64,000 nt of DNA from the IMG/VR virus record IMGVR_UViG_3300002461_000401, positions 1 through 64,000 of that record. One strand, 5' to 3'. Every line of letters starts with the position of its first letter. Positions within the stretch are counted from its first letter, which is position 1. This document shows, piece after piece, positions 1 through 64,000 of this stretch. Made by a program: the position numbers and the translations under genes. Below the pieces are notes generated by a model, which was not told the origin of the DNA, did no database searches, and was given only the letters and a program-made list of their open reading frames with translations. The DNA comes from a virus.

Positions 1-3000
1 CCTCGTCGATCGTGTCGAGGGGACCATGCACACCGTCGAAGATGGCCAGACTGCGCTTGAAGTGTCCCGTGAGGAGTGCCGCCTGAATGGCCCGACCGTC
101 ACCGAACCCGATGTTCAGACTGGGCATGGCAGCCACACCAGCCTGACCCGGGCCATAGCTGTACGCCGGCGTGCTCTGACGCTCGGAGAGATCCGTCGAG
201 AACTTCAGGTCCTTGGCTTCAGCCTTGATCGTGCCGGCCGGGAAGAAGGTCTGGTGCTGAGTCTGGATCAGAGGAGCCAGGTACTCAAGGCTGGCCAGCA
301 GCTCACGTTGCTCGTCGGCCGAAAGGTAGCTGTCCGCGGTGCGTGTGGGGTCCTTCGCTTTCAGCTCAGCGAGCTTGGCTTCCTTGGCGCGCTCATAGGC
401 CGCTTCCAGGAACACAGACTGAGCCTGGGTCGCGTTGATGATCAGCTTGCCGCTCTCGAAGACCGACTCACCCAGAGCCTGGCGGATAGCCCGAGCCATG
501 GGATCCACGAAGAGCAACAGGATGTTCTGCTTCATGTTGGTCAGCTGACCGCGAGACAGGGTGAACTGGTCGGGCCCGAGCTTGGACTTCGGCTGGGGAA
601 CGTCCTTGGTCCACATCCCGTTCTTGCCGTTGTTGACCACCGTGTTGGTCAGCTTGTCGAAGGCCTTGAAGAAGCGATCGAACAATCGGCCGGCTTCCTC
701 ATCGCTCTCCGTCAGGTTGGCGAAGAAGGACGTGCGGAAGTCTGAACCAGGAAGAGCAGCCTGGCGCTCGGTCACGTTGGACATGCGCTCGTAGATCGTG
801 TCAGCGATCACACCGACCAGCTTCTCCGCAATGCCGGCGTTGCCCGAACCGTAGATCGAGATCGTCATGGGATTCTTCATGACGCCGCGGCCGATGACCA
901 GCTCCTGCGTGCTCTCATCGAAGGTTATGTCGCCCTTGGGGAACATCATCTCGAGCAGGATCGCCATCTGGTCGAACACTTCCAGCACGGCCTTGGCTCG
1001 GAAGACTTCCTTCTTCTCAGAGCTCTTGGTGCCGGCGACCAGACCGTCACGGACTTCCTTGAGTAGCTTCGAGAAGGCTTCCTGGCCTTCCTTGTACATA
1101 TCAGCGCCGTCCACTCCCCGCTGCTCATTCATGGTGCTCGGACCATTCACGATCAGGAAGCGCCCACCCTTGGCCATGTTCTTGAGCTGGGGGCCCGTGA
1201 ACTCACCCGTGGTCATCAGGTTGATGGCGTTGATCACACCGTTGGTGACGCCGTCGGCTTCCAGAGACAGGCTCGTGCGGAACTCTTTCAGGCCGGCCTC
1301 GTTCTCTTCCATGTTGGCTCGACGGGCGAACTCCATGACAGCGTGCAGAGCCACAGGTGTGAGCTCCACCTTGGCTGCCGCGAAGCCATCCTTGATCTGA
1401 ACCACTGCGCTCACCGGCAGCTTCTTCGTCTCCAGGAAGGACTGGAAGAGCTCGACCACCGGGGCCAAGGACTCCAGGACCTGCTCGGTCTTATCGCTTG
1501 CCGCGGCGTAGGGCATCTGATGCACCTTCACGCCCAGGGCCTGTCCGAGAGCCAGCTGAAAGCCACGGATGTGATCCGGGTTGCTGACCAGATCGAGCGT
1601 GCTCCACGTCGAAGTCAGAGCCTCGCGCATGTACTTGCTGGCCTGCGGCGTGAACCGACCCAGCATCTGCAGGCGACCCACCTTCGAGACGTTGAAGGCG
1701 TAGTTGACCCCGATCTCGGCGACGTCCTTGCCCAGGCTGGCAGCGACGTTGCGGATCTCTTCCATCATGGTCATGAGCTGGATGTGCGCCGACTGGATGG
1801 AGAGGTTCTTCCCCTTCATCGACATCTCATGGTTCTTGTTCAGCTTCCGGCCGGCGAGGTCCCCAAAGCCGAAGAGCTCAACGGCACCCATCTCATCAAT
1901 GGCCGTAAACAGCTCGACCATCGGCAGGTTCGGCTTGAACTCAACCTCGCTGTGCGCCTTGATCTGAGCCCGATCGTCCGGAGTGTTCGGGACCATGGGG
2001 TTGTTCATCTGGTGCGTCGCCACAGGCGGCTTGTCACCCAGCGCCGGGAAGAAGGTCACATCCTTCGGCGTGGTGAGAACCACGCGCTCGATCAGGCTAA
2101 GATCCTGAGAGAGCGGATTCTCCTTGGGGTTCTGACCCTCCTCGACCAAGGCCGGGAAGGTGAAGCGCGGGTAGCTGGTGGTCTTGGCTCCAATAAGCTT
2201 CTGCGCCGCGGCAAGCTCAGCCCGGGTATTCAGGACCTCCGACGTCTCGCCATTGACCTCCTGCTCAATGAGCATTGAAGCCAACTGAGTGCTGTCTTTC
2301 TTCGCCACAGTCGGGTCAGAGTTCTCCACAACCACCATCGTCACCGTGGACGGCGTGATCATGTCGTTCTCGACCATGGCTCGGATGAGCTCCTTGGCCA
2401 CCGCCTCAGGGATGCCCTTCACCAGGGCATCGTCTGCAGAGCTCACCCCACGCACGCCCCAGTAGCTCGAGATCTTGTCAGCGAGTTGGCGTGTGGCATC
2501 AGCGGCACCGACCGTGGTGTTCAGCCAGTTGGTGACCCCACCCAGGCCGGCAACCTGATCCTCTGGCAGACCCAGCATCTCGGACAGAGCCTCATTGTCC
2601 ATCCAGCCACTGCCCGTCTGCTGGCCAGTGAGCAGCCACTGCATGCCGGCGAGAACCGCAGCTTCCATCAGCTCCTGGTTCAGCTTCAGACCATCGCCGA
2701 CCTGATCAGCGACGTTCAACACCTTCATGTTGTAGTAGGACGTGAAGCGCGGATCGGCTTCGAGCTTCGAGAGGTCGCCCTTGAACCGCTTCTGCAGGAA
2801 AGCCTGGAAGTTCTTCTCCATGGTTCGGAGGAGCTTCGAAGCGTCCTTGAGATGCGCTTGGTAGGCTTCGGCCGTCTCCTTGGTCAGCTTGCGGCGGTTG
2901 CCCTTGCCGTCCAGGAACTTGGCCAGGAACTTGGCCAGGGACTCCGGCGAAGACAGCGCCTGGAGGATGACAGCCAGGGGAGACTTCACGCCGGCGACAC

Positions 3001-5989
3001 GGCTGAGCTGCTCCTTCGGAAGCTTGAAGGCCTTCTTGAACTGGTTGACGATCTTGCTGCCTTCGGCGGAACCAAGGAGGTCAGGGAACGCCGTGTCGAT
3101 CGAGATCTTCGGCTCCTCTTCGGCCTTGGGTTCGCTCTTGGCTGCCTTCTCGGCGTCTTCACGCGCAAAGCGAGCGTCAGCCTCGGCATTCTCAGCCAGG
3201 ATCGCCTCTTGCTCGGCCTTGTCGATGGCCGCAGCTTCCTCATCCGAGACGGTCGAAGCAGCTGGCTTGTTCGCGGTTGTCTCTGCCGGAACATCCTTCT
3301 TGGGCTCCGTCTTCGGGGCAGCAGATTCCTCTGTGGTCTCGGAAGCCTTGGGCTTCGCGCCATTAGTCCGCTTGCCGGCCTTGAACTCGGCAGCCACCGC
3401 TTCAGGCTTCCCATCCAGACGGGGATCCAAAAAAACGGGTGTGGCCTTCTTCGCACCGAGATCAGGGAAGCCGTCGATCAGCCCGTTGTAGATCTCGACC
3501 AGGCGCTGAGCCTCGAGGGCTGTGAGCTGGGCCTGTTCGATGGACTTCGGGTTGGTAGGGTGAACGCCATGGCCGGCCTTGTTCGTGTACCAAGCGCCGA
3601 CGCCAGGCCGCTTGTTGTAGAGGCTGAGCGCCTGATAGGGGACGTTGGGGCCACCACCCTGCTCGAAGTGCTGGTTGTAGGCCTTGACCTTGTTCTGCAT
3701 GTGCCGAACCAGGAAGCCGAGTGTCCGCAGCTCCCGCTTGGCTCCAGTCACATCACCTGCGCGGAAGGCATTGGCGATCGCTTGGGCCTGGCTCAGGGCC
3801 GAGACCTTGGTGCCCTTCTTGTCGCTGGACAGGATCTCCTTCGAGATGCGACCAATCTGCTTGTTGTGACCAAGGCGAGCCTGTTCCTCGATCGTCTTCT
3901 GCTCTGCGTCGAGAAGAGCCTTCACAGCCAGCAGTGAGTTGCGCTGAGCCGGGGTGATCCGCAGCTTGGGCGCATCCCCAACCGAGTGAGCCAGCATCTG
4001 GGTGACGGTCTTGAGGTTGGCTCCCTCAGGGCTCACGATTGCCGCGGCCGCAGCTACCTGAGCTGCACGCTGACCTTCGGCTGTCTCGAGAGACGCCGGC
4101 GTCACATCCTGGGTGAGCTCGCCCTTCTCCTGCGCCTGGGTCAGAGCCTGCTCGGCCTGGCGCATGGCCTTGATGTAGCCAGGGCTCTTCTGCGACAGGA
4201 CCGAGGCATTCACGAACCGATCGACGAGGTCCTTGCCTGGGGTTCCGTCCGCCAGCTCAGGACGGATCACACCCATGCTGGCCACACCGTCTTGAACCAG
4301 AGTCATGACCTGGGCCGCGTAGAGGATGTCCTCCTTCGGAACCCCCTGGGTCTCACCCGTCTCGATCAGGTTGGAGAGCCGGCCGACCAGGTCGATCTTG
4401 TCGGTGGCAGTCTCAGCCGCTGCCAGCACAGAAGCCGGCGCACCGAAGTTCACGAGGTCCTGGTGGTTATAGACCAGGGCTTCCTTGACCTGATCCACGA
4501 AGGCATTGCCCTGGGCCTGGACTTCAGGAGTGGCATCCGGAGCTTCGTTGATGGCCTGGCGAACAGCCTGTTCAGCTTCGGGAGTCTGGACCTGAGCGAC
4601 AGCCTCTTGGACCGCGGAGCGGGCGTTGTCGTTGGACACCGGCGAAGCAGCATCATTGGCTGCACGGACAGCGTCAGCCCGCTCACCGATGCGGTCGATC
4701 GCACCCACGGCGACACCAGCTGCACCACGCGCGGCCGCACTCAGAACCCGGGCCGCAGTGCCAGGAGCCTGCATGGTTCCAGCAGCGCCGAAGCCACCCA
4801 GAGCACCCAGACCGATCTGCTCACCCACACCCTGACGCAGGGTCCGATTGGAATCAGCCACCTGGTTGGTCGCGGCATTCTGAGCCACGGCACCTGCACC
4901 ACCCTGCAGAGCCTCTTCGAGAGTCTCCTTGCCGATGTTGGCCAGACTACCCATCAGGTTGGGCACACGCATGGGGTTCATCTGGAACTGGTTCACGAGC
5001 CGGCCGGCCGCCAAAGCAGCAGGAGCCGTCAGACCAGCAGCGAGAACACCAGCCCGATTGGCGACAGCCGTCCGAGCTTCCTCATGGCTGAAGTCCTGGG
5101 CCCGGAGATCGCGGTATTCCTGGGAGCCAGCACGAAGAGCTTCCTCGCTCATCCCAGCCACTTCGGAGGCAGTCTGCTGGTACCCACCGGCAGCTTCCGT
5201 CGCACCGATGCCCAGAGTGCCGGCGTTGCGCGCAATCACAGGAGCTGCCCGGCCGGCGACCTGAATACCCTTGCCGACCACACCAGCAGCACCGAACGAG
5301 CCGACGGCATTGGCGATGATGCTGGCTGCAACCGTCGGATCGGACAGAGCACTGCCCATCGTGTTGACAGCTTCACGGCCGATGAACTGGAGGTTCGCGT
5401 TCAGACCACCTTCAGTCGGAAGATCCCGAGCGAAGGTCTGCTCATTGTCCCGGGTGTTGAGCTCGTTCCGGCCGGCGAAGGCATCACGACGCTCTTGCAG
5501 ATCAGGAGACTGCGCGCCCTGGAGGAGATCCGTGCCAGCCTGGACACCCTGAGCCACCGCCACACCAGCAGCTGGATTGGCCAGGCCAGCACCGAAGGCA
5601 GCAATGCCACCGAGGCCACTGAACAGGCCCGAACCCACGTCGATCGCCGTGTCACGAATGGCCTGGCCAGGAGTGCGCTCACCAGAGACCGAGGCGCTGT
5701 AGTTGTTCGCCGCGGTGGAGAGGTTGGCGAGCATGGCTGCAGCCTGCTCAGGCGGATAGGCTTGGCGGATCTCGTCAGGCGTCATCCGCGCGAGATCTTG
5801 CTCAACAGCAGAAGAAGAGGCCAGACCCGCACCAGTAGCGCGAGTAATGCCTACATTGCGGAAGTTGATCCCGCTGAGTTGCTGTTGAATGTCAGTCGAA
5901 GCGGCCTGAACTTCTGCCCGCTTTTCTTCACTCACCGAAGGTGCAGTAGAAGCAGCTTCACGAAGCAGATCAACGGCGCTGGACGACAT
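1..5989 (-). CDS. virion-encapsidated RNA polymerase (N4 gp50-like vRNAP), first ~1996 codons; 3' end lies beyond the window start
   Basis: Not in the ORF track (no stop in window). My reverse-strand translation from ATG 5989-5987 stays open to nt 2. T7-like RNAP motifs: LEADGVTNG (motif A, ~1230-1270), GRGVMKNPMTISIYGSG (motif B, ~845-895), IFDGVHG (motif C-like, ~20-45). Confidence 0.88.
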   Translation of the reverse strand, partial: MSSSAVDLLREAASTAPSVSEEKRAEVQAASTDIQQQLSGINFRNVGITRATGAGLASSSAVEQDLARMTPDEIRQAYPPEQAAAMLANLSTAANNYSASVSGERTPGQAIRDTAIDVGSGLFSGLGGIAAFGAGLANPAAGVAVAQGVQAGTDLLQGAQSPDLQERRDAFAGRNELNTRDNEQTFARDLPTEGGLNANLQFIGREAVNTMGSALSDPTVAASIIANAVGSFGAAGVVGKGIQVAGRAAPVIARNAGTLGIGATEAAGGYQQTASEVAGMSEEALRAGSQEYRDLRAQDFSHEEARTAVANRAGVLAAGLTAPAALAAGRLVNQFQMNPMRVPNLMGSLANIGKETLEEALQGGAGAVAQNAATNQVADSNRTLRQGVGEQIGLGALGGFGAAGTMQAPGTAARVLSAAARGAAGVAVGAIDRIGERADAVRAANDAASPVSNDNARSAVQEAVAQVQTPEAEQAVRQAINEAPDATPEVQAQGNAFVDQVKEALVYNHQDLVNFGAPASVLAAAETATDKIDLVGRLSNLIETGETQGVPKEDILYAAQVMTLVQDGVASMGVIRPELADGTPGKDLVDRFVNASVLSQKSPGYIKAMRQAEQALTQAQEKGELTQDVTPASLETAEGQRAAQVAAAAAIVSPEGANLKTVTQMLAHSVGDAPKLRITPAQRNSLLAVKALLDAEQKTIEEQARLGHNKQIGRISKEILSSDKKGTKVSALSQAQAIANAFRAGDVTGAKRELRTLGFLVRHMQNKVKAYNQHFEQGGGPNVPYQALSLYNKRPGVGAWYTNKAGHGVHPTNPKSIEQAQLTALEAQRLVEIYNGLIDGFPDLGAKKATPVFLDPRLDGKPEAVAAEFKAGKRTNGAKPKASETTEESAAPKTEPKKDVPAETTANKPAASTVSDEEAAAIDKAEQEAILAENAEADARFAREDAEKAAKSEPKAEEEPKISIDTAFPDLLGSAEGSKIVNQFKKAFKLPKEQLSRVAGVKSPLAVILQALSSPESLAKFLAKFLDGKGNRRKLTKETAEAYQAHLKDASKLLRTMEKNFQAFLQKRFKGDLSKLEADPRFTSYYNMKVLNVADQVGDGLKLNQELMEAAVLAGMQWLLTGQQTGSGWMDNEALSEMLGLPEDQVAGLGGVTNWLNTTVGAADATRQLADKISSYWGVRGVSSADDALVKGIPEAVAKELIRAMVENDMITPSTVTMVVVENSDPTVAKKDSTQLASMLIEQEVNGETSEVLNTRAELAAAQKLIGAKTTSYPRFTFPALVEEGQNPKENPLSQDLSLIERVVLTTPKDVTFFPALGDKPPVATHQMNNPMVPNTPDDRAQIKAHSEVEFKPNLPMVELFTAIDEMGAVELFGFGDLAGRKLNKNHEMSMKGKNLSIQSAHIQLMTMMEEIRNVAASLGKDVAEIGVNYAFNVSKVGRLQMLGRFTPQASKYMREALTSTWSTLDLVSNPDHIRGFQLALGQALGVKVHQMPYAAASDKTEQVLESLAPVVELFQSFLETKKLPVSAVVQIKDGFAAAKVELTPVALHAVMEFARRANMEENEAGLKEFRTSLSLEADGVTNGVINAINLMTTGEFTGPQLKNMAKGGRFLIVNGPSTMNEQRGVDGADMYKEGQEAFSKLLKEVRDGLVAGTKSSEKKEVFRAKAVLEVFDQMAILLEMMFPKGDITFDESTQELVIGRGVMKNPMTISIYGSGNAGIAEKLVGVIADTIYERMSNVTERQAALPGSDFRTSFFANLTESDEEAGRLFDRFFKAFDKLTNTVVNNGKNGMWTKDVPQPKSKLGPDQFTLSRGQLTNMKQNILLLFVDPMARAIRQALGESVFESGKLIINATQAQSVFLEAAYERAKEAKLAELKAKDPTRTADSYLSADEQRELLASLEYLAPLIQTQHQTFFPAGTIKAEAKDLKFSTDLSERQSTPAYSYGPGQAGVAAMPSLNIGFGDGRAIQAALLTGHFKRSLAIFDGVHGPLDTIDE

Positions 5990-6039
5990 GAGAGCCTCGG
6001 TACAGTAAGGGTTGCCGGGGCAACTTACTGGCCGGGTCT

Positions 6040-6071
6040 ATCAAACAGAAGGACAGAGAGCCTCTCTGTCC
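6040..6071 (-). terminator. hairpin GGACAGAGA-ggc-TCTCTGTCC followed by TTCTGTTTG on the minus strand
   Basis: 9-bp perfect stem (6051-6059 / 6063-6071) with a 3-nt loop, just downstream of the stop of the 6108..8111 gene, then a T-rich tract. Confidence 0.45.
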
Positions 6072-6107
6072 CTCCTATTCGTCTCAGTACTTGATTCTTC
6101 CTACAGC

Positions 6108-8111
6108 TTAATTTGCAGGACGACGGGCCCGTTCCACCACACCTTGGATCAGTGCCGGACCCATGGTGAGAGCAGCGATGCCTGAGTTGCGAACAGGAGT
6201 CGTCCCATTCGCAGGAGCCGCAGCTGCGGGAGGCGAGATCTGCCGAGGCGGTTCATTGGCAGGACCCAAGGCAGCACGCATAGCTCGTTCGAGCTCTTCA
6301 CGCCGGCGATTGTAGATCCGCTCCTCGTAGCGAACCGAGCTTGCTGCACCTGGATCCACAGCAGCACGTTCACGAGCACGCTGCAGGCTGGAAGCAGCCA
6401 GGGCCAAAGCCTCATCAGCAGCACGCAGGTTCGTGCGAACCTCATCCCGCTTGCTGATGGCACGAGCTGTCTCACCCTGCATGCCCTGGCGAATGAGCCT
6501 GATGTTCTCATCCAGTGCAGCCTCACGGCGGGTGATGTTGTTTTCCCAGCCAGTCCCGTTCAGGAACTGGGGAACCCAGCTTCCGCGAGAGAGCATCCCG
6601 TGCTCGAGAAGCAGCTGAGCAGCCACCGCGTAGTTGCGAGGCAGACCATTCTGGGCCAGGCGATCGGCCACCTCACGAAGCTGAGGCAGAACCACGTCCT
6701 CAGGCAGACTGGCGAAGCGAGCATCGCGTCCGCGCAGCGTTGCCAGAGCCGTCGAGACATCACCGGGATTCTCCATCGCAGCCGCATAGCGAGAGGCGAC
6801 ACCGGCCGTCTGATCCAGCTCCTGACGACGTGTGACCCGATCCAGGAGATCCTGAACCTGAGTGCGGTCCTGAACCGTGCGCTGGGTGATTGCCTCCGGC
6901 GTCTGGAGATCTTCCGCACGAACCGACCCTTCCGTCCGAGCCACAGTCGCACCAGGCGCGGAGCCAGAGAGAGGAGCTTGGGGCGCAGCCGGAGCCTGAC
7001 CAGGCGCAACTGTCGGAGTGGCCGCAGCAGCGTTCGCAGTGGGTGCGCTTGTCGGGTTCACCCGGCCGCTGGCAGGAGCAATCTGTCCACGAGCCGCATG
7101 CCACGGGTTCTCGATCATCCGCGGATTGCTCTGCGGGTTCTCGGGACGGTTCGGGTTGAAGTCCGGGTTCGGAATGACCGGGCCGGCATTCTCCGGACGG
7201 TTGGCATAGGGCACGTTGGCAGGCAGAGCAGCAGGAAGACGAGCCACGGAAGCCGCAGCAGCTTGCTCCGGTGTGCCGTCGATCACAGCGTCACGAAGGG
7301 CTACGAGAGCAGCGTTGCGCCCATATCGAACAGGGACAGGCGCAGCTGTACGCTCTGGACCCAAGGTGGCCAGGGCATCCGTAAACTCAGGGCTCGAACG
7401 AAGAGCACCCGGGTTCATGCCAGGCCAACGCGCAGCAAGCTGAGCCTCAGCCAGAGCACGAGCTCCGTCGGAGAGATCCATGCGCTGAAGACGAGCCAGG
7501 GCCACGACAGGGTTGGTCGCATCATCGAGGGACAGCACAGCAGCTCGAGCGGAGCGGGTGTCGCCCTCACCTTCGCGGCGGTTGTTCAAACCATCTGTCG
7601 CATTGGCCAGGCCAACCCGAGCTGTGGCATTACTGATCAGACCACCCGCATTGTTGATGCGCCGGCCTTCCTGAATGAGGGGGAAGCTTTCCTCACTCTG
7701 ACGGAAGGACTGGTCCTGACCGCGGATCTGACCATCCATGAAGGTGATCCGGCGAGGGTCCATCTCACGGGCTGTGCTCAGAGCCTGCTGGCTCGTCGCT
7801 TGGCTCAGCAAGTTGGTGGCTCGACCGTCCAGGGCAGTTGCGGCCGCAGGGGTGAGAAGACCGCGGTTCACGCCATTGAACAGCCGACCATCAGCCTGAG
7901 CAGCGCGAAGCTCCTCAGGAGTGGTGAAGTTCAGCGAGTTGTCGATCAGCTGAGCGGCCGCAACCTCTTTGCGGGCCGTGTCGAAACGAGCGAGGGTCTC
8001 GGTCAGGCCTGTGCCAGCCCGATCGAATGCAGCGCCGGCGATACGAAGACCATCCATGGACCCACGGAGGTCAGGAGTGGCGACGTTCTGCCAGGTGATG
8101 GGGTTGGCCAC
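6108..8111 (-). CDS. virion protein, positional analog of N4 gp51 (function unknown)
   Basis: 667-aa ORF directly upstream of the vRNAP gene on the same strand. Ala/Pro-rich low-complexity centre. Backbone-like codon usage. Confidence 0.55.
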   Translation of the reverse strand: MANPITWQNVATPDLRGSMDGLRIAGAAFDRAGTGLTETLARFDTARKEVAAAQLIDNSLNFTTPEELRAAQADGRLFNGVNRGLLTPAAATALDGRATNLLSQATSQQALSTAREMDPRRITFMDGQIRGQDQSFRQSEESFPLIQEGRRINNAGGLISNATARVGLANATDGLNNRREGEGDTRSARAAVLSLDDATNPVVALARLQRMDLSDGARALAEAQLAARWPGMNPGALRSSPEFTDALATLGPERTAAPVPVRYGRNAALVALRDAVIDGTPEQAAAASVARLPAALPANVPYANRPENAGPVIPNPDFNPNRPENPQSNPRMIENPWHAARGQIAPASGRVNPTSAPTANAAAATPTVAPGQAPAAPQAPLSGSAPGATVARTEGSVRAEDLQTPEAITQRTVQDRTQVQDLLDRVTRRQELDQTAGVASRYAAAMENPGDVSTALATLRGRDARFASLPEDVVLPQLREVADRLAQNGLPRNYAVAAQLLLEHGMLSRGSWVPQFLNGTGWENNITRREAALDENIRLIRQGMQGETARAISKRDEVRTNLRAADEALALAASSLQRARERAAVDPGAASSVRYEERIYNRRREELERAMRAALGPANEPPRQISPPAAAAPANGTTPVRNSGIAALTMGPALIQGVVERARRPAN

Positions 8112-8123
8112 GGTCGTGATCCC

Positions 8124-8603
8124 TTAGCGAGTGAGCCGATTGCGGTCGATGTAGCCCTGAACCTGTTCAGCCGACTGACCCTCCATCGCGCCACGAGCAC
8201 GAGCCCGGTCTTCGATCCGGGTGTTGATCAGCTTCATCTGGTTGTTCAGGTTCGCGTTGGTGGTGCTTCGGACGAAGTCGAGCTGGTTCTTCGCCAGATC
8301 AGCCGCCTTGAGACCGGTCCAGAGATTGCCGAGGGAGGTGAGCGTTCCCACGCCGTCTTGGATCGTCGGCAGGTTGAAGCCCAGACCAGTTGCCCCGAGG
8401 CCACCTGCAACTCCACCAGTGGTCGGCATTCCGAAGCCAGCCGGCGTGTTGGGACGAGCAGCACCCCAGAGGTTGCTGAAGCTGGCCGGCGAGTAGATCG
8501 AATCAGCTCCGGTCGAGAGCAGACCGTCCACAGACTGCATGGTGGGGACGCGAGGCAATGTGCTCATCAGGCCATTTGCCGCGGCTGTAAGTGAGTCACC
8601 CAT
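8124..8603 (-). CDS. small virion protein, positional analog of N4 gp52
   Basis: 159-aa ORF, Gly-rich N-terminal half, tightly packed in the late operon. Confidence 0.5.
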   Translation of the reverse strand: MGDSLTAAANGLMSTLPRVPTMQSVDGLLSTGADSIYSPASFSNLWGAARPNTPAGFGMPTTGGVAGGLGATGLGFNLPTIQDGVGTLTSLGNLWTGLKAADLAKNQLDFVRSTTNANLNNQMKLINTRIEDRARARGAMEGQSAEQVQGYIDRNRLTR

Positions 8604-8627
8604 GAGACCCTCCTGACAAAGCTGGGA

Positions 8628-11312
8628 TCAGGTCCCAGGGAGTTGGTTGTTCAACGTCACTGTGGCGAAGTTGGAGACCAGTTCGGTGGACAGTGCTGCA
8701 ATGTCACTGCCGGTCAGCAATGTTCGCCCGAGGAATGTCGCCGGAGACTCCAGGTTGGTGGGCTGGTTCGTGCCTACGAGAGCCATGGGATTGAACACAC
8801 CCTGGGACTCATTGCCGAACAGCTCGTCACTCCTGGCGCTGAGCTCCTTACTCAGTGAGATATAGTCCCTTTGCGCCTCTGCTGTCTTATTCAATACGTC
8901 CTGAGTGTCGGCTTTCACGCCCTCAGCGTAGGCATTGCCGACCGAACTGGTCATCTTCAGGAGGTTGTCGGCACGGAGCAGGGACTCAAAGCCAGAGAAG
9001 ATCCCGTTGCCGGCCATGTAGGATGTGCCAACCTGCAGAGCGACAATCGAGGCAATGGCTCCGATGATGGCACCGATCTTGTCCCCGAAGAGCATGGTCG
9101 AAGCCCGGGTGATGATCTGGGTCACGATCATGGCAGCCACGGCGTTTGCCACGGCACCGACAATTGCGGCCGCGGTACCGGTGAACCCCAGAGAGGCGCC
9201 TATCGCCGAGTTGACTCCCAGGATACCTGCAGAGCTGGCACCGAAGCCGCCAGAGACCACCGTGATGACCACGACAGCGATGACCAGCAACACCTTGAAC
9301 CAGGAGGACTGGTACCAGCGTTCCTTCACGATCTCGAAGCAGTTGAACACCATGAAGACGCAGGCCGTGCTCATCTGGGTCGCTTCGACCAGGTTCATCC
9401 GGCGATAGATGTTCTCGTGCAGCGGGATGATGAACCCGGACTCGTTCCCATCCGAGAGCGCCTGGCCGGCCGAGATGTCCACGGACTTGCCGCCGTAGAT
9501 CATGTTCCGGTGGTACAAGCCCCAGACCTCGAGCGTGCGGATGGTGTCAGCATCCTCCTGGTACCGGATGCGGATCTTTTCCATCTCCTGGGCGACCGTC
9601 GTCACAGTGCCGTCGGTGTGCAGGTCATAGTCGAAGGGCGTGACACCCAGGTTCTCGATCCAGACCTGCCCCTTCGCTGCAAGCGAGCCAGAGTCCACAC
9701 TCTCCCGAATGCCACGCCAGGAGATGTTCATGTCGTAGTTGATGTCCGGTGCGCCGGCGCTGTTCACTACCACCTCGTAGAGAGGTGGCTCTGGATAGGG
9801 GATGCGCTCAGGCTCGGGTGTCCCATAGAGAGGATCACTCGTGAGCTCCTGAGCTGCGCGCCAGGCCTTCCATGCGCTCCAAGATGAAGCAGCTGCAGCC
9901 CAGGCGGACTCCCAGCTGGCGTAATCCGAGCCAGAGAGATCTCGACCCAGCATGATCTCTTGGAAGAACTCGTAGATGTAGCGCCGGCAAGCGTTCTCCT
10001 TGACGTTCAGGGAGACCCCGAACACCACATAGGCGAAGTCGATGTTCCCCAGGTTCGGGTTGTCAGCGACCTGATCTCGGATCTTCTGGTAGCTGGTGTT
10101 CAGCCCTCGACGCAGACCCTTGTCCACGATGTCACGGAGCTCGGGCGAGACTTCGATGAAGTTGTTGCTCAGACGGATCGGCATGTAGGGCAGGAAGGTT
10201 CCACCCACCCCAGAGGGGTTGAACATCGCATCGAGCGCAGGATTGCCGGAGTCCCGCTTGTAGATGAACACCTTCATGTTCGACCAAGCCCGGTTCACGA
10301 TCCGCTGAGTGTCCGTCCGGTAGGAACGAACCAGCTTGATCGTCTCCACAGAGGTTGTGGTGGTCGTGGTCTTGGTGACCCCACCGGCGATCGTCTCAGT
10401 TGTCACCACAGGTGTTCCCGCGGTGAGCTGAGCAACGGCTGTCTGCCACTGGGTCGTGATCGTCCGGATCGAATAGGTCTCATCAGTGGGCCCTGGAACA
10501 CGACCCATGAAGACCGTCTTCTCGTACTGGTTCATCGTCTCGGAGTAGCTCGACGTCACGAAGCTGTTGGTGTTCGTCACCTCAGCCGGCCGACCATCCG
10601 AGTAGGTCACCACCTGGTTCACATAGGTGTAGAGGTTGATCGGTGTGGGCACGCTCGAAGAGGCAACGAGCGACATCCCCGTCGTCGAAGGGAAGGGCGC
10701 ACCTGTGGCGAGCGTGACCAGGGAGCCATAGACGATAGGCTCGATCGAGCTTGGCTCAGCCAGGGTGTACCGCGCATAGATGTACTTCGAGCCAAGAGCG
10801 AAACCAGCCGGCGTGAAGCTGTGAGTGGCCGTGCCTCCACCGGAGGGGTACACCACGTCGATGATGTTCGCTGACTCATCGAAGTTGGCCATCCAGCTGC
10901 CATTCACGAGATCCGGATGAGCATCGGCCATGTACTGGTCAGCCCAGTAGGAGTAATCCGGCACACCGATTTCGGATGTCTGAATGACCACTTCTTGCCC
11001 AGCAGCATGCGGGATCTGAGCGGCGAGCACTGCATTGTTCAACGAGTTCCCAAGACTCAAGGAACTCGCATTCTGACCCATGGCAGCACTTAGACCTCTG
11101 GTTCGTGCCCAGCGACCAAATGAGCGTAGCTTGATTCCAGAACCACCGATGTAGCTCTTCTGGAGAGTCTCGGAAATAGTCAGGCCCTGCTCGTTCAGCA
11201 CGCCACCAAGAACAGTAGTCTTCAGGAAATTTGGACGTTTATCCACATCGCCGGCCATGTTGTACACGACCGACGATACCTGAATTGTCTTCTTGGGGCT
11301 GAACCAACCCAT
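8628..11312 (-). CDS. large internal virion/ejection-type protein, positional analog of N4 gp53
   Basis: 894-aa ORF. The C-terminal third has long Gly/Ala/Ile/Val hydrophobic stretches (VLLVIAVVVITVVSGGFGASSAGILG..., IGAIIGAIASIVALQVG) consistent with membrane insertion. Confidence 0.55.
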   Translation of the reverse strand: MGWFSPKKTIQVSSVVYNMAGDVDKRPNFLKTTVLGGVLNEQGLTISETLQKSYIGGSGIKLRSFGRWARTRGLSAAMGQNASSLSLGNSLNNAVLAAQIPHAAGQEVVIQTSEIGVPDYSYWADQYMADAHPDLVNGSWMANFDESANIIDVVYPSGGGTATHSFTPAGFALGSKYIYARYTLAEPSSIEPIVYGSLVTLATGAPFPSTTGMSLVASSSVPTPINLYTYVNQVVTYSDGRPAEVTNTNSFVTSSYSETMNQYEKTVFMGRVPGPTDETYSIRTITTQWQTAVAQLTAGTPVVTTETIAGGVTKTTTTTTSVETIKLVRSYRTDTQRIVNRAWSNMKVFIYKRDSGNPALDAMFNPSGVGGTFLPYMPIRLSNNFIEVSPELRDIVDKGLRRGLNTSYQKIRDQVADNPNLGNIDFAYVVFGVSLNVKENACRRYIYEFFQEIMLGRDLSGSDYASWESAWAAAASSWSAWKAWRAAQELTSDPLYGTPEPERIPYPEPPLYEVVVNSAGAPDINYDMNISWRGIRESVDSGSLAAKGQVWIENLGVTPFDYDLHTDGTVTTVAQEMEKIRIRYQEDADTIRTLEVWGLYHRNMIYGGKSVDISAGQALSDGNESGFIIPLHENIYRRMNLVEATQMSTACVFMVFNCFEIVKERWYQSSWFKVLLVIAVVVITVVSGGFGASSAGILGVNSAIGASLGFTGTAAAIVGAVANAVAAMIVTQIITRASTMLFGDKIGAIIGAIASIVALQVGTSYMAGNGIFSGFESLLRADNLLKMTSSVGNAYAEGVKADTQDVLNKTAEAQRDYISLSKELSARSDELFGNESQGVFNPMALVGTNQPTNLESPATFLGRTLLTGSDIAALSTELVSNFATVTLNNQLPGT

Positions 11313-11314
11313 GA

Positions 11315-12259
11315 TTACAGCATGCCGTTTTCGGTGCGGATCTTCCGCATCACCAGGTTCACAGCATCGTTGTTGATGTTGGCCGGAGGCACCAGGCCCT
11401 CGTCCAGCGTCTTCTGGGTGATCCAGGTGTCAGTGAACAGCTTGGCCGCCTTGACCTCACTGTCACGCTGATACGAGACCACCTGCTGAGCGTAGAGCGC
11501 CTTCTGCGCCCCACTCACACCGGCGACGATTCCACCATCGGAGCGGGTATCAGCCGTCTGTGCGCGCTGCACATTCGTCTGCTCCTGGATCAGCATGAGC
11601 TGGGTCGGCATGATGTATGTGCGAGTGTAGGCCTTACCGGCCGTGTCTTCGATGATGCCCGCGTTGCGGCTCGACTCAGTGAGGACCTGACTCGGAAGAA
11701 CTGTAGAGAGCGTGTAGCTCTTGATGTTGTTCTCAATCTCCTTGCCGGCGATCTCAGCCGTGAGCGCATCGCGCTGCTTCGGCAGGATCTGAGCCAGGTT
11801 GAACTGAGCAGCCATCGTATCGAACTGCGCCTTGTTCAGCATGACGCGATTGGTCTCGAGCTCGACACGGCCGTTGACGGCGTCGATCTGCGCTCGCTGG
11901 GCAGCCCAGAAGGCCTGCTCCTTGCCGAGAGCGAACTGGATGGCGCTGTTGAGCGCCATCTGCGTCATGTCAGTGTAGGCCTTCGTGTACTCGGAGCCGG
12001 TGATCCGACCCTTCTCGTACTCAGCCTTCAGATGGTTCGAGAGTGACGCCATGATGACGTCGAAGATGCCTGTCCCATTCACGGTCTTGGTGGTGACCGT
12101 GGCAATCTCCGGGCCCGAGACCTTGGCGTACATCTCGTCAGAGAGGCCGGCCGGAACCTGCAGGAGAGCATCGTTCAGAGGAACAGTGGGAGTCGCATAG
12201 GGCGTAGCCGAAGTGGCCGCCCCAACAAGCGCACTGTCTGTGGTGAGAGTCCCGCTCAT
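11315..12259 (-). CDS. virion structural protein, positional analog of N4 gp54
   Basis: 314-aa ORF, 2-nt gap to the downstream gene, late-operon synteny. Confidence 0.5.
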   Translation of the reverse strand: MSGTLTTDSALVGAATSATPYATPTVPLNDALLQVPAGLSDEMYAKVSGPEIATVTTKTVNGTGIFDVIMASLSNHLKAEYEKGRITGSEYTKAYTDMTQMALNSAIQFALGKEQAFWAAQRAQIDAVNGRVELETNRVMLNKAQFDTMAAQFNLAQILPKQRDALTAEIAGKEIENNIKSYTLSTVLPSQVLTESSRNAGIIEDTAGKAYTRTYIMPTQLMLIQEQTNVQRAQTADTRSDGGIVAGVSGAQKALYAQQVVSYQRDSEVKAAKLFTDTWITQKTLDEGLVPPANINNDAVNLVMRKIRTENGML

Positions 12260-12282
12260 TGGGGCAGTCCTTCAGTTGGAGT

Positions 12283-12936
12283 TCAGTCGTCGGAGCCAAA
12301 GAGGCCAGCAGCAGCCTGGGCCGCAGCCAGTTCCCGGAGCTCTTCCGTCGTCAGGGCCGGCAGCTCTTCGAGAGCGAACTCACGCACCCACTTCTGGCTG
12401 ATCTGCGGCACGCCGTTCGGGCCACGCTTGCTGCGGATGTCCAGGAACATGCGCTCCTTGAGCACCGTGTAGATGCAGTACGGCACATGGTAGCCGTCGT
12501 CGGTGACCTCGCCGAAGGGGATGAACTTCTGGACGGTGCCCAGGACCTCGTTGGAGACCGTGATCAGCTCGCCCGGGAGATCCTTCTTCTTCGGATCCAG
12601 ATTGGTGATGCGGAGGCGCACCAGCTTCATCTGCTCCTTCATCAGGTACTCGCGCAGCGTGGGCGTGCGAGCATTGGCCGGCTGAGGCTCGGTCTGGCCG
12701 ATGAGCGGGTTCGGCGGGTTCATCAGGGTGGAAGCATCGCTGGCCTGGTTCTGGGTCTCGGCCGGCTCTTCCTCGTCGTTCAGCTTGGCGTTGATCTTGG
12801 CGACCAGAGCGTCCTTGCCGATGTTGTTCGAGAAGTTGATGCCCATCAGCTTCGCACGGGCCTTGAGGAGGGTCATCTCGTCAACGGGCTGCTGCTCGGT
12901 GGAGCCAGTCCCGGTGTCGTTGGATTGCGCGTTCAT
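12283..12936 (-). CDS. structural-module protein, positional analog of N4 gp55
   Basis: The track ORF extends to 13014, but that extension overlaps a strong terminator hairpin. The in-frame ATG at 12936 (MNAQSNDTG...) is the more plausible start. Confidence 0.5.
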   Translation of the reverse strand: MNAQSNDTGTGSTEQQPVDEMTLLKARAKLMGINFSNNIGKDALVAKINAKLNDEEEPAETQNQASDASTLMNPPNPLIGQTEPQPANARTPTLREYLMKEQMKLVRLRITNLDPKKKDLPGELITVSNEVLGTVQKFIPFGEVTDDGYHVPYCIYTVLKERMFLDIRSKRGPNGVPQISQKWVREFALEELPALTTEELRELAAAQAAAGLFGSDD

Positions 12937-12974
12937 GGGAGTCTCTGTGTGCTGTGCGTCGCTATGAGCGAGCG

Positions 12975-13011
12975 ATGAAAGAGAAGAGGGGAAGGGACTT
13001 CTCCCTTCCCC
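12975..13011 (-). terminator. rho-independent terminator after the major capsid gene
   Basis: Perfect 10-bp stem GGGGAAGGGA (12988-12997) / TCCCTTCCCC (13002-13011), 4-nt loop. On the minus strand it is followed by TCTTCTCTTTC. Confidence 0.7.
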
Positions 13012-13029
13012 CAATCGACCTGATCAGGA

Positions 13030-14271
13030 TCAGATCGGAGCCACGGTCAGGACCTTGGCGATGCGCTCGGGACGCTTGATCATGATGCCGTAGTACCACT
13101 TGATCGAGCTGAACCCGGTTTCACCGTAGGGATCCTCGCGCGTGGCGGTCTCCTTGCCCGGCATCTTGGTCATGACCGTGAACTTCAGGGTCTTGCCGTC
13201 GGTCTGGAAGCCGATCGTCGAGAAGCTGTCGTCGCCGATGACCAGCATCGGATAGACGTTGTACTTCTCGGTGCCGCCGACCAGCGTGGTGCGGTAACCC
13301 GGGTTGCCCGTGGCGGCAGCGCCGGCACCGGCCCAGTGCAGCATCTCCGGCACCTGGATGATGCGGAAGGCGTCGATCGTGCCGATCTCGCCGTTCATCA
13401 CCGTGCCAGCCGCGGCATAGTGCTGCACCGCGATGAAGGCCTTCTGGCCGAACAGGTCGGTCATGCCCTTCAGGTGCGGAACCAGCTCCGAGCCGACGAA
13501 CATCACGCGAGCGGCCGGAAGGGTCTTGGTGTCCTCCAGGCGCGAACCAGTGATGACCGTGGTCTGCTTCGGCGTGCGGTTGTCGTTCAGGATCTGATCC
13601 AGACGCATCAGGTTCCGGTAGGACACCACCGAGGCCGGGATCTCCGGGCTTGTGCCAGGCACAGCCGGGGTCACCTGACCCGTCACAGTCGCAGGGCTCG
13701 TCGCCGCGCCGGCGTAGAGCGTCACACCAGCCGCCGCCAGAAGATCCTTCTGGAGAGCCGCTTCGGTCAGCTGAACAGCGCCATTCATGAGCTCGCGGCT
13801 CAGATGGTCCATCAGCATCTCGTCGGTGTCGAAGTCCATCGACTCCTGGTTGAACTCGTGGAAGAAGCCGAACTTGTGGATCGACCCCTCACGCTGGAGT
13901 CGGGTGAAGCCCACGCGGTTCACGCGGCCACCGTTCTCGCCCAGGACAGGCATCTTGCCGGTGATCGTGCCGATGTCGCGGCTCGAGCCGTAGAGGTTGC
14001 CGTTGGCGATCGTGGCACCCGAGGCGTCGATGCCCTGGCTGTTCACGTTGCGCGCATCCAGGAGCGGCACATACTCGTAGCACTTGATCGTCTTGCCGAA
14101 GTGCTTCGGCATGTTGATCGCCGACGCCAGGGGCATGAAGTACTGCTCCTTGCGCGCCGTGATGATGGCCTTCTTCAGGTAGTGGAAGGTGGCGAGCTGG
14201 CTCGAGCCCTCACCATCAATGTCCGACTGCGTACCGGACGCAGTCATGGACGGGGCATTGTAGTTCAACAT
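13030..14271 (-). CDS. major capsid protein (N4 gp56-like)
   Basis: 413 aa, located between the scaffold-like acidic protein and a strong terminator. Position and size match N4 gp56. No catalytic motifs. Confidence 0.7.
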
Positions 14272-14303
14272 GACACGGTCCTTTCAAGAACCAATGAGGA
14301 AGG

Positions 14304-15542
14304 TCAGGGACTGATCCCGGCCTGCTTCATGAACTCCTCATCGCTCATCGCCAGAGGATTGATGAACGGAGTTCCCTTCGGCGGCGTGGACCGCGAAGTC
14401 GAAGCAGCAGCAGCCTTGTCGCTGTTGACGACGGTCGGCTTGGGAGCAGCGACACGAGTTGCAACCACCTTGGGAGCAGCGACACGAGTTGCAACCACCT
14501 TGGGAGCAGCCGCAGGAGTTGGTGTGGAAGCAGGCGCAGCCGCAGCAGGTTTGATGACGTCGGCGAACTCGTTGTTGTTCGCCATTTCCTCACCAACCAG
14601 GCGGTAAGCCTGCAGGAACGGAACTTCTGCAGCGATCGTGCCCAGGGTCTTGCGACGATCCACTTCCGAGTTGATTCGGTCATACAGACCGAGCTCTCGG
14701 TGAGCGTGGATGGTCGCCATCGCCTCGGGTGAAGCCCAGAGGTGGTCTTTGCTGGCGTCGTCCCATTGCGTGTTGATGACCTGAAGCGTCTCGAGGCCGG
14801 CCGGAGTGGACTTGAGATCGTCCAGCGCAGTCCGAAACTTCATTTCATCGTCACCGACACGGTGAGTACCGCCGCGGTATGTGCTCTCCTTGGACACGTC
14901 GATGTCCATGGGATCCAGGCCGGATTCCTTCACGAGCTTCTGGATCGCAGCAGGGTCTCGCTTCTCGATGTCGATCAAGAACTCGAGTTTGCTCTCATCC
15001 AGGAGACCGCTCTTCTCCAGCATCATGAGCACCCGTCGATGGGGAGCGAGCTCCTGCATCTTGCGGGTGTAGTTCGCGCCCTGCTGCATCAGGCGGATGG
15101 CTTCATCCGGGGACTTCAGCTCGATCATTTTCCCGTTCGCTTTGAACGGGGCCATGATCTGCGTGTAGAAGCCCTCGTAATCCACCGGTTCCCCAGTGGC
15201 AGCAGGTTTCTCCTCCTTCGGAGCCGGCGCATCGGCGGGCTTATCCCCACCTTCAGCAGCCTGCTCTTCCGGCTTCGGTTCGGGAGTCCCAGCCTGGTCC
15301 TCCGTCGCCTTGGGCTCTTCCGGGTTGGGTGTCTCCTCGCTGGGAGCGCCCTCACCTTCTTCCCCTTGGGCTGCCGCGGCCTTCTCGGCTTCGGTCAGCT
15401 CACCTTCTTCGTTGCCGGCCGGGGTCTCTTCCTCGGCGGGCTTCGATTCAGCTGTGTTGCCCTCGGTGTTCTCGGCATTCAGGGCAGCATCGCCCAGAGC
15501 CAGGAACTCCTCATCGGACATGGCGAGAGGGTTGGTGGTCAT
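14304..15542 (-). CDS. scaffold-like acidic protein (N4 gp57 position)
   Basis: 412 aa. The N-terminal 120 aa are strongly acidic and low-complexity (E/A/P/K). The C-terminus has a tandem AAPKVVATRV repeat. Lies between portal-side genes and the capsid gene. Confidence 0.55.
   Translation of the reverse strand: MTTNPLAMSDEEFLALGDAALNAENTEGNTAESKPAEEETPAGNEEGELTEAEKAAAAQGEEGEGAPSEETPNPEEPKATEDQAGTPEPKPEEQAAEGGDKPADAPAPKEEKPAATGEPVDYEGFYTQIMAPFKANGKMIELKSPDEAIRLMQQGANYTRKMQELAPHRRVLMMLEKSGLLDESKLEFLIDIEKRDPAAIQKLVKESGLDPMDIDVSKESTYRGGTHRVGDDEMKFRTALDDLKSTPAGLETLQVINTQWDDASKDHLWASPEAMATIHAHRELGLYDRINSEVDRRKTLGTIAAEVPFLQAYRLVGEEMANNNEFADVIKPAAAAPASTPTPAAAPKVVATRVAAPKVVATRVAAPKPTVVNSDKAAAASTSRSTPPKGTPFINPLAMSDEEFMKQAGISP
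14441..14510. repeat. perfect 30-bp tandem duplication (2.3 copies) inside the scaffold-like gene
   Basis: tgggagcagcgacacgagttgcaaccacct at 14441-14470 and 14471-14500, then tgggagcagc at 14501-14510. Confidence 0.95.
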
Positions 15543-15892
15543 TACACCAGACCCTCATCAGCCTCGGCCCGCTCTTCGGCGATGGCCTCTTCGAGCTCGC
15601 TGCGCGTGCGTTCGGCGTGAGCGCCCATCATGTGCGTGACATGCAGGAAGCGCAGCAGGTGACCGGAGGCCTGAGCCATGGCCATCGCATCAGCGCGAGC
15701 GGAAGCATCCAGGGCCGGATCGCCGGACTCCTGAACATAGCGAGCCGCTTCATCCCGGCAGAAGCCTTCCAGGATGAGCTTCCGGAAGTCGGGGTTCTGA
15801 CGAAGCCGGGCGACCATTTCGCGCCGACCGATCAGATCCTTCGAATCCTCGAGCTGCTTCTCAAGGGGAGTCATGGAATAGACTTCAGACAT
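15542..15892 (-). CDS. hypothetical head-module protein (N4 gp58 position)
   Basis: 116-aa ORF whose stop overlaps the start of the next gene by 1 nt. Lies between portal and scaffold. Confidence 0.5.
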   Translation of the reverse strand: MSEVYSMTPLEKQLEDSKDLIGRREMVARLRQNPDFRKLILEGFCRDEAARYVQESGDPALDASARADAMAMAQASGHLLRFLHVTHMMGAHAERTRSELEEAIAEERAEADEGLV

Positions 15893-15905
15893 GGCTGAGT
15901 GGTCC

Positions 15906-18191
15906 TTAGTTCATTGGAGTTGAAGGTGAGGGAAAGTTGGAAAAGTCAAACCCACCACCAGCAACTAATCCGGAACTTGTACGATCTTCAACCTTTAACT
16001 TGCTACTAATTGCGTTGAATCCAATAGCAGTCTGTACATCGCCCTTCTTCTCGGTATCTTTGAGGGGCTTCACCAGTGCTTTGGTCACCTCCAGCGACTG
16101 GTTGCCCTCGGCCTGGCCACGCTGCTTCTCCATGTCACGCTCATGGGTCGTGCCAGTTTCCTGCTCCACATAGTCGAGGTTGGTCTTGTCCTTGATCGCC
16201 TTGGACTCTTCAGCCTTGGCCATGTTGAGGGCGATCTTCGAGTCAAGCTCTTGGATCTCCTTCTGCAGCTTCTGGAGCTCGAGCTGCTTCATCTGCTCCA
16301 CCAAGGGATCAGGCTGCGGCTTGAAGTTGCGAAGCTTCCGAGCCAAGGCAGGCATGCGCTTGAGGTCAGCGATGTCGGCCATCACCATGAACGTCATCTC
16401 CGGAGGAGCGTTCGGCCCGATGGTCTGCAGCATCATGCCCAGGTCCTGTGCCTTGGCATTGTCGCCCTCAGCCGTGTCGATGTCGGTGATCAGATCGAAG
16501 TTGCCCTTCAGATCCTCACGCTTGACCGTGACGTATTCCTCGTTGGTGACGCGGATGACCTCTTCTTCCGAGAGGAACTCGGCGTTCATGGCGGTGATCT
16601 TGGTCGCAACCTTGGTCATGCCATTGGCCAGGCGACGCAGGATGGCTGTCTCGCGCTTGGACGAGGCATCCAGCACACCACGAATGGCCGTGGCCACGTT
16701 GCCGTAGGCCTCGCCCGAGAGACCACCAGAGAACGCCTTGACGCCGGAAAGGCTCTCAGCGTCCTGATTCTGCATCATCACCATGTTGAGCGCCGAGGCC
16801 GGCAGCTCAGGGTACTTGTGCTCGATGTGGCCGCCGTTCGGAGAGATGGCCGGGTTGAACTCGTAGTCCTCCCCGTTCTCGAACCGCTTCTTGTTCAGAG
16901 GGTCGAGCATCCCCTTGGCGAAGCCCTGCTGGCTGTTCGCCGATCGACCCATGGAGTCCACCATGCCGCGGACCACAGCACCCAGGATCTTCTGGTTGTC
17001 TTCCAGCAGCTCAGCGTCAGGTTCACCGAAGATCTCGCGCTTCTTGGGCAGATACTGAACCAAGACAAAGGGCAGCTTCCCGTCAGGGAAGGGGTTCTCC
17101 TCCATCCGGATCATCACATCACCGATCCAGGTGGCTACGATGGAGACAAGCTTGCCGTCGCCCTTGATGTCGTAGAAGCCCCACCACTCGTGGGCGATCA
17201 CCTTCTTGCGGAGAGCGTCCTTGTACTGGAAGTCGGTGGGTGTCTTGGTGTCGTGGTCCGGCGTTGTGAGCTGGGTGTTGCCCTCCCAATTCACTCTATC
17301 GAGGTTCTTGTACCGCTTACCCTCCTTGAGGAGAGACGCCTTGTTGGTCTCGAAGCTGTGGATAGCGAAGAGCGCCTTGTCGAAGTCACCTCCGCACGAG
17401 GGGTCCACATAGAAGTTACGCGGGTTCAGGATCTCGACGGTCGGACGGTTTTCAATGACCTTCTCGACCATCACGGTCTCTTCGCCTGTCTGAACGGCGA
17501 CTGTGGGAACACCCTGCTCTTCGTAAAGCTTCACAGCCTCGATCAGCTCAGGCGGGTAGGTGCTCTCGAACCCACGGGGATTCTCAGCCTTGGCCGCGAT
17601 CGCCTGTTCGAGAGCCTGAGCCTGCTCAGGTGTGGTGAGCTCGTAGTGAGTCCAGACAGGAACCTTCTCGGGTACCTTGGTCGTGACGCGGGTCCAACCC
17701 ACGCGCAGCACAGAGGTACCCTCGTCCACCGTCGAGCGGACGTAGTCGTCGATCAGCTTCACTCGATCGAGCTTGGTACGGAACTGCCAGTTGATGACCA
17801 GAGCGTTCTGACGCGCAGCGAGCTCATCTTCATAGGTGGCCGGCTCGATCTTGAAGAGCTTGTCCGCACCGAGGAAAGGCTCACTCAGCGCAGCATAGCG
17901 CCACTCAGCCTGGCGTCGGATCAGCTTCGGCTGAACACTGGAACGACCTTTGACCTTCTTGACCGCGGCTGAACCCTTGACGTCCATCAAGTCCTGCCAG
18001 TGATTCATGGCGCGGACACGTTCAGCCTGGCTCAGCTTGCAAGCCTCGAAGTCTTCCTTGAGAGCCGCCAGCTTGGGCTCATTGGCCCAATCAGTCAGAG
18101 CTTCAGGCTGCTTCTTCCCATTACGATCCAAGGTAAACTGGATCGTCTTCGGTTCAGCTGACTTGTATTGGCTCTCGGACATAACGGACAT
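15906..18191 (-). CDS. portal protein (N4 gp59-like)
   Basis: 761 aa. Size and position (between the lysis cassette and the head genes) match the N4 portal. Acidic, coiled C-terminal region. Confidence 0.7.
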   Translation of the reverse strand: MSVMSESQYKSAEPKTIQFTLDRNGKKQPEALTDWANEPKLAALKEDFEACKLSQAERVRAMNHWQDLMDVKGSAAVKKVKGRSSVQPKLIRRQAEWRYAALSEPFLGADKLFKIEPATYEDELAARQNALVINWQFRTKLDRVKLIDDYVRSTVDEGTSVLRVGWTRVTTKVPEKVPVWTHYELTTPEQAQALEQAIAAKAENPRGFESTYPPELIEAVKLYEEQGVPTVAVQTGEETVMVEKVIENRPTVEILNPRNFYVDPSCGGDFDKALFAIHSFETNKASLLKEGKRYKNLDRVNWEGNTQLTTPDHDTKTPTDFQYKDALRKKVIAHEWWGFYDIKGDGKLVSIVATWIGDVMIRMEENPFPDGKLPFVLVQYLPKKREIFGEPDAELLEDNQKILGAVVRGMVDSMGRSANSQQGFAKGMLDPLNKKRFENGEDYEFNPAISPNGGHIEHKYPELPASALNMVMMQNQDAESLSGVKAFSGGLSGEAYGNVATAIRGVLDASSKRETAILRRLANGMTKVATKITAMNAEFLSEEEVIRVTNEEYVTVKREDLKGNFDLITDIDTAEGDNAKAQDLGMMLQTIGPNAPPEMTFMVMADIADLKRMPALARKLRNFKPQPDPLVEQMKQLELQKLQKEIQELDSKIALNMAKAEESKAIKDKTNLDYVEQETGTTHERDMEKQRGQAEGNQSLEVTKALVKPLKDTEKKGDVQTAIGFNAISSKLKVEDRTSSGLVAGGGFDFSNFPSPSTPMN

Positions 18192-18204
18192 CCCGCCTTC
18201 GTAG

Positions 18205-18420
18205 TTACGAGCAGATAGCTCTATTGAATGCCCGATCGCTGGCCATGCTATTCATCATGTGCGTGATAGCTGGCTTGCCTTGGATTTCTTCCGAAGCAGT
18301 CAGTTGAAGCTCACGCGGGAACTCGGTGACCCGGGGACAGGGGCGCTCAGAAACTACCGGAGCGCAGCCGATCAACGGCACCATCAAGCTCAGCATCCCG
18401 AGCAGCAGTTTCGGCTTCAT
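18205..18420 (-). CDS. o-spanin (Rz1-like outer-membrane lipoprotein)
   Basis: Internal ATG of track ORF 18205..18510. MKPKLLLGMLSLMVPLIGC has signal peptide plus lipobox LIGC. Overlaps the 3' end of the i-spanin gene in another frame. Confidence 0.6.
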   Translation of the reverse strand: MKPKLLLGMLSLMVPLIGCAPVVSERPCPRVTEFPRELQLTASEEIQGKPAITHMMNSMASDRAFNRAICS

Positions 18421-18583
18421 GGCGAAGTCTCTCTTGTCCGTGGGCAGCACGAGCGGCTGCATGGGCCATGGCATCATCGGCAGCGTCTTGCCGGAGCCAG
18501 GTGACAACACCGAGCACTAGAGCAGCTCCCAGAGCTGCTCCGATGGCCCAGCGAACGGCAGGGATGGCGAGAAGCGAGATCAC
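18347..18583 (-). CDS. i-spanin (Rz-like)
   Basis: 78 aa with an N-terminal TM helix (AIGAALGAALVLGVVTW) and a charged Ala/Arg/Glu-rich periplasmic part. Start overlaps the endolysin stop. Confidence 0.55.
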   Translation of the reverse strand: MISLLAIPAVRWAIGAALGAALVLGVVTWLRQDAADDAMAHAAARAAHGQERLRHEAETAARDAELDGAVDRLRSGSF

Positions 18584-19248
18584 GACGGGACCTCGGCCTC
18601 AGCCTGTTTCTTCCCGTTGGCTCGGGAGACGATAGTCCAGATCACGCCAGCGAGAGCCAGGATACCCAAAGCCAGAGCGACATACCCACCTTGGCCGATC
18701 CAGCGTTGAGCCTGATCCACGGAAGGAGCGTTTTCGATCAGACCAGCGCCGATGCTGCCGACAGTGGCCAGACCCGTCAGGACGCTGCCCTGAATGACGC
18801 CAGACTTCGACAGAGGAGCCACAGCGTTCGGGAGAGGCACACTGGCCGGCCAACGAATGCTCGTGACCCTGGACGGGTCGTAGCTGGCGATGCTCACCCG
18901 GTTGGACTGGTTCCCACCGAGGATAAGCCACTTCCCATCACGCTGGCCGGCGTAGAAGCCGACATGGCCACCACCACTGCGGGTGAACGTCACGATCGCG
19001 CCATAGACCGGCTTCTCGATCGGAATCCCCCAGGACTCATAGGACTTCGCCCGAGCACTCGCTGTGCTGACCAGACCGGCCTTCGTCAGGCACCAGGACA
19101 CGAAGCTGGAGCACCAGGGGACCTCGTCCTCCTTGGCCTTGAGCGTCGTGATCGCGTGGTACTCGAGAATGCGGGCGTTGTGACTGTTGCCAGTCAGTTC
19201 GGCCTGGCCCTGCTCGTCGAGTGCAATCTGCATCCAGCTGGGATTCAT
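18580..19248 (-). CDS. endolysin, TIGR02594-family (NlpC/P60-like) cell-wall hydrolase with C-terminal hydrophobic anchors
   Basis: Motifs NARILEY, VPWCSSFVSWCL, GHVGFY and LGGNQSNRV. The C-terminal 70 aa has two hydrophobic segments (VLTGLATVGSIGAGLI, YVALALGILALAGVIWTIV). Confidence 0.8.
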   Translation of the reverse strand: MNPSWMQIALDEQGQAELTGNSHNARILEYHAITTLKAKEDEVPWCSSFVSWCLTKAGLVSTASARAKSYESWGIPIEKPVYGAIVTFTRSGGGHVGFYAGQRDGKWLILGGNQSNRVSIASYDPSRVTSIRWPASVPLPNAVAPLSKSGVIQGSVLTGLATVGSIGAGLIENAPSVDQAQRWIGQGGYVALALGILALAGVIWTIVSRANGKKQAEAEVPS

Positions 19249-19253
19249 CGGAG

Positions 19254-19517
19254 TTACTCCCTGAAGAACATCTTGATGCCGGTGCCGGCGATTAGAAGCG
19301 CCAACACGCCGGCTGTGACCGACTTCCAGACCGTCTGGATCACGGTCTTCTTGGTGTCCCGAAAGACCTCGAGAAGACTGCGAAGTTCCCGCACGTCATT
19401 GGCGGCGTCTTCGTCATGAAGACCAATCGAAGCGAGAGCCTTTTTGGCTCCCTCTTCGGCGGCTCGTTCGACCAGCAGTTGGAGAAGTGGGTCGGTAATC
19501 CTGTGGTCGGCGATCAT
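19254..19517 (-). CDS. holin-like small membrane protein
   Basis: 87 aa with a single C-terminal TM (VTAGVLALLIAGTGI), immediately upstream of the endolysin. Confidence 0.35.
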   Translation of the reverse strand: MIADHRITDPLLQLLVERAAEEGAKKALASIGLHDEDAANDVRELRSLLEVFRDTKKTVIQTVWKSVTAGVLALLIAGTGIKMFFRE

Positions 19518-20011
19518 TGGAGGATTTCCTGCGCGCGAGTGGGAGAAAGCACGCCAAGAGCAGTCGCCAGAGCTATGAGATCATGGGCTTCTTCGCTGTC
19601 GAGATTGGCGCTGCCTTGCGCCATTACCCGCATCGCCCCGGCTTGCATGCGAGGATCAGCGACCCACAACGCCGCCATCTCTTGCGGAGTGAAGCGGCCC
19701 AGGAAATTAGTGGCGCTCACCACACGCGGCGAGAGCGAGGCGACGCGGCCTAGCGCCTCGCGCGGGTCCGGGACCATATCAGCAGGCACCAAACCAACAC
19801 CGGGCGGGTAGGGCAGCGTCTCGGTTGAGCGGATCAGCGCGGTCCACGTCACCGCACCCTGGTATTCGCCCACCACGGGCGGGACGATGCCCAGGATATG
19901 CGCGGGCGGCGTGACAGCCGACTCGCCTCCGGCAGGCACCCAGCCGAGCGTGGTCAGGGCCTCGCTCATCGCGGCGGGAGAGCCGTGCCAGTATTGGTCG
20001 AAGATGGTCAT
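19514..20011 (-). CDS. hypothetical protein downstream of the LamG tail fibre (possible fibre accessory/assembly protein)
   Basis: 165 aa, GC-rich codon usage like the adjacent fibre gene. No recognizable motif. Confidence 0.4.
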   Translation of the reverse strand: MTIFDQYWHGSPAAMSEALTTLGWVPAGGESAVTPPAHILGIVPPVVGEYQGAVTWTALIRSTETLPYPPGVGLVPADMVPDPREALGRVASLSPRVVSATNFLGRFTPQEMAALWVADPRMQAGAMRVMAQGSANLDSEEAHDLIALATALGVLSPTRAQEILQ

Positions 20012-20020
20012 GTGCGGCTC

Positions 20021-21256
20021 CTATGCAGCCAGGGAAAGGAATTGAAGCTCAGCGTCGGAGACGCTGCGGGGCAGGACGCGCAGGGTGTTGATGGTGCCAA
20101 AAATGCTATCGCCGCCCGGCCCTTGCCCAATATTCAGTACGGTCATTCCTGTAGTTGGGCCGCCAGTAACGGATTGAACTACACCGCCGTTGAGTGAGCC
20201 CGCCACGCTACCGTCTCCCCTGATAGTAAGGGCTAGTCGGAAAGGCGCTCCTGCGGTCAGTGCGCCCAAGTCAGGGGCGGCGAGAAACGCCCCGGCATTC
20301 TGCCGCCCAATACGCAACGCAGTAGCCGAAGCGCTGTTGTAGGCGACAAACCTATTCGCACTTGATCCATTATCTATTTGGGCGATTGTATGAGAAGTCC
20401 CTGAATTGACTTGCGGCATCATGAAACGCCCGACCAGCGTGCAAGCCCCACTCGCTGGGATGCCCAGCGCGGCAAGAGGCGCGGCGGCATTGTCCGCGAG
20501 GCGCGTTGTGACGCCGGGGACACTTACGGGTGGGAGGATGGGGGAGGAGGCGAAGGCACCAAGCTCAAGCTGCGGCAGCGCCCGGAAAACCGAAATATCA
20601 ATCGGCACGCCCGCAGTATAGGGCAGCCGGATGCGGGGCTGTAAAAACGCGGCAGTGGGGGCCGTAATAGTGCCAGTTGACACAAAACGCTGTAGCGCGC
20701 CGGTTAGAGCGATTGCCGTGCTCGGTAGGTTTTCAACGCCCGCACCCGCCGCCGTGTTTGCGATTGGCGCCACGGTCAGCGTTACACCAGCCATCGAACC
20801 GGCGAAAAGCGAGCAGAATACGGATTGAGTCCACGTTTGCCCTGCGGCAGCAGGGACAGCCATCGTGCTCGTGAAAACAATAGCCATGGCAGACGTTGCG
20901 GTTGGTGTCCCGGCGTAGCGGATCACAACGCCCGCCACCCCCTCAACCGTCGCCAGGGAAAGCGTCCGAGTAATGCCGTGCTGCTCAGGAGATCCCCATC
21001 CGGTTGGCTCTGTGCCGGGTGCCCCCGCCACCGCCCCCTCCGCGCGAGGATTCGACACGGCGTTCTGCCGCTGCCCCTCCAGCAGAAGCCCCTCGCTGGT
21101 CAGGCGCGGGACGTTGTTGCCGAACTCCCGCAGGACGCCGCCATCAAAGACCGTCGCGGCAGAGGCGCGGGAGAAATTGGCGGCGGGATGAAGGTAGTTG
21201 GGGCCGACAATACGGATACCGCGTTGCCCGTTATCGTCTAAAAGCAGAAAGCTCAT
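20021..21256 (-). CDS. tail fibre / host-specificity protein with C-terminal LamG (concanavalin-A-like) domain
   Basis: 411 aa. The C-terminal ~170 aa (CTLVGRFMMPQ..ANRFVAYNS..LRIGRQNAG..LALTIRGDGSVAGSLNGG..INTLRVLPRSVSDAELQ) resembles a Laminin-G-3-like jelly roll. Compositionally distinct from the backbone. Confidence 0.55.
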   Translation of the reverse strand: MSFLLLDDNGQRGIRIVGPNYLHPAANFSRASAATVFDGGVLREFGNNVPRLTSEGLLLEGQRQNAVSNPRAEGAVAGAPGTEPTGWGSPEQHGITRTLSLATVEGVAGVVIRYAGTPTATSAMAIVFTSTMAVPAAAGQTWTQSVFCSLFAGSMAGVTLTVAPIANTAAGAGVENLPSTAIALTGALQRFVSTGTITAPTAAFLQPRIRLPYTAGVPIDISVFRALPQLELGAFASSPILPPVSVPGVTTRLADNAAAPLAALGIPASGACTLVGRFMMPQVNSGTSHTIAQIDNGSSANRFVAYNSASATALRIGRQNAGAFLAAPDLGALTAGAPFRLALTIRGDGSVAGSLNGGVVQSVTGGPTTGMTVLNIGQGPGGDSIFGTINTLRVLPRSVSDAELQFLSLAA

Positions 21257-21870
21257 GCGATGGGCCTCGCCACGAGAACAATATCACGACTGGCTGCCTG
21301 AATGACCGGAGCAGCGCCTGTGCCCGATCGAACTCGCACACGATCCACACCGATAAAAAGCCGAGGATTAAGGGCAAAGCGCCGAGAAGCGGTCGTCGAG
21401 ATGGAACCAGCAGGAATCAACACTTCGAGCCCCTGCTCGTCGTAGAGATCTGCCCAGGTAGCACCATTGTTCCGGCTGACCTGAAAAGTAATAGCAGCCG
21501 ATGTCCAGGCCGCAGGCGTCCACAGGCCCACTGGAACGCTACCATCCAGCGCCGCGGCACCTGTAGCCAATCCAGTGGCGAGCCCACTGGCGATGTTCTG
21601 GGTTTGCTCAGAACGAACTGTTTCGGTGCTGACCTGTACTCGAGCTGCGCGAAGCTGAGCATCTGTGAGAGGACCGGCGACATTCACAGGTGTCGCGCGC
21701 ATTTCAACATTGGTCATCGGACCCGAGACCGGCACAGGAGCAGATCGAAGCTCTTCGTCAGTCAGAGGACCAACTACCGGAAGGCCACCGACAGGAGCAG
21801 AGACGGGGATACCATCCGCAATGTCCTCCAGAATCACGTTCTGGTTCCGCGCGGGAGGAAGCTCGGGCAT
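21253..21870 (-). CDS. tail-fibre-associated protein with three GPLTDxxLRAxPVxV repeats
   Basis: 205 aa. Repeats: GPLTDEELRSAPVPVS, GPMTNVEMRATPVNVA, GPLTDAQLRAARVQVS. Confidence 0.45.
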   Translation of the reverse strand: MPELPPARNQNVILEDIADGIPVSAPVGGLPVVGPLTDEELRSAPVPVSGPMTNVEMRATPVNVAGPLTDAQLRAARVQVSTETVRSEQTQNIASGLATGLATGAAALDGSVPVGLWTPAAWTSAAITFQVSRNNGATWADLYDEQGLEVLIPAGSISTTASRRFALNPRLFIGVDRVRVRSGTGAAPVIQAASRDIVLVARPIA

Positions 21871-21966
21871 GATAAACCCCTTAACTCTGCTGTTGATCAG
21901 ATCACGGTGTTGTCTCCGCTGACTTCGTTAAGCACGATACCCAAGTGTTCGATATTCAAATTAGAC

Positions 21967-24207
21967 TTAGAGACCACTAGACGGAACTGTGACCTTGCAG
22001 AGTCGAGGACGAATGATAGTGATCGTCCCAGAAGCCGGCTGTGTCTCGCAGTCAAACGAGAACTGCCAGACCATCTGCGCGTAGAATGCCGTCTCGCCGG
22101 CCGCAGGTGTCGGCACTGTGATGATCGGCAGACGGACGTGCATGTAGCGATCCTCTGTGTGGTGGTGGTTGTTTCGGATGTACTTCCAGGGAAAGAAGCT
22201 CTCCGCTTGAGCCAAAGACGAGATCACCGCCGAGTAGGAAGCATCATTGGTGAAGTCGATGCTGAGGAGGTTCAGCGCCACTCGGGCTGCACAGAGATTG
22301 GGTGTAAGCCCGGTGTACTTCAGGATGCAGTCCATCATCAGACGTTCTCCGGGAGCGAACGGAGGTGTAGGCCAGGGAGCCTGGGGGAAGACCTCATAGC
22401 CGAAGCCGTCCCAATGGTTGTGCTGGCCCTCGGCCACGGTGTAGCGCGCCACGAAGGCACAGTTGTTCTGCGCTGTGTCGGGCCCGATGATCCCCGCGGC
22501 ACGATTAAAGGTCAGAGCGAAGCCAGGCTCATTTGAGAAGGTCCGGCCGTTGATGCTGAAGTTCTCGGTTGTGATGGCCGTCGTCAGGCAACCATCCGCC
22601 CAGGTCGCATCCGTCTGGTAGGACATAGGCGCAGGCTCAGGCCGGCTGTTGAGCGTCGAATAGGTGAACCCGTTGAAGTTCGAGAAGCTCTCGGTGTCCG
22701 AGTTCGAGGCCCGATATATGAACCAGTAGTCAGGGACCTGGCCGTGTTGATAGCCGCTGCCTTGGTTCGTATGAACGTCCTTCGTGATGCCTGTAATGGC
22801 CGCAAAGCTCGGGTTGGCCACAGGCGCACCAAGGCCAATGGCTCGACCAAGAACCAGAGCCGAACCAGGAGCACGAGCAGCAGAGGTGCCCTTGGCGAAA
22901 GTCTTGTTCAGCATCAGGTTGGGCCCGAAGCTCAGCTGACCCACACCAGCAGCATTCCCACCCTCGACGTTCTCCGAAGGAGAAGCAGGGATACCGGCGT
23001 CCTTCATCACCCGGGCCATCTCCTTGCCCAGGACGTAGGCTGCAGGCGGTGCCATGTGCAGACCGTCGTACATGAAGCGCAGACCAGGCGCGTCTGTCCG
23101 GTAGTTGCCGGGTGTGAACGGGATGTAAGAGCCAGTGGTGATACCCGACGCCGGTGAGAGCTGGCCGGCAGGATCTGTTGGAATGCCAGGCAGGATCGTC
23201 GGCGTAGGACCCACCATCTTGTCCCAGGCATCGACCAGGAAGATGTTGTTCGGGATGTCCTTCCTGGGAGCCGGCGTCAGCCAATCCCGCAGACCCTCAT
23301 TGACCGCCAGGATGCCCTGCATGATCTGAGCGACTTCGGACTGCATGTAGCCAGCACCAGTGGGAGAGAATTGAAGCAGATCCGCAGTGCGAGGCGTGAT
23401 GGTGCAGAGGAAGACCCACTTGCCAGCCGTGGCGAACTGCGTGGCGTAGCCCATCAGATTGGCCAGGATGGCCTGCGGCCTCGCATTCACCGAGATGTCG
23501 TTTGTCCCGCCCATGATCGTGACGAGATCGAATTTGTCGAGGTAAAGTAGGGCGTTGTACATCGGGCCGCGGTTGTTGGCCGTCACTCCCGGAATGGGAG
23601 CCGGGTCAAAGTTCTCCACCGTCCACTGGCTCACCTTCGACGAATAGATGGCGAAGTTGTAGCCGACGTTCGGGCTTGTTGCGTTGGCACCAGGGTTGGT
23701 GTTCGGCTGCAAAGCGGCCTGAAGCGAGAAAGCGTTGCCCAGGATCTGGTTCGCATAGCTCACCGCGCCGGTCATGCCAGTGCTGTAATACTCGTTCCGA
23801 ACCGCGGTCTTACCCGACACTGTGGTAGCTGACGGCGGGTTCCACAGGTTGTTGGCATACATGATCGAGTCCCCGAGGATCGCCATCCGACGGCCAGGGA
23901 ACGGAACTGCAGGGTAAGCCACCGGCGCAGAGATCACGCACTCATCGCTGAACTGGACACCGAGCACAGCTTCACGCGGGTTAGACAGCACCAGGCGGAA
24001 CTTCCGCGAGAGCTTGCTCATGGTGTCCCCTACCACACGCACAGTCACGCTCCGCGAAGTCGTGCCAGGAGCGAAGGTCAGCGAGCCAGTGGTGATAATG
24101 TAGTCCCGATACCCGACTGCTGTGTCATCGACCGTGGTGAAATCCACAGTCACCGGCACTGTGCTGGGGGAAGAGAGAACGACGTTGAAAGTAGCAAGGT
24201 TGATCAT
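21967..24207 (-). CDS. tail enzyme: N-terminal Calx-beta-like module + SGNH/GDSL hydrolase (probable polysaccharide deacetylase/esterase)
   Basis: 746 aa. Calx-beta-like VPVTVDFTTVDDTAVGYRDYIITTGSLTFAPGTTSRSVTVRV. SGNH blocks: AILGDSIMY (GDS), GGTNDI (GxND), YDGLHMAP (DxxH). Confidence 0.7.
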   Translation of the reverse strand: MINLATFNVVLSSPSTVPVTVDFTTVDDTAVGYRDYIITTGSLTFAPGTTSRSVTVRVVGDTMSKLSRKFRLVLSNPREAVLGVQFSDECVISAPVAYPAVPFPGRRMAILGDSIMYANNLWNPPSATTVSGKTAVRNEYYSTGMTGAVSYANQILGNAFSLQAALQPNTNPGANATSPNVGYNFAIYSSKVSQWTVENFDPAPIPGVTANNRGPMYNALLYLDKFDLVTIMGGTNDISVNARPQAILANLMGYATQFATAGKWVFLCTITPRTADLLQFSPTGAGYMQSEVAQIMQGILAVNEGLRDWLTPAPRKDIPNNIFLVDAWDKMVGPTPTILPGIPTDPAGQLSPASGITTGSYIPFTPGNYRTDAPGLRFMYDGLHMAPPAAYVLGKEMARVMKDAGIPASPSENVEGGNAAGVGQLSFGPNLMLNKTFAKGTSAARAPGSALVLGRAIGLGAPVANPSFAAITGITKDVHTNQGSGYQHGQVPDYWFIYRASNSDTESFSNFNGFTYSTLNSRPEPAPMSYQTDATWADGCLTTAITTENFSINGRTFSNEPGFALTFNRAAGIIGPDTAQNNCAFVARYTVAEGQHNHWDGFGYEVFPQAPWPTPPFAPGERLMMDCILKYTGLTPNLCAARVALNLLSIDFTNDASYSAVISSLAQAESFFPWKYIRNNHHHTEDRYMHVRLPIITVPTPAAGETAFYAQMVWQFSFDCETQPASGTITIIRPRLCKVTVPSSGL

Positions 24208-24217
24208 GACACAGACC

Positions 24218-25867
24218 TCAATCGAAGAGCGGGAGCAGCAGGTTCATCTTCAGGCCTTGGACTGATGCAGCGTCCACACCCTTCAAGAGACCACCAAGAG
24301 GATTTCCGCTCTCAGGGTTGAGGGCGAAGTAGGCGAAAGACATGCCTTGGCCACCGACAGGAATGACCGAAGAACCGTCGTTCCGCTGGCCGTTCATGTA
24401 CTTGACCAGGCTCTGCATCCACTGGATCTCGTAGGTGGCTGAGGTCTGGTTGGAATCTGCTCCACCAGAGATCGCGTCGATGGCGAACCCTCCACCGAAC
24501 TCACCCACGAAAAGGGGAGCGATGCCCTCGTTGTAGATGAAGCCCCAGTACTCATCCCGGCGAGCTTCGATATTGTTCGGGTAGTTCGGCACCACTCGGT
24601 TGGCGAGCGTCGGATAGGGAGTGCCGGCCGTCTGCGCGTTCGCAGAGAGCCAGGGCTGATCCGAGACGCTGTGACCGTACTCGTGCGGGGTGTAGCAGAC
24701 CTTGTTCTGGGCGCTGACCGTCACAGGACGGGTGCGAACGTCCTTGAAGTAACCACCCCACCAGAACTGATCGTCCAGGCCGAGGTTCACGCCGTTATTG
24801 GCCACACCACCCACGACCATCATCCAGTCAGGAGCGATCGCGTGGACCTTGGGGAAGAGCCGCTCGCACATGCCGGCCCAGACATTCCAGGTGACGTTGT
24901 GCGGCTCATTGTGCGGCTCGAAGCCCCAAATCACGTTCTTGAGCTTCGGATCCGTGGCCCAGACGCCGGAGGTGCAATAGGTGGCCAGGCTCTCCCAGAA
25001 GGAGCCCCAGATCGTCTCGGTGTAGGTCCGAGGCGTGCTCGAGCCGCCGTAGAGGAAGGTGTCCGTGGCCAGGTTCATAGTCGGCCAGCCGTCCGTGCCG
25101 AAGCCGCTGTCACCCTCGCGGATCGGATCCACGGAGATCCGGTGGTGATCCAGGAGAATGCGAACACCCACTTCGGCACAGTATTGAGCCATCTTGGTGA
25201 AGGCCTGCATCGGCGTGAGACCAACCAGGTCCTCGTTCACATTGCCGACGAACAGGTCACCCGAGGTGTTGTTGAAGACAGCCGTCGAGGTGATCATGTC
25301 ATCGGCGAAAACGAACCGGATGCAGTTGAACCCCAGGCCGGCGATCTGGTCGATGATCTCCCGGTAGGCGCGGCCGCGGTACAGACCCAGAGGGATCAGG
25401 TTGTTGGTCTCATTGCCGTACCAGTTGATGCCGCGCAGCCGGACGATCTGACCGTCGCTGTCCACGAACTGGTTCCCAACCGCCGAGAGAGGCTTCAGGA
25501 TCGGAGCTGCAGGTGCCGGAACCATGGACTGGAAGCTGACCGTGAGCTGGAGCGCCGCGGAGCCAGGGATGACACACTCACCGAACTCATTGCTCGTCGG
25601 GAAGACAGCGTTGATGGGCGCACTCAGCACACAGCGGAAAGCCTCGGTAGCAGCGCCGGCGAGATCATCCCGAACCGAGACCTCGATCGTCTTGGAGACC
25701 TCACCCGGGGCGAAGCTCAGCGTGCCCGACTTCGAGACGTAGTCCACCCCAGCAGTGGCCAGGCTGGCTCCACCTGTCGCGGTCCCATTCTGGGTGGTGT
25801 AGGAGACCGTCACCGGAACCGTGCTCGGACCAGACAGAGTCACGGTGAATGTAGCTTTGCGGGGCAT
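24218..25867 (-). CDS. tail enzyme: N-terminal Calx-beta-like module + glycoside hydrolase family 5
   Basis: 549 aa. Calx-beta-like VPVTVSYTTQNGTATGG..DYVSKSGTLSFAPGEVSKTIEVSV. GH5 signatures: GFNCIRF, LLDHH, FEPHNEP (acid/base), HEYGH, VGEFGG (nucleophile). Confidence 0.75.
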   Translation of the reverse strand: MPRKATFTVTLSGPSTVPVTVSYTTQNGTATGGASLATAGVDYVSKSGTLSFAPGEVSKTIEVSVRDDLAGAATEAFRCVLSAPINAVFPTSNEFGECVIPGSAALQLTVSFQSMVPAPAAPILKPLSAVGNQFVDSDGQIVRLRGINWYGNETNNLIPLGLYRGRAYREIIDQIAGLGFNCIRFVFADDMITSTAVFNNTSGDLFVGNVNEDLVGLTPMQAFTKMAQYCAEVGVRILLDHHRISVDPIREGDSGFGTDGWPTMNLATDTFLYGGSSTPRTYTETIWGSFWESLATYCTSGVWATDPKLKNVIWGFEPHNEPHNVTWNVWAGMCERLFPKVHAIAPDWMMVVGGVANNGVNLGLDDQFWWGGYFKDVRTRPVTVSAQNKVCYTPHEYGHSVSDQPWLSANAQTAGTPYPTLANRVVPNYPNNIEARRDEYWGFIYNEGIAPLFVGEFGGGFAIDAISGGADSNQTSATYEIQWMQSLVKYMNGQRNDGSSVIPVGGQGMSFAYFALNPESGNPLGGLLKGVDAASVQGLKMNLLLPLFD

Positions 25868-25881
25868 TGCTCTGTCTTTCT

Positions 25882-28800
25882 TCAGCTATGCGAGACGACG
25901 AGATCGCGGAGTTCGGCAGCGACATACTCACCAGCACCACCACTCGCCGGCGTAGCCTGAGAATAGGCACCAGCCTTGAAGTACCAGGTGTTGACGCCGG
26001 CTGTGGCCACAAGATCACTGGAAGTGACCAGAGGCGTAGTCATGTCATTGCCGAACACTGTCACCACACCTCCAGAGACCCGGATCTTCCACGAGAACTC
26101 CGTCCCCATGACGTAGTCTTCGTAGATCCGCGCCAGACCAGTCGATGTTCCATTCACACGGATCAGGACCTTGGTGACACCCGAGATAAGCTGAGTACGG
26201 ATGCAGACACGATCGGCATCACCATTGAACAGCTGAGCGATGATGATCTCAGGGTCAGCTGCAGGCAGGTGGGTGATCTTGGTCTTGCCGCTCATCTCAT
26301 GCGTGCCGACCAGAGCGTTATAGGCAATGTTCGTCCCGAACTTGTCCACTTCACGGAGCTCGCAGCGAGCGAACGTCGTGGAACCAAGGACAGGAGCATC
26401 CAGCGCCACACGCATCTGGACCCGCTTCACGCCGGCGACATCGGTCACCTTGAAGTAGGGATCCTCGGTGTAGCCGGCCATCAGGTTGCCCATCGTGTAG
26501 ATCTTGGGACCTGAATCACCTGTCCGAGCCATCTGCAGCTCGAAATGGTTCTGAGCCGCATCCACACCGATGTTGAGCACACGCGCCGGCGTGAACGTCT
26601 CCACCGTCGAAGAGAGCTCTCCGATGGCAGTCAGCATCTGCAGAGGTGTCGGGTTCAGCGGCCCAGCAGGGATCGAGCTGGTGTTCGGGGTACCCAAGAA
26701 CGACCAGATGCCCAGACCAGCCTTCGGATCGGCAGCCAGGAATGCCTTGTTCGCTGCGATCTCGAAGACCGAGGTGGGGGCTTCCGAGCCACCATGGACG
26801 GCCATACCCAGAACCAAGGGACCACTCCAGAGCGCCCGATAGGCGGTGAAGGCTTCCTGTGGGTTGTAAACGTCCGTGCTGTCGTAACCCATCACGAAGA
26901 TCAGATCGACCTTCGACGCCGAGGCAGAGCCAAGGAAGTTCACCATGTCGCCGCCCAGGGACCATTCCGGCTGGGAAGCTGTGAACTGCCCAACCCGGTA
27001 GGCACCCACACCGAAGGCAGCCATGGTCAGGATCTTCGGCCGCGGCAGGACAGCTCGGATCGAGTCCACCGCCGAGACGTAGCGCGCATCCTCCGTGCAG
27101 CTGATCGTCCCACCAGTGACCGTGCAGACGCCCGGGAGCTCGATGTCTAGGTCCACACCATCGAAGCCGATGTCAGCCACTAGATTGGCGATCGCGGTCG
27201 GGTTCAGGGAGTTCCAGTTGGTGGACGTGGCGAAGGAAGATCCACCCACCGAAAGCAGGACCTTGATGTTGGGGTACCTGGCGTGCAGAGCCGTCACCGC
27301 TTGCTTGAGGTTCAGACCCCCAAACGACCAGTTCAGGCCGGTGTCGCTGATGTTGTACGAGCCAGCCGTATAGGTGAGGTTCGGCTTGGCGAAGGACACA
27401 TTCACGACGTCCACATTGGACGGCATGGCAGTGACCATCAGCGAGTCAGCCCCATCTGCCACAGAGGGATCAGCCCAGGTCTCGAAATAGACCACCACCG
27501 GCCGATCAGGGATCAGCGACGGAACCGACACAGAAGGCTGGCCAACCTGACTTGTGCTGGCAATTCCGGCGACAGTGATCGACTGAGGCGAGCTCGAGCC
27601 CGAACCAGTGATAGGAGCAGGGAGAGCTTCCACAGGTGTGGGTGCCGGGTCGAAGAACCGGTTCAGGAAGCCCGTGAGCTTGTCCGTGCGCTCCGTGACG
27701 TAGTCGGTCTCGACCAGGCCACCGATCACGTCAGGCACGAAGCCCCAGAAAGCGGTACCGATCCGGCGCGAATGGCAGTAGTCGGCCAGGCGGTGCAGCC
27801 ACTCTTGGTCCATGGCCTTGGCTTCGGTCGTGAAGCCGGCATCTCCGACACGCCAGGTCGAGCCGAACTCACCGATCCAGACCGGTGCGATGTTCTCCTC
27901 GGCGAGGTAGCCCCACTGCTGACGCCAGACCTCGAACAGGTTGGACGGGAAGCTCTTGCCCTTGAGCGACTTCGTGAACCAGTTGGGAGGACCAGCTTCG
28001 TGGCCATACTCGTGCGGAGAGTAGGCGACCTTGTTCGGCTCGATGCCGGGTTCAGCCGAGCCAATGCGAAGAGCAGGGTCACGAACCTTCTGCAGGTAGC
28101 CCGACCAGATCGAGCCCCAGGTCTTCTCGCCCTCGGTGAAGGTCTCGTCGAAGTTCCAGGCATCCTCGGGAGGTGTGCAGCTGCCTTCGCAGATCAGCAT
28201 CACATCCGGGTTGATGGCGTGGATCTCCTTGCCCACGCGCTCGTAAAGAGCGACCAGGCCGTGATCCAGGTTGCGAGACCAGGTGGAGTTGTACGGCTCG
28301 TTGAGCAGGTCGAAGGCGCAGACCACCGGCCGGTTCTTGTACCGGTTGGCGTAGAACTTCCAGGCCTCGATGTAGCTGGTCTCGTTCCGGCGAGCACCGT
28401 CGATCCAGCGGGTCCAGCGATCACCCGACTCAGCGCCGAAGCGTGTGGCCGTGGTGTACCACTTGCCCTGGGTCGTGTTGATGTTGCTGTTGTCCGCGGC
28501 CAAGCAGTGCATGTCGAAGATGATGCGAAGGCCGATCGCCTCACAGTGATCGACCAGCTTGTCGAGGATGGTGATGACGTCGTGCGGGACGATGTAGCCC
28601 GTCATGACATCCCGGGACTTCACGAGATCCGGGTTCAGGTCCGCATTGATGAAGGTGCTGTTCCACGCCGGCGTCTCGGGAGCTGTGCGAGCTGTGAAGA
28701 ACTTCCCTTCGGAGTCCGTCTTGGTCATGTCCACGCTGACCAGAAGTCGGATCGAGTTGAAGCCAAGGCGCTTGATCTTGTCGAGCATGCCCTCTTGGGT

Positions 28801-30504
28801 GACCCCACCCACCGTGATCGTCTTGTACGGCGCAGCCCAGGTGCCATAGGGAACACCAGCCTGCTCCAGGCCGTAGTAGTTGCAGGAGCGCAGCAGGACC
28901 CCCTCACCGGAGGCATCACGCATGAGCGCGCCATCCGCCGAGAGATAGGTGAGCGCACCCTCAGCAGCTGCCTCAATGGTAGGCCGGCCGACCTGGCTGT
29001 TGGACGGAATGCCAGCCATCTGCAGGACCACGTTCTCGGACGTAACTGTGCCCTCGGTGATCACACCGTCGCTGATCGTCATGGTGATGGTTGTGACGTC
29101 GTCCGTCAGGACGCCATCACTGATGGTGACCACGATGTTCGACAGGCCGATGCCCGACAGAGGCACGCTCTTCGACAGGACATCGTCGTAGGAGATGCTG
29201 AGTGTGCCCGTGCGAAGACCCGTCTGGCTCGGGGTGAACACACCCACCAGAGTCCGGCTCTCACCAGGCTGCAGCACGATCGGGAAGATCGTCGGAACCG
29301 CAAGCTTGGGCCGGCCCACTCGAGATGTGGACACCATGCCGGCGATCGACAGGATCGTGGGCGGGATCGGAATCGTCGGGAAGCCAAGCTGAGCCGTGCT
29401 CTGGATCGAACCCATCGTCAGAGACAGGCTCAGATCGAGCGAGGGTTCACCCACCTCGAGCGTACTTTCCAGCCCCAGAGGAGACACGGTGTAGATCGAC
29501 CGGACCTCAGGCTCACCCATCACGCTGGTCTCAGGGATCCCTTCGAGGGTGATCTCCTGGGGAGGACCGATCACAGTCGGCAACCCCACAACGGAGCCAG
29601 AGGGAATGCCCTCTATCGAGAGGGTCTGGATGGTCCCGGGGGCGATGATCGTCGGATCACCCACGACAGCTGTGGGGGCGATGCCTTCGACCGTCAGAGC
29701 CAGGGAGGCAGCCACACTCGGTTCGCCCACGGCCGAGCCAGAAGCAATACCGCCCATCGTGATCGACAGGCTGGGAACGATGCTCGGCTGACCCACCGAG
29801 TTGGTGTTCGAGATGCCGCTCAGATTGACGGTCTGGTTTGTGGCCGAAGCAGTACCCTTGATGGCAACCAGACCCTGCTGAGCCGGAAGGGTACCGCCCG
29901 TGACGTTGGTCGCAGACGAGTAAGTGCCGGCTGCAGTCACAGAAGCAGTGGCAAACGCCTCCTTGAAGAAGGAGGTGACCGTTGGATCGGTGATGAAGTT
30001 GGAGAATGTCGCGCCTGTACCGGTGATGCTCGGGCCCGAACCGCCGTAGGAGCCAGCACCAGCAAGCAGGAGGATCTCACCACCAGCGGTCGTGACCGAC
30101 GAAGTGAGAGGTGTGGTTGTGCCGCTGTCCAGGTCGAACGCTTCGATCGGGGACGAAGCAGCACTGTTCTGGATGGCGATGACAGTGACGCTGCCTTGGT
30201 TCGTCACATAGGTGAGCCCAGGCGAGTTCACCACCACATTGGCTGTGGTCTGCGCCGGCGCGACGAGAGCGAACACCGCACCAGACATGACAGCAGTCGT
30301 CGGCCACGTCCCAAGCCGCGTCATGGCTACGCCATTGAAGCTCGCAGCCAGGTTCGCCGGCGACTCGTTCGAGTAGCCCCAGAAGTACACGAGCAGGAGC
30401 GAAGCCCCTGTCGCGTTGAAGGAGTTGACCGAATTGACCGGGTTTTGCGCCGAAGCGTCAAAGGTCGAGGATCGGAGTACACTCGGCGTCGGCATGACAT
30501 CCAC
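25882..30504 (-). CDS. giant multi-domain tail protein (N4 gp65/66 position): repeat region + GH5 + GH18-like + PL7-like lyase domain
   Basis: 1540 aa. About 10 GIxSxSxVGxPxV repeats (~29300-29820). GH5: GFNSIRL, FDLLNEPYN, SPHEYGHE, WIGEFGS (~27700-28960). GH18: LLSVGGSS, GFDGVDLDIE (~26690-27510). PL7-like: RCELRE, YFKAGAYSQ (~25885-26600). Confidence 0.75.
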   Translation of the reverse strand: MDVMPTPSVLRSSTFDASAQNPVNSVNSFNATGASLLLVYFWGYSNESPANLAASFNGVAMTRLGTWPTTAVMSGAVFALVAPAQTTANVVVNSPGLTYVTNQGSVTVIAIQNSAASSPIEAFDLDSGTTTPLTSSVTTAGGEILLLAGAGSYGGSGPSITGTGATFSNFITDPTVTSFFKEAFATASVTAAGTYSSATNVTGGTLPAQQGLVAIKGTASATNQTVNLSGISNTNSVGQPSIVPSLSITMGGIASGSAVGEPSVAASLALTVEGIAPTAVVGDPTIIAPGTIQTLSIEGIPSGSVVGLPTVIGPPQEITLEGIPETSVMGEPEVRSIYTVSPLGLESTLEVGEPSLDLSLSLTMGSIQSTAQLGFPTIPIPPTILSIAGMVSTSRVGRPKLAVPTIFPIVLQPGESRTLVGVFTPSQTGLRTGTLSISYDDVLSKSVPLSGIGLSNIVVTISDGVLTDDVTTITMTISDGVITEGTVTSENVVLQMAGIPSNSQVGRPTIEAAAEGALTYLSADGALMRDASGEGVLLRSCNYYGLEQAGVPYGTWAAPYKTITVGGVTQEGMLDKIKRLGFNSIRLLVSVDMTKTDSEGKFFTARTAPETPAWNSTFINADLNPDLVKSRDVMTGYIVPHDVITILDKLVDHCEAIGLRIIFDMHCLAADNSNINTTQGKWYTTATRFGAESGDRWTRWIDGARRNETSYIEAWKFYANRYKNRPVVCAFDLLNEPYNSTWSRNLDHGLVALYERVGKEIHAINPDVMLICEGSCTPPEDAWNFDETFTEGEKTWGSIWSGYLQKVRDPALRIGSAEPGIEPNKVAYSPHEYGHEAGPPNWFTKSLKGKSFPSNLFEVWRQQWGYLAEENIAPVWIGEFGSTWRVGDAGFTTEAKAMDQEWLHRLADYCHSRRIGTAFWGFVPDVIGGLVETDYVTERTDKLTGFLNRFFDPAPTPVEALPAPITGSGSSSPQSITVAGIASTSQVGQPSVSVPSLIPDRPVVVYFETWADPSVADGADSLMVTAMPSNVDVVNVSFAKPNLTYTAGSYNISDTGLNWSFGGLNLKQAVTALHARYPNIKVLLSVGGSSFATSTNWNSLNPTAIANLVADIGFDGVDLDIELPGVCTVTGGTISCTEDARYVSAVDSIRAVLPRPKILTMAAFGVGAYRVGQFTASQPEWSLGGDMVNFLGSASASKVDLIFVMGYDSTDVYNPQEAFTAYRALWSGPLVLGMAVHGGSEAPTSVFEIAANKAFLAADPKAGLGIWSFLGTPNTSSIPAGPLNPTPLQMLTAIGELSSTVETFTPARVLNIGVDAAQNHFELQMARTGDSGPKIYTMGNLMAGYTEDPYFKVTDVAGVKRVQMRVALDAPVLGSTTFARCELREVDKFGTNIAYNALVGTHEMSGKTKITHLPAADPEIIIAQLFNGDADRVCIRTQLISGVTKVLIRVNGTSTGLARIYEDYVMGTEFSWKIRVSGGVVTVFGNDMTTPLVTSSDLVATAGVNTWYFKAGAYSQATPASGGAGEYVAAELRDLVVSHS

Positions 30505-30573
30505 CCAGCCAGAAAGCGTTCATCAAGCCCTGAGCCAGGTGATCTGGCTCAGGGCATCAGCACAGCGACGGGC

Positions 30574-31023
30574 TCAGACGGCGAAGATCTTGGCCGCACC
30601 AGTGTCCCAGTTGATCAGCACATCGCCACCGTTGGTCACGACGGAGACGGCCGAACCGCCCGAGACGGTGTCGATGAAGGCCACCAGGCGGGACGTGCTC
30701 GGCGTGCCGGTGTCGAGGAACAGCACCAGGGCATTGGCCGTATTGCCGGCCGCAACGCCGGCGAAGGTGACCGAAGCCGCATTCAGCACGCCATTGGTGA
30801 CGGTCTTGGAGGCCAGGGTCTGAGCCGTGCCCACCGTGTTCGCGCCCACATCGGACAGGAACTCGTGAGCCGCCGAATAGGCGTAGGGGGCCTTGACCAT
30901 GATGGCCTTGAGCGTCACCGCGGTCGGAGCGGCACCGGTGCCGGAGCCGATGTAGTTGTTGACCAGGTCCACGCCCGGGGAGAGCATCGCCTGCTTGAAC
31001 TTGGGGAAGATGAGGTTGGCCAT
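30574..31023 (-). CDS. hypothetical tail-module protein
   Basis: 149-aa ORF, Ala/Gly/Thr/Val-rich, immediately upstream of the giant tail protein gene. Confidence 0.45.
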   Translation of the reverse strand: MANLIFPKFKQAMLSPGVDLVNNYIGSGTGAAPTAVTLKAIMVKAPYAYSAAHEFLSDVGANTVGTAQTLASKTVTNGVLNAASVTFAGVAAGNTANALVLFLDTGTPSTSRLVAFIDTVSGGSAVSVVTNGGDVLINWDTGAAKIFAV

Positions 31024-31046
31024 GGAAGTGTTCCTTCAGGTATAGT

Positions 31047-31298
31047 TCAGGGATTCACCGAGAAATCAGTGACGCTGCCGGTGATATCCAGACCTGTGAT
31101 GGTGATTGGAACATCGCCAATATTTGTGAGAACCAGTGTTGTCTCACTGGAAGCGCCGAGCTGTGTGTCAGGGAAGGTCAGCGTGATCTTGCTGAGCTCC
31201 AACCCTTCTTCTTTGTTCAGGTACACCCGGCTCGAGTGATGCTTCACCGGCCGGGCCGTGATGAAGGTCTCGAACGGGATGAAGGTGAACTGAGCCAT
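31047..31298 (-). CDS. small Ig-like/beta-sandwich protein
   Basis: 83 aa. TLVLTNIGDVPITITGLDITGS resembles ASH/choice-of-anchor-type Ig folds. Confidence 0.4.
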   Translation of the reverse strand: MAQFTFIPFETFITARPVKHHSSRVYLNKEEGLELSKITLTFPDTQLGASSETTLVLTNIGDVPITITGLDITGSVTDFSVNP

Positions 31299-31303
31299 GG
31301 GGA

Positions 31304-31726
31304 TCAGCTCTCGTAGGACAGCCGGCAGCGGATCTCGGCGTTGGCCATCGCAACCGGAGCCATGGTGAAGAGAGTCACCCGCACGAAGCCGTTGACGATC
31401 GCCGCGGCAAACAGACCGGAGGCATCCCCATAGACGTCGCCGGTGGCTGTCACGATCATGACGCTGATGCTGCGGATATTCGCCGGCGTCACAGTCGCAG
31501 GCAGATCGAGCTCGACCGTGGAACCCAGGGATCCCGTCGAACCGCCGACCATCAGGTACTTCTCGGGCTGGGCCGAAGCCAGAGCCACGATGGCCTGCAT
31601 GTTCCCAGCCACATACTTGATCGCCGGCAGCTCACGCTGGACAGCTCGCACGACGTCGAAGGCTGTACCGATCAGCTTGTCCACCAGGCCGGCGTTGCCG
31701 CCGTAGGGGTCATTCACTGTTCGCAT
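31304..31726 (-). CDS. hypothetical tail-module protein
   Basis: 140-aa ORF whose stop/start overlaps the upstream gene by 1 nt. Confidence 0.45.
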   Translation of the reverse strand: MRTVNDPYGGNAGLVDKLIGTAFDVVRAVQRELPAIKYVAGNMQAIVALASAQPEKYLMVGGSTGSLGSTVELDLPATVTPANIRSISVMIVTATGDVYGDASGLFAAAIVNGFVRVTLFTMAPVAMANAEIRCRLSYES

Positions 31727-32436
31727 CAGACAAACCCCCTCTCGCGGAACTTGACATCGGACGATGAGATGCTCGTACCCACCAAGTCCTTCTCGACTGC
31801 GCTCTGAATGATCGAAGCGTAGTTCAGTCGATGCTCAGTAGCCTTGGCCGTACTGACCGCCGTGTTCATGTGACTGAACACCTTATATGCGACGTATGCT
31901 CGCAGAGCTTCCTCAAGAATATCTGGAATCTCGACTTCTTCATCCAAATCACCCTGAATCTTCGGGTGCTTGGCTTGATAGAGGATGCTCAGTGTCTGGT
32001 TGTGGGTCGGCCAGGGGACCTGCAGTACTTTGGCTTGGGGCGTGAACACCGAGTACACGGCGTTGCTGTCGTTCAGCTTCAGCTGCACACCGCTGGAGTC
32101 GAAGACCTTCAGGACCCGAACGACATCGTCCGTGAAGGGCTCCTGATTCAGATCCAGGATGTACCGGAAGGTCTCGCTCTCGGCCGGCGACGCAGGGACG
32201 TAGTTCTCGGCGAACCGCGGGATCAGGTGGTAGTTCGTGATGTGTTCCTGCATCAGGATCACCAGATCCTTCTGCTTGAGCACCAGATCCGTGAAGAGTT
32301 TCAGCAGAGCGTCGTTCACATACCCCACAACGGTCGGCTGCCCGGCTGTCGTGATGGTCCCGTCGCCGTCATTGGCGATCGCCAGGTTGCGAAGCTCTTG
32401 GAAGGAGAGCTGAGCGAAGAGATCTTGGAGCTTCAT
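31726..32436 (-). CDS. virion protein, positional analog of N4 gp67
   Basis: 236 aa, directly downstream of the large terminase gene as in N4. Confidence 0.5.
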   Translation of the reverse strand: MKLQDLFAQLSFQELRNLAIANDGDGTITTAGQPTVVGYVNDALLKLFTDLVLKQKDLVILMQEHITNYHLIPRFAENYVPASPAESETFRYILDLNQEPFTDDVVRVLKVFDSSGVQLKLNDSNAVYSVFTPQAKVLQVPWPTHNQTLSILYQAKHPKIQGDLDEEVEIPDILEEALRAYVAYKVFSHMNTAVSTAKATEHRLNYASIIQSAVEKDLVGTSISSSDVKFRERGFV

Positions 32437-32477
32437 GGGACACCTCTTGCGCTCAGCGGCGCGGAGTGCGGTTCAAG

Positions 32478-34208
32478 TTAGGCGGTGTAGGATTCTAGGC
32501 GGTGGGTGTTGCTCGGTCCCTCATCTTCATCATCGAAGAGAGGACCACCGTTGTGACCCATGAGAGGTGATGCCGCGCTCGGCTTCCAAGGCTGGAGGTA
32601 CCCAAGCATGGATATCGTATCGAGGCAGTCGTCCTTGCCCTTGAGCCCCATGATCGTCGCCAGCTGCATCTGGCCCACGAAGCGACCCATGATGACCGAG
32701 GTCTTGAGCTCCTCGGGGAAGTGCATCATGCCGGACTTGAACCAAGGAACTACGAGATTCAGGCGGGCGAGCTTGTCCGTCAGAGGACGAATGCCAGGCT
32801 CACCGGACTTCTCCGAGCTGGCGAAGTTGAACCAGATGTTCCGGTTCATCATCTCGTTTTGCAGGAGCTTCACATAGGCCTGCTGCTGGCCGGAGACCTC
32901 GAGGCCCACCTGCTGCGGCGAGTAGAGCTGAACCAGGCGGAACAGATCGTTGAAGCTCTTGTCGATCGTCTGGCGCTCGGCGATGCCGTCCACCCAGAAC
33001 CACTGACCGATGTGGTTGTAGGCCCAGACCGAGATGACGCTGTAGTCGGCGTGCTTCTTCTCCGACGTGGCCAAGTCCGTCGTAATGTAGAAGTTGAACG
33101 AGCCCCGGTTGGCCAGGAGCCGCTTGCGCGAATACCAGCGGATCTCGGAGTCCAGGATCAGACGATCAGCTTCCGAGGTCAGACGCAGCATGAGCTCCTG
33201 GTTGAAGCCGGCGAGCTTCCCGAGCAGGACAGCCCGATCGTACATCTCCTTGACGAACTGGTAGGAGAACCGATCCGGCCAGGCCCCGACGAAGTCCTTC
33301 TCCTCGCAGGGGAACTTCTCGCAGACAGGCCAGACGTTGACGTCCCAGGCACCGGACTCCACCGCCTCGATGAGGATGTCGTCCTTGTTGAAGGGAGTGC
33401 CGTTGAAGATGACCTTGCGCTTCACTGGGTCCAGCGCGTGCTCGACACCCTTGTACACCGTGTCCTTGATGCTGCTCATGGCCGTCAGAGACCGGGCGTC
33501 ATCGTCCGAAACCAGGTCATCGAGCACTGCCAGCTGCGGCCGCTTGCCGTCGATCTTGGTACCGCGGAGACCCGTCTTGGCACCGAACATCTTCACCGTG
33601 AGACGATTGCCGTCCTTGGATCGGAAGAAGAGCTCCTTGTCGGTGAAGACCGCCTCGACGATCCACTCCTTGAGGAACTCCGAGCTGTTGTACCGGAACT
33701 CGATGTTCTTCCGGGCGGACTTCACCCCGTTCTCCATCGAGTCAGAGACGTAGATCATCCCTGTGATCTGCCCGAACCCAGGCAGATACCCGAACACCGC
33801 CAGGAAGAGCGTGAGGTACTCGATGAAGAGGGTGGTCTTGCCGGAACCGCGGAAGCAGAGATTGGCGATGTAGGATCGCTTCCCACCTTGAGCCAGCTTA
33901 TCCAGCATCTTCAGGTGGACTGGGGGTGTCTTGTGGCTCTCGCCCTCGGCCCCGTTCACCAGCTTGATGAAGTTCATATAGGTGAGCGCGAACTCGCTCG
34001 GGACATAGGAAGAAGTGTTCAGCTCCCGGTAGTCCACGCCATCGAGCCACTCATCCAGCTCCATCTTCAGACGTTGCTTGGGCTCTTGAGCCAGGAGAGC
34101 AGGCACAGGTGTGCTGGCAGCCACTGCGACATTGAACGCAGCGACTGGAGGCAAAGGGGGAGGTGTCACCCCTGCCATGGCCGGCTGTGTGAACAGGCCG
34201 CTACTCAC
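32478..34208 (-). CDS. terminase large subunit (N4 gp68-like)
   Basis: 576 aa. Walker A-like CFRGSGKTTL, Walker B-like LAVLDDLVSDD, C-terminal nuclease-type ITTDLATSEKKHADYSVISVWA. Confidence 0.85.
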   Translation of the reverse strand: MSSGLFTQPAMAGVTPPPLPPVAAFNVAVAASTPVPALLAQEPKQRLKMELDEWLDGVDYRELNTSSYVPSEFALTYMNFIKLVNGAEGESHKTPPVHLKMLDKLAQGGKRSYIANLCFRGSGKTTLFIEYLTLFLAVFGYLPGFGQITGMIYVSDSMENGVKSARKNIEFRYNSSEFLKEWIVEAVFTDKELFFRSKDGNRLTVKMFGAKTGLRGTKIDGKRPQLAVLDDLVSDDDARSLTAMSSIKDTVYKGVEHALDPVKRKVIFNGTPFNKDDILIEAVESGAWDVNVWPVCEKFPCEEKDFVGAWPDRFSYQFVKEMYDRAVLLGKLAGFNQELMLRLTSEADRLILDSEIRWYSRKRLLANRGSFNFYITTDLATSEKKHADYSVISVWAYNHIGQWFWVDGIAERQTIDKSFNDLFRLVQLYSPQQVGLEVSGQQQAYVKLLQNEMMNRNIWFNFASSEKSGEPGIRPLTDKLARLNLVVPWFKSGMMHFPEELKTSVIMGRFVGQMQLATIMGLKGKDDCLDTISMLGYLQPWKPSAASPLMGHNGGPLFDDEDEGPSNTHRLESYTA

Positions 34209-34891
34209 GGCTCTTCTGCCTTCTCGACTTCCACGTCGATGACCCGCTGAGCAGCAATCAACGCCGGCGACATCCCGTTCTGGATGGCAGCCTGCTGTTG
34301 CTGAGCCAAGCTGGACAGCATGTTCTTCAGCTCAGTGATGCCCGCGGTGTCCGGCATGTTGAGGTTCACCAAGGGCCCGACCTCTTTGGGCTTGGCCAGG
34401 TGAGTCAGGATGGAGTTGGCTGCGTCCGACCGAACCTTCTCAGAATTGGCCGTGAGCATGAGCTCAGCCTGGACGTTGATGGCTTTCTGGTAGATGTCCT
34501 GGTTCAGCACCCAGCTCGGGACCAGGCTCTGCTCCATGATGAGGTTCACCAGCTTGCCGCGGTGATACGCCGCGACATAGGCCGAGATGTCCTTGTTGCT
34601 GGTGCCCTTGGCCATCAGCGCCTGGTGGCGTGCCGGAAAGGTCCGGAAGTAGGCCTCCTGGTTCGACAGCCCCATGAGCTTGTGGCTCACATAAACGACA
34701 GCGTGCAGGTAGTCCTCGGTCTTGAACTTCCCCTCCTGCAGGACGCGCGAGTAGGAGACGAAGTTGTTCCGAACCTGCTCAGCGATCAAGGGATCCGACA
34801 CGATGCTGTTCACCTGCGCGACGAACGCAGGTGTTGCGGCAGACTTGAGATTGGCCGGCAGTGCCTGGGCCACCTGATCCTGGGTGAGCAT
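34205..34891 (-). CDS. putative terminase small subunit (N4 gp69 position)
   Basis: 228 aa. Its stop overlaps the large terminase start by 4 nt. No catalytic motif; call is positional. Confidence 0.45.
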   Translation of the reverse strand: MLTQDQVAQALPANLKSAATPAFVAQVNSIVSDPLIAEQVRNNFVSYSRVLQEGKFKTEDYLHAVVYVSHKLMGLSNQEAYFRTFPARHQALMAKGTSNKDISAYVAAYHRGKLVNLIMEQSLVPSWVLNQDIYQKAINVQAELMLTANSEKVRSDAANSILTHLAKPKEVGPLVNLNMPDTAGITELKNMLSSLAQQQQAAIQNGMSPALIAAQRVIDVEVEKAEEP

Positions 34892-34897
34892 GGCACA

Positions 34898-35434
34898 TCA
34901 ATCCGTGGTATTGACCGCGGCCGAATCCCGGAACACCACGCCGGCTACACCTAGAGCCTTGCCGAAGTACGACGATTCCTTCTTGATCTTGTCCTGACGG
35001 AGCAGCAGCTCCAGGCGAGCCAGAGCATTCCAGGCCTCGTGGGCTGCGTGACGGAGACCTGTATCCCTATCGCACTCTTCGCCGGCCATCTCAGCGAACT
35101 GGTGCCGCATCTTGGCGTCGTTGTACCGCTCGATGCCGTTCTTTACGTGCATCCAGCCGTTGTCGGTGTACTTGTTCGCGCCGTAGGTCCCGACCTTGCT
35201 CACTTCCATCAGAGCCAGGGAGAACCCACCCAGAACCAGGGAAGGACGAACCTTGCCGGCGTCCAGCTTGGCACCCTTGGCGTGGGGATCCAGGCCAGAA
35301 GGATCACGCTCGCTCAGGATCGGGTTGAGGAGTCCGACGACGCCCTGACGAACCAGGGGAGCGATCGGGGCAAGCGGAACAGCACCTTGAAAGATCTGGG
35401 GCTTGTTGCGGTCTTCTATGCGATCGAGGGACAT
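34898..35434 (-). CDS. DUF5664-type dATP/dGTP diphosphohydrolase-like protein (all-alpha NTP-PPase fold)
   Basis: 178 aa. KGAKLDAGKVRPSLVLGGFSLALMEVSKVGTYGANKYTDNGW...RYNDAKMRH...DRDTGLRHAAHEAWNALARLEL matches my recollection of the family pattern. Confidence 0.65.
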   Translation of the reverse strand: MSLDRIEDRNKPQIFQGAVPLAPIAPLVRQGVVGLLNPILSERDPSGLDPHAKGAKLDAGKVRPSLVLGGFSLALMEVSKVGTYGANKYTDNGWMHVKNGIERYNDAKMRHQFAEMAGEECDRDTGLRHAAHEAWNALARLELLLRQDKIKKESSYFGKALGVAGVVFRDSAAVNTTD

Positions 35435-35436
35435 GA

Positions 35437-36648
35437 TCAGGCGCTCGCTTTCTGGGAATTGACGTTGACGCGCGAGCGCGAGACTTCGCCCCGCTCCGCG
35501 TGGATGGTGATGGCTTGGACGGATTGGCCGGAGCGCCAGCCACCAGCGGTGGCGTAGGCATCCCGAGAGGCGAGAGTCTGGAAGCTCTCGACACGCACGC
35601 CGGCCTTCTCGACCGCGCGCTCATGGTGGATGTGTCCGGTGAAGAACATCCGGAACTGGGTCTCGCCCCAGTCCTGGGCCCGGTCACAGGCCATCATGCC
35701 CGGGAGGTCCACCTGCTTGATGGTGTGCCCATGCGTGGCACCCACCAGGTTCTTCCCGAACCGCTTGTACCAGGCGATCTTGGGGGAGTTCTCCACGACC
35801 ACCCGATCATGACCGCGGTAGTAGAGGCGAAGCGCCACCCGCAGCGCGTCGGCCACCGTGGGATCATGGTTCCCCGGGAGGCACACGATCTCCACCTGCT
35901 TGTGCCGGGTGAGCATCATGGTGATCAGCTCGAGCAGCAGATCAGCGCCGGCCTCCAGGACACGAGCGTGCCGGCCGTCCACATCCAGCTGATGACCGTG
36001 ACCAGGCGTCACGTTCTTCTGGTCGTTGGCGTGGAAGAAGTCGCCGAGGTTGACCAGCGTGGCCGTTCGGCTCGGAGGAGCCAGGGAGACCAGGCTCTGG
36101 TAGGCCAGCTTGGCTCGCTTGGTGGCGATCTCGACGTCGTAGTCGTCACCCGTCTCCCGACCCCAGGAGTACATCCCCATGTGCAGGTCAGCGAGGGGAT
36201 AGAAGGTGTGGATCTCTTCGTTGGTGAACTCAGGGGCGGGAACCACGGGAGCCAGGCCGGTGAACTTCTCGATCGCCGCAGTCATGGCATCGACCAGGCC
36301 GGCACTGACCAGATCCTCGCGGGTCTTCACCCACTTCATGGTCACGTTGCCTGCAGCATCCGTGAGCACGCTCTCGCCCTTGACCACATGACCCTTGGGG
36401 ACTTCGTGCTTCGCGCCCGGGGCTGGCTTGGTCCGGATGGTCTGGCGAACCAGGTTCCCATCCTTGTCGAAGGTCTGGGTGTCGCCGGCGACCTCGAAGC
36501 CCTGAGTGGGCACAGCCACCTTTGCTGCACCGATACGACAGCGAAGAGTCGATCGGGCCATGCCCAGCTCACGCGCCGCGGCGGAAGCTGAACCAAGGCG
36601 CTCATAGACCTCGATGATCTCTTCGGTCGTGGGAGTCGGGCGCTTCAT
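35437..36648 (-). CDS. HTH domain + calcineurin-like metallophosphoesterase
   Basis: 403 aa. N-terminal HTH (SASAAARELGMARSTLRCRI). MPP motifs: DLHMG, GDFFHAND, GNHD, THGH, GHIHH. Confidence 0.75.
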   Translation of the reverse strand: MKRPTPTTEEIIEVYERLGSASAAARELGMARSTLRCRIGAAKVAVPTQGFEVAGDTQTFDKDGNLVRQTIRTKPAPGAKHEVPKGHVVKGESVLTDAAGNVTMKWVKTREDLVSAGLVDAMTAAIEKFTGLAPVVPAPEFTNEEIHTFYPLADLHMGMYSWGRETGDDYDVEIATKRAKLAYQSLVSLAPPSRTATLVNLGDFFHANDQKNVTPGHGHQLDVDGRHARVLEAGADLLLELITMMLTRHKQVEIVCLPGNHDPTVADALRVALRLYYRGHDRVVVENSPKIAWYKRFGKNLVGATHGHTIKQVDLPGMMACDRAQDWGETQFRMFFTGHIHHERAVEKAGVRVESFQTLASRDAYATAGGWRSGQSVQAITIHAERGEVSRSRVNVNSQKASA

Positions 36649-37019
36649 TGGTGCTGCGCCTGGGACAGCTGGGTCCGAAGGGCGAAGCCGAGCAAGGGCC
36701 AGATCTGGTCCACGGCGTTCTTGCGGGCGATGGCCTGGCCGATCTCGGGCTTGTAGTTGGCCGGATCAGCACAGGCGCTCTTGCCGAGGACGGTGAAGCC
36801 GTTGGCCAGGACCATCACGCAGATGGTGAGGAGGCCGAGCTCGTCGGGCTGGTTGAACCTCTCATAGGGAGTGGCCGGCACACCATCCGAACTCAGCGCG
36901 CCGAGGACGCCGTCCTTGGCCGTGAAGTAGTGCTCGGACTTGATGTAAGCCTCGACCTGGTCTTGGGTGACTCGCGGTGCAACCGCGACTTCCTTCAACA
37001 TATCCTCAGTAATGTCCAT
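36645..37019 (-). CDS. N4 Gp49 / Sf6 gene 66 family protein
   Basis: 124 aa. LTICVMVLANGFTVLGKSACADPANYKPEIGQAIARKNAVDQIWPLLGFAL fits the family core as I recall it. First gene of the minus-strand block. Confidence 0.65.
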   Translation of the reverse strand: MDITEDMLKEVAVAPRVTQDQVEAYIKSEHYFTAKDGVLGALSSDGVPATPYERFNQPDELGLLTICVMVLANGFTVLGKSACADPANYKPEIGQAIARKNAVDQIWPLLGFALRTQLSQAQHQ

Positions 37020-37608
37020 GACGATTTACACCCTCAGCGAGTACGGATTGGCTTTAGGTGATGTATCGCGCTGAAGGTGTACTCGGTAAGTCTAAATCGA
37101 ATTGACTTTCCTACCAATCGTCCTCATTCAGGACTGGCCGGCCGATCCTGAGAGACACCCGGTTGCTTCCGTAGGGTGGGGGAAGCATGGAGCGAGAGGG
37201 CTGATCCCTGACTACGTCGCACTACGCGATGGCATCACATAGGTTGATCGCCCTCTCCCTCCTCTTGCCTTCGAATTGGTTGCGACAAGCCCACCCAATT
37301 TTTTTCTCAACTTATCTCGAATATTCCGCTTGCATCCCGATTCTCAAGATGAGAAGTAGGTCGAGTCAGACGGAAGGCCCAGCCACCCAAGCGAGACCCA
37401 CTAGGCATCAGCCCGGTGGATCTTTGGTTTCTACGCAGACTCAGTACGACTTTAGGTCAACAAACTTCAACTCTGACTAGCCACATAGCTTTTCTGGTTT
37501 TAGGGGTGTACCCACTGAAGCGCGCGGCCAATCAAATCCCATCACCCCACCGGGGACTTTCTCTTCTCTCTCTTTTCTAAGAGGAGAATTGATAGGAGGG
37601 GGAGTGTA

Positions 37609-37640
37609 ATCTGAACCAGGGTAAGAACCCTGGTTCAGAT
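37609..37640. promoter_or_regulatory. perfect 14-bp inverted repeat with 4-nt loop in the divergent non-coding hub
   Basis: ATCTGAACCAGGGT (37609-37622) aaga ACCCTGGTTCAGAT (37627-37640). No flanking T-run on either strand. Confidence 0.6.
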
Positions 37641-37931
37641 CTCTAGGTTAGTAAGAAATATACCTTCCTCAAATATACCTGCTTAATAGAGATAACTTTT
37701 GTACTAACTCCTCCGGAGTTTATGGTCACAAAGTTCAAGACTGTTCCTCTAAGATAGATCGCCTTATGAGTGGTGGATTCTATATATTTTTGAGGAAGGT
37801 TCTGTGGACGGTGATAGTGACGTACGGGGGCAGTGTTACACGTTCGCGCTCGTCTCGAACAAACCACCCCCCCGGGGCTTACACGCTTTCGTGTCTCACT
37901 ATGCCCCCACCTCTTCTTTACCCTGCGCTCT

Positions 37932-37949
37932 GGCCTCCGGCCTTCATGG
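37932..37949 (+). promoter_or_regulatory. hairpin motif copy 1 (candidate vRNAP early promoter)
   Basis: GGCC-TCC-GGCC then TTCATGG. Lies 40 nt upstream of ATG 37989. Confidence 0.5.
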
Positions 37950-37988
37950 GGCGATCATGCCCTCATCATCCATAGGGTCTATGCTCCC

Positions 37989-38351
37989 ATGTCCATCACC
38001 TCGCAGGCTGCCCGTTCCACTGGCTCGCTCTTCGGCACCATCTCCTCGGCTGCCACCACGGTTGGCTCGGTCTTCAACGCTGCCACCAAGTCCGTCCAGC
38101 TCCTGGACAACTACGTCTCCAACGCTCTCGAGCACCAGCAGGAGCGCATCGACGCTGACAATGCTCAGTTCTCGATCGGTCTCCAGATCCGTAAGGCTCA
38201 GGAAATGGCTGAGCTCTACGCGGAAGCGCAGGAGTTCCAGGCCAAGTCGCCTGAGCATCACGCCAACTTCCAGAAGTCCTTCGATCTCATCGGCAAGGCC
38301 ATCGAAGAGGGTAAGGCTCGCCGGGCCAAGCTCGCTTCCGCCACCGTCTAG
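37989..38351 (+). CDS. early protein 1 (hypothetical)
   Basis: In-frame ATG of track ORF 37833..38351, chosen because it lies downstream of hairpin copy 1. 120 aa, helical and charged. No clear SD. Confidence 0.5.
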   Translation: MSITSQAARSTGSLFGTISSAATTVGSVFNAATKSVQLLDNYVSNALEHQQERIDADNAQFSIGLQIRKAQEMAELYAEAQEFQAKSPEHHANFQKSFDLIGKAIEEGKARRAKLASATV

Positions 38352-38413
38352 GCTACACGAACACAGGCTCTCTGCTCCTCAGGTCTCACACCTGGGGAGT
38401 AGGGGTTCACTAC

Positions 38414-38467
38414 GAGATGGGCAGATGCAAGATACCTATCTGAACCATGTGAGATGGGCAGCTCAAG
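38414..38467. repeat. direct repeat GAGATGGGCAG(n)CAAG x2, spaced 37 nt, in non-coding DNA
   Basis: gagatgggcagatgcaag at 38414-38431 and gagatgggcagctcaag at 38451-38467. Confidence 0.8.
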
Positions 38468-38730
38468 CCGAGTGAAACGAGGCGTAATGCACTCTAAATT
38501 CTGAGTGTAACTATATAACCCTAAACCTCAGCTTAGTGGGTGCTGAGCTGGTCTAGAGTGTGAACACTGTTCATCTCTATAGGGATAGAGTTAGAGTTAG
38601 TGGGAGTTGCACAGCTATTTCGTAGCTATTGTGTTCATTCATCTTATCCCAATCCCAACTCTCCAAAACCTATTCCCAAATCCCGAATACCTAAACACAC
38701 TCGATAATCTACCTGATTGGTAGGTGTGCA

Positions 38731-38748
38731 GGCCTCCGGCCTTTATGG
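38731..38748 (+). promoter_or_regulatory. hairpin motif copy 2 (candidate vRNAP early promoter)
   Basis: aGGCC-TCC-GGCCt then TTATGG. Lies 114 nt upstream of ATG 38862. Confidence 0.5.
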
Positions 38749-38861
38749 AGTCGAGGTGAAGCCGAGACCCGAAGCAGCGCAGCTGCGAGGATGGATGAGG
38801 AGTTGAAAACCGCTCGAGCATCGAGCGAGTTGGTCCTCGTCTCAATGAAGGAGCTACTTCA

Positions 38862-39104
38862 ATGGCAATGGGAATCACTTACGGCGATACGAACACCTCG
38901 TTCTTCGGCATCGAAGAAAACCTGGTTCCCCATGATGATGTGGATGGGGCCTGGTTACACCCGTTCGAAGACAACCTCCTCGAGACCAAGTTTCAGATCG
39001 TCAAAGAAGTCATCATGTATGACTGCTTCGATGAAGGTAACGATGAGAAATGGGCTGATGACCAGCATCTGGATCTCTGCCGGCAACTGGCTGGAGGTAA
39101 CTGA
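38862..39104 (+). CDS. small acidic early protein (hypothetical)
   Basis: 80 aa. AAGGAG lies 8 nt upstream of the ATG. Preferred over the overlapping 38791..39144 ORF, whose composition (S/T/W/M-rich) is not protein-like. Confidence 0.6.
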   Translation: MAMGITYGDTNTSFFGIEENLVPHDDVDGAWLHPFEDNLLETKFQIVKEVIMYDCFDEGNDEKWADDQHLDLCRQLAGGN

Positions 39105-39146
39105 GCCAACAGCCAATCCCCACAACCTGAACCAAGGAGAATAGCT

Positions 39147-39485
39147 ATGGCCAAGAAGTTCAAGCGTGACTCCAAGAGCGCGAAGGGCAACTCCAAGCCC
39201 AAGGGACCTGTCCTCAGCCGCACCATTGGGCGTCATGGTGCTTTCCAGCATCCGGCCCTCATCAAGCTGGGTGAGGGGATCTGCGCCAACTATGAGACCA
39301 GTCTGAATGAGGCGAAGGAGGATCTGATTCTTCGTCGCCAGCATGAGCACGAGGCCCGCAAAACTGCGCTCTACGCCGCTCTGAAGGCTGCGACTGATGA
39401 GGGTCTGGATGGGCCTGAGCATCTCTCCTGTCCGGCCTTGGCTGCCTGCACCTATGCCATCCTCGAGCAGGGGCTGGCGTCGTGA
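39147..39485 (+). CDS. hypothetical early protein
   Basis: 112 aa with a basic N-terminus, preceded by CTGAACCAAGGAGAA. Confidence 0.6.
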   Translation: MAKKFKRDSKSAKGNSKPKGPVLSRTIGRHGAFQHPALIKLGEGICANYETSLNEAKEDLILRRQHEHEARKTALYAALKAATDEGLDGPEHLSCPALAACTYAILEQGLAS

Positions 39486-39697
39486 AGAGCACTGCCCAGA
39501 TCCCGACCAACATCTTCGGCTCTACGCTCAAGGGCCTGACCTACGGACCTGACACCACACAGGGTCAGGCTCATTCCTACGGAGCCCACTCTCCGTTGGA
39601 GATCCCAGTCCTGGAGCAGCCTCCGGGATCCAACCTGCCCACGCCTGTTCGCCGGCGTGTGACCTCTCGGGACTGCTTCATCGTCCACTCTGACTGA
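39482..39697 (+). CDS. hypothetical early protein
   Basis: 71 aa. GTG start overlaps the previous stop. Confidence 0.4.
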   Translation: MKSTAQIPTNIFGSTLKGLTYGPDTTQGQAHSYGAHSPLEIPVLEQPPGSNLPTPVRRRVTSRDCFIVHSD

Positions 39698-39761
39698 GTG
39701 CGACTGAGTCCCACTCAACCTCTCCACAACCTCATCTGAACCATAGGAAAGGAGCACTCTG

Positions 39762-40136
39762 ATGCTCGTGAGTCGTGCTGTCTTCTATGCCACTGCCTTG
39801 CTGGCTGTGGCCCTCGCCCTCGTGTTGGTCCTCATGCTGCCGAGCCTGTCCAACAAGGCGGTGGTGTTCATCGTCATCCTGATTCTGATGTCCGTGGGCG
39901 TGAGCGTCATGTCCTTCAACCTGAGCCAGACCGAACTGGAGCAGGAGGCTGTGAATCGCCGGCTGAACAACCGTCGGCGATCGGGCCAGGACTACCTGTC
40001 CACCCATCCTCAGGACCTCTCCGGCGTGTATCCGCAGGATGAGCAGCCTCTGCTGCCTCAGCAGGAATCGCTGATGCTGCCTCATGTCGTCATCGACCGA
40101 GCCATCAGGCAGCAGCGCATCTGGGAGGAGAAGTGA
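39762..40136 (+). CDS. early membrane protein (2 TM helices)
   Basis: 124 aa. ATALLAVALALVLVLML and VVFIVILILMSVGVSVM. AAAGGAG SD upstream. Confidence 0.6.
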   Translation: MLVSRAVFYATALLAVALALVLVLMLPSLSNKAVVFIVILILMSVGVSVMSFNLSQTELEQEAVNRRLNNRRRSGQDYLSTHPQDLSGVYPQDEQPLLPQQESLMLPHVVIDRAIRQQRIWEEK

Positions 40137-40139
40137 GCC

Positions 40140-40436
40140 ATGGCACAGCTCTCTCGCCACTCTGGTGAGCACCAGGATCTGGATGCTCAGCTGGACTACG
40201 CCTTCGCCTTCCTGGACCAACTCCTCGATATGGAGGAGGGCCTCGAAGAGGAGCCCATGCCCAACACCACCAAGTATGAGCGCAGTGGTCTGCTGCATCG
40301 TTTCAAAAGCGATGACGCCATCCACCAGTTCTGCATGGACAACTACCTCGATGATCCGGAGACGTCGTCCTCGGGTCGTGTGACTGCGTATTGCTCCTAT
40401 ACGGACGAGCGCGTCCATATCGGCTGGACCGACTAG
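40140..40436 (+). CDS. small acidic early protein (hypothetical)
   Basis: 98 aa, 3-nt gap after the previous gene. Confidence 0.55.
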   Translation: MAQLSRHSGEHQDLDAQLDYAFAFLDQLLDMEEGLEEEPMPNTTKYERSGLLHRFKSDDAIHQFCMDNYLDDPETSSSGRVTAYCSYTDERVHIGWTD

Positions 40437-40515
40437 GTCCCGCCTTCTCCTGGGTGGTTACACGCTCGGGTTATTCTTCCCCTTCAACAACCTGTTCTTG
40501 TTTGCACTGTCTCGG

Positions 40516-40533
40516 GGCCTCCGGCCTTCTTGG
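40516..40533 (+). promoter_or_regulatory. hairpin motif copy 3 (candidate vRNAP early promoter)
   Basis: GGCC-TCC-GGCC then TTCTTGG. Lies 79 nt upstream of ATG 40612. Shares an upstream TTACACGCT box with copy 1 (37879 vs 40458). Confidence 0.5.
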
Positions 40534-40611
40534 CGGTGTTGATGCACGCCTTCTTGTTCAACCTGGCCTCTGATCCTGCGGGACAGTTCGGCCTTTTCTG
40601 GAGATACGATC

Positions 40612-41112
40612 ATGGCTCGCTACGAAGACACGTTCCCGTCCAACGCCCGTCGTCCGGTCGGTGCGGCCGCTTCCCAGCTCGGTTCGGGTGCGCCCAGCTC
40701 GGGCATTTCCGGCCGCACGCTCGGCATGCCGGGTCGCCCCGTTCCGGGTGGCCAGGCCAATGCGCCGGCCGATGACTTCGTGCCCGCGGAGTTCTGGATC
40801 AACGTGGGCATCTGGAATGGTGGCCAGAACCAGCAGGGCGAGACCATCGGCTTCATCTCGCTCCCGGGCCGCGGCATCGCCCTGGACCAGCTCAAGCTGC
40901 CCAAGTCGAACTCCAACTCGCCGCTCCAGCAGGCCCAGCTGGGGCTGTGGCACGACGTCATGGAGGTCGTGGGCAAGCTCGAGCCGGGTGAGGTGATCAT
41001 GGTGCCCGAGCAGCCGGCTCATGGCGAGATGTGCATGCAGTTCCGGCGTGTGGGCCAGGAGAGCCGCGTCAACGAGGCGGAGAATCCGTTCCGCGTCAAA
41101 GCGTTCGCCTGA
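40612..41112 (+). CDS. hypothetical early protein with Gly/Pro-rich disordered N-terminus
   Basis: 166-aa ORF behind hairpin copy 3. No motif recognized. Confidence 0.55.
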   Translation: MARYEDTFPSNARRPVGAAASQLGSGAPSSGISGRTLGMPGRPVPGGQANAPADDFVPAEFWINVGIWNGGQNQQGETIGFISLPGRGIALDQLKLPKSNSNSPLQQAQLGLWHDVMEVVGKLEPGEVIMVPEQPAHGEMCMQFRRVGQESRVNEAENPFRVKAFA

Positions 41113-41128
41113 TCCTTCACGGGCCAGG

Positions 41129-41172
41129 CTGGGGAGTGGTGATGATCCTTCGGGGTTGTCACTGCTCCCCAG
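41129..41172 (+). terminator. long imperfect hairpin with a TTCG tetraloop after the 40612 gene
   Basis: CTGGGGAG...GATCC-TTCG-GGGTT...CTCCCCAG, about 18 pairs including G-U. Only a short TTT follows. Confidence 0.45.
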
Positions 41173-41340
41173 GGCTTTCGCCTACACGATAGACCCAAAT
41201 ACCTCAAATACGGGTCTAAAAGTTCAACTCCCATTTCAACTATCTAAAACCTAAGCACCCAGATTCTGGATGTATTGGAGAGAGCTCACCTAAAGCTCGG
41301 AGATAGGCTGAATCATCGAACCAGAGGAGAGACTTTCGTC

Positions 41341-42090
41341 ATGTCCAAGGGCAATGCTGCCTACCACTTTCCTCCTTTCCACCCGAAGCTGCAGCGTCAC
41401 AAGCGCGCCGATAGACGGGTCCACAAGGCCCGGCTCAAGAAGCAGGCGGTGGCCAGGATCAATATGTATTACCCGATCAACCCTGATGCGGTTCAGATCG
41501 GTGTGCATGTCTCGACGCATGGCACCAAGTACAGCTACTGGGACTACAGCTGGGACGCGGTGTACAAGCGCCAGCAGGTCTCCATCAAGAACCCGCCCAT
41601 GCCCGAGATCCAGACGCATGCTGAGATGCAGGCTCTGATCCAGGAGGATGAGGGCAAGATGGGGTTCTGGCCCACCACCTATCAGAGCCAGGAGGATTAC
41701 GAAGCTGAGCTCGAGCGGTACCGCCTCGACTGGGAGGATGATGAGCGGGCCTATGACGACTACCAGGACGACTGGGGTCCTGAGTGGGACGACTGGCGCT
41801 ATGAGCCGAGCTACGACAGCTTCGACAGCCAGATGACCCGTCGGTACGTCGCGTTCGCCGACACCGAGTATCGGTCCTACCTCAGCGAAGAGGCCCATGA
41901 GGAGCGCCGCGAGATCACGGCCTGGCTGAATGCCCAGATCGAGGAAGAGGGCAGCTGCTACATGGAAGGCCAGACCTACAACGGCGAGGTCTGCGACGGT
42001 CTGAACCCTGAGAACCAGATCCAGCGCCTCTACTGGGACAAGGGCATGACCACCCAGAACATCACCAACCAGATGTTCTACGGCCGCTAA
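41341..42090 (+). CDS. hypothetical acidic, Trp/Tyr/Asp-rich protein
   Basis: In-frame ATG of track ORF 41275..42090, with GAACCAGAGGAGAG upstream. 249 aa. Confidence 0.55.
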   Translation: MSKGNAAYHFPPFHPKLQRHKRADRRVHKARLKKQAVARINMYYPINPDAVQIGVHVSTHGTKYSYWDYSWDAVYKRQQVSIKNPPMPEIQTHAEMQALIQEDEGKMGFWPTTYQSQEDYEAELERYRLDWEDDERAYDDYQDDWGPEWDDWRYEPSYDSFDSQMTRRYVAFADTEYRSYLSEEAHEERREITAWLNAQIEEEGSCYMEGQTYNGEVCDGLNPENQIQRLYWDKGMTTQNITNQMFYGR

Positions 42091-42182
42091 AGCCAGCTGA
42101 GTCCAACTCAGCACCAACACCCTCTCACAATCCATCCACTCAACCGCACTGGGGCAACCCAGTGCGATAGGAGAACTGTGTT

Positions 42183-42758
42183 TTGAACGCTGTCACCCCT
42201 CGCAACACTATCGGTCACCCTGACAAGGTTCGCTACTATGCTGGTATTGGCTCCAGACAGACCCCTCGTGCGGTGATCGAGGAGATGGAGGTCATCGGGC
42301 GAGTCCTGGGTGACCACGGCTGGCATCTGCGATCGGGCTTCGCTGATGGGGCTGACCAGGCCTTCTTCCGCGGTGCTCTGAGCTCCGACAGGGGCATGCA
42401 CGCGGTCACCAATTACCTGCCTTGGGCGGGCTTCAATACCGCTCCCAGGTTCGAGACGCCACGCTTCGTGGTGCCGGACATGAACACCATCCAGATGGAA
42501 GTGGCCTCCCAGTTCCATCCCAACTGGAAAGCCTGCTCACCGGCCGCCAAACAGCTCCACACCCGCAACGTGTGTCAGATCCTCGGCGAAGACTTGGTCA
42601 CGCCCAGTCTGATGGTCGTGTGCTGGACCAAAGACGGTCTGGCAGGTGGTGGCACCGGCCAGGCTCTTCGCATCGCCAATGGCTACGGCATCCCGGTCTT
42701 CGATCTCGCACGCGAGATCGACAAGGAAGCCTTGGCTGAGTTCGTGGACAGGAATTGA
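42183..42758 (+). CDS. DprA/Smf-like (SLOG-superfamily Rossmann) protein
   Basis: 191 aa. TTG start with GGAG 9 nt upstream. GIGSRQTP...RSGFADGADQAF...HTRNVCQIL...GGTGQALRIANGYGIPVFDL parallels the DprA core motifs GSR / SGxAxGxD / RNR / SGS. Confidence 0.6.
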   Translation: MNAVTPRNTIGHPDKVRYYAGIGSRQTPRAVIEEMEVIGRVLGDHGWHLRSGFADGADQAFFRGALSSDRGMHAVTNYLPWAGFNTAPRFETPRFVVPDMNTIQMEVASQFHPNWKACSPAAKQLHTRNVCQILGEDLVTPSLMVVCWTKDGLAGGGTGQALRIANGYGIPVFDLAREIDKEALAEFVDRN

Positions 42759-42762
42759 TCCA

Positions 42763-43113
42763 ATGAAGAAAGCCATGCAGTCACCGGAGTTGACCAAGTT
42801 CTACCAGGCCTACCACGCCTGGTTGCTCCGCAATGCGCCTCCAGGTCGGCTGTTCGTCAGGAGCGCCGGCCTATGCCTGAATCTGTATAGGTTCCTGGAG
42901 TCAAACGAGTTCCAGAACAGGCGGGCTATGCTCGAGATGAATAATCAGTTCGAGGATGCCGGGCTGGATGAGGTCCTTCCGTTCAACTCCATCACCCAGA
43001 TCAAACAAGGGGGTTTAGTGTACTCGGAGGAAGTCCGTGGATTCAATATGCACCTGAATCCTCACCGAGTTGCTTGGGTGGAGAGTCACCTGATCGAAAA
43101 GGAATACCCATGA
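42763..43113 (+). CDS. hypothetical protein
   Basis: In-frame ATG of track ORF 42646..43113. 116 aa. Confidence 0.5.
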   Translation: MKKAMQSPELTKFYQAYHAWLLRNAPPGRLFVRSAGLCLNLYRFLESNEFQNRRAMLEMNNQFEDAGLDEVLPFNSITQIKQGGLVYSEEVRGFNMHLNPHRVAWVESHLIEKEYP

Positions 43114-43958
43114 GCGAAGTAATGGAACGGGTTCATGTTGATCCGCAACAGGAGCTGATCGAACACCAGGTCATGCTGGAGCGGCTCTATGCCAAGAACC
43201 AGCTGATCCCTCGGCTCATGGCCGAGTTTCGGAATTGTCCGGACATCAACTTCGAGGAGGAGTTCACCAATCTAGGGATCCCCAGGCTCTTCGGAATGGA
43301 TCTCCTGGTCCAGATGGCTCTCCACAAGCGAGCCGACGTGCCGACCATGGTGGGGCTCCTCTACCACCACTTCAACGACGCGCAGCTCACGGCCGACATG
43401 CTGCTCAAGGCTGTGGACGCCGACGTCGTGGACTGGGACGGTCGAACCAAGATGTTCATCACCCGCTTCGAGCTGACCACCGAGGTGCAGGCTGAGCTCG
43501 ATCGGTTCCAGTACCCGCTACCCATGGTGGTGAAGCCCCAGACCGTCGAGCACAACCGCTCATCTGGCTACCTGATCGCCAACTCGTCCGTGATCCTCAA
43601 GAACAACCATCACGATGACGATGTCTGCCTGGACCATCTCAATAGAGCCAATGGGATCAAGCTCAGCATCAACCTCGAATGCGTGAGGATGCTCCACAAC
43701 AAGTGGAAGAATCTTGACAAGCGAAAGGCTGACGAGACTCAGGAAGACTTCATGCGTCGCAAGAAGGCTTTCCTCAAGTACGACCGTACCGCGCATGACG
43801 TGATGGAACTGCTCATCGAGCACGGCAACGAGTTCTACCTCACGCACCGGTATGACAAGCGGGGAAGAACCTACTGCTCAGGATACCATGTGACGTACCA
43901 AGGTAATCCCTGGAACAAGGCCGTCATAGAGTTCACGGATAGGGAGTTAGTAACATGA
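43110..43958 (+). CDS. phage RNA polymerase II small subunit (RNAP1, N4 gp15-like)
   Basis: 282 aa. ATGA overlap with the previous gene. YDKRGRTYCSGYHVTYQGNPWNKA matches the T7 RNAP DxxGR segment (DWRGRVYAVSMFNPQGNDMTKG). Confidence 0.85.
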   Translation: MSEVMERVHVDPQQELIEHQVMLERLYAKNQLIPRLMAEFRNCPDINFEEEFTNLGIPRLFGMDLLVQMALHKRADVPTMVGLLYHHFNDAQLTADMLLKAVDADVVDWDGRTKMFITRFELTTEVQAELDRFQYPLPMVVKPQTVEHNRSSGYLIANSSVILKNNHHDDDVCLDHLNRANGIKLSINLECVRMLHNKWKNLDKRKADETQEDFMRRKKAFLKYDRTAHDVMELLIEHGNEFYLTHRYDKRGRTYCSGYHVTYQGNPWNKAVIEFTDRELVT

Positions 43959-44263
43959 GCGAGAATACTGGTGTCCGTTCCTTCCTGGATGGTTCAAGTG
44001 CTCACCTGACATCAAAGGATGCGGACCTTATCAGCAGTGGGGTTCGCAGCAACAACACGGGACGTGTCATTTCTCATGAATATGGGTGGTTCATCCATGT
44101 CGCGTTGGATGACACCGAAGAACAGGACGAAGGGTATCGTGATGCAGGCTTCAGCGAGAGCTTCATAGCTCTGCTCGCCTACGCACGAACCCATAACTGC
44201 TGGTGGATCAACTTGGATCAGGACGCTGACGTGATCCCCGGTCTTGCGACCTACAGCTGGTGA
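43955..44263 (+). CDS. hypothetical protein
   Basis: 102 aa. Overlapping start. C-terminal WWINLDQDAD motif. Confidence 0.5.
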   Translation: MSENTGVRSFLDGSSAHLTSKDADLISSGVRSNNTGRVISHEYGWFIHVALDDTEEQDEGYRDAGFSESFIALLAYARTHNCWWINLDQDADVIPGLATYSW

Positions 44264-44291
44264 TCGAGTTCACCGACAAGGAGATCGTACA

Positions 44292-44462
44292 ATGAGTGTT
44301 GTCATCATCACCCTGGGTAATGGTGCTGAAGCAGCCATCACCAACAACGGTTACCTCGTGATTCAAGCTGGGATCACGAGCGTCAACCTCGGCAAAGCCT
44401 CTCGTCAACAGATCGAGAGGATTCAGGAATGTCTCGAGCGCCTGAAGGTACACTGCGAATGA
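44292..44462 (+). CDS. hypothetical small protein
   Basis: 56 aa. AAGGAG 7 nt upstream of the ATG. Confidence 0.5.
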   Translation: MSVVIITLGNGAEAAITNNGYLVIQAGITSVNLGKASRQQIERIQECLERLKVHCE

Positions 44463-44938
44463 GCCTGCACCACTCTCCCCCGAGACTCTTCCTCGACTTG
44501 GATGGAGTCCTCGCTGACTTCGATGCCCATCACAAGGCCACCTTCGGCTTCAGCCCGTGCAAGATAGCAGGCGACGCTGACTGGCGTGGGATCCAGAACA
44601 CCAAGGACTTCTACTTAAATCTCCCACCTATGTCCGACATGCGCGAGCTGTGGGATGCGGTGAAGCACCTGGAGCCGACCATCATCACCGGCGTGCCATT
44701 CTCGGTGCCTGAGGCACCCGACAACAAGAAAGCCTGGGTGCGGAAGCACCTTGGCTCGCACGTCGAGGTCATCTGTTGCAGGTCCAGCCAGAAGTTCGTC
44801 CATGGATCCAAGGGAGACATCCTGATCGACGACTGGCCGCGGTACGAGAAGGCCTGGAAGAAGATGGGTGGGATCTGGATCACCCACATCAACGCCCAGC
44901 ACTCGATCGCTCGGCTGAAAGATCTTCAGGTGATCTGA
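44459..44938 (+). CDS. 5'(3')-deoxyribonucleotidase (NT5C family, HAD superfamily)
   Basis: 159 aa. FLDLDGVLADFD (DxDxV motif I), ITGVP, KKAWVRKHLG, ILIDDWP. Confidence 0.75.
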   Translation: MSLHHSPPRLFLDLDGVLADFDAHHKATFGFSPCKIAGDADWRGIQNTKDFYLNLPPMSDMRELWDAVKHLEPTIITGVPFSVPEAPDNKKAWVRKHLGSHVEVICCRSSQKFVHGSKGDILIDDWPRYEKAWKKMGGIWITHINAQHSIARLKDLQVI

Positions 44939-44955
44939 ATAAAGGAGCAAAGCAG

Positions 44956-45189
44956 GTGAACTACAGAGAAGCCAAAAAGCTTTGGAAGTCCAAGACTTTC
45001 GAGACCTATACCAGCAAGATGGCCGGTACCACCCATCGTATCGAATCCAGAAACGAAGGAACAGATTTCTGCGTCTCTACCTATGTCGGAGGCTCAAAGG
45101 TCTCCGAACACTGGCCTGAATACAGAGGTGGCATTGGCTATCGAAACGATGGTTCGACCTACGGCGAAGCCTTTCTCGCTATCACCTGA
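44956..45189 (+). CDS. hypothetical small protein
   Basis: 77 aa. GTG start with AAAGGAG 8 nt upstream. Confidence 0.45.
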   Translation: MNYREAKKLWKSKTFETYTSKMAGTTHRIESRNEGTDFCVSTYVGGSKVSEHWPEYRGGIGYRNDGSTYGEAFLAIT

Positions 45190-45218
45190 TTCGCAAACTC
45201 TGAACCAAGGAGAAAACA

Positions 45219-46418
45219 GTGCAGACCTTCACCGGCCTCGAATATCTCAAGATCGACATTGCCTCGAGCTTTGGGCTCGACAAGAAGACTTGGGCTGAGC
45301 GTCTCGCCTGGTTCGAGGTGAACCAAGGAAGCCTCCATGCCCAGATCAAGCAGGCCAAGGACCCGGCGCTCTACTTCGCCGGCGTCATGGCTTACGAGGC
45401 CACCATGCGTGGGGAGCCTTCGGGCTACCCCATCTCGCTGGATGCAACGTCGTCAGGGTTGCAGATCCTGGCGGCACTGACCTGCGACCGCGGCGGTGCC
45501 AGCCTTTGTAATGTGGTGAACACCGGACAGCGTGAGAATGCCTACGAGCTGGTGTGTCAGCTCATGGGTCAGCGCGTTGGGCCTGAGATGGCCAAGAACA
45601 TCAATCCTGAAGACGCAAAACAAGCGATTATGACTGCGTTGTATAGCTCAGAGAAGGTGCCCAAGGAGGTCTTCGGCGATCTCTATGACACCTTCGTCGA
45701 GACCATGGAGGACGAGGCACCTGGCGTCTGGACGCTCAACAAGGAGTTCCTGAAGCTTTGGAACCCCAATGCGCTGAGCAACGACTGGGTGTTGCCGGAC
45801 AACTTCCACGTCCATGTGAAGGTCATGAACACGGTGCCCATGAACGTGACGTTCCTGGACGAGCCCTACACCGCATTCCGCAAGGTCAATGAGCCCATGG
45901 AGGAGGGCCGATCGCTCGGAGCCAATGTGACCCACAGCATCGACGGCATGATCGTCCGTGAGATGCTGCGGCGCTGCAAGTTCGATGTCGTGAACATCGG
46001 TTATCTCCGCAAGCTGTTGGAGGGAGAGTGGGTGTGCAAAGACAACACTGAACATCACCTAAAGATGGTGAAGATCCTCTGGGGTCACTATGAGCGCACA
46101 GGCTTCCTGTCCACTCGCATCCTGGAACACCTGGACAGCTACACCCTGCATGTCGTGGATATCGACACCATTCGGTGGACGATGAATCGCCTACCGGCGA
46201 AGCCCTTCAACATTCTGACCACGCACGATTGCTTCAAGGTCCTACCAAATTACGGCAACGATCTGCGCCGGCAGTACAACAACCTGCTGGAGGAGATCGC
46301 ACGCAGCAACCTGCTGGGTGACATCCTCACGCAGCTGACTGGTGATCAGTGGGACTCCTTCAAGCTGGATCCCACCTTGGCCGACGACATCGTCAACGCG
46401 GAGTACGCACTGTCATGA
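45219..46418 (+). CDS. phage RNA polymerase II large subunit (RNAP2, N4 gp16-like)
   Basis: 399 aa. ISLDATSSGLQILAAL (motif A), KQAIMTALYSS (motif B), LTTHDCFKV (motif C). Confidence 0.9.
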   Translation: MQTFTGLEYLKIDIASSFGLDKKTWAERLAWFEVNQGSLHAQIKQAKDPALYFAGVMAYEATMRGEPSGYPISLDATSSGLQILAALTCDRGGASLCNVVNTGQRENAYELVCQLMGQRVGPEMAKNINPEDAKQAIMTALYSSEKVPKEVFGDLYDTFVETMEDEAPGVWTLNKEFLKLWNPNALSNDWVLPDNFHVHVKVMNTVPMNVTFLDEPYTAFRKVNEPMEEGRSLGANVTHSIDGMIVREMLRRCKFDVVNIGYLRKLLEGEWVCKDNTEHHLKMVKILWGHYERTGFLSTRILEHLDSYTLHVVDIDTIRWTMNRLPAKPFNILTTHDCFKVLPNYGNDLRRQYNNLLEEIARSNLLGDILTQLTGDQWDSFKLDPTLADDIVNAEYALS

Positions 46419-46672
46419 AGATCAAGGATCTGGTGGTAAGCCTAACCCCTGAGCAGAGGAAAGCTATTCTCTGGTTCTGGGACAGCACGATGACCATTCC
46501 AGCCAAGCACGTCTGGATGGCCTGGTCGCCCCGAGATGATCCCAGCGCTCCGTCGCCTGAGGTGATGTATTCACTGCTGAGGATACAACCGACCCTGATC
46601 ATCGTGGACAGTGGCCAAGTTCTTCACAGGCTCTCAGCCTACGGTAAACGAGTGAGACGTCTTCTCATGTGA
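46415..46672 (+). CDS. hypothetical protein
   Basis: 85 aa. ATGA overlap with the RNAP2 stop. Confidence 0.5.
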   Translation: MKIKDLVVSLTPEQRKAILWFWDSTMTIPAKHVWMAWSPRDDPSAPSPEVMYSLLRIQPTLIIVDSGQVLHRLSAYGKRVRRLLM

Positions 46673-46677
46673 CCAAT

Positions 46678-46722
46678 GGACCAGAACATCAGCGAAAGCT
46701 GGTGCTCTGGTCCTTATTTTTT
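46678..46722 (+). terminator. rho-independent terminator
   Basis: GGACCAGAaCAtCAGC-gaaa-GCTGgTGcTCTGGTCC followed by TTATTTTTTCTG. Confidence 0.75.
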
Positions 46723-46787
46723 CTGTTAGTGTTTTTGTAAAGTAATCAGTCTTTTTGTGGTTTTTTTATTCTTTAGGACACAACATT

Positions 46788-47204
46788 ATGAACACGCACA
46801 AGACGGATGGACCAATGAGCAAGGTTGACCGCGCCGCGCTGCGTGCGTTGGCAGAAGCTGCAACGCCGGGGGGGTGGGCACATGAGGCAGATATTCGCGA
46901 AGATCGCTGCGGTAAAAGCGAAGTGGTCGGCTGGAATATCAACTCAGGCACCCAAGAAATTATCGGGTGCGAGGGGATCCTAGGAGACGGGAAACCCGAC
47001 GCCGCCTACATCGCAGCCGCGCACCCCGCCGCCGTGCTTGAGCTGCTGGACGAAGTGGCGCGGTTGCGAGAGGCGCTGCACCTTGCTGAGCAATTCATCG
47101 TCAACGGGTGCGACCTGGGCTTCATCCGCATGCCGGATAGGGGCGACCCGGCGCTTCACACGTTGCCAGCCATCCGCGCCGCTCTCGGGAGGCCCGGCGC
47201 ATGA
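46788..47204 (+). CDS. ead/Ea22-like family protein
   Basis: 138 aa. VDRAALRALAEAATPGGW ... DAAYIAAAHPAAVLELLDEVARLREAL matches the Ea22-like pattern as I recall it. ~68-70% GC versus 50-55% in the flanks (hand counts of 60-mers). Confidence 0.65.
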   Translation: MNTHKTDGPMSKVDRAALRALAEAATPGGWAHEADIREDRCGKSEVVGWNINSGTQEIIGCEGILGDGKPDAAYIAAAHPAAVLELLDEVARLREALHLAEQFIVNGCDLGFIRMPDRGDPALHTLPAIRAALGRPGA

Positions 47205-47614
47205 CTGGCCCGCACGACACGCCCGAGGCGGTGGAGCGACACGCCGAACATCTGGCGTCCTGCTATTTGCCGGGAACCGCCGCCATGCTGCGCCGCCTGC
47301 ACCAGCGAGCGATTGATGCGGAGCGGGAGCTTATTGAGCAGGCGCGGGCAGGAAACGCTCTGTTCCGGCGCTTCCAAGCTGAACGCGACGAAGCCCGCGC
47401 AGCCCTCGCCACCGCGCGCGCTGACGCGCTGCGGGAGGCTGTGGACATCGCTGACGCGGTATCGCGCCGGGCCAGCCACAGCCGCATGCGCGCCGTTGAA
47501 GATTGCCACACCAGCGAAATCCACCACCAAGAAGGCCGGTGGCACGCAGCAAACGATATTGGCGAAGACATCGCCATCCTCGCTGCGAAACCCACCACCA
47601 CGGGAGAGACGTGA
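47201..47614 (+). CDS. hypothetical cassette protein B (ends ...AKPTTTGET)
   Basis: 137 aa, overlapping start. The C-terminal tail is shared with protein D. Confidence 0.55.
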   Translation: MTGPHDTPEAVERHAEHLASCYLPGTAAMLRRLHQRAIDAERELIEQARAGNALFRRFQAERDEARAALATARADALREAVDIADAVSRRASHSRMRAVEDCHTSEIHHQEGRWHAANDIGEDIAILAAKPTTTGET

Positions 47615-47922
47615 TGCACGATCCGAAATTGATTGAGGCTATGGCGCGGGCGATTGGTGCGCGTCTTGCGCTGCGCGGGTCTGTGAACGACGCGGCGACG
47701 GATGCTTTGCGCGATCTCTGCGCCGCGCATCCCGGCGTTGCGGCGGTGCTGCGCGGCGAGGCTGTGGCGCTCCCCAAAACACCGACAGACGCTCAATGGG
47801 ACCACATCGCTGCATCGCTTGATGCACACCCGGCCTCGCTTTTGATGGAAAGGCAGCGGCGTTGGTGGCCTGATTTTATCGCTGCCAGTCCCTACGCGCA
47901 GGAGACGCCCGATGCCCGCTGA
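47614..47922 (+). CDS. hypothetical cassette protein C
   Basis: 102 aa. GTGATG stop/start overlap. MHDPKLIEAMARAI... Confidence 0.55.
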   Translation: MHDPKLIEAMARAIGARLALRGSVNDAATDALRDLCAAHPGVAAVLRGEAVALPKTPTDAQWDHIAASLDAHPASLLMERQRRWWPDFIAASPYAQETPDAR

Positions 47923-48301
47923 CACCGCGCCCGCGTGGCCTAACCCCGCGCGCCCCGGCGTGCCGACCCTGCCGGAAGTAGATGCGTTCCATTGGCTGCT
48001 ACGGCGCAACGGCGCATGGCCAGAAGCTTGGTTGTGGCAGTCTGATGCCGACGGATGCGGCACCGAATACAGCGGTGCGTGGGCTGAAAGTGATGGCGAC
48101 GGCCAGCCTGATACTATGGCACGCTGGTATTCCTACCTCGGCCCCTGCCACACGCCGCAGGAGGTCGCCACGATCCGCGCCGAAGCCTTCGCGGCGGGGT
48201 GGATGGCGGCACGGGAAGCAAACGGCAGGATGGACATGGCGAAAGAAGTCGCCGCTGCCATCCGCGCCCTCATCCACCCCACCACCACAGGAGAGACGTG
48301 A
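47912..48301 (+). CDS. hypothetical cassette protein D (ends ...HPTTTGET)
   Basis: 129 aa, Trp-rich. Start lies inside the 3' end of gene C. Confidence 0.55.
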   Translation: MPADTAPAWPNPARPGVPTLPEVDAFHWLLRRNGAWPEAWLWQSDADGCGTEYSGAWAESDGDGQPDTMARWYSYLGPCHTPQEVATIRAEAFAAGWMAAREANGRMDMAKEVAAAIRALIHPTTTGET

Positions 48302-48342
48302 TGCACGATCCGACGATGCCCACTGACACCGCGCCCGCGTGA
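48301..48342 (+). pseudogene. fused remnant: 5' end of a C-like gene joined to the 5' end of a D-like gene, closed by TGA
   Basis: ATGCACGATCCGA (same as 47614-47626) then CGATGCCCaCTGACACCGCGCCCGCGTGa (compare 47909-47937, where the last codon is TGG). Confidence 0.6.
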
Positions 48343-48384
48343 CCCGATCCCGCGCACATCGCTAAGGACCGCGCGGATTGGCTG

Positions 48385-48690
48385 GTGGATGCAATCGCAA
48401 CCGCCACACAAGACCGCCGATACCTACGCGGCGAACCGGATGCCGATAACGTCGCCATTGACGCCATTCTAATGAATGGCGAAAAGGCAATCAGGGTTGC
48501 TCTCAACCGCTTTGCCGCCGAAGTCACCGCGCGCGAGGCGGCGACCTGGGCGGCTGGCGCGGCGGTGATGCGCGATATCTTTGCAACCATGTGTGCTGAT
48601 CTTGAGTGGCTGAACCTTGAGGTTGCCATCCGCGCCCTCCCCCTCCCGCCGATGCCTGGCACAACGCAGGGAGGCAACGCAGATGAGTGA
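48385..48690 (+). CDS. hypothetical cassette protein E (possibly the 5'-truncated part of a longer gene starting at 48316)
   Basis: 101 aa from a GTG start. The frame is continuous with ATG 48316 except for the TGA at 48340-48342. Confidence 0.45.
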   Translation: MDAIATATQDRRYLRGEPDADNVAIDAILMNGEKAIRVALNRFAAEVTAREAATWAAGAAVMRDIFATMCADLEWLNLEVAIRALPLPPMPGTTQGGNADE

Positions 48691-48904
48691 TGACGCGATC
48701 AAGCGAGCGCTGGAGGTGGCAACTCGCACGGCTTGCGGTAATTGCGATTGCTCGCCGGTGCAGCCTGGATGCTTTGCTCAGGTTGCCGAGGAAGTCGCCG
48801 CGTTTCTGGACGCCATGAACCCTCACAACAGGCGAGCCGGGTTCAACCTCGCTCGCGATGTAGAAGAAGCCGCCGCGATCCGTCTCGCGGGCGGTGCGGC
48901 ATGA
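48683..48904 (+). CDS. hypothetical cassette protein F (Cys-rich)
   Basis: 73 aa. ATG overlaps the stop of E. Contains CGNCDCSPVQPGC. Confidence 0.5.
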   Translation: MSDDAIKRALEVATRTACGNCDCSPVQPGCFAQVAEEVAAFLDAMNPHNRRAGFNLARDVEEAAAIRLAGGAA

Positions 48905-48978
48905 GTTACAAGCAGATTATTTTCGTAGGAGCCTTATTATGGCTCACCACTCTGACTTGGGTGCATCTCACTAGATAA
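48901..48978 (+). CDS. possible 25-aa hydrophobic peptide
   Basis: MSYKQIIFVGALLWLTTLTWVHLTR. ATGA overlap with F. AT-richer than the rest of the cassette. Confidence 0.3.
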   Translation: MSYKQIIFVGALLWLTTLTWVHLTR

Positions 48979-49041
48979 CTCAACTCTGTCAGCTCTTTGT
49001 TTGGTTTTGCCCCTCTCAAAGCAAAACAAGACAGACATCCA

Positions 49042-49077
49042 GGCCCGTTCCCCCGAAAGGGGGGCGGGCCTTTTCTT
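49042..49077 (+). terminator. rho-independent terminator
   Basis: GGCCCGttCCCCC-gaaa-GGGGGgCGGGCC followed by TTTTCTT. Confidence 0.8.
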
Positions 49078-49101
49078 GACCTCGAACCAAGGAATAGCAG
49101 C

Positions 49102-49587
49102 GTGACTCAAAACACTGATGTGTTTGCTGAACAGCTTCGTCGCACTCTCATTTGGGAAGGGCTCAAGCTGATTCAGCAAAAGTATCCAGAGATCAAAGTC
49201 GTCGGCGCAACTGTGGATTTCAGTGGGTCTGGTGATGACGGATCAATGGACAGTGAGCCGTGTTTGGTGATTGATCAACATCAGGGTGTTTGGCACGAAG
49301 AGTCCTATAAGGCTTTCCGGGCCAATTCTCTGCTGACAAAATCCATCATGGATGAGGTAGAACTCATCTACGACAAGCACGGCGGTGATTGGCCAGATTG
49401 GGTCAACAACGAAGGCGGCATCGGCAGTATCCAGTTCATTCTAGATGGGGAAGGCTCTGACGGTAACACCTATAAAGAGGGTGTTTGCGTCACTGTTTGG
49501 ACCAACGAAGTCATCCAGCATCAAAACAATGTCTTCAGTGAAGGTGCCCTGGATAAGGAGCCTGAGCCAGAAGAGATGCCGCAATGA
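49102..49587 (+). CDS. hypothetical protein
   Basis: 161 aa. GTG start preceded by CGAACCAAGGAA. Acidic C-terminus. Confidence 0.5.
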   Translation: MTQNTDVFAEQLRRTLIWEGLKLIQQKYPEIKVVGATVDFSGSGDDGSMDSEPCLVIDQHQGVWHEESYKAFRANSLLTKSIMDEVELIYDKHGGDWPDWVNNEGGIGSIQFILDGEGSDGNTYKEGVCVTVWTNEVIQHQNNVFSEGALDKEPEPEEMPQ

Positions 49588-49961
49588 GTCACCCTCTACT
49601 GCACGCTCAATCGTCCGCAATGATCCATGGTGGAAGGCCAGAGGATTACCTGGCTCTCCACGAGTGGTTTGATGCCTCCAAAGAGCACATGGCCAATTTT
49701 CGGCACCGTGCTCTGAGGCATCACAGCCAAGGCATTTTCGAAGCTGAGCGTGTGTTCGGAGTGTCTATCCGGAACAGCGAAGGCAAGGACGTGCCTACCC
49801 GTGTTCTAGGTGAGCAGCACGTTCGTGAAGACTGCGGCCGCATTCCCACCCTGGCTGACTGGCTCAGCAAGATTCCAGCTGAGCCCTGGATGTTCCGCGA
49901 TGTGCAGAACCTTCGAGCCACACTCTCCCATACCTCTTCGAACCAAGGAACACACGCATGA
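49584..49961 (+). CDS. hypothetical His-rich protein
   Basis: 125 aa with overlapping start and stop. Confidence 0.5.
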   Translation: MSHPLLHAQSSAMIHGGRPEDYLALHEWFDASKEHMANFRHRALRHHSQGIFEAERVFGVSIRNSEGKDVPTRVLGEQHVREDCGRIPTLADWLSKIPAEPWMFRDVQNLRATLSHTSSNQGTHA

Positions 49962-51028
49962 GCGCCGCGCTCAACCAAGAGAACGTATCGACCGTCAACA
50001 TCTATCGCACTTCGCCGCGGCGAATGCGGAGCTTTGTCCTCGACTGTCTCTATGAGGGTCTCATGCCCTGCGTGCTTGGTTCGCCTGGCATCGGCAAGTC
50101 GCAGATCATGTCCAACGTCTGTGACGAGCTGAACCTCAAGCTCATCGACCATCGTGTCGCCGGCTCGGATCCCTCCGACTTCAATGGCCTACCGGACATC
50201 AAGAACGGCCGGGCCCGCTTCGCTCCCTTCGAGGACGTGTTCCCGATCGAGGACACCGAGATCCCCGAGGGCAAGGACGGCTGGATGATCTTCTTCGACG
50301 AGATCACGTCGGCCGGCAAAGCTGTTCAGGCGGCGCTCTACAAGAGCATCCTGGATCGCATGACCGGCCAGCATCGCTTCCACGAGAACGTGGTGATGGC
50401 TGCTGCCGGCAACCTGGCCACAGATCGCGCCATCACGTCGCCTATCTCCACGGCACTCCAGTCCCGCATGATCTGGTTCGAGCTGGAGATTGCCGGCCAC
50501 GAGCAGGAGTGGATTGAAGATGTAGCTCTCAAGCACGGCTACGACAGCCGCATCGTGGGCTACCTGAGCCGCTACCCCAGCAAGCTGATGGACTTCCGCC
50601 CCGATCACGACGAGCGGACCTTCTGCTGCCCGCGGACCTGGGAGTTCATGAATCGCCTGGTGAAGGATAAGCCCGTCATCGAGGAGAAGATGCCCCTCTA
50701 CGCCGGCACCATCACCTCAGGTGTGGCCGTGGACTTCGTCCAGTTCTGCCAGGTGTACGCGAACCTGATCAGTCTGCGTGAGATCATCAGCGATCCCGCT
50801 GGCTGCCGCATTCCGCACGATCTCTCCGAACGCTGGGCCACCATCACCCACGTCATGGAGAAGATGACCGAGGAGACGTTCGAGAAGGTCACGACCTACG
50901 CGAACCGCTTCCCGCTGGACTTCAAGGTCCTCTTCTTCCGTTCGATCCCCATCAAGCAACCCAAGCTCATGGCTCACCCGGCGTACCGCAAGGCGCTGGT
51001 CGAGCTGTCGCGCTACCTGCACTCCTGA
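49958..51028 (+). CDS. AAA+ ATPase (MoxR/AAA_5-like)
   Basis: 356 aa. Walker A LGSPGIGKSQ, Walker B WMIFFDEITSA. Confidence 0.8.
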   Translation: MSAALNQENVSTVNIYRTSPRRMRSFVLDCLYEGLMPCVLGSPGIGKSQIMSNVCDELNLKLIDHRVAGSDPSDFNGLPDIKNGRARFAPFEDVFPIEDTEIPEGKDGWMIFFDEITSAGKAVQAALYKSILDRMTGQHRFHENVVMAAAGNLATDRAITSPISTALQSRMIWFELEIAGHEQEWIEDVALKHGYDSRIVGYLSRYPSKLMDFRPDHDERTFCCPRTWEFMNRLVKDKPVIEEKMPLYAGTITSGVAVDFVQFCQVYANLISLREIISDPAGCRIPHDLSERWATITHVMEKMTEETFEKVTTYANRFPLDFKVLFFRSIPIKQPKLMAHPAYRKALVELSRYLHS

Positions 51029-51039
51029 GGAACACCAAC

Positions 51040-51420
51040 ATGAAGCGTTTTTCCGCCCTGGCTCTCCTGGGCCTGATGACTCTCGCCGCCTGTGACGATC
51101 CCGCCAAAGTGGCCCGACAGAACCTGATTCGTGCGGCCGACAACTTCGAGGTCAACCGGCGTATCACCTTCATCAACGGCATGACGAACCAGTCCATGCT
51201 GGTGATCGAGGGGCTCTGCTCCCTGGAAGTCCGCCCCACCGTGCTCGAGGTCATCTGCAAGACCGGCCGCGACACGTTCAAGCGGCATCATCTCGGCCTG
51301 GCCACGACCGTCTCCTACATGAGCGAGCAGATCGACCCCGCGCCGGCGAGCACCTACCGCTATCGGGTGACCTTCAACCCGACGGTGATCATTCCCGACA
51401 TCCGCCTCAACGCCCAGTGA
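51040..51420 (+). CDS. predicted lipoprotein
   Basis: 126 aa. MKRFSALALLGLMTLAAC has a signal peptide and lipobox LAAC. Confidence 0.6.
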   Translation: MKRFSALALLGLMTLAACDDPAKVARQNLIRAADNFEVNRRITFINGMTNQSMLVIEGLCSLEVRPTVLEVICKTGRDTFKRHHLGLATTVSYMSEQIDPAPASTYRYRVTFNPTVIIPDIRLNAQ

Positions 51421-51435
51421 ACGGGAGAGCATCTG

Positions 51436-51645
51436 ATGGACGGATCTCAGGTTCAGCGATCTGAGCCCCACGTCATCAACATCAGCATCAAGAAGGGTCC
51501 GATCGACCGGACCTTCCTGATCGGGATGGGGGCGATCAAGTACCACGTCTATGCCAGCTCCCTGGCTCAGGCGAAGCAGAAGGCCGTCGAGCACTTCAAG
51601 CCCAAGAAGAAGGATCGAGCTCAGATCTGGGCCCGAGAAGTCTGA
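51436..51645 (+). CDS. hypothetical small basic protein
   Basis: 69 aa. Its stop overlaps the next start. Confidence 0.45.
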   Translation: MDGSQVQRSEPHVINISIKKGPIDRTFLIGMGAIKYHVYASSLAQAKQKAVEHFKPKKKDRAQIWAREV

Positions 51646-52796
51646 TGGCCACGCTCGAGGAGATAAAAGCCAAGGCACCGGTCGAGATCGACCCCTACGT
51701 CCTGCAGCGAGAGCTCGACAAGACGAAGAGCGAGGTCTTCATCGGCAAGAACGCTGCGTTCATGGGCTCCCTGATGTGCTCCATGGACTTCATCTGGGAC
51801 GAGAACATTCTCACCGCGGCGACAGACGGTACCTGCGTCTGGTGGAATCCCCAGTTCTTCCTGGGTCTCAACGTCCCCACCAGGCGCTTCGTGCTCGTCC
51901 ATGAGCTCTGGCACCCGGCTCGGCTTCACATCCTGCGGTGCGGCAACCGGGATCCAAGGCTCTGGAACATCGCCTGCGACCATCGGATCAACAACGATCT
52001 GAAGGCCGACGGCTACAAGTTCGACGACATCCAGGAATGGATCTGCCTCGATCCGAAATACGCCGGCTGGCTCGAAGAGGACATCTACGATGACCTCGTG
52101 AAGAACCCGCCTCCTCCGCCTCCACCTGGCTGGTGTGATGACATCAAGCCCGGCAACAAGGCGTCACAGACCAAAGCGGTGAACAACACCGTGCGAGCTG
52201 TGAACCAAGCGAAAGCTGGAGGCGGTGCCGGCAACATCCCGGGAGACGTCGAGGAGATCCTCTCGAAGTTCCTGGCTCCAGTTGTTCCTTGGGAACAGGT
52301 GCTCCACAGGTTCATGAACGAGCTTGCGGACGAGGACTACACCTGGAGCCGGCCCAATCGCCGGTTCCGGACGGCCTACCTGCCCTCGCGGTATCTGGAG
52401 CTCGGTCGCCTCGAACACCTGGTCTATTTCGAGGACGTCTCTGGATCCATCACCCAAGCAGACGCCATTCGCTTCAACTCTGAGGTGAAATACGTCTGGG
52501 ATATGTACCAGCCCACGAAGATGACGCTGGCGCAGTTCGACACTCGGATCACTCAGGTGATCGAGTACGAAGAGGGCGATGAGATTAACGAGATCAAGAT
52601 CGTAGGCCGGGGAGGTACCTCCCTGGAATGCGTCCGTGACTTCATCATCGAACACCGGCCGACAGCTGCCATCATCTTCTCGGACCTCGAGTGCGATCCG
52701 ATGGAAAAGCTGCCGTTCGACATCCCCATCATCTGGGTAGCGATCCGGAATCGGAAGGCCATCGTGCCCTTCGGTGAGATCACCCACATCCGCTGA
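51645..52796 (+). CDS. metallopeptidase-like (HExxH) + vWA-like domain protein
   Basis: 383 aa. VLVHELWHPARLH (HExxH). MIDAS-type YFEDVSGSI (DxSxS). Partner of the AAA+ ATPase. Confidence 0.75.
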   Translation: MATLEEIKAKAPVEIDPYVLQRELDKTKSEVFIGKNAAFMGSLMCSMDFIWDENILTAATDGTCVWWNPQFFLGLNVPTRRFVLVHELWHPARLHILRCGNRDPRLWNIACDHRINNDLKADGYKFDDIQEWICLDPKYAGWLEEDIYDDLVKNPPPPPPPGWCDDIKPGNKASQTKAVNNTVRAVNQAKAGGGAGNIPGDVEEILSKFLAPVVPWEQVLHRFMNELADEDYTWSRPNRRFRTAYLPSRYLELGRLEHLVYFEDVSGSITQADAIRFNSEVKYVWDMYQPTKMTLAQFDTRITQVIEYEEGDEINEIKIVGRGGTSLECVRDFIIEHRPTAAIIFSDLECDPMEKLPFDIPIIWVAIRNRKAIVPFGEITHIR

Positions 52797-52807
52797 AAGC
52801 CACCACA

Positions 52808-53248
52808 ATGCGAGTCATTCAGGTGCGGTTCCCGAGCGGGGGCCGGCAATACGACTACTATGTCCAACCGGGTGACAACCCCGAGATCGGCGACCTTGTG
52901 CTGACCTCGCACATCGAGAGCTCGGAGGAAGACTCCTTCCGTGCGACCGGCATCGGTGTTGTCCGCGGTCTCCTGATCGAGGGTGCCCCTCACAAGGCGT
53001 CCAAGCCGTACCTCTTCCTGATCCCGATGAAGCTGCTCAAGCAGCGCATCGAGGAGCGCCAGCGGTTCGCTGAGTTCGCCGAGGCTCAGGCCCTGGCTCG
53101 TGCCCAGCTGCAGGCCAAGGTGAAGAAGCAGAACGAGCTCGCCGTCTTCGAGGCCCTGGCCGCGAATGATCCTGAGGCTGCCCAGCTCCTCGAGATCCTG
53201 AAGGCCACCGGCCCGACGATGCTCGCCATCGAGTGGAGCGTCAGCTGA
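52808..53248 (+). CDS. hypothetical protein (beta N-terminal domain, coiled C-terminal half)
   Basis: 146-aa ORF. Confidence 0.5.
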   Translation: MRVIQVRFPSGGRQYDYYVQPGDNPEIGDLVLTSHIESSEEDSFRATGIGVVRGLLIEGAPHKASKPYLFLIPMKLLKQRIEERQRFAEFAEAQALARAQLQAKVKKQNELAVFEALAANDPEAAQLLEILKATGPTMLAIEWSVS

Positions 53249-53766
53249 TGGTGATCAACGGCAACAACCTCATCCACCATCAGCCGATCCTCAACATGGA
53301 GCGCCACAAGTGGCGCGGCCCGAGCGGGGCGTCTTACGGTCTCACTGAGGCCGGCTACGACATCCGCATCAAGCAGGCCATCACGTTTCGCCGTGCGCCC
53401 AATGGTGAGCAGGAAGTGCTGCGCGAGTGGATGGATGATGAGGGTGAAACTGTCCTCTCCATCACCAAGGGTCGGTTCATCCTGGCTTCGGCGATGGAAG
53501 AGTTCATCATGCCGACCAACCTCATGGGCATCGTCCATGACAAATCCACTTGGGCTCGTCAGGGACTGTCGGTGTTCAACACCGTCATCGAGCCAGGTTG
53601 GCGAGGGTTCCTGACACTCGAGTTGGTCTATCACGGCCAGGACGAGCTCAAGATCGAGGCCGGCGCTGGCATCGCCCAGGTGATCTTTCACAAGCTGCAC
53701 AACCCGGCCAACTACACCGGCCGCTACCAGGACCAGGATGACTGTCCTGTGCCGGCGAGGCTGTGA
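53248..53766 (+). CDS. dcd: dCTP deaminase / dUTPase-superfamily enzyme
   Basis: 172 aa from the ATG overlapping the previous TGA. GYDIRI, HDKSTWARQGLSV, IEPGWRGFLTLELV, AQVIFHKL. Confidence 0.8.
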   Translation: MVINGNNLIHHQPILNMERHKWRGPSGASYGLTEAGYDIRIKQAITFRRAPNGEQEVLREWMDDEGETVLSITKGRFILASAMEEFIMPTNLMGIVHDKSTWARQGLSVFNTVIEPGWRGFLTLELVYHGQDELKIEAGAGIAQVIFHKLHNPANYTGRYQDQDDCPVPARL

Positions 53767-53966
53767 TGTGGAGGCGCTTCATGGCCGCTCTGCTGGTTGG
53801 AGCGGGCGATTCATGGGTGTCACCCTGGCTCCGTGATTCGGGGCGACTCCCTCACGACAATCACCCGACCCCGAGAGAGCTTCGCCGGCTCTCTCGGAAG
53901 GGAGCCAAGGGCTTCAAGCTAGGCCCGGCTCCCAAGACGCGCCAGCAGGTGAAGAGACACCAATGA
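53763..53966 (+). CDS. hypothetical small basic protein
   Basis: 67 aa with overlapping start. Confidence 0.4.
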   Translation: MMWRRFMAALLVGAGDSWVSPWLRDSGRLPHDNHPTPRELRRLSRKGAKGFKLGPAPKTRQQVKRHQ

Positions 53967-54160
53967 GCGCGACCTTCTCTCTGCCCACTTCGGTGGTGCA
54001 GAGGCTTAATGCCGGTGAGCTGCCAGAGGCAGTCGCCAAGCTCCAAGAGATCCGCGGCATCACGCGACTCAAGGCGATCCAAGAGATCAATGCTTGGCGG
54101 GAGGCACGAGCCAAGACCCTCATCATCAACGCCAACCAGATTGGCCGCAAGGTTCACTGA
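53963..54160 (+). CDS. hypothetical small protein
   Basis: 65 aa with overlapping start. Confidence 0.4.
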   Translation: MSATFSLPTSVVQRLNAGELPEAVAKLQEIRGITRLKAIQEINAWREARAKTLIINANQIGRKVH

Positions 54161-54161
54161 C

Positions 54162-55064
54162 ATGACGATCTTCAAGCCCATGCTCGCCGGCAAGGCCGAC
54201 TTTGCGACCATTCGCTTCCCCCTCCTAGCCTCCGGCAAAATCGACGGTATCCGGTCCATGGCCATGGAAGGGCGGGCAATGACCCGCTCCATGAAGACCG
54301 TGCCGAACCTGCACATCAAGAAGCTCTTCTTCGACCACGGCGCTGAGATGCACGGGCTGGATGGTGAGTTGATCGTTGGCAATCCCACCGATCCTGACGT
54401 CTATCGCAACACCGTCAGCCAGGTAATGGCCGAAGAGAAGGTGCCGGTCTTTCGGTACCTGGTGTTCGACCTGTGGGACTACCCAACCTCTTCGACCGAG
54501 GACCGGCTTCGCTGGCTCAAAGACCGTATGGGGGGTCTTCCCAGCTTCGTCGAGCTGGTAAAGCAGAAGCTGATCCGCGACCTGGCAGAGCTCGAGGACT
54601 TCGAGGCTGAGTGCCTGCAGCTCGGCTACGAGGGCATCATGACCCGCGATCCTAGAGCCAGATACAAGCAGGGTCGAGCCAGCACGAAGAGCCAAGAGCT
54701 GCTGAAGGTGAAGCGGTACGAAGACTGCGAAGCCATGATCATCGGCTTCGAAGAAAAGATGCACAACGGGAACGAAGCGCAAACCAATGAGCTAGGACGC
54801 ACAGCGCGCTCGTCGCATCAGGCCAACAAGACCGGCCTGAACACCTTAGGTGCTCTCGTGGTCCGCGGCATCGCCGGCACGCCCTTCGACGGCATCGAGT
54901 TCAACATCGGCACCGGCTTCAATGACGCCGAGCGTGCTTCGATGTGGAGCCAGAAGCAACAACTCACCGGTAGCCTGGTGAAGTTCAAGTTCTTCCCGGT
55001 CGGCGTAAAGGAAGCTCCCCGTCACCCAGTCTATCTTGGAGCACGAGCTTCCAGCGATCGCTGA
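54162..55064 (+). CDS. ATP-dependent DNA ligase (minimal, ~300 aa)
   Basis: In-frame ATG (MTIFKPMLAGK) of track ORF 54009..55064. Adenylation motif I SGKIDGIRS (KxDG). EGIMTR and LLKVKR motifs. Confidence 0.85.
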   Translation: MTIFKPMLAGKADFATIRFPLLASGKIDGIRSMAMEGRAMTRSMKTVPNLHIKKLFFDHGAEMHGLDGELIVGNPTDPDVYRNTVSQVMAEEKVPVFRYLVFDLWDYPTSSTEDRLRWLKDRMGGLPSFVELVKQKLIRDLAELEDFEAECLQLGYEGIMTRDPRARYKQGRASTKSQELLKVKRYEDCEAMIIGFEEKMHNGNEAQTNELGRTARSSHQANKTGLNTLGALVVRGIAGTPFDGIEFNIGTGFNDAERASMWSQKQQLTGSLVKFKFFPVGVKEAPRHPVYLGARASSDR

Positions 55065-55101
55065 TAGCTACCACCGCCACACAATCTGAGTGAGATCCAC
55101 C

Positions 55102-55314
55102 ATGGCTGACGACGACAAGTCTGCCAGCGAACTCGTGCGCGATGATCACGCCAATCGCTGGTACTTCTTCGAGAACGGCGTGAAGCACACCGTCCCGAAA
55201 CTCCCCATCCTGCTCGGCTTCCCGGAGTTCTACCCGCCCGGCGAAGTCACCATGCCCGATGGCTCCAAGCGCCAAATCTTGGTCGAGCCCATCGAAAGTG
55301 AACTCCATCCTTGA
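55102..55314 (+). CDS. hypothetical small protein
   Basis: 70 aa from ATG 55102. Confidence 0.45.
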   Translation: MADDDKSASELVRDDHANRWYFFENGVKHTVPKLPILLGFPEFYPPGEVTMPDGSKRQILVEPIESELHP

Positions 55315-55327
55315 AAGGACAAAGATC

Positions 55328-55612
55328 ATGGACCTCTTCCATGTGATTGACGACGCGCACGCCATCCTTCGCTTAAAGGGGGTGTTTCGCCAGGTCGCCT
55401 TGTTCCGCCGCGCCGACGAGATGTTCGCCAAGTGGGGCTCGGGCTTCATCCGCCTGCTCCCCTGCGGCCACACCACGCAGCCCAACGTGTCTTGGATTGA
55501 TCTGGACCCGGGCAAGCTGGCCTACATTAAGACGCCCAGCGCGCTTAAGATCCTGGATCACATCAATCAGAGCGCCGAAAAGCAAGCACCCCCACTGGCT
55601 GAGGGAGCTTGA
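55328..55612 (+). CDS. hypothetical protein
   Basis: 94 aa from ATG 55328, within track ORF 55259..55612. Confidence 0.45.
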   Translation: MDLFHVIDDAHAILRLKGVFRQVALFRRADEMFAKWGSGFIRLLPCGHTTQPNVSWIDLDPGKLAYIKTPSALKILDHINQSAEKQAPPLAEGA

Positions 55613-55615
55613 GCC

Positions 55616-55867
55616 ATGAGCGATATTGCTTGGGTAGAACGAGTGGCTCAGCTCCGTAAAGCACAGGATGCCCGTGTGACTGAGCTTCTCGAAGCCAACA
55701 ATCGTGAAGTGGAGCGCCGGCGAGTGGCTGAGCGTATCGTCCGACTGGCGGCTCAAGCCGTAAATAGAGAGCCCCGCGTTCAAGGAGGTATCCTGGTTCT
55801 TCAAGTGTACGCAGAGCCACTGCTGCAAGCCATTGAAGAGTGGTCAAACAAGGAACCAACAAAGTGA
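55616..55867 (+). CDS. hypothetical coiled protein
   Basis: 83-aa ORF. Confidence 0.45.
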   Translation: MSDIAWVERVAQLRKAQDARVTELLEANNREVERRRVAERIVRLAAQAVNREPRVQGGILVLQVYAEPLLQAIEEWSNKEPTK

Positions 55868-56859
55868 CCATCACAGCCAAGATCATCGCTGACTCGATCA
55901 GCTCCCAAGGTATCCGCATCACCACGATGCAGCTGCGCTATCCGCGGTTCATCCATGCCGAGTTCTTGACGCATCGGGTGTTCTCCCGGAACGCCAGCAG
56001 CTCACGGGCTGTGCCGGTGTCCAAGCTGATTGAAGACATCCAGCGTGACCCCGCCATGCCAATCCACTGGGGCAAGAACCAGAAGGGCATGCAGGCTCAC
56101 GAGGAACACGATGCCCCTGTTATTCTGGATCCCAGTGACCAGGATGGTGGCTGGCAATCAGAGCACGCGTGGCTCAGCGCCATGAACGTGGCTATTCACC
56201 ACGCCAAAGCGTTCGAGGCTGCTGGCTACCACAAGCAGATCGTGAACCGCATCTTGGAACCATTCAGCCACATCAACGTGCTGGTGACTTCCACAAGCTG
56301 GGCGAACTTTTACGCCCTGCGCCAGCACCCTGACGCTCAGCCTGAGATCAAGGCGCTGGCGGATGCGATGTGGGAGGCTCAGCAGGCCAGCACACCCAAG
56401 CTGCTGTACCCCGGTGAGTGGCACTTGCCCTACGTGGATCAGACCCCTGGCATGCCCGACATGGAGGGCGTTCGGGACTACATCAGCAAGCATGATGTCA
56501 GGGTCACCCCTGAAGTGCTTCTGCTGCGGGTCTCGGTCGCTCGGTGTGCTCGGGTCTCCTACCTGACCCATGAACAAAAAGTGCCTGTGATCGAGACAGA
56601 CCTGTCTCTCTATGAGCGGTTGGTTGGTTCGGTGCCTCTGCACGCCTCGCCGGCCGAGCACCAGGCCACACCTGACCGCTATGACCAGAGGGACGAACAA
56701 CTCTCTCGCCATGCTGCCGGGACGGATGATGGGCGTCACCCTGACTTTAGCCCCGAGCTCGCCTGGCTACCTCAGTGGGAGCAGCCTGAGTTGCACGGCA
56801 ACTTCACGGGCTGGATCCAGTACCGAAAGACCCTTCCGGGCGAGTGCATCACCGCCTGA
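55864..56859 (+). CDS. thyX: FAD-dependent thymidylate synthase ThyX
   Basis: ThyX signature LTHRVFSRNASSSRAV (RHRxxSxxxxSxR type). GTG 55864 overlaps the previous stop and has AAGGAA upstream; GTG 55840 is an alternative start. Confidence 0.88.
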   Translation: MTITAKIIADSISSQGIRITTMQLRYPRFIHAEFLTHRVFSRNASSSRAVPVSKLIEDIQRDPAMPIHWGKNQKGMQAHEEHDAPVILDPSDQDGGWQSEHAWLSAMNVAIHHAKAFEAAGYHKQIVNRILEPFSHINVLVTSTSWANFYALRQHPDAQPEIKALADAMWEAQQASTPKLLYPGEWHLPYVDQTPGMPDMEGVRDYISKHDVRVTPEVLLLRVSVARCARVSYLTHEQKVPVIETDLSLYERLVGSVPLHASPAEHQATPDRYDQRDEQLSRHAAGTDDGRHPDFSPELAWLPQWEQPELHGNFTGWIQYRKTLPGECITA

Positions 56860-56868
56860 ACGAGAAGT

Positions 56869-56930
56869 GCCGGTTCGATTCCGGCTCGCTGGTCGAGGCT
56901 TGGTAGGAAGGGAGGCGGTTCGAATCCGTA
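56869..56930 (+). other. two tRNA T-arm-like hairpins without a foldable cloverleaf
   Basis: GCCGG-TTCGATT-CCGGC (56869-56885) and GGCGG-TTCGAAT-CCGTA (56914-56930). I could not pair acceptor, D or anticodon arms of normal length. Confidence 0.35.
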
Positions 56931-56963
56931 GAGGGCTCTTGGGGAGCCAAATGACCCGGCTTC

Positions 56964-57007
56964 GGGGGCGGCCGTTAGCGCATCAGCGGAATCTGATGCA
57001 GGCCCCC
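56964..57007 (+). other. nested GC-rich RNA/DNA structure
   Basis: Outer stem GGGGGC/GCCCCC encloses a 7-bp stem GCATCAG-cggaat-CTGATGC. Confidence 0.5.
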
Positions 57008-57361
57008 GATCCTTTCTGGACAGACACACAGACAATCAGAGTTTGGATTCGTTCCGCTGAAGGTCAGGGCCGTAAGGGTGTGTCTGGGTTAAAGTCGAGA
57101 TCATAGACCCTCGGCTGTCCAGTCTAGTTCCTGATCGCCACCGGCTGTCAGTGCGGGCAGAGTGAGAACGGTCTCATTCGTGGTCCGCAATCTTCAACAC
57201 TACGCGGGTTCAACATCAACAAACTTTCGTTCAGTGACGGTTAAGCTCAAGTTTGTGGGATTCTGTTACCACTCAAGACCGTTAAAAGTTGGCTAACCTT
57301 GAAAATTATTCTTAAATTGAAGGAAAACGGGCTTGTTCAGCCGCTTACCTAAGTTGTATTA

Positions 57362-57778
57362 ATGTTCCAGCGCAACTCAAGTGGGAACAGTCCTATGAAA
57401 CCGGTCCTTCGCCCCAATCGTAAAGCGTCCAACGAAGATATCCTGCGCTACAACGGCATCGGCATGTCCCTCAGTGCCATCGCAGAGCGGTTGGGTTGCC
57501 ATCCGACCTCGGTAACCCTCCGGTTACGCGCCCTGAAGGTGGCTCCCGCTGACACTCGCCGTGCCTTCATGGAAGACATCTTCGGCGCAATGGACCAAAA
57601 CCTGGTCGAAGAGGTCGCTGACCTGCTCATGAACAACGAGAGCAACCAGCCCAAGTCCATCAAGGCCTATGTTCGTGAGCTGATCGTCGCCGACATTCTC
57701 GCCCGTCGCCTGTCCGGCCGGCCCGAGATCGGTGAAGCCTCCGACAACGACAATGAGGCTCCGAGCCAGGACGCCTGA
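57362..57778 (+). CDS. HTH DNA-binding protein
   Basis: 138 aa. NEDILRYNGIGMSLSAIAERLGCHPTSVTLRLRAL is a helix-turn-helix. The start is uncertain (alternative ATG 57395). Acidic C-terminus. Confidence 0.55.
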   Translation: MFQRNSSGNSPMKPVLRPNRKASNEDILRYNGIGMSLSAIAERLGCHPTSVTLRLRALKVAPADTRRAFMEDIFGAMDQNLVEEVADLLMNNESNQPKSIKAYVRELIVADILARRLSGRPEIGEASDNDNEAPSQDA

Positions 57779-57850
57779 GGCGCCGGCTACTCTGGACCCG
57801 TCATTTCCCTACATCCCTCAACAATTCGTTCTTTGGCCGGAGAATGCCCC

Positions 57851-58363
57851 GTGCAAACCGATCCGCAATACAACCAGCCGGCGAACACGGCGGCTGGGAT
57901 CTACAACTGGTTCCGCGCCGCGGTGCCTTACCCGACCGACAAGAATCTCCACGTCCAGCTGGGCGTTCACTTCGAAGAAGTGGGCGAGATGCTGGAGACG
58001 ATCCATGGGACGGACCTGCACACCGGCCAACTGATCATGGAAGCCGAGAGCGCCATGAAGGCTCTGGCCGATCACCTGAAGAAGGCCTCGACCACCGTCA
58101 TCGAGATCAATGAGCAGCACCGGGCCGACTTCCTGGATTCGATCTGCGACCAGGTCGTGACCGGCATCGGCTCAGCCTACATGCTCGGCATGCAGGTGAT
58201 CCCGGCGATCGCCGAGGTGAATGCCTCGAACTGGTCCAAGTTCGTGAACGGCGAGCCGGTCTTCAACGCCGACATGAAGATCGTGAAGGGCCCCAGCTAC
58301 TGGAAGCCTGAGCTCGCCAAGTACGCGAGTGTCAGCGTCTCTCTTGGGTCGATCGCCGCGTAG
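57851..58363 (+). CDS. MazG-like nucleoside triphosphate pyrophosphohydrolase
   Basis: GTG 57851 with GGAGAA upstream (the track uses TTG 57833). HFEEVGEMLE (ExxE) and FLDSICDQVV (acidic pair) fit the all-alpha NTP-PPase pattern. Confidence 0.55.
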   Translation: MQTDPQYNQPANTAAGIYNWFRAAVPYPTDKNLHVQLGVHFEEVGEMLETIHGTDLHTGQLIMEAESAMKALADHLKKASTTVIEINEQHRADFLDSICDQVVTGIGSAYMLGMQVIPAIAEVNASNWSKFVNGEPVFNADMKIVKGPSYWKPELAKYASVSVSLGSIAA

Positions 58364-58392
58364 GCCCCCCACCCCCACAACCCGCGTCTATT

Positions 58393-58427
58393 AGGCCTCG
58401 TTCCACCCGGAACGAGGCCTTTTCTTT
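58393..58427 (+). terminator. rho-independent terminator
   Basis: Perfect 12-bp stem AGGCCTCGTTCC-accc-GGAACGAGGCCT followed by TTTCTTT. Confidence 0.85.
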
Positions 58428-58437
58428 GGAAACACCC

Positions 58438-59763
58438 ATGAGCCCCGAACCCAAGACTTTCAACCTGAACCAGGGTCAACAGGCGGCCGCTGACTTCTTC
58501 TTCGAGTTTCTGCTCTCGGACAGCGAGAAATACATGATCATCAGCGGGCCGGCTGGTGTCGGGAAGTCCTACCTCACCGGCTACCTGATCGACCGCATCC
58601 TCCCGAACTACGAGAAGATGTGCAGCCTGATGGGCATCCAGCCGAAGTACCGCGAGGTCGCCATGACAGCGACCACGAACAAGGCGGCCGCGGTCACAGG
58701 CGAAGCCACCGGCCGGCCTTCGATGACCATTCATGGTCTCCTCGGTCTGGTTCCCAAGGTGGACTACAGCACTGGCAAGGTCAGCCTGGTTCGCACCCGC
58801 AACTGGAAGATGCACGAGAACAAGATCATCTTCGTCGATGAGTGCTCGATGGTGGACTACGATCTGCTGACCCAGCTCGATGAGAGCACGCTCAACTGCA
58901 AGATCGTCTTCGTGGGTGACCATTGCCAGCTGGGCCCGGTGAACGAGACCATCTCTCCCATCTACAACCACGGTCTGCCGTTCTTCAACCTGACCGAGCC
59001 CATGCGGAACGCCGGCCAGCCAGCTCTGGTGGATCTCTGCAACCAGCTGCGGAACACCGTCGAGACGGGTGAGTTCAAGCCGATCAAGACCTGCCCTGGC
59101 GTCATTGACCATGTCGATGCCGAAGTCATGCAGGATCTGATCGCGGAACACTTCCACGAGAACAACCCCTCAGGGCGCATCCTGGCCTACACCAACCAGC
59201 AGGTGAACGCCTACAACACGCACATCCGAGACCTCCGCGGCCTGCAGGAGGAGTTCATCATCGGTGAGCGCCTGGTGAACAACAACGCCTTCCAGATGGG
59301 CAAGCAGCGCATCCGCATCGAGGAAGAGGTTGAGATCATCAACCAGAGCTCCTCCACGGAGATGCTGGAGATCGAACGACCCCTTAAGGGAGCCAAGGTG
59401 GAACTGGAGGTCCGCCGCACCGACCTTCGTGACGCCTATGGCGGCGTGTTAGCTGGTGTTCCTCTGCCCGTGGATCGTCAGCACCACATCGACCTGACGA
59501 AGTACTACGCCCGTCAGAAGAAGTGGGAGCGCCACTACCACCTGAAGGAGAACATCCCTGATCTCCGGCAGCGTGATGCGGCGACAATCCACAAGGCCCA
59601 GGGCTCCACTTACGACATCGTCTTCGTGGACCTCGGCAATCTCAGCACCTGCCATCAACCGAACACGGCTGCACGCCTCCTCAACGTGGCAATTTCGAGG
59701 GCTCGCAGTCGGGTCATTCTCTACGGTGACCTCTCCGAAAAGTACGGGGGGAACCCCGTCTAA
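58438..59763 (+). CDS. SF1 DNA helicase (RecD/Dda-like)
   Basis: ATG 58438 lies downstream of the terminator. Walker A SGPAGVGKSYL, Walker B IIFVDECSMV, ATIHKAQGSTYD, VAISRAR. Confidence 0.85.
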   Translation: MSPEPKTFNLNQGQQAAADFFFEFLLSDSEKYMIISGPAGVGKSYLTGYLIDRILPNYEKMCSLMGIQPKYREVAMTATTNKAAAVTGEATGRPSMTIHGLLGLVPKVDYSTGKVSLVRTRNWKMHENKIIFVDECSMVDYDLLTQLDESTLNCKIVFVGDHCQLGPVNETISPIYNHGLPFFNLTEPMRNAGQPALVDLCNQLRNTVETGEFKPIKTCPGVIDHVDAEVMQDLIAEHFHENNPSGRILAYTNQQVNAYNTHIRDLRGLQEEFIIGERLVNNNAFQMGKQRIRIEEEVEIINQSSSTEMLEIERPLKGAKVELEVRRTDLRDAYGGVLAGVPLPVDRQHHIDLTKYYARQKKWERHYHLKENIPDLRQRDAATIHKAQGSTYDIVFVDLGNLSTCHQPNTAARLLNVAISRARSRVILYGDLSEKYGGNPV

Positions 59764-59775
59764 AGGAGAGTCTCA

Positions 59776-60279
59776 GTGTCTCACCACAAGCTGATCGACA
59801 CCATCACAGCTCAGCTCTTCAAAGCCGAAGAGCGCCGGCTGGACACGGCGTTGCACAAGATCAACCGAGCCAACCGAGAAGCAGGCGCAGCGACCGACGG
59901 CTTCTTCTACAACGGGCAGTTCTATCGCCCGCTGACTGGACAGCTGTTGGTCGCCGGCAAGGGTCATCCAAAGGCCATGCTCCATCCCAGCCTCCATGGC
60001 TCGATGGATGGTTTTCTCGCCGACAAGAAGCGCGTCGAGGACGAGCGCAAGTTCACCTACCAGACCCTCATGAACCTTCTGACGCCCTGCAAGTGCGAGC
60101 AGGACATCCGAAGCACCCTGCCTGAGTGCCTGAAGAGCTTCCTGCCGGAAGAGATCGCCACACTGGAGCGGCACACCACAGCCGCTTTCACGATCGAGAA
60201 CAATCCACGGGCGCTGCGGCAGTACGAGAAGATCCTCCCCACCATCGAGGCCTACTCCGTCTCGCAGCTCCTCTACTGA
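59776..60279 (+). CDS. hypothetical protein
   Basis: 167 aa. GTG start with AAGGAG upstream. Confidence 0.5.
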   Translation: MSHHKLIDTITAQLFKAEERRLDTALHKINRANREAGAATDGFFYNGQFYRPLTGQLLVAGKGHPKAMLHPSLHGSMDGFLADKKRVEDERKFTYQTLMNLLTPCKCEQDIRSTLPECLKSFLPEEIATLERHTTAAFTIENNPRALRQYEKILPTIEAYSVSQLLY

Positions 60280-60297
60280 TCGAGGACGTTCGTCACC

Positions 60298-62904
60298 ATG
60301 CGGTACCTTCACTACACACCGGACACAGCCAGCGAATATCCCATCTGTTTCCTGGTTCCGCGGCTCTCTGCAGGGGACATCCTGAAGTCCTACATCCAGC
60401 CCTACGGCTTGGATCCAGACGATGTCCTGGTCCTCAGCACCTTCTCTGGCTCATCGGCCACGAAGAAGCCGTCGGCCAAGGAGATCAAGGCCTACATCAC
60501 CGACGATCTGATGCCGGTCTTCACCGACCTGAACGTCAAATACGTCGTGGTGACCGACGCCAAGTACTTCAAGACGCTCACCAAGGCGACCTCCGTGGAC
60601 GCCAACCTGGGCTACGTCCTGCCTTCGCTCTTTGGCGATCAGCAGATCATCTACATCCCGAACTACCAGAGCATCTTCTACGATCCGGAGCGGGTGAAGG
60701 CCAAGATCGCTCAGGGGATCCAGGCGATGATCGACCATCGCAATGGGGTCTATGCGCCTCCTGGGACGGACGTTCTGCAGCAGGAGCACTACCCCAAGAA
60801 AGATGAGGAGATCCAGGCCTGGCTGAACCAGCTGCTGAGGATGAACTGCCCCTTGGCGATCGACATCGAGGGCTTCAGCCTCCGGCACCACGAGGCCGGC
60901 ATCGGCACCATCAGCTTCGCCTGGAACCAGCATGAAGGCATCGCCTTCCCGGTGGACTACGAGGAGATCCAGTGGGCTGATGAGGCTCCCTACGGCCGCC
61001 AGGTCCGGAACGAGAAGCGCCGGCAGATGCTCCGGAACTTCTTCGAAGCCTACCTCGAGAAGGCGATCTACCACCACATCGCGTACGACGTGTATGTCCT
61101 GATCTACCAGCTCTACATGAAGGACATCCTCGACACCGAGGGTCTCCTCAAGGGCATGAGCGTGCTCCTGCGGAACTGGGACTGCACCAAGCTGATCGCC
61201 TATCTGGCGACCAACTCCTGTGCCGGAAACATCCTCGGCCTGAAGCACCTGAGCCAGGAGTTTGCTGGGAACTACGCCCTTGGTGACGACATCAAGGACA
61301 TCACCCAGATCCCGCTCGACAAGCTACTGCGGTACAACCTGATCGACACCTGCTCGACCTGGTACGTCCACAACAAGCACTGGGACACGCTCGTCGCAGA
61401 TCAGCAGCTCGACGTGTACGAGACCGTCTTCAAGCCGGCGACGCTGGATATCATCCAGATGCAGCTGACTGGTCTGCCCGTGAACATGGAGAAGGTTCTC
61501 GAAGTCAACGAGATCCTCCTGGCTGAGCAAGCTCAAGCTCTCGCCACCATCATGAACTCTCAGATCATCCAAGGCTTCACCCACATCCTCAACGAACGCT
61601 GGGTGGAGAAGCGGAACAGCGAGCTCAAGGTGAAGCGGGTGACCATGGCTGATGCCAAGGAGGAGTTCAATCCAAACTCCGATCCACAGATGCGAACGCT
61701 CCTCTACGAGGTGCTCGAGCTCCCTGTGGTGGACCTGACCGACAGCAAGCTGCCGGCCACCGGTGCCAAGACCATCGAGAAGCTGATTCACCACACCAAG
61801 AAGCCCGAGATCATCGAGTTCCTGCAGGCGATGAACGACTACACGTCGGTGACCACCATCATCACGACGTTCATGCCGTCCTTCCTGAACACAGCTCAAG
61901 GGCCCGATGGGTGGCACTACCTCTTCGGCGGGTTCAACCTGGGCGGGACCATCTCCGGCCGGCTGAGCTCCTCGAACCCGAACCTGCAGAGCCTGCCGGC
62001 CAGCTCGAAGCACTCCAAGCTCATCAAGCTGTGCGTCGAAGCCCCGCCTGGCTGGATCTTTTGCGGCCTGGATTTCAATTCTCTCGAGGATCGAATCTCG
62101 GCGAAGACCACCAAAGATCCCAACAAGATCAAGGTGTACACCGATGGCTACGACGGTCACTCGCTGCGGGCATTCTCCTACTTCAGGGATCAGATGCCCG
62201 ACATCGTGGACACCGTGGAATCCATCAACTCGATCCAGAAGAAGTACAAGTCGCTTCGACAGGAATCGAAGATTCCCACGTTCGCCTTGACTTATGCGGG
62301 CACCTTCAGGGCCATCATGAACCAGTGTGGCTTCCCTGAGGACAAGGCTCGCATGATCGAAGAGCGGTACCACGATCTGTACCGTGTCAGCGACGAGTGG
62401 GTGGCGGCGAAGCTCCAGCAAGCAGCCAAGGATGGGTATGTGACCGTGGCCTTCGGACTCAGGCTTCGCACACCTCTCCTGGCTCAAGTGATCCGGGGAA
62501 ACCGCTCGACGCCTTACGAGGCGGAAGCGGAGGGTCGATCGGCCGGCAATGCTTTCGGGCAGAGCTGGTGCTTGCTGAACTCCAGGGCAGCGTCTGAGTT
62601 CATGGGCAAGGTGCGCGTGAGCGAGTTCCGCCTCGACATCAAGCCCTGCGCTCAGATCCATGATGCCCAATACTACCTCATTCGTGATGACGTGCGGCCG
62701 GTGGCTTTCACCAACGAGCATCTCGTCATCGCGGTGAACTGGCAGGACCACCCCGATATCTACGACGATCTCGTCCCTCTCGGTGGGGAGTTGTCGATCT
62801 TCTGGCCCAACTGGGCTCATGAGATCGGCATCCCCAATGGGGCCGGCGAGGATGAGATCCTCGGGATCATCGAGGAGGCTCTGTCTCCAGAAACCAAGAC
62901 TTGA
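60298..62904 (+). CDS. family A DNA polymerase with 3'-5' exonuclease domain (N4 gp39-like)
   Basis: 868 aa. Exo I AIDIEGFS, Exo III HIAYDVYV. Pol motif A GLDFNSLEDRI, motif B RQESKIPTFALTYAG, motif C AQIHDAQY. Confidence 0.93.
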   Translation: MRYLHYTPDTASEYPICFLVPRLSAGDILKSYIQPYGLDPDDVLVLSTFSGSSATKKPSAKEIKAYITDDLMPVFTDLNVKYVVVTDAKYFKTLTKATSVDANLGYVLPSLFGDQQIIYIPNYQSIFYDPERVKAKIAQGIQAMIDHRNGVYAPPGTDVLQQEHYPKKDEEIQAWLNQLLRMNCPLAIDIEGFSLRHHEAGIGTISFAWNQHEGIAFPVDYEEIQWADEAPYGRQVRNEKRRQMLRNFFEAYLEKAIYHHIAYDVYVLIYQLYMKDILDTEGLLKGMSVLLRNWDCTKLIAYLATNSCAGNILGLKHLSQEFAGNYALGDDIKDITQIPLDKLLRYNLIDTCSTWYVHNKHWDTLVADQQLDVYETVFKPATLDIIQMQLTGLPVNMEKVLEVNEILLAEQAQALATIMNSQIIQGFTHILNERWVEKRNSELKVKRVTMADAKEEFNPNSDPQMRTLLYEVLELPVVDLTDSKLPATGAKTIEKLIHHTKKPEIIEFLQAMNDYTSVTTIITTFMPSFLNTAQGPDGWHYLFGGFNLGGTISGRLSSSNPNLQSLPASSKHSKLIKLCVEAPPGWIFCGLDFNSLEDRISAKTTKDPNKIKVYTDGYDGHSLRAFSYFRDQMPDIVDTVESINSIQKKYKSLRQESKIPTFALTYAGTFRAIMNQCGFPEDKARMIEERYHDLYRVSDEWVAAKLQQAAKDGYVTVAFGLRLRTPLLAQVIRGNRSTPYEAEAEGRSAGNAFGQSWCLLNSRAASEFMGKVRVSEFRLDIKPCAQIHDAQYYLIRDDVRPVAFTNEHLVIAVNWQDHPDIYDDLVPLGGELSIFWPNWAHEIGIPNGAGEDEILGIIEEALSPETKT

Positions 62905-62913
62905 GGAGCTCAC

Positions 62914-63486
62914 ATGAGCCAGGATGAAAAGAACCCGATGACTCTGCAGGAAGCTGTGGAGTACGCCATCGGCCGCTTCGACGACTACGCAGAGCAACAC
63001 CAGGCGAAGTGTACCGATTCGGGCTACCACAAGGCCGCGGTCAACCGGACGCACGCTCGCAAGCTGCGTGCGTCGCTGGAGGCTTCTCGAGCGCCTCATG
63101 ATCCGCAGCCGGTGCGGCAGATGTACTTCCTCGTCTGTGGCGAGATCGTCTTCCGCGGCCCGGAGGAGACTGACCCTCCGTGCCAGATCCGGCTCAACTG
63201 TGTGGTGATGAGCCGCGATGGGCGCTTCCCGGTGTCCCACATCGCGCAGGCGCAGCAGACGCTGCAGAAGGCGTTCCACCAGCGTTTCCAGGACGACACC
63301 CTGGTCGTGATGGACTGCCCGATCATCAACATCCTGCCTCTCGGCCACTTCACGCATGAGGAGTTCAACAACCTCCCCATGCCTGGTGCCGACGAGGCTG
63401 CTCCCGAAGTCGCTCGGACTCCTGAGGATGCCGAACGGATCCTTCGGGACGCCGGCGTGACGATCATGTCTCCCGGCAAGGCGTAA
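62914..63486 (+). CDS. hypothetical protein
   Basis: 190-aa ORF directly after the polymerase gene. Confidence 0.5.
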   Translation: MSQDEKNPMTLQEAVEYAIGRFDDYAEQHQAKCTDSGYHKAAVNRTHARKLRASLEASRAPHDPQPVRQMYFLVCGEIVFRGPEETDPPCQIRLNCVVMSRDGRFPVSHIAQAQQTLQKAFHQRFQDDTLVVMDCPIINILPLGHFTHEEFNNLPMPGADEAAPEVARTPEDAERILRDAGVTIMSPGKA

Positions 63487-63489
63487 GAT

Positions 63490-63510
63490 TTCAGCTGCTG
63501 AGCAGCTGAA
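63490..63510 (+). other. 10-bp palindrome TTCAGCTGCT-g-AGCAGCTGAA
   Basis: Read directly. Located in the 98-nt gap after the 62914 gene and followed by a second stem GCGGAGG...CCTCCGC. Confidence 0.6.
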
Positions 63511-63584
63511 TTGAGTGGCGGAGGACAGCCTTTTCCTGGGTTGTGCCTCCGCACCTCTCAGCCCTCATCAGCAAGAGATCTCTC

Positions 63585-64000
63585 ATGCCCATCACCAACA
63601 ACTCGGACATATCGCTGGCTCTGGCGGTATGGTTGCTCCACGACGAATACGACCACCAGGACATCGCCAACTACATCTCGGCGACCTCCCTGATGAAGCC
63701 GCTTCGGCATCTGGTTCTCGGGCCCCGTGTGCCACCCCAGAGCCGCAAGATCGACGTCGAGGACTTCATCCCGACGGCGCTCGGCAAGAGCCTTCATGAC
63801 TCGATCGAGAAGGCCTGGACCATCGGTTACGGGCCGGCCCTCCGGAAGATGGGCTACCCGGACAGCGTGATCGAGAACATCGCCATCAACCCGACAGACG
63901 AGCAGCGTCGGGCCTCGAACAGCATGATCCCCGTCTATCTGGAACAGCGCATGTTCCGGAAGGTCGTGATCAACGGTGTCGAGTACACCATCGGTGGCAA
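63585..64000 (+). CDS. hypothetical protein, 5' part (open to window end)
   Basis: Not in the track (no stop). ATG 63585 MPITNNSDISLALAVWLLHDEYDHQDIANYISATSLMKPLRHLVLG... stays open to 64000. Confidence 0.55.
   Translation, partial: MPITNNSDISLALAVWLLHDEYDHQDIANYISATSLMKPLRHLVLGPRVPPQSRKIDVEDFIPTALGKSLHDSIEKAWTIGYGPALRKMGYPDSVIENIAINPTDEQRRASNSMIPVYLEQRMFRKVVINGVEYTIGG

What the first reader, a model, noticed from the sequence alone, without database searches (positions are those of the whole stretch)
25882..30504. One 1540-aa tail protein carries three different polysaccharide-cleaving domains (GH5 + GH18-like + PL7-like)
The ORF sits where N4 has its sheath/appendage genes. It reads as: an N-terminal part, about ten 17-aa GIxSxSxVGxPxV repeats, and three separate catalytic-looking modules.
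- GH5: FDLLNEPYN acid/base and WIGEFGS nucleophile.
- GH18: SVGGS and the canonical DGxDxDxE as FDGVDLDIE.
- C-terminal jelly roll with two PL7 alginate-lyase signatures: RCELRE (RxELR) and YFKAGAYSQ (YFKAGxYxQ).

Phage depolymerases normally carry one catalytic domain, so three chemistries in one virion protein is unusual. It suggests a mixed or layered exopolysaccharide target. The PL7 QIH motif appears as AQLF, with no His, so the lyase module may be altered or may only bind substrate.
Basis: partly seen in the sequence, partly recalled or inferred. Interest (0 to 1): 0.72.

Follow-up and report, generated by a model that had tools for sequence, protein, structure and literature searches.

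The report
Phage tail fibre with three enzymes
An uncultivated N4-like phage, known only from metagenomes (its near-identical twin is from a water-filter biofilm), encodes a 1,537-residue tail fibre that strings together a cellulase-type, a chitinase-type and an alginate-lyase-type module, a three-enzyme combination not seen in any other protein searched, probably to cut through a mixed sugar-polymer matrix around its host.

Summary
The ORF at 25882-30504 (-) is real; its likely start is the ATG at 30495 (1,537 aa).

- **Catalytic modules.** It carries three modules above Pfam's curated cut-offs: GH5 (aa 516-957), GH18 (998-1297) and PL7 (1306-1540). GH5 and GH18 keep complete catalytic residue sets. 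The PL7 module keeps Arg, Gln, Lys and Tyr but has Phe in place of the Q-I-H histidine.
- **His to Phe.** This change is recurrent in its phage-borne subfamily (13 of 72 modules, at least 5 origins), so it looks like a selected switch, not decay.
- **Genome context.** The genome is a true schitovirus, and the gene occupies N4's gp66/gp65 slot.
- **Uniqueness.** In an exhaustive search of 1.84 billion protein representatives, only this protein's own cluster has all three modules. Two-enzyme relatives are common (GH5+GH5, GH5+GH18, GH5+PL7, PL7+PL7).
- **Cassette swap.** A sister phage shares aa 28-962 and then has a second GH5 instead of GH18+PL7.
- **Shared gene set.** The fibre, a small upstream protein, and two downstream enzymes (Calx-beta+GH5, Calx-beta+GDSL esterase) recur in an E217-like myovirus.

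Corrections: the repeats have a period of 22-25 aa, not 17. Verdict: a new variant of a known kind (enzymatic tail fibres such as Erwinia phage S6 gp095). Host and substrates are unknown.

The parts
25882..30495 (-). Whole gene for the tri-catalytic tail fibre: 1537 aa from the ATG at 30495, with an alternative GTG at 30504 giving 1540 aa. The stop codon is at 25882-25884.
   Evidence: ORF list. It is 1533/1537 identical to P0006, which was assembled independently from other samples.
29830..30495 (-). N-terminal beta-sandwich domain (aa 4-225), shared with the fibres of the sister podovirus, an E217-like myovirus, and P0144. It probably belongs to the proximal, virion-side end of the fibre.
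   Evidence: Alignments A2 and A3. Model pLDDT 78, pTM 0.82. No PDB match, TM <= 0.29. Many predicted phage minor tail proteins match in BFVD, TM 0.6-0.78.
29290..29829 (-). Stalk of about 8 tandem repeats, G[IL]xSxSxVGxPx[VI], with a period of 22-25 aa (aa 226-405).
   Evidence: Motif scan: 48 observed matches against 1 in shuffled sequences. Weak matches to phrog_8501 'minor tail protein' and to mycobacteriophage minor tail proteins. The DNA copies are only 60-79% alike, so the repeats are old.
28960..29289 (-). Ig-like/ASH-type beta domain (aa 406-492), plus one isolated repeat unit (aa 493-515) immediately before GH5.
   Evidence: Weak Pfam matches to Cep192_D4 and ASH. The homologous position in L062's fibre carries a HYDIN/VesB-like Ig domain. 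Motif at aa 498.
27634..28959 (-). GH5 (cellulase-type) catalytic module, aa 516-957. Acid/base E736 is at 28297-28299 and nucleophile E879 is at 27868-27870.
   Evidence: Pfam PF00150, E 8.5e-28. phrog_18474 'hydrolase', E 3e-102. PDB hits E1 (1ece/1vrx) and CelE2 (8fc0) with aligned NEP and GEF motifs. Conservation across 74 relatives: E736 73/74, E879 74/74, R586 74/74, H831 74/74, Y833 74/74.
27514..27633 (-). Linker with one copy of the stalk repeat (SITVAGIASTSQVGQPSVSVPSL, aa 975-997). This is where homology to the sister phage's fibre ends.
   Evidence: A DNA-level echo of the aa-246 unit is 79% identical over 24 nt (family D5).
26614..27513 (-). Compact GH18 (chitinase-type) module, aa 998-1297. 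D1120 is at 27145-27147 and E1122 is at 27139-27141.
   Evidence: Pfam PF00704, E 1.9e-14. PDB 3ebv and other chitinases, with FDGVDLDIE aligned to FDGVDIDLE. Relatives at 33-42% identity are 320-480 aa GH18 proteins. Conservation across 47 relatives: D1115 47/47, D1120 46/47, E1122 46/47, Y1207 46/47.
25885..26589 (-). C-terminal PL7-type jelly-roll module, aa 1306-1540. It has R1380, Q1424, K1510 and Y1514, with Phe1426 (TTC, 26227-26229) where canonical PL7 has His.
   Evidence: Pfam PF08787, E 6.4e-20 over the full profile. PDB 5zqi and 1uai alignments. Model pLDDT 94.6. Foldseek TM 0.93 and 0.88. Subfamily conservation and His/Phe counts.
24218..25867 (-). Downstream partner gene 1: a 549-aa protein with an N-terminal Calx-beta domain and a second GH5. 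It starts 14 nt after the fibre's stop codon.
   Evidence: Pfam. It is conserved next to the fibre gene in the sister podovirus (56% identity) and in the myovirus L074 (45%). It is 37% identical to the phiEaP8 GH5 protein.
21967..24207 (-). Downstream partner gene 2: a 746-aa protein with an N-terminal Calx-beta domain and a GDSL/SGNH esterase. The C-terminal ~400 aa match no family.
   Evidence: Pfam and PHROG 'lipase' matches. 64% identical to the sister's 744-aa protein and 55% to the myovirus 752-aa protein.
30574..31023 (-). 149-aa protein (phrog_644) immediately upstream. It travels with the fibre cassette and is a candidate adaptor or assembly factor.
   Evidence: 68% identical to the sister's 148-aa protein. 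32% identical (E 7e-15) to the 144-aa protein directly upstream of the myovirus fibre.
31304..31726 (-). 140-aa protein whose N-terminus resembles the N-terminus of the N4 gp66 appendage and of the phiEaP8 'tail-spike'. It is a candidate truncated virion anchor.
   Evidence: blastp: aa 2-55 against N4 gp66 aa 18-65, 39%; aa 1-51 against the phiEaP8 362-aa protein, 49%.

Best explanation
The gene encodes a virion-borne, modular, multi-enzyme tail fibre of an uncultivated schitovirus (N4-like podophage).

**Layout.** A phage-specific N-terminal beta-sandwich and a repeat stalk lie toward the virion. An Ig-like domain follows. Three enzyme modules are then strung along the distal end: GH5 (retaining beta-1,4-glucanase type), GH18 (chitinase type, substrate-assisted) and PL7 (uronate beta-eliminase type).

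**Action.** During adsorption the fibre binds and cuts extracellular polysaccharide around the host, so that the particle can reach the cell surface. GH5 is the conserved core activity, as in Erwinia phage S6, where cellulose is the first receptor. GH18 and PL7 are accessory modules that were added or exchanged as C-terminal cassettes.

**Partners.** The fibre works with two enzymes encoded immediately downstream (Calx-beta+GH5 and Calx-beta+SGNH esterase). The small 149-aa and 140-aa proteins upstream may provide the attachment. Together these would give one host-recognition apparatus with five carbohydrate-active domains.

**PL7 module.** The Tyr1514/Arg1380 machinery for syn-elimination is intact. 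The His-to-Phe change most likely retunes how the +1 sugar is held, giving a different uronate substrate, rather than killing the enzyme.

**Shown:** the architecture, catalytic-residue conservation, folds, synteny, cassette exchange and cassette mobility.
**Inferred:** virion attachment, enzymatic activity, the substrates, and cooperation of the proteins.
For: - **Architecture and residues.**
- **PL7 fold.**
- **Schitovirus identity.**
  - The virion RNA polymerase lies at 2-5989 (-), phrog_2206, E 9e-287.
  - An N4-type RNAP subunit is present.
  - The portal is 58% and the terminase 70% identical to N4's.
- **Structural slot.** The gene order is terminase, gp67-like, 140 aa, 149 aa, fibre, 549 aa, 746 aa, then lysis genes and portal. 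This matches N4's gp68-gp67-gp66-gp65...gp59. No gp65 homologue remains.
- **N-terminal domain.** It matches predicted phage minor tail proteins.
- **Precedent.**
  - S6 gp095 is a GH5 protein that degrades carboxymethylcellulose.
  - Cellulose is S6's first receptor, and the genes lie in the same polymorphic region (PMC9544554).
  - The window's GH5 is 28-31% identical to the S6 and phiEaP8 proteins.
- **Cassette exchange.** The sister phage L073 shares aa 28-962 (48% overall, GH5 73%), then has a second GH5.
- **Cassette mobility.** The E217-like myovirus L074 has the same gene set between its baseplate genes:
  - a small protein;
  - a fibre with GH5-GH18, 32% identical across both modules;
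  - Calx-beta+GH5;
  - Calx-beta+GDSL.
- **PL7-type module on viral contigs.** Its closest relatives sit in large tail-fibre ORFs:
  - L062: Gp77 fibre-tail adaptor + Ig + GH5 + PL7.
  - L065: PL7 + pectate-lyase beta-helix.
- **His to Phe as a selected switch.**
  - Counts are 58 His, 13 Phe and 1 Asn; a parsimony reconstruction on a neighbour-joining tree needs at least 6 state changes.
  - The query's nearest relatives carry His.
  - Arg, Gln, Lys and Tyr stay >= 97% conserved.
- **Mechanism.** In mannuronate-specific PL7 enzymes, Tyr is both base and acid. His only positions the +1 sugar through its 2-OH (PMC11920209).
- **Not an artefact.** The same ORF occurs at 99.7% identity in independent assemblies.
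- **Habitat.** The twin contig comes from an activated-carbon (biofilm) metagenome.
Against: - **No experimental data.** There is no virion proteomics, no enzyme assay, no host and no known polysaccharide.
- **Attachment not identified.**
  - The fibre's N-terminus has no sequence similarity to N4 gp65/gp66 or to the fibre N-termini of S6 and phiEaP8.
  - It also has no solved structural relative.
- **His mutants.** His-to-Asn mutants of canonical PL7 enzymes are almost inactive, so the Phe variant might not cleave.
- **GH18 profile coverage.** The Pfam GH18 match covers only profile positions 2-186 of 317. Full-length alignment to compact GH18 proteins mitigates this.
- **GH18 substrate unclear.** GH18 substrates (beta-1,4-GlcNAc polymers) are not typical matrix components of Gram-negative bacteria.
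- **Limit of the uniqueness claim.** It rests on the best 150 of 2232 hits and on gene calls from fragmentary contigs.
Confidence: 0.7

Rival explanations
1. The C-terminal PL7-type module is a lyase-derived lectin. It has lost catalysis through His1426Phe. It serves as the distal receptor-binding tip that holds a uronate-containing polymer, while GH5 and GH18 do the cutting. On this reading the fibre has two chemistries, not three.
For: - The His of Q-I-H is replaced by Phe.
- His-to-Asn mutants of PL7 enzymes lose almost all activity (PMC11920209).
- The module sits at the extreme C-terminus, where fibres usually carry their binding domain.
- Jelly-roll folds are common carbohydrate-binding modules. 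Lower-ranked Foldseek hits include non-lyase jelly rolls.
Against: - In the Phe variants, Arg, Gln, Lys and Tyr remain conserved as strictly as in the His variants. That is expected for an enzyme, not for a mere binding module.
- The replacement is nearly always Phe (12 Phe, 1 Asn) and arose several times. His (CAY) to Phe (TTY) needs two nucleotide changes.
- Tyr alone can perform syn-elimination.
Confidence: 0.3
2. The enzymes are not aimed at the host's own receptor polysaccharide. They target the heterogeneous matrix of a multi-species biofilm (cellulose, chitin-like and uronate polymers from neighbours). This lets the particle diffuse through, or lodge in, the biofilm. Host recognition proper would be done by another protein.
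For: - The twin contig comes from an activated-carbon filter biofilm metagenome.
- The three chemistries rarely co-occur in a single bacterial EPS.
- The same cassette sits in phages with very different GC content (52-64%) and morphotypes. This suggests a function that does not depend on the host.
Against: - In the only studied relative (S6), the GH5 substrate cellulose is the host's own first receptor and is required for infection.
- The cassette replaces the gp65 receptor-binding protein, and no other candidate RBP was found in the slot.
Confidence: 0.2
3. The GH18 module is a virion-associated cell-wall hydrolase. Some compact GH18 enzymes, such as hevamine, also cleave the peptidoglycan glycan strand (own knowledge). 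On this reading it helps genome delivery rather than matrix degradation.
For: - The module is a compact, ~300-aa GH18 with a full catalytic motif.
- No obvious bacterial matrix polymer matches GH18 specificity.
Against: - It is embedded between two polysaccharide-degrading modules at the distal end of a long fibre, not in an ejection or tail-tip protein.
- The phage has its own CHAP/NlpC-P60 endolysin at 18580-19248.
- Its nearest relatives include a CBM2+GH18 protein named 'cellulose binding domain-containing protein'.
Confidence: 0.1
4. The protein is not part of the virion. It is a soluble depolymerase released at lysis. Alternatively, the long ORF is an assembly or frameshift artefact that fuses separate genes.
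For: - There is no proteomic evidence for virion association.
- Free phage depolymerases exist (own knowledge).
Against: - The gene lies inside the structural module, between gp67-like and portal.
- Its N-terminal fold is typical of minor tail proteins.
- The stalk repeats are typical of fibres.
- The identical architecture occurs at 99.7% identity in independent assemblies (Logan and NCBI LNFM01).
- GH5-GH18 is contiguous in the myovirus homologue too.
- GC content is uniform across the gene.
Confidence: 0.07

Closest known systems
Erwinia phage S6 gp095/gp094 and their phiEaP8 homologues: GH5 tail proteins of N4-like phages, with cellulose as first receptor
   Same: - Same virus family.
- Same polymorphic slot between terminase/gp67 and the lysis genes/portal.
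- Same GH5 subfamily: 28-31% identity for the big fibre and 37% for the 549-aa partner.
- A second downstream protein has the same Calx-beta-type N-terminus, 39-44% identical.
   Different: - The S6-type proteins carry one catalytic domain each (~730-800 aa).
- Here the first protein is twice as long. It has a different N-terminal domain and repeat stalk.
- It carries GH18 and PL7-type modules that have no tblastn match in 50,697 GenBank phage records.
Phage G7C gp66-gp63.1 branched tailspike complex (an N4-like phage with an SGNH esterase spike)
   Same: - An N4-like phage in which a gp66-type anchor carries a second enzymatic spike, an esterase.
- The window has a gp66-N-like 140-aa protein and a GDSL/SGNH esterase protein in the same region.
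   Different: - No XD2/XD3 docking domains were detected.
- The anchor is truncated to 140 aa.
- The complex is only inferred here.
Canonical PL7 lyases: AlgAT5 (5zqi), AlyPG (1uai), A1-II' (2cws), PsAlg7A/C
   Same: - Jelly-roll fold, TM 0.69-0.93.
- RxELR, Q-x-[H], and YFKAGxYxQ motifs in register.
   Different: - Only 22-27% sequence identity.
- His is replaced by Phe.
- An extra conserved N-terminal element (LNIG...QNHF.LQ) defines a subfamily found mostly in phages.
- The substrate is unknown.
Multi-RBP phages, such as Klebsiella phage phiKp24 with 14 RBPs, and the CBA120 TSP1-4 complex
   Same: Several polysaccharide-degrading activities are combined on one virion.
   Different: Those phages use one catalytic domain per protein and assemble many proteins into branches. 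This phage fuses three different catalytic folds in one polypeptide, and also has two partner enzymes.
Multi-catalytic bacterial CAZymes, such as GH9-GH48 CelA-type cellulases (own knowledge, not tested here)
   Same: Tandem catalytic modules joined by linkers, with synergy on composite substrates.
   Different: Those are secreted bacterial enzymes with CBMs. This protein is built on a phage fibre scaffold and mixes hydrolase and lyase mechanisms.

Membership tests
GH5 (clan GH-A retaining glycoside hydrolases) | Significant match to the family profile across the (beta/alpha)8 domain | tested here: met
   PF00150, 98 bits against a cut-off of 23.5, profile positions 17-267 of 272. PDB E1 and CelE2, E ~1e-29.
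GH5 (clan GH-A retaining glycoside hydrolases) | Acid/base Glu in the N-E-P motif and nucleophile Glu, plus the conserved Arg, His, Asn, His and Tyr | tested here: met
   E736 and E879 align to the NEP and GEF motifs of E1. R586, H666, N735, H831 and Y833 are present and 72-74/74 conserved among relatives.
GH5 (clan GH-A retaining glycoside hydrolases) | Hydrolytic activity on a beta-glycan | not testable with these tools
   Only by analogy to S6 gp095, which degrades carboxymethylcellulose.
GH18 | Family profile match | tested here: met
   PF00704, 54.5 bits against a cut-off of 29.6, but only profile positions 2-186 of 317. Full-length alignment (270-300 aa) to compact GH18 proteins P0001-P0004.
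GH18 | DxxDxDxE catalytic motif, plus SxGG and the Y-D of the MxYD motif | tested here: met
   D1115, D1118, D1120 and E1122 in FDGVDLDIE are aligned to FDGVDIDLE of 3ebv. SVGGS is at 1085. Y1207 and D1208 are present. Conservation is 46-47/47 for D1, D3, E and Y.
GH18 | Chitinase or endo-N-acetylglucosaminidase activity | not testable with these tools
PL7 polysaccharide lyases | Family profile match and beta-jelly-roll fold | tested here: met
   PF08787, 72.4 bits against a cut-off of 29.7, profile positions 5-225 of 225. Model pLDDT 94.6. Foldseek 5zqi TM 0.93 with rmsd 1.8 A, and 1uai TM 0.88.
PL7 polysaccharide lyases | Catalytic Tyr (YFKAGxYxQ), Arg (RxELR) and Gln (QIH) | tested here: met
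   Y1514, R1380 and Q1424 are in register with 1uai. By published knowledge, its catalytic residues are Tyr195, Arg72 and Gln117. They also align with A1-II'. Conservation is >= 70/72 in the subfamily.
PL7 polysaccharide lyases | His of the Q-I-H motif | tested here: not met
   Phe1426 (TTC) aligns with the His of QIH in 5zqi, 1uai and A1-II'. The same substitution is in 13 of 72 subfamily modules. I therefore call the module 'PL7-type', not a canonical PL7 lyase.
PL7 polysaccharide lyases | Beta-eliminative cleavage of a uronate polymer | not testable with these tools
   Needs an A235 assay on alginate or glucuronan.
Schitoviridae (N4-like phages) | Giant virion RNA polymerase and N4-type gene order | tested here: met
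   vRNAP fragment at 2-5989 (-), phrog_2206, E 9e-287. RNAP subunit phrog_2051. Portal 58%, terminase 70% and gp67 37% identical to N4, with the same gene order.
Phage tail fibre / receptor-binding protein | Encoded in the tail/RBP slot and carrying a fibre-type N-terminal module | tested here: met
   Synteny. The N-terminal fold matches predicted minor tail proteins. Homologous fibres lie between baseplate genes in a myovirus. Another relative follows a Gp77 fibre-tail adaptor domain in L062.
Phage tail fibre / receptor-binding protein | Physical presence on the virion and a role in adsorption | not testable with these tools
   Needs virion proteomics, cryo-EM or genetics.

The most novel reading that the evidence does not exclude
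The fibre belongs to a previously undescribed, horizontally mobile four-gene 'matrix-degrading fibre cassette': small adaptor, long fibre, Calx-beta+GH5 and Calx-beta+esterase.

- The cassette plugs into podovirus, myovirus and possibly jumbo-phage tails.
- It diversifies by adding and swapping catalytic modules at the fibre's C-terminus.
- Within it, the convergent His-to-Phe PL7 variant defines a new functional class. This could be a Tyr-only lyase tuned to uronates whose 2-OH is substituted (for example O-acetylated). It could instead be a lyase-derived lectin.
Probability: 0.35. Interest if true: 0.78.

Novelty: new variant of a known kind. Interest (0 to 1): 0.62.

Why it matters
**Phage biology.** Phage depolymerases are usually described as one enzyme per tailspike. 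Phages that need several activities are thought to add more spike proteins. This fibre shows another route: fusing hydrolase and lyase modules in series on one polypeptide and exchanging them as C-terminal cassettes, even between phage morphotypes.

**Applications.** If the modules are active, the protein is a ready-made multi-enzyme tool against composite biofilm matrices. Together with its sister and myovirus homologues, it is also a natural experiment in how receptor-binding proteins gain new specificities.

**Enzymology.** The recurrent His-to-Phe change gives a direct test of the recently proposed Tyr-only mechanism of PL7 lyases and of the role of the 'catalytic' histidine.

Tried and rejected
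**Searches that failed or found nothing**
- The word-index homologue search timed out with the full protein.
- The same search found nothing for the PL7 module alone, and only five GH18 proteins for GH18+PL7. The exhaustive HMMER search was what revealed the relatives.
- Exact-sequence look-ups of the window protein and of P0156 found no contig.
- IMG/VR scans found nothing with the full protein, the N-terminal alignment or the GH18 module.
- tblastn of the GH18 and PL7 modules against GenBank phages found no match.

**Host inference: no firm result**
- The window has no tRNA genes.
- The nearest isolates have portals no more than 66% identical and infect Pseudomonas, Erwinia, Sinorhizobium and Achromobacter.
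- The sister phage lies on a 296,681-bp contig labelled Roseococcus. I suspected a 4 x 74 kb concatemer. Only one copy of the fibre gene is on record for that contig. The host hint therefore stays unverified.

**Ideas considered and rejected**
- *Recent acquisition or duplication.* GC content is flat at 0.58-0.63, and the DNA repeats are only 60-79% alike.
- *The stalk repeat as a general module-junction signal.* The motif occurs only in this protein, its sister and one other protein.

**Other dead ends**
- The PDB fold search for the N-terminal domain gave no meaningful hit (TM <= 0.29).
- The literature searches found no description of PL7-type or GH18 modules in tail fibres, or of multi-catalytic phage depolymerases. 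That is absence of evidence in open-access text only.


Full report
**1. Observation**

The ORF at 25882..30504 on the minus strand exists and is 1540 aa from a GTG. An ATG three codons downstream (30495) follows a GGGTGG Shine-Dalgarno-like site. It gives the 1537-aa product that independent gene calls report: P0006 is 1533/1537 identical.

Pfam finds three catalytic families, each above its curated cut-off:
- GH5 (PF00150), aa 556-921, E 8.5e-28.
- GH18 (PF00704), aa 1003-1215, E 1.9e-14.
- PL7 (PF08787), aa 1320-1539, E 6.4e-20 over the full profile.

Sequence searches of the PDB return the same families: endocellulase E1 and CelE2; alginate lyases AlgAT5 and AlyPG; chitinases.

The repeats are real, with 48 motif matches in relatives against 1 after shuffling. 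They form about 8 tandem copies with a 22-25 aa period at aa 230-401, plus single copies at aa 498 and aa 980. They are not 17-aa units.

**2. Catalytic competence**

*GH5.* E736 (NEP motif) and E879 (GEF motif) align to the corresponding E1 motifs. By published knowledge, these hold E1's acid/base and nucleophile glutamates. R586, H666, N735, H831 and Y833 are present and 72-74/74 conserved in relatives.

*GH18.* FDGVDLDIE (D1115, D1118, D1120, E1122) aligns to FDGVDIDLE of chitinase 3ebv. SVGGS is present, as are Y1207 and D1208. The key residues are 46-47/47 conserved.

*PL7-type module.* R1380, Q1424, K1510 and Y1514 are in register with AlgAT5, AlyPG and A1-II'. The His of Q-I-H is Phe1426, codon TTC. 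An AlphaFold model built with 20 subfamily sequences has pLDDT 94.6. It superposes on 5zqi (TM 0.93, rmsd 1.8 A) and 1uai (TM 0.88).

Among 72 aligned subfamily modules, the His position holds 58 His, 13 Phe and 1 Asn. Arg, Gln, Lys and Tyr are 70-71/72 conserved. On a neighbour-joining tree, at least 6 state changes are needed, and the query's three nearest relatives all have His. So the change recurs, goes almost only to Phe, and needs two nucleotide changes from CAY.

Recent structural work on mannuronate-specific PL7 enzymes concludes two things. Tyr is both base and acid in syn-elimination, helped by the conserved Arg. His only positions the +1 sugar through its 2-OH, although His-to-Asn nearly abolishes activity (PMC11920209).

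I infer that the chemical machinery is intact and that Phe alters substrate positioning. The module may be an enzyme of new specificity or a binding module. That question is open.

**3. Genome context**

The window is a genuine schitovirus:
- A truncated virion RNA polymerase lies at 2-5989 (-), phrog_2206, E 9e-287.
- An N4-type RNAP subunit is present.
- The portal is 58% and the terminase 70% identical to N4's.
- No GenBank phage is closer than 66% in the portal.

The gene order on the minus strand is:
- terminase;
- 236-aa gp67-like/SU10 adaptor-like protein;
- 140 aa;
- 149 aa;
- the fibre;
- 549 aa;
- 746 aa;
- 205 aa;
- 411-aa tail protein;
- 165 aa;
- 222-aa CHAP endolysin;
- portal.

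N4 has gp68-gp67-gp66 (appendage)-gp65 (sheath/RBP)-gp64...gp59. The fibre therefore sits in the gp66/gp65 slot, and no gp65 homologue remains.

- The 140-aa protein shares its first ~55 residues with the N-terminus of N4 gp66 (39%) and of the phiEaP8 'tail-spike' (49%). This fits a truncated anchor.
- The two downstream genes encode Calx-beta+GH5 (549 aa) and Calx-beta+GDSL/SGNH esterase (746 aa). The locus therefore holds five carbohydrate-active domains in three adjacent genes.

**4. Relatives and evolution**

An exhaustive HMMER search with aa 341-1540 against 1.84 billion representatives gave 2232 hits. Module mapping of the best 150 gave these architectures:

| Proteins | Modules |
|---|---|
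| P0006 (this protein's own cluster) | GH5 + GH18 + PL7 |
| P0007, P0009-11 | GH5 + GH5 |
| P0029, P0034, P0121 | GH5 + GH18 |
| P0026, P0031 | GH5 + PL7 |
| P0008 | PL7 + PL7 |

A triple-domain relative should score among the best hits, so I take the fusion to be unique in this collection. The caveat is that many contigs are fragments.

*P0006's cluster.* It includes a protein from NCBI WGS LNFM01 on a 75.9-kb contig. LNFM01 is an activated-carbon metagenome (PMC5894146 supplements).

*P0007, the sister phage.* It lies in a syntenic N4-like genome region, L073. Terminase is 78% identical, portal 73%, and the two partner enzymes 56% and 64%. The fibres are homologous over aa 28-962 (48% overall, GH5 73%). 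The sister then continues with a second GH5 where the window has GH18+PL7. This is a C-terminal cassette exchange.

*P0029, in a myovirus.* It lies in L074, a 63-kb E217-like myovirus contig. Between the sheath-initiator and Baseplate_J genes, that contig has these genes:

| L074 protein | Content | Identity to the window's counterpart |
|---|---|---|
| 144 aa | small protein | 32% (149-aa protein) |
| 1778 aa | fibre with Calx-beta + GH5 + GH18 | 32%, contiguous across both modules |
| 575 aa | Calx-beta + GH5 | 45% (549-aa protein) |
| 752 aa | Calx-beta + GDSL | 55% (746-aa protein) |

The whole gene set is therefore shared between podoviruses and a myovirus. GH5-GH18 is the older fusion, and PL7 is a terminal addition in the window's lineage.

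*The PL7-type subfamily.* It is mainly phage-borne. IMG/VR contigs L062-L066 carry it at 38-52% identity inside 490-1840-aa ORFs:
- L062: Gp77 fibre-tail adaptor + Ig + GH5 + PL7.
- L065: PL7 + pectate-lyase beta-helix.

Among 185,579 species genomes, only four short MAG contigs reach 40% identity. P0031 (GH5+PL7, Phe variant) sits on a ~290-kb contig and is again followed by a Calx-beta protein.

Neither the GH18 nor the PL7 module has any tblastn match in 50,697 GenBank phages. GC content is uniform across the gene, and the DNA repeats are old. The fusion is therefore not recent.

**5. The N-terminal domain**

Residues 1-225 match no Pfam or PHROG family. They align with the N-termini of the sister fibre, the myovirus fibre and P0144.

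A model (pLDDT 78, pTM 0.82) is an all-beta sandwich. It has no PDB relative (TM <= 0.29). It has many predicted viral relatives, largely 'minor tail proteins' of Mycobacterium and Gordonia phages, and proteins of Sinorhizobium, Rhizobium and Roseobacter phages (TM 0.6-0.78).

This supports a virion or fibre role. It does not show how the fibre is attached.

**6. Mechanism proposed**

*Shown:*
- the modular architecture;
- intact catalytic sets in GH5 and GH18, and a PL7 site intact except for His;
- the structural-slot location;
- cassette exchange and cassette mobility.

*Inferred:* the fibre is on the virion and degrades extracellular polysaccharide during adsorption.
- GH5 is the core activity, by analogy to S6. 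There, gp095 degrades carboxymethylcellulose and cellulose is the first receptor (PMC9544554).
- GH18 and the PL7-type module extend the range to GlcNAc-containing and uronate-containing polymers.
- The esterase partner removes acyl decorations.
- The proteins form a branched complex, like G7C gp66-gp63.1 (PMC8825819).

*Speculative (own reasoning):* the target is a decorated beta-1,4-glucan or a layered matrix, and Phe1426 accommodates a 2-O-substituted uronate.

**7. Comparison and novelty**

Enzymatic GH5 tail proteins in N4-like phages are known (S6). So are esterase spikes (G7C) and multi-RBP virions. I found no description of any of the following:
- three different catalytic folds fused in one fibre;
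- a phage-borne PL7-type subfamily with a convergent His-to-Phe variant;
- a four-gene cassette shared across morphotypes.

I rate this a new variant of a known kind and moderately to highly interesting. Its value depends on showing activity and finding the host.

Noticed in passing
window 30527-30555 (- strand): A perfect 12-bp hairpin (GCCCTGAGCCAG-atcac-CTGGCTCAGGGC) lies 18 nt after the stop codon of the 149-aa gene and ~30 nt before the fibre's start. It is followed only by TT, not a U-run. It could be a weak terminator, an attenuator or an mRNA-stability element that sets the fibre's expression level.
   Followed up: no
window 27283-31239 (+ strand): A 1318-aa ORF runs antisense to the fibre gene. 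Other long antisense ORFs exist, for example 24671-25960 (+). Both overlap genes with strong homology support on the minus strand, in a 60% GC genome, so they are almost certainly not genes.
   Followed up: partly
window 2-5989 (- strand): An open frame of over 1996 aa runs off the window's start. It is the N4-type virion RNA polymerase (phrog_2206, E 9e-287). The + strand ORFs listed at 26-6094 are its antisense shadows.
   Followed up: yes
window 31304-31726 (- strand): This 140-aa protein keeps only the N-terminal ~55 residues of the N4 gp66 appendage / phiEaP8 tail-spike. The appendage seems reduced to its anchor in this phage and its sister (147 aa).
   Followed up: partly
window 21967-24207 (- strand), aa ~340-746 of the product: The C-terminal ~400 residues of the Calx-beta+GDSL esterase protein match no Pfam, PHROG, NCBIfam or PDB sequence. 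They are 55-64% conserved in the sister podovirus and the myovirus. They could be a further uncharacterised domain, enzymatic or binding.
   Followed up: no
window 18580-19248 (- strand): The lysis region encodes a CHAP/NlpC-P60 peptidase-type endolysin. N4 and phiEaP8 are annotated with a muramidase-type endolysin at the equivalent place.
   Followed up: no
L073 (ERZ25074234 contig of 296,681 bp, labelled Roseococcus sp.; WP_421991653.1): A complete-looking N4-like structural region, with the genome ends joined (gp1-like gene next to the terminase side), sits inside a 297-kb contig attributed to an Acetobacteraceae bacterium. This may be a chimeric assembly, a mis-binned phage or a real host association. 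It is the only host hint for this phage group.
   Followed up: partly
L074:9554-19344: An E217-like myovirus carries the same small-protein, fibre, Calx-beta+GH5 and Calx-beta+GDSL gene set between its sheath-initiator and Baseplate_J genes. This shows transfer of a whole receptor-binding cassette between podoviruses and myoviruses.
   Followed up: yes
L077:9001-20190 (JGI 3300073878 contig of 290,432 bp): A GH5+PL7-type fibre (Phe variant) and a 988-aa Calx-beta protein lie on a ~290-kb contig of almost entirely unannotated genes. Two Capsule_synth (PF05159) genes follow within 8 kb. The contig may be a jumbo phage that encodes both capsule-synthesis and capsule-degrading functions.
   Followed up: no
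L075:8001-13125: A stand-alone 219-aa copy of the fibre's N-terminal beta-sandwich domain (P0163) sits on a 42.8-kb phage-like contig. Directly after it comes a cluster of glycosyltransferase, PIG-L deacetylase-like, epimerase/dehydratase and methyltransferase genes.
   Followed up: no
P0008 (999 aa), L065:9425-12859, L063:7735-12006: Other unusual combinations of the same PL7-type module exist. P0008 has two tandem PL7-type modules. L065 has PL7 + pectate-lyase-like beta-helix. L063 has PL7 + DUF4082.
   Followed up: partly

What the first reader, a model, noticed from the sequence alone, without database searches (positions are those of the whole stretch)
46678..49077. GC-rich accessory cassette, bracketed by two intrinsic terminators, inserted between the RNAP2 operon and the replication genes
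A clean terminator (46678-46722) is followed by a 65-nt AT-rich stretch. Then come six or seven tightly overlapping small genes (46788-48978), and then a second strong terminator (49042-49077).

Hand counts of 60-mers give ~70% GC inside the cassette versus ~50-55% in the flanking backbone. Codon choice also shifts towards GCG/CGC/CCG. The first product looks like an ead/Ea22-like protein, a family typical of temperate lambdoid prophages rather than N4-like lytic phages. Several products end in a related A-I-R-A-L-type C-terminal motif (AIRAALGRPGA, AAIRALIHPTTTGET, VAIRALPLPP, AAAIRLAGG).

This is a moron-like, self-contained transcription unit, probably acquired from a high-GC host or prophage. 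Its function is unknown; host takeover or counter-defence are candidates.
Basis: partly seen in the sequence, partly recalled or inferred. Interest (0 to 1): 0.66.

Follow-up and report, generated by a model that had tools for sequence, protein, structure and literature searches.

The report
Temperate-phage gene block in N4-like phage
A lytic N4-like phage carries a 2.1-kb block of six small genes copied from the early accessory region of GC-rich temperate phages; the block sits in a terminator-flanked variable slot that related phages fill with other genes, which is a clear but fairly ordinary case of phage mosaicism.

Summary
Both terminators fold strongly. Six translationally coupled genes plus a 25-codon ORF lie between them, and g1 is an Ead/Ea22-family protein. 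The block is 65.0% GC, not 70%. The window is 59.9% GC and the local flanks are 53-55%.

The clearest signal is the pattern by codon position and codon usage:
- Codon-position GC is .71/.54/.69 in the block and .59/.39/.81 in the backbone.
- Alanine is 20% in the block and 8% in the backbone.
- Codon-usage divergence from the backbone is 0.084, above all 48 backbone control blocks (maximum 0.066).
- Divergence from 65%-GC temperate-phage contigs is only 0.02-0.03.

Those contigs carry a collinear array (Ead, g2-, g3-, g4/g5- and g6-like genes). Nucleotide identity to it is patchy, 77-97%, and mostly spans gene junctions.

The "moron" reading is only partly right. T1, T2 and a leader motif (CTTTTTGTGG) are backbone features. 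They are conserved in three relatives (RNAP2 63-82% identical) whose slots hold different cargo.

The A-I-R-A-L tails belong to boundary modules that recur in the temperate arrays. These modules contain the next gene's ribosome-binding site and likely mediate cassette shuffling.

The function of the proteins is unknown: no hits in PDB, PADLOC or NCBIfam.

The parts
46678..46722 (+). T1: intrinsic terminator at the end of the early (gp1, gp2, RNAP2) region. It is a backbone feature.
   Evidence: Folds at -27.1 kcal/mol, z = -4.8. A 16-pair hairpin is conserved in four related phages, with 4 compensatory pairs.
46723..46787 (+). AT-rich leader (24% GC) with the invariant motif TCTTTTTGTGGTT at 46750-46762 and a conserved AGGACACAACA-YY-ATG ribosome-binding and start region. 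Candidate promoter and 5' UTR of the slot; a backbone feature.
   Evidence: The motif is invariant in the alignment of four phages. It occurs once per related locus, always after T1, and is essentially unique in the window. GC.
46802..48905 (+). Extent of the foreign block, defined by homology to temperate-phage arrays. The left junction lies within 46791-46801. The right junction lies between 48905 and about 48975.
   Evidence: blastn patches to L031 and L032 begin at window 46802 and end at 48905. Backbone homology to L013 runs up to the ATG at 46788-46790. Backbone homology to L017 resumes at about 48975.
46788..47204 (+). g1: 138-aa Ead/Ea22-like protein. The first 9 codons use the slot's resident start; the donor-type start is M10 at 46815.
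   Evidence: Pfam PF13935 E = 1.6e-8, profile positions 1-78 of 139. PHROG hits are all of unknown function. Alignment to homologues starts at M10.
47201..47614 (+). g2: 137-aa Ala/Arg-rich protein, helical or coiled-coil by composition (not modelled).
   Evidence: 64% identical over 90 aa to the L031 117-aa gene. Its start region is 93% nt-identical to L031. No family hit.
47614..47922 (+). g3: 102-aa protein.
   Evidence: 46% identical to the L032 118-aa gene, with the same MHDPKLIE start and AQETPDAR end.
47912..48301 (+). g4: 129-aa member of a widespread uncharacterised phage family. It has a conserved Trp-rich N-terminal domain and a variable helical tail.
   Evidence: 233 representative homologues at E < 1e-3. 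Alignment. AF2 model pLDDT 80. No PDB fold match; only uncharacterised viral proteins in BFVD.
48303..48342 (+). Vestigial mini-ORF MHDPTMPTDTAPA*: a g3-type start fused to a g4-type start, the scar of a deleted g3-like gene.
   Evidence: Direct repeats D3 (47591-47626 and 48278-48313, 97%) and D1 (47910-47951 and 48314-48355, 88%).
48343..48690 (+). g5: in frame with the mini-ORF through a TGA (48340-48342) where g4 and homologues have the Trp codon TGG. It is either a pseudogene or is expressed as 101 aa from GTG 48385.
   Evidence: Read directly from the sequence. The TGA is also present in a contig from another sample, L035. The C-terminal tail is 81% identical to the tail of the L032 161-aa g4-like gene.
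48683..48904 (+). g6: 73-aa Cys-containing protein.
   Evidence: Its last 38 nt are 97% identical to the end of the L032 60-aa gene. Same MSDD start and AAAIR-AGGAA end.
48901..48978 (+). g7: 25-codon hydrophobic ORF, 41% GC, not donor-like. Origin uncertain and possibly not a gene.
   Evidence: No family hit. Relatives carry small hydrophobic ORFs in the same slot.
49041..49078 (+). T2: intrinsic terminator closing the slot. It is a backbone feature.
   Evidence: 13-pair stem with 10 GC pairs plus a T-run. Folds at -28 kcal/mol. Nearly identical in sequence in L014 and L017.

Best explanation
The two terminators delimit a variable accessory-gene slot at the early/middle boundary of a new N4-like (Schitoviridae) phage from activated-carbon metagenomes. 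The slot frame belongs to the backbone. It consists of T1, an AT-rich leader with the invariant motif CTTTTTGTGG, a conserved ribosome-binding and start region, and T2. Related phages keep this frame but load it with different genes.

In this phage the cargo is a 2.1-kb block (about 46802-48905) of six translationally coupled genes. It was captured by recombination from the early accessory array of roughly 65%-GC temperate phages. That array resembles the lambda exo-xis/ea region. The block is fused in frame to the slot's own start codon.

The array evolves by exchange at short conserved boundary modules. Each module consists of the last 8-15 codons of one gene, which contain the next gene's Shine-Dalgarno sequence and an overlapping stop/start, plus the first 5-12 codons of the next gene. 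This explains the recurring A-I-R-A-L/...G-E-T tails.

Inferred, not shown: the block is transcribed as one mRNA from the leader and terminated at T2 at the start of the middle phase. Its small proteins (an Ea22-like protein, a probable coiled-coil protein and a g4-family beta-domain protein) are taken to act as dispensable modulators of host or resident-prophage physiology, not as replication functions.
For: Backbone identity:
- RNAP2 (PF00940), N4 gp1 and N4 gp2 Pfam families lie upstream. AAA, DUF2201, dCTP deaminase, ligase and ThyX genes lie downstream.

The slot frame is conserved:
- T1, the motif and (where the contig reaches it) T2 are present in L013, L014 and L017, whose RNAP2 is 82, 65 and 63% identical.
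- T1 shows 4 compensatory pairs across the four phages.

The cargo differs between relatives:
- L014 has an 85-aa gene plus a small hydrophobic ORF.
- L017 has 38-, 73- and 95-aa genes, the last a Cro/C1-type HTH protein.
- L013 has a 113-aa gene, a 71-aa membrane protein, a 70.8%-GC Ead gene only 39% identical to g1, and a g4-like gene.

Donor evidence:
- The cassette shows collinear patchy identity of 77-97% nt to L031 and to L032/L033. L031 is 38 kb, 64.8% GC, with a divergent cI/cro-like HTH pair, a lysozyme and a holin. L032/L033 are 65.8% GC.
- A g4 homologue lies in a prophage on a 178-kb, 71%-GC bacterial contig.
- Codon-position GC and codon-usage divergence match the donors (0.020-0.032) and not the backbone (0.084, above all 48 controls).

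Boundary modules:
- The same start and end peptides flank different interiors in L031, L032 and L037.
- Internal junction duplicates and a deletion scar lie in the cassette.
- 7 of 10 SNPs between two samples fall in the 45-nt g3/g4 junction.
- A 52%-GC phage (L037) carries a 66%-GC g4 module with the same QETPDAR*/MPADTAP junction.

Not an assembly artefact:
- The left junction appears in contigs from two projects. The right junction appears in three other samples.
Against: - There are no expression data. The promoter role of the leader motif is a guess, and the motif occurs only once per genome. It is therefore not a general middle-promoter consensus.
- The function of every product is unknown.
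- g5 carries an in-frame stop and a gene scar lies beside it, so part of the block may be decaying rather than selected.
- The donor contigs are metagenomic with no host assignment. That they share a host with the N4-like phage is inferred only.
- Only four related phages could be compared, and L013 is cut before T2.
Confidence: 0.75

Rival explanations
1. Strict moron: one insertion event brought the genes together with their own promoter and both terminators, between two previously adjacent backbone genes.
For: The unit is bracketed by two strong terminators, preceded by an AT-rich stretch, and differs in composition from its flanks.
Against: T1, the leader motif and T2 are conserved in relatives that lack the cassette. 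Donor homology starts only at 46802 and stops at 48905, inside the terminators. The leader and terminators have backbone-like or lower GC.
Confidence: 0.07
2. The genes are native, vertically inherited genes of this N4-like lineage. Their composition looks odd only because the proteins are Ala/Arg-rich.
For: The closest relative, L013, also has an Ead gene and a g4-like gene in the same slot. Some core genes are also GC-rich, for example gp2 at 67.7%.
Against: The g1 and L013 Ead proteins are 39% identical, against 82% for RNAP2. L014 and L017 lack the genes. Several segments are 83-97% nt-identical to temperate-phage contigs. GC3 is 0.69 against 0.81, and codon usage matches the donors, including donor genes that are not homologous to the cassette.
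Confidence: 0.06
3. Metagenome assembly chimera: reads from a co-occurring temperate phage were wrongly joined into the N4-like contig.
For: Many contigs from other samples end inside the cassette, at window 46885, 47099, 47204, 47304, 47601, 47620 and 48265. Several of these points coincide with the internal repeats (repeats).
Against: The left junction (RNAP2, up85, T1, g1, g2) is present in assemblies from two independent projects (SRR281545xx and PRJNA301005). The right junction (g6, g7, T2, downstream gene) is present in L035, L036 and L012, from three further samples. The relative L013 independently carries such genes in the slot. The contig breaks are explained by 36-42-nt internal repeats and by sequence shared with other phages.
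Confidence: 0.02
4. The block is functional anti-defence or anti-prophage cargo. The N4-like phage keeps temperate-phage early genes in order to neutralise immunity or defence encoded by resident prophages of the same host.
For: This is circumstantial only. The genes sit in a swap-in slot expressed right after the early genes. The cargo in relatives is also of temperate-phage type (a Cro/C1-type HTH in L017). The g4 module has spread into unrelated phages of different GC, as expected for a broadly useful accessory gene.
Against: No similarity to any known defence-related family (PADLOC), NCBIfam family or solved structure. One gene is interrupted (g5). Lambda Ea22, the only studied relative, is described as pro-lysogenic rather than anti-defence (PMC7093339, PMC10834534).
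Confidence: 0.15

Closest known systems
Lambda exo-xis ('ea') region and Ea22/Ead proteins of lambdoid temperate phages (Pfam PF13935)
   Same: g1 passes the Pfam Ead_Ea22 threshold. In the donor contigs it lies in an array of small, tightly packed early genes. In L031 that array is in the same early region as a divergent cI/cro-like HTH pair, about 4 kb downstream. The genes are non-essential-looking and of unknown biochemistry. Lambda Ea22 is an early, tetrameric, coiled-coil protein (PMC10834534).
   Different: Only the N-terminal 78 of 139 profile positions match. The lambda Ea22 C-terminal domain, which has an NMR structure, is absent: there was no PDB sequence hit at E <= 1. The carrier here is an N4-like phage; no lysogeny genes were seen in the parts of the window examined. 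The pro-lysogenic role reported for lambda and Stx phages (PMC7093339) therefore cannot simply be transferred.
Morons of lambdoid and HK97-like phages (extra genes with their own promoter and terminator; concept from my own knowledge of the Hendrix/Juhala papers)
   Same: Extra DNA of deviant composition lies between conserved backbone genes and is flanked by terminators. It is absent from some relatives.
   Different: The terminators and leader are conserved backbone elements, not part of the insert. The site is a reusable slot with different cargo in each relative. The insert is a six-gene array rather than one gene.
Mosaic gene modules with conserved boundary ('linker') sequences in lambdoid phages (from my own knowledge)
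   Same: Short conserved sequences at gene boundaries flank unrelated interiors. Identity to other phages is collinear but patchy and mostly spans gene junctions. There is also a deletion scar and a SNP cluster at junctions.
   Different: Here the boundary modules include the C-terminal codons, the Shine-Dalgarno sequence and the overlapping stop/start of translationally coupled genes. The same modules appear in phages of 52, 60 and 65% GC.
Variable ORFan regions of N4-like phages (for example the small-ORF cluster gp87-gp115 of LUZ7 mentioned in PMC9163698)
   Same: Clusters of small genes of unknown function in an otherwise conserved N4-like genome, transcribed with the early or middle genes.
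   Different: This slot lies directly after the RNAP2 genes, is delimited by two conserved terminators, and its cargo can be traced to temperate phages.

Membership tests
Moron (strict sense) | The insert carries its own promoter and terminator, acquired together with the gene(s) | tested here: not met
   T1, the leader motif and T2 are conserved in relatives without the cassette. Donor homology is confined to 46802-48905.
Moron (strict sense) | Present in one genome and absent from the same site in relatives, whose flanking genes are then adjacent | tested here: inconclusive
   The cassette is absent from L014 and L017, but their slots hold other genes. No empty site was found.
Moron (strict sense) | Nucleotide composition differs from the surrounding genome | tested here: met
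   65.0% against 59.9% GC. Codon-usage divergence 0.084 against a null maximum of 0.066. GC1/2/3 of .71/.54/.69 against .59/.39/.81.
Ead/Ea22 family (PF13935) | Profile HMM match above the Pfam gathering threshold | tested here: met
   g1: 35.6 bits against a 27-bit cut-off, E = 1.6e-8, residues 11-92 on profile positions 1-78 of 139.
Ead/Ea22 family (PF13935) | C-terminal domain of lambda Ea22 (solved by NMR) | tested here: not met
   No PDB chain matches g1 at E <= 1. Profile positions 79-139 are unmatched.
Ead/Ea22 family (PF13935) | Pro-lysogenic effect on phage development | not testable with these tools
   Known only from lambda and Stx-phage genetics (PMC7093339).
N4-like phages (Schitoviridae) backbone | Heterodimeric RNAPII genes, with gp1 and gp2 upstream and middle replication genes downstream | tested here: met
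   PF00940 on the 399-aa protein. Its best GenBank relatives are the RNAP2 of Rhizobium, Sinorhizobium and Pseudomonas N4-like phages at 53-55%. PF26891 (N4 gp1) and PF26984 (N4 gp2) lie upstream.
Intrinsic (factor-independent) terminators | GC-rich hairpin directly followed by a U-tract | tested here: met
   T1 covaries across four phages. T2 is conserved. Termination activity itself was not tested.
Mosaic arrays with conserved boundary sequences | Homologous short boundary sequences flank non-homologous or highly diverged interiors in different genomes | tested here: met
   The same starts (MTxPHDTPEAVE, MHDPKLIE, MPADTAPxW, MSDD) and ends (ALGRPxA*, PTTGET*, AQETPDAR*, QGGNADE*, AGGAA*) occur in the window, L031, L032 and L037.
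Known anti-phage defence or candidate defence proteins (PADLOC) | Profile match to a PADLOC model | tested here: not met
   Only E = 0.04-0.06 noise for g6.

The most novel reading that the evidence does not exclude
The boundary modules would be more than relics of recombination. A module here is the A-I-R-A-L tail, then a tail that encodes the Shine-Dalgarno sequence, then the overlapping stop/start and a fixed N-terminal peptide. Together with terminator-insulated slots, they would form a dedicated cassette-exchange system. Phages of very different lifestyle and GC (N4-like lytic at 60%, temperate at 65%, another phage at 52%) could then trade ready-to-translate small effector genes. Alternatively, the shared A-I-R-A-L tail could be a common functional tag that docks unrelated effectors onto one host target.
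Probability: 0.12. Interest if true: 0.6.

Novelty: new member of a known kind. Interest (0 to 1): 0.33.

Why it matters
It documents, to nucleotide resolution, an N4-like phage taking up a multi-gene early accessory array from temperate phages, at a defined and reusable slot right after its RNA polymerase genes. That gives a natural landing site for cargo when engineering N4-like phages. It also provides a tractable set of small proteins (an Ea22-like protein and the g4 family, with at least 233 representative clusters) whose function could be tested by deletion. Finally, it is an example of how conserved, translation-coupling gene boundaries may drive cassette shuffling across phages of different base composition. 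It does not reveal a new kind of system.

Tried and rejected
- Megablast of 46000-50000 against 50,697 GenBank phages found no match. tblastn of g1 and of concatenated g2-g6 against phages found no meaningful match. tblastn of g4 against plasmids found none.
- The search for related loci with RNAP2 in IMG/VR found no relative. An exact scan of IMG/VR for the 22-nt g2/g3 junction found nothing.
- The search for homologous proteins with a concatenated g2-g6 query returned nothing. This was probably candidate saturation by Ala-rich words, so it is not evidence of absence; g4 alone later gave hits.
- The genome-contig scan with a g1/L013 Ead alignment gave only distant Ead homologues (28-42% identity) in diverse bacteria. 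It identified no donor, and g2-g6 had no neighbours there.
- Cluster look-ups gave no organism names for the donors.
- Structure: the g4 model is good (pLDDT 80) but has no PDB match. The g1 single-sequence model is poor (pLDDT 54) and was not searched.
- NCBIfam, PADLOC and Rfam gave nothing. The 266-aa antisense ORF 47263-48063 has no family hit and is taken to be a shadow ORF of high-GC DNA.
- The sigma-70 promoter scan found none in 44000-52000. The papers read gave no usable N4 middle-promoter consensus.
- My first codon-usage null had a bug in how the control blocks were built. Only the corrected null is used.
Full report
**What is in the sequence**

The window is 59.9% GC. It encodes an N4-like phage. 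A 399-aa protein (45219-46418) carries PF00940. Its best GenBank relatives are the RNAP2 large subunits of Rhizobium, Sinorhizobium, Pseudomonas and Stenotrophomonas N4-like phages, at only 53-55% identity. N4 gp1 and gp2 families lie upstream. AAA, DUF2201, dCTP-deaminase-like, ligase and ThyX genes lie downstream. Exact-protein look-ups place the phage in activated-carbon metagenomes (PRJNA301005, a 75.9-kb contig) and in a second set of runs, SRR281545xx.

- T1 (46678-46713 plus TTATTTTTT) folds at -27.1 kcal/mol, z = -4.8.
- T2 (49041-49071 plus TTTTCTT) folds at -28 kcal/mol and is the strongest terminator-like site in 44-52 kb.

Between them lie the following features:
- a 24%-GC leader;
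- g1 46788-47204, g2 47201-47614, g3 47614-47922, g4 47912-48301;
- a 13-codon mini-ORF, 48303-48342;
- g5, 48343 (or GTG 48385) to 48690;
- g6 48683-48904, and a 25-codon hydrophobic ORF g7, 48901-48978.

Most genes overlap by ATGA-type junctions that are preceded by GGAG-type ribosome-binding sites inside the upstream gene's last codons.

**Composition**

The block is 65.0% GC, not about 70%. It is the highest of all equal-length windows, but the next best is 63.9%. Only the immediate flanks are 53-55%.

The informative signal is by codon position. The cassette has GC1/2/3 of .706/.541/.694. Backbone middle genes have .585/.385/.807. The extra GC therefore comes from Ala/Arg-rich proteins (Ala 20.2% against 7.7%), and GC3 is actually lower.

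Codon-usage Jensen-Shannon divergence from the backbone is 0.084. This exceeds all 48 backbone control blocks of 2.1 kb (mean 0.028, sd 0.010, maximum 0.066).

**Identity of the genes**

g1 passes the Pfam Ead_Ea22 threshold (E = 1.6e-8), but only over the N-terminal 78 of 139 profile positions. It has no PDB relative.

g2, g3, g5 and g6 match no Pfam, PHROG, NCBIfam or PADLOC family.

g4 belongs to an uncharacterised family. It has 233 representative clusters at E < 1e-3. The family has a conserved Trp-rich N-terminal domain (GWPxxxRPGVPxNPExDxxHWL...DADGCGTEYSGAW...DGDGQPE.MARW.YLGPC.TPxEV) and a variable Ala-rich tail. An AlphaFold model (pLDDT 80) shows a small beta domain followed by one long helix. 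It has no PDB match. In the viral structure library it matches only two uncharacterised proteins.

**Where the genes come from**

Contexts of g4 homologues:
- L031: a 38-kb contig of 64.8% GC with a divergent cI/cro-like HTH pair, a helicase, a methylase, a lysozyme and a holin.
- L032 and L033: contigs of 65.8% GC with the array Ead_Ea22 (130 aa), 119, 163, 118, g4-like (161) and 60 aa.
- L030: a prophage next to housekeeping genes on a 178-kb, 71%-GC bacterial contig.

blastn of the cassette against these contigs gives collinear, patchy identity.

| Window segment | Location in cassette | Identity | Contig |
|---|---|---|---|
| 47197-47328 | g1/g2 junction and g2 start | 93% | L031 |
| 47595-47656 | g2/g3 junction | 93.5% | L032 |
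| 47881-48156 | g3 end and g4 domain | 83% | L032 |
| 48624-48693 | g5/g6 junction | 87% | L032 |
| 48868-48905 | g6 end | 97% | L032 |

Codon-position GC in the donor arrays is .68/.54/.73 and .68/.50/.76. Codon-usage divergence from the cassette is 0.020-0.032, including against donor genes that are not homologous to the cassette. Both match the cassette rather than the N4-like backbone. No GenBank phage or PLSDB plasmid carries detectable homologues.

**The slot is a backbone feature**

The closest relatives by RNAP2 are L013 (82%), L014 (65%) and L017 (63%).

All three have a hairpin terminator just after RNAP2. It aligns with T1 and keeps its 16 pairs through four compensatory changes. 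It is followed by the invariant motif AG(C/T)CTTTTTGTGG, which occurs exactly once per locus. L014 and L017 also have T2, nearly identical in sequence, just before the AAA-ATPase operon. L013 is cut before that point.

The cargo differs between relatives.
- L014 holds an 85-aa gene and a small hydrophobic ORF.
- L017 holds 38-, 73- and 95-aa genes, the last a Cro/C1-type HTH protein.
- L013 holds a 113-aa gene, a 71-aa membrane protein, a 70.8%-GC Ead gene only 39% identical to g1, and a g4-like gene.

Backbone homology with L013 runs through AGGACACAACAYYATG. Donor homology starts at 46802, 13 nt before the donor-type start codon M10. The Ead gene is thus fused in frame to the slot's own start. 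On the right, donor homology stops at the g6 stop codon, and backbone homology to L017 resumes at about 48975.

**Boundary modules and ongoing shuffling**

The same short starts and ends flank different interiors in the window, L031, L032 and L037.
- Starts: MTxPHDTPEAVE, MHDPKLIE, MPADTAPxW, MSDD.
- Ends: ...ALGRPxA*, ...PTTGET*, ...AQETPDAR*, ...QGGNADE*, ...AAAIRxAGGAA*.

The ends encode the next gene's ribosome-binding site and the overlapping stop/start.

- It occurs in 4 of 6 cassette proteins and in 0 of 50 backbone proteins.
- The 12-mer GCCATCCGCGCC occurs three times in the window, each time near the 3' end of a cassette gene (g1, g4, g5).

Several observations point to recombination at the junctions.
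- The g2/g3 junction (36 nt, 97%) and the g3/g4 junction (42 nt, 88%) recur back to back after g4. This leaves the mini-ORF MHDPT-MPTDTAPA*, the scar of a deleted g3-like gene.
- g5 continues in the same frame after a TGA where g4 and its homologues have TGG. The TGA is also present in another sample.
- Between two samples, 7 of 10 SNPs fall in the 45-nt g3/g4 junction.
- A 52%-GC phage contig (L037) carries a 66%-GC g4 module, 89% nt-identical, preceded by the same QETPDAR*/MPADTAP junction at the end of a low-GC gene.

**Artefact check**

Contigs from other samples often end inside the cassette, at 47601, 47620 and 48265 (the internal repeats) and at 46885-47304. This is best explained by repeats and by sequence shared with co-occurring phages. 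The left junction is seen in two independent projects and the right junction in three further samples.

**Function**

Nothing here identifies a biochemical activity. The only studied relative, lambda Ea22, is an early, tetrameric, coiled-coil protein. It is reported to favour lysogeny and to act through an unknown host partner (PMC7093339, PMC10834534). g1 lacks its C-terminal domain.

My working model is that the block is transcribed from the leader at the onset of the middle phase and terminated at T2. It would encode dispensable modulators of host or resident-prophage physiology. This part is inference. The promoter role of the motif is unproven: the papers read say only that N4 middle promoters are AT-rich and start at T (PMC4496689, PMC9163698).

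**Verdict**

This is a clear, well-documented case of horizontal capture of a temperate-phage accessory array into a conserved variable slot of a new N4-like phage. It is a new member of a known kind of feature (accessory or plastic region, mosaic modules), not a new mechanism.

Noticed in passing
window 48340-48342: An in-frame TGA interrupts g5 exactly where g4 and its homologues have the Trp codon TGG (MPxDTAPAW). The same TGA is present in a contig from another sample (L035). g5 is therefore either a pseudogene or is restarted at GTG 48385.
   Followed up: partly
window 48303-48342: A 13-codon mini-ORF is made of a g3-type start fused to a g4-type start. It is the scar of a deleted gene between two duplicated junction sequences.
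   Followed up: yes
window 46750-46762; L013 4481-4490; L014 9330-9339; L017 9300-9309: The motif (A)G(C/T)CTTTTTGTGG(T/G)T is invariant. It occurs once per genome, always 35-60 nt after the post-RNAP2 terminator, in four phages whose RNAP2 is only 63-82% identical. It may be a promoter or another regulatory site; its function is unknown.
   Followed up: partly
L017 (ENA ERZ25074234 ctg13169_6x_l, 296,681 bp, labelled Roseococcus sp.): A related N4-like phage region lies on a 296.7-kb contig attributed to a Roseococcus sp. assembly. The length is about four times 74 kb, so it may be a concatemer or a binning artefact. It is nevertheless the only host hint for this phage clade.
   Followed up: no
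L037 6417-6836: A 52%-GC phage contig (with LexA-like and GP88 genes, and a ThyX interrupted by an intein and an HNH domain) carries a 66%-GC g4-family gene, 89% nt-identical to the window's g4. It has the same upstream junction, so this module moves between unrelated phages.
   Followed up: partly
window 46415-46672 and 49102-49961: The genes just outside the slot (an 85-aa gene before T1; 161- and 125-aa genes after T2, the latter DUF6915) are low in GC (49-56%). tblastn finds no homologue at the corresponding positions in relatives L013, L014 and L017. The plastic zone therefore extends beyond the two terminators.
   Followed up: partly
window 47902-47946: Seven of the ten differences between this window and a contig from another sample (L035) cluster in 45 nt at the g3/g4 junction. 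This looks like a gene-conversion tract.
   Followed up: yes
window 56860-57361: A 502-nt stretch without an ORF contains tRNA T-arm-like strings (GGTTCGATTCCGG, GGTTCGAATCCG). ARAGORN and Rfam find no tRNA or other RNA family there.
   Followed up: partly
window 37020-39150: The start of the early region is much lower in GC (50-54%) and has long non-coding stretches with short GC-rich hairpins. These are candidates for virion-RNAP early promoters and were not analysed.
   Followed up: no
L001 (Rhizobium phage RHEph22) 7273-7285 and 9172-9189: Even this distant N4-like phage has terminator-like hairpins directly after RNAP2 and again before the next large gene. They enclose four small genes, so a terminator-flanked slot at this position may be widespread in this branch.
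   Followed up: partly
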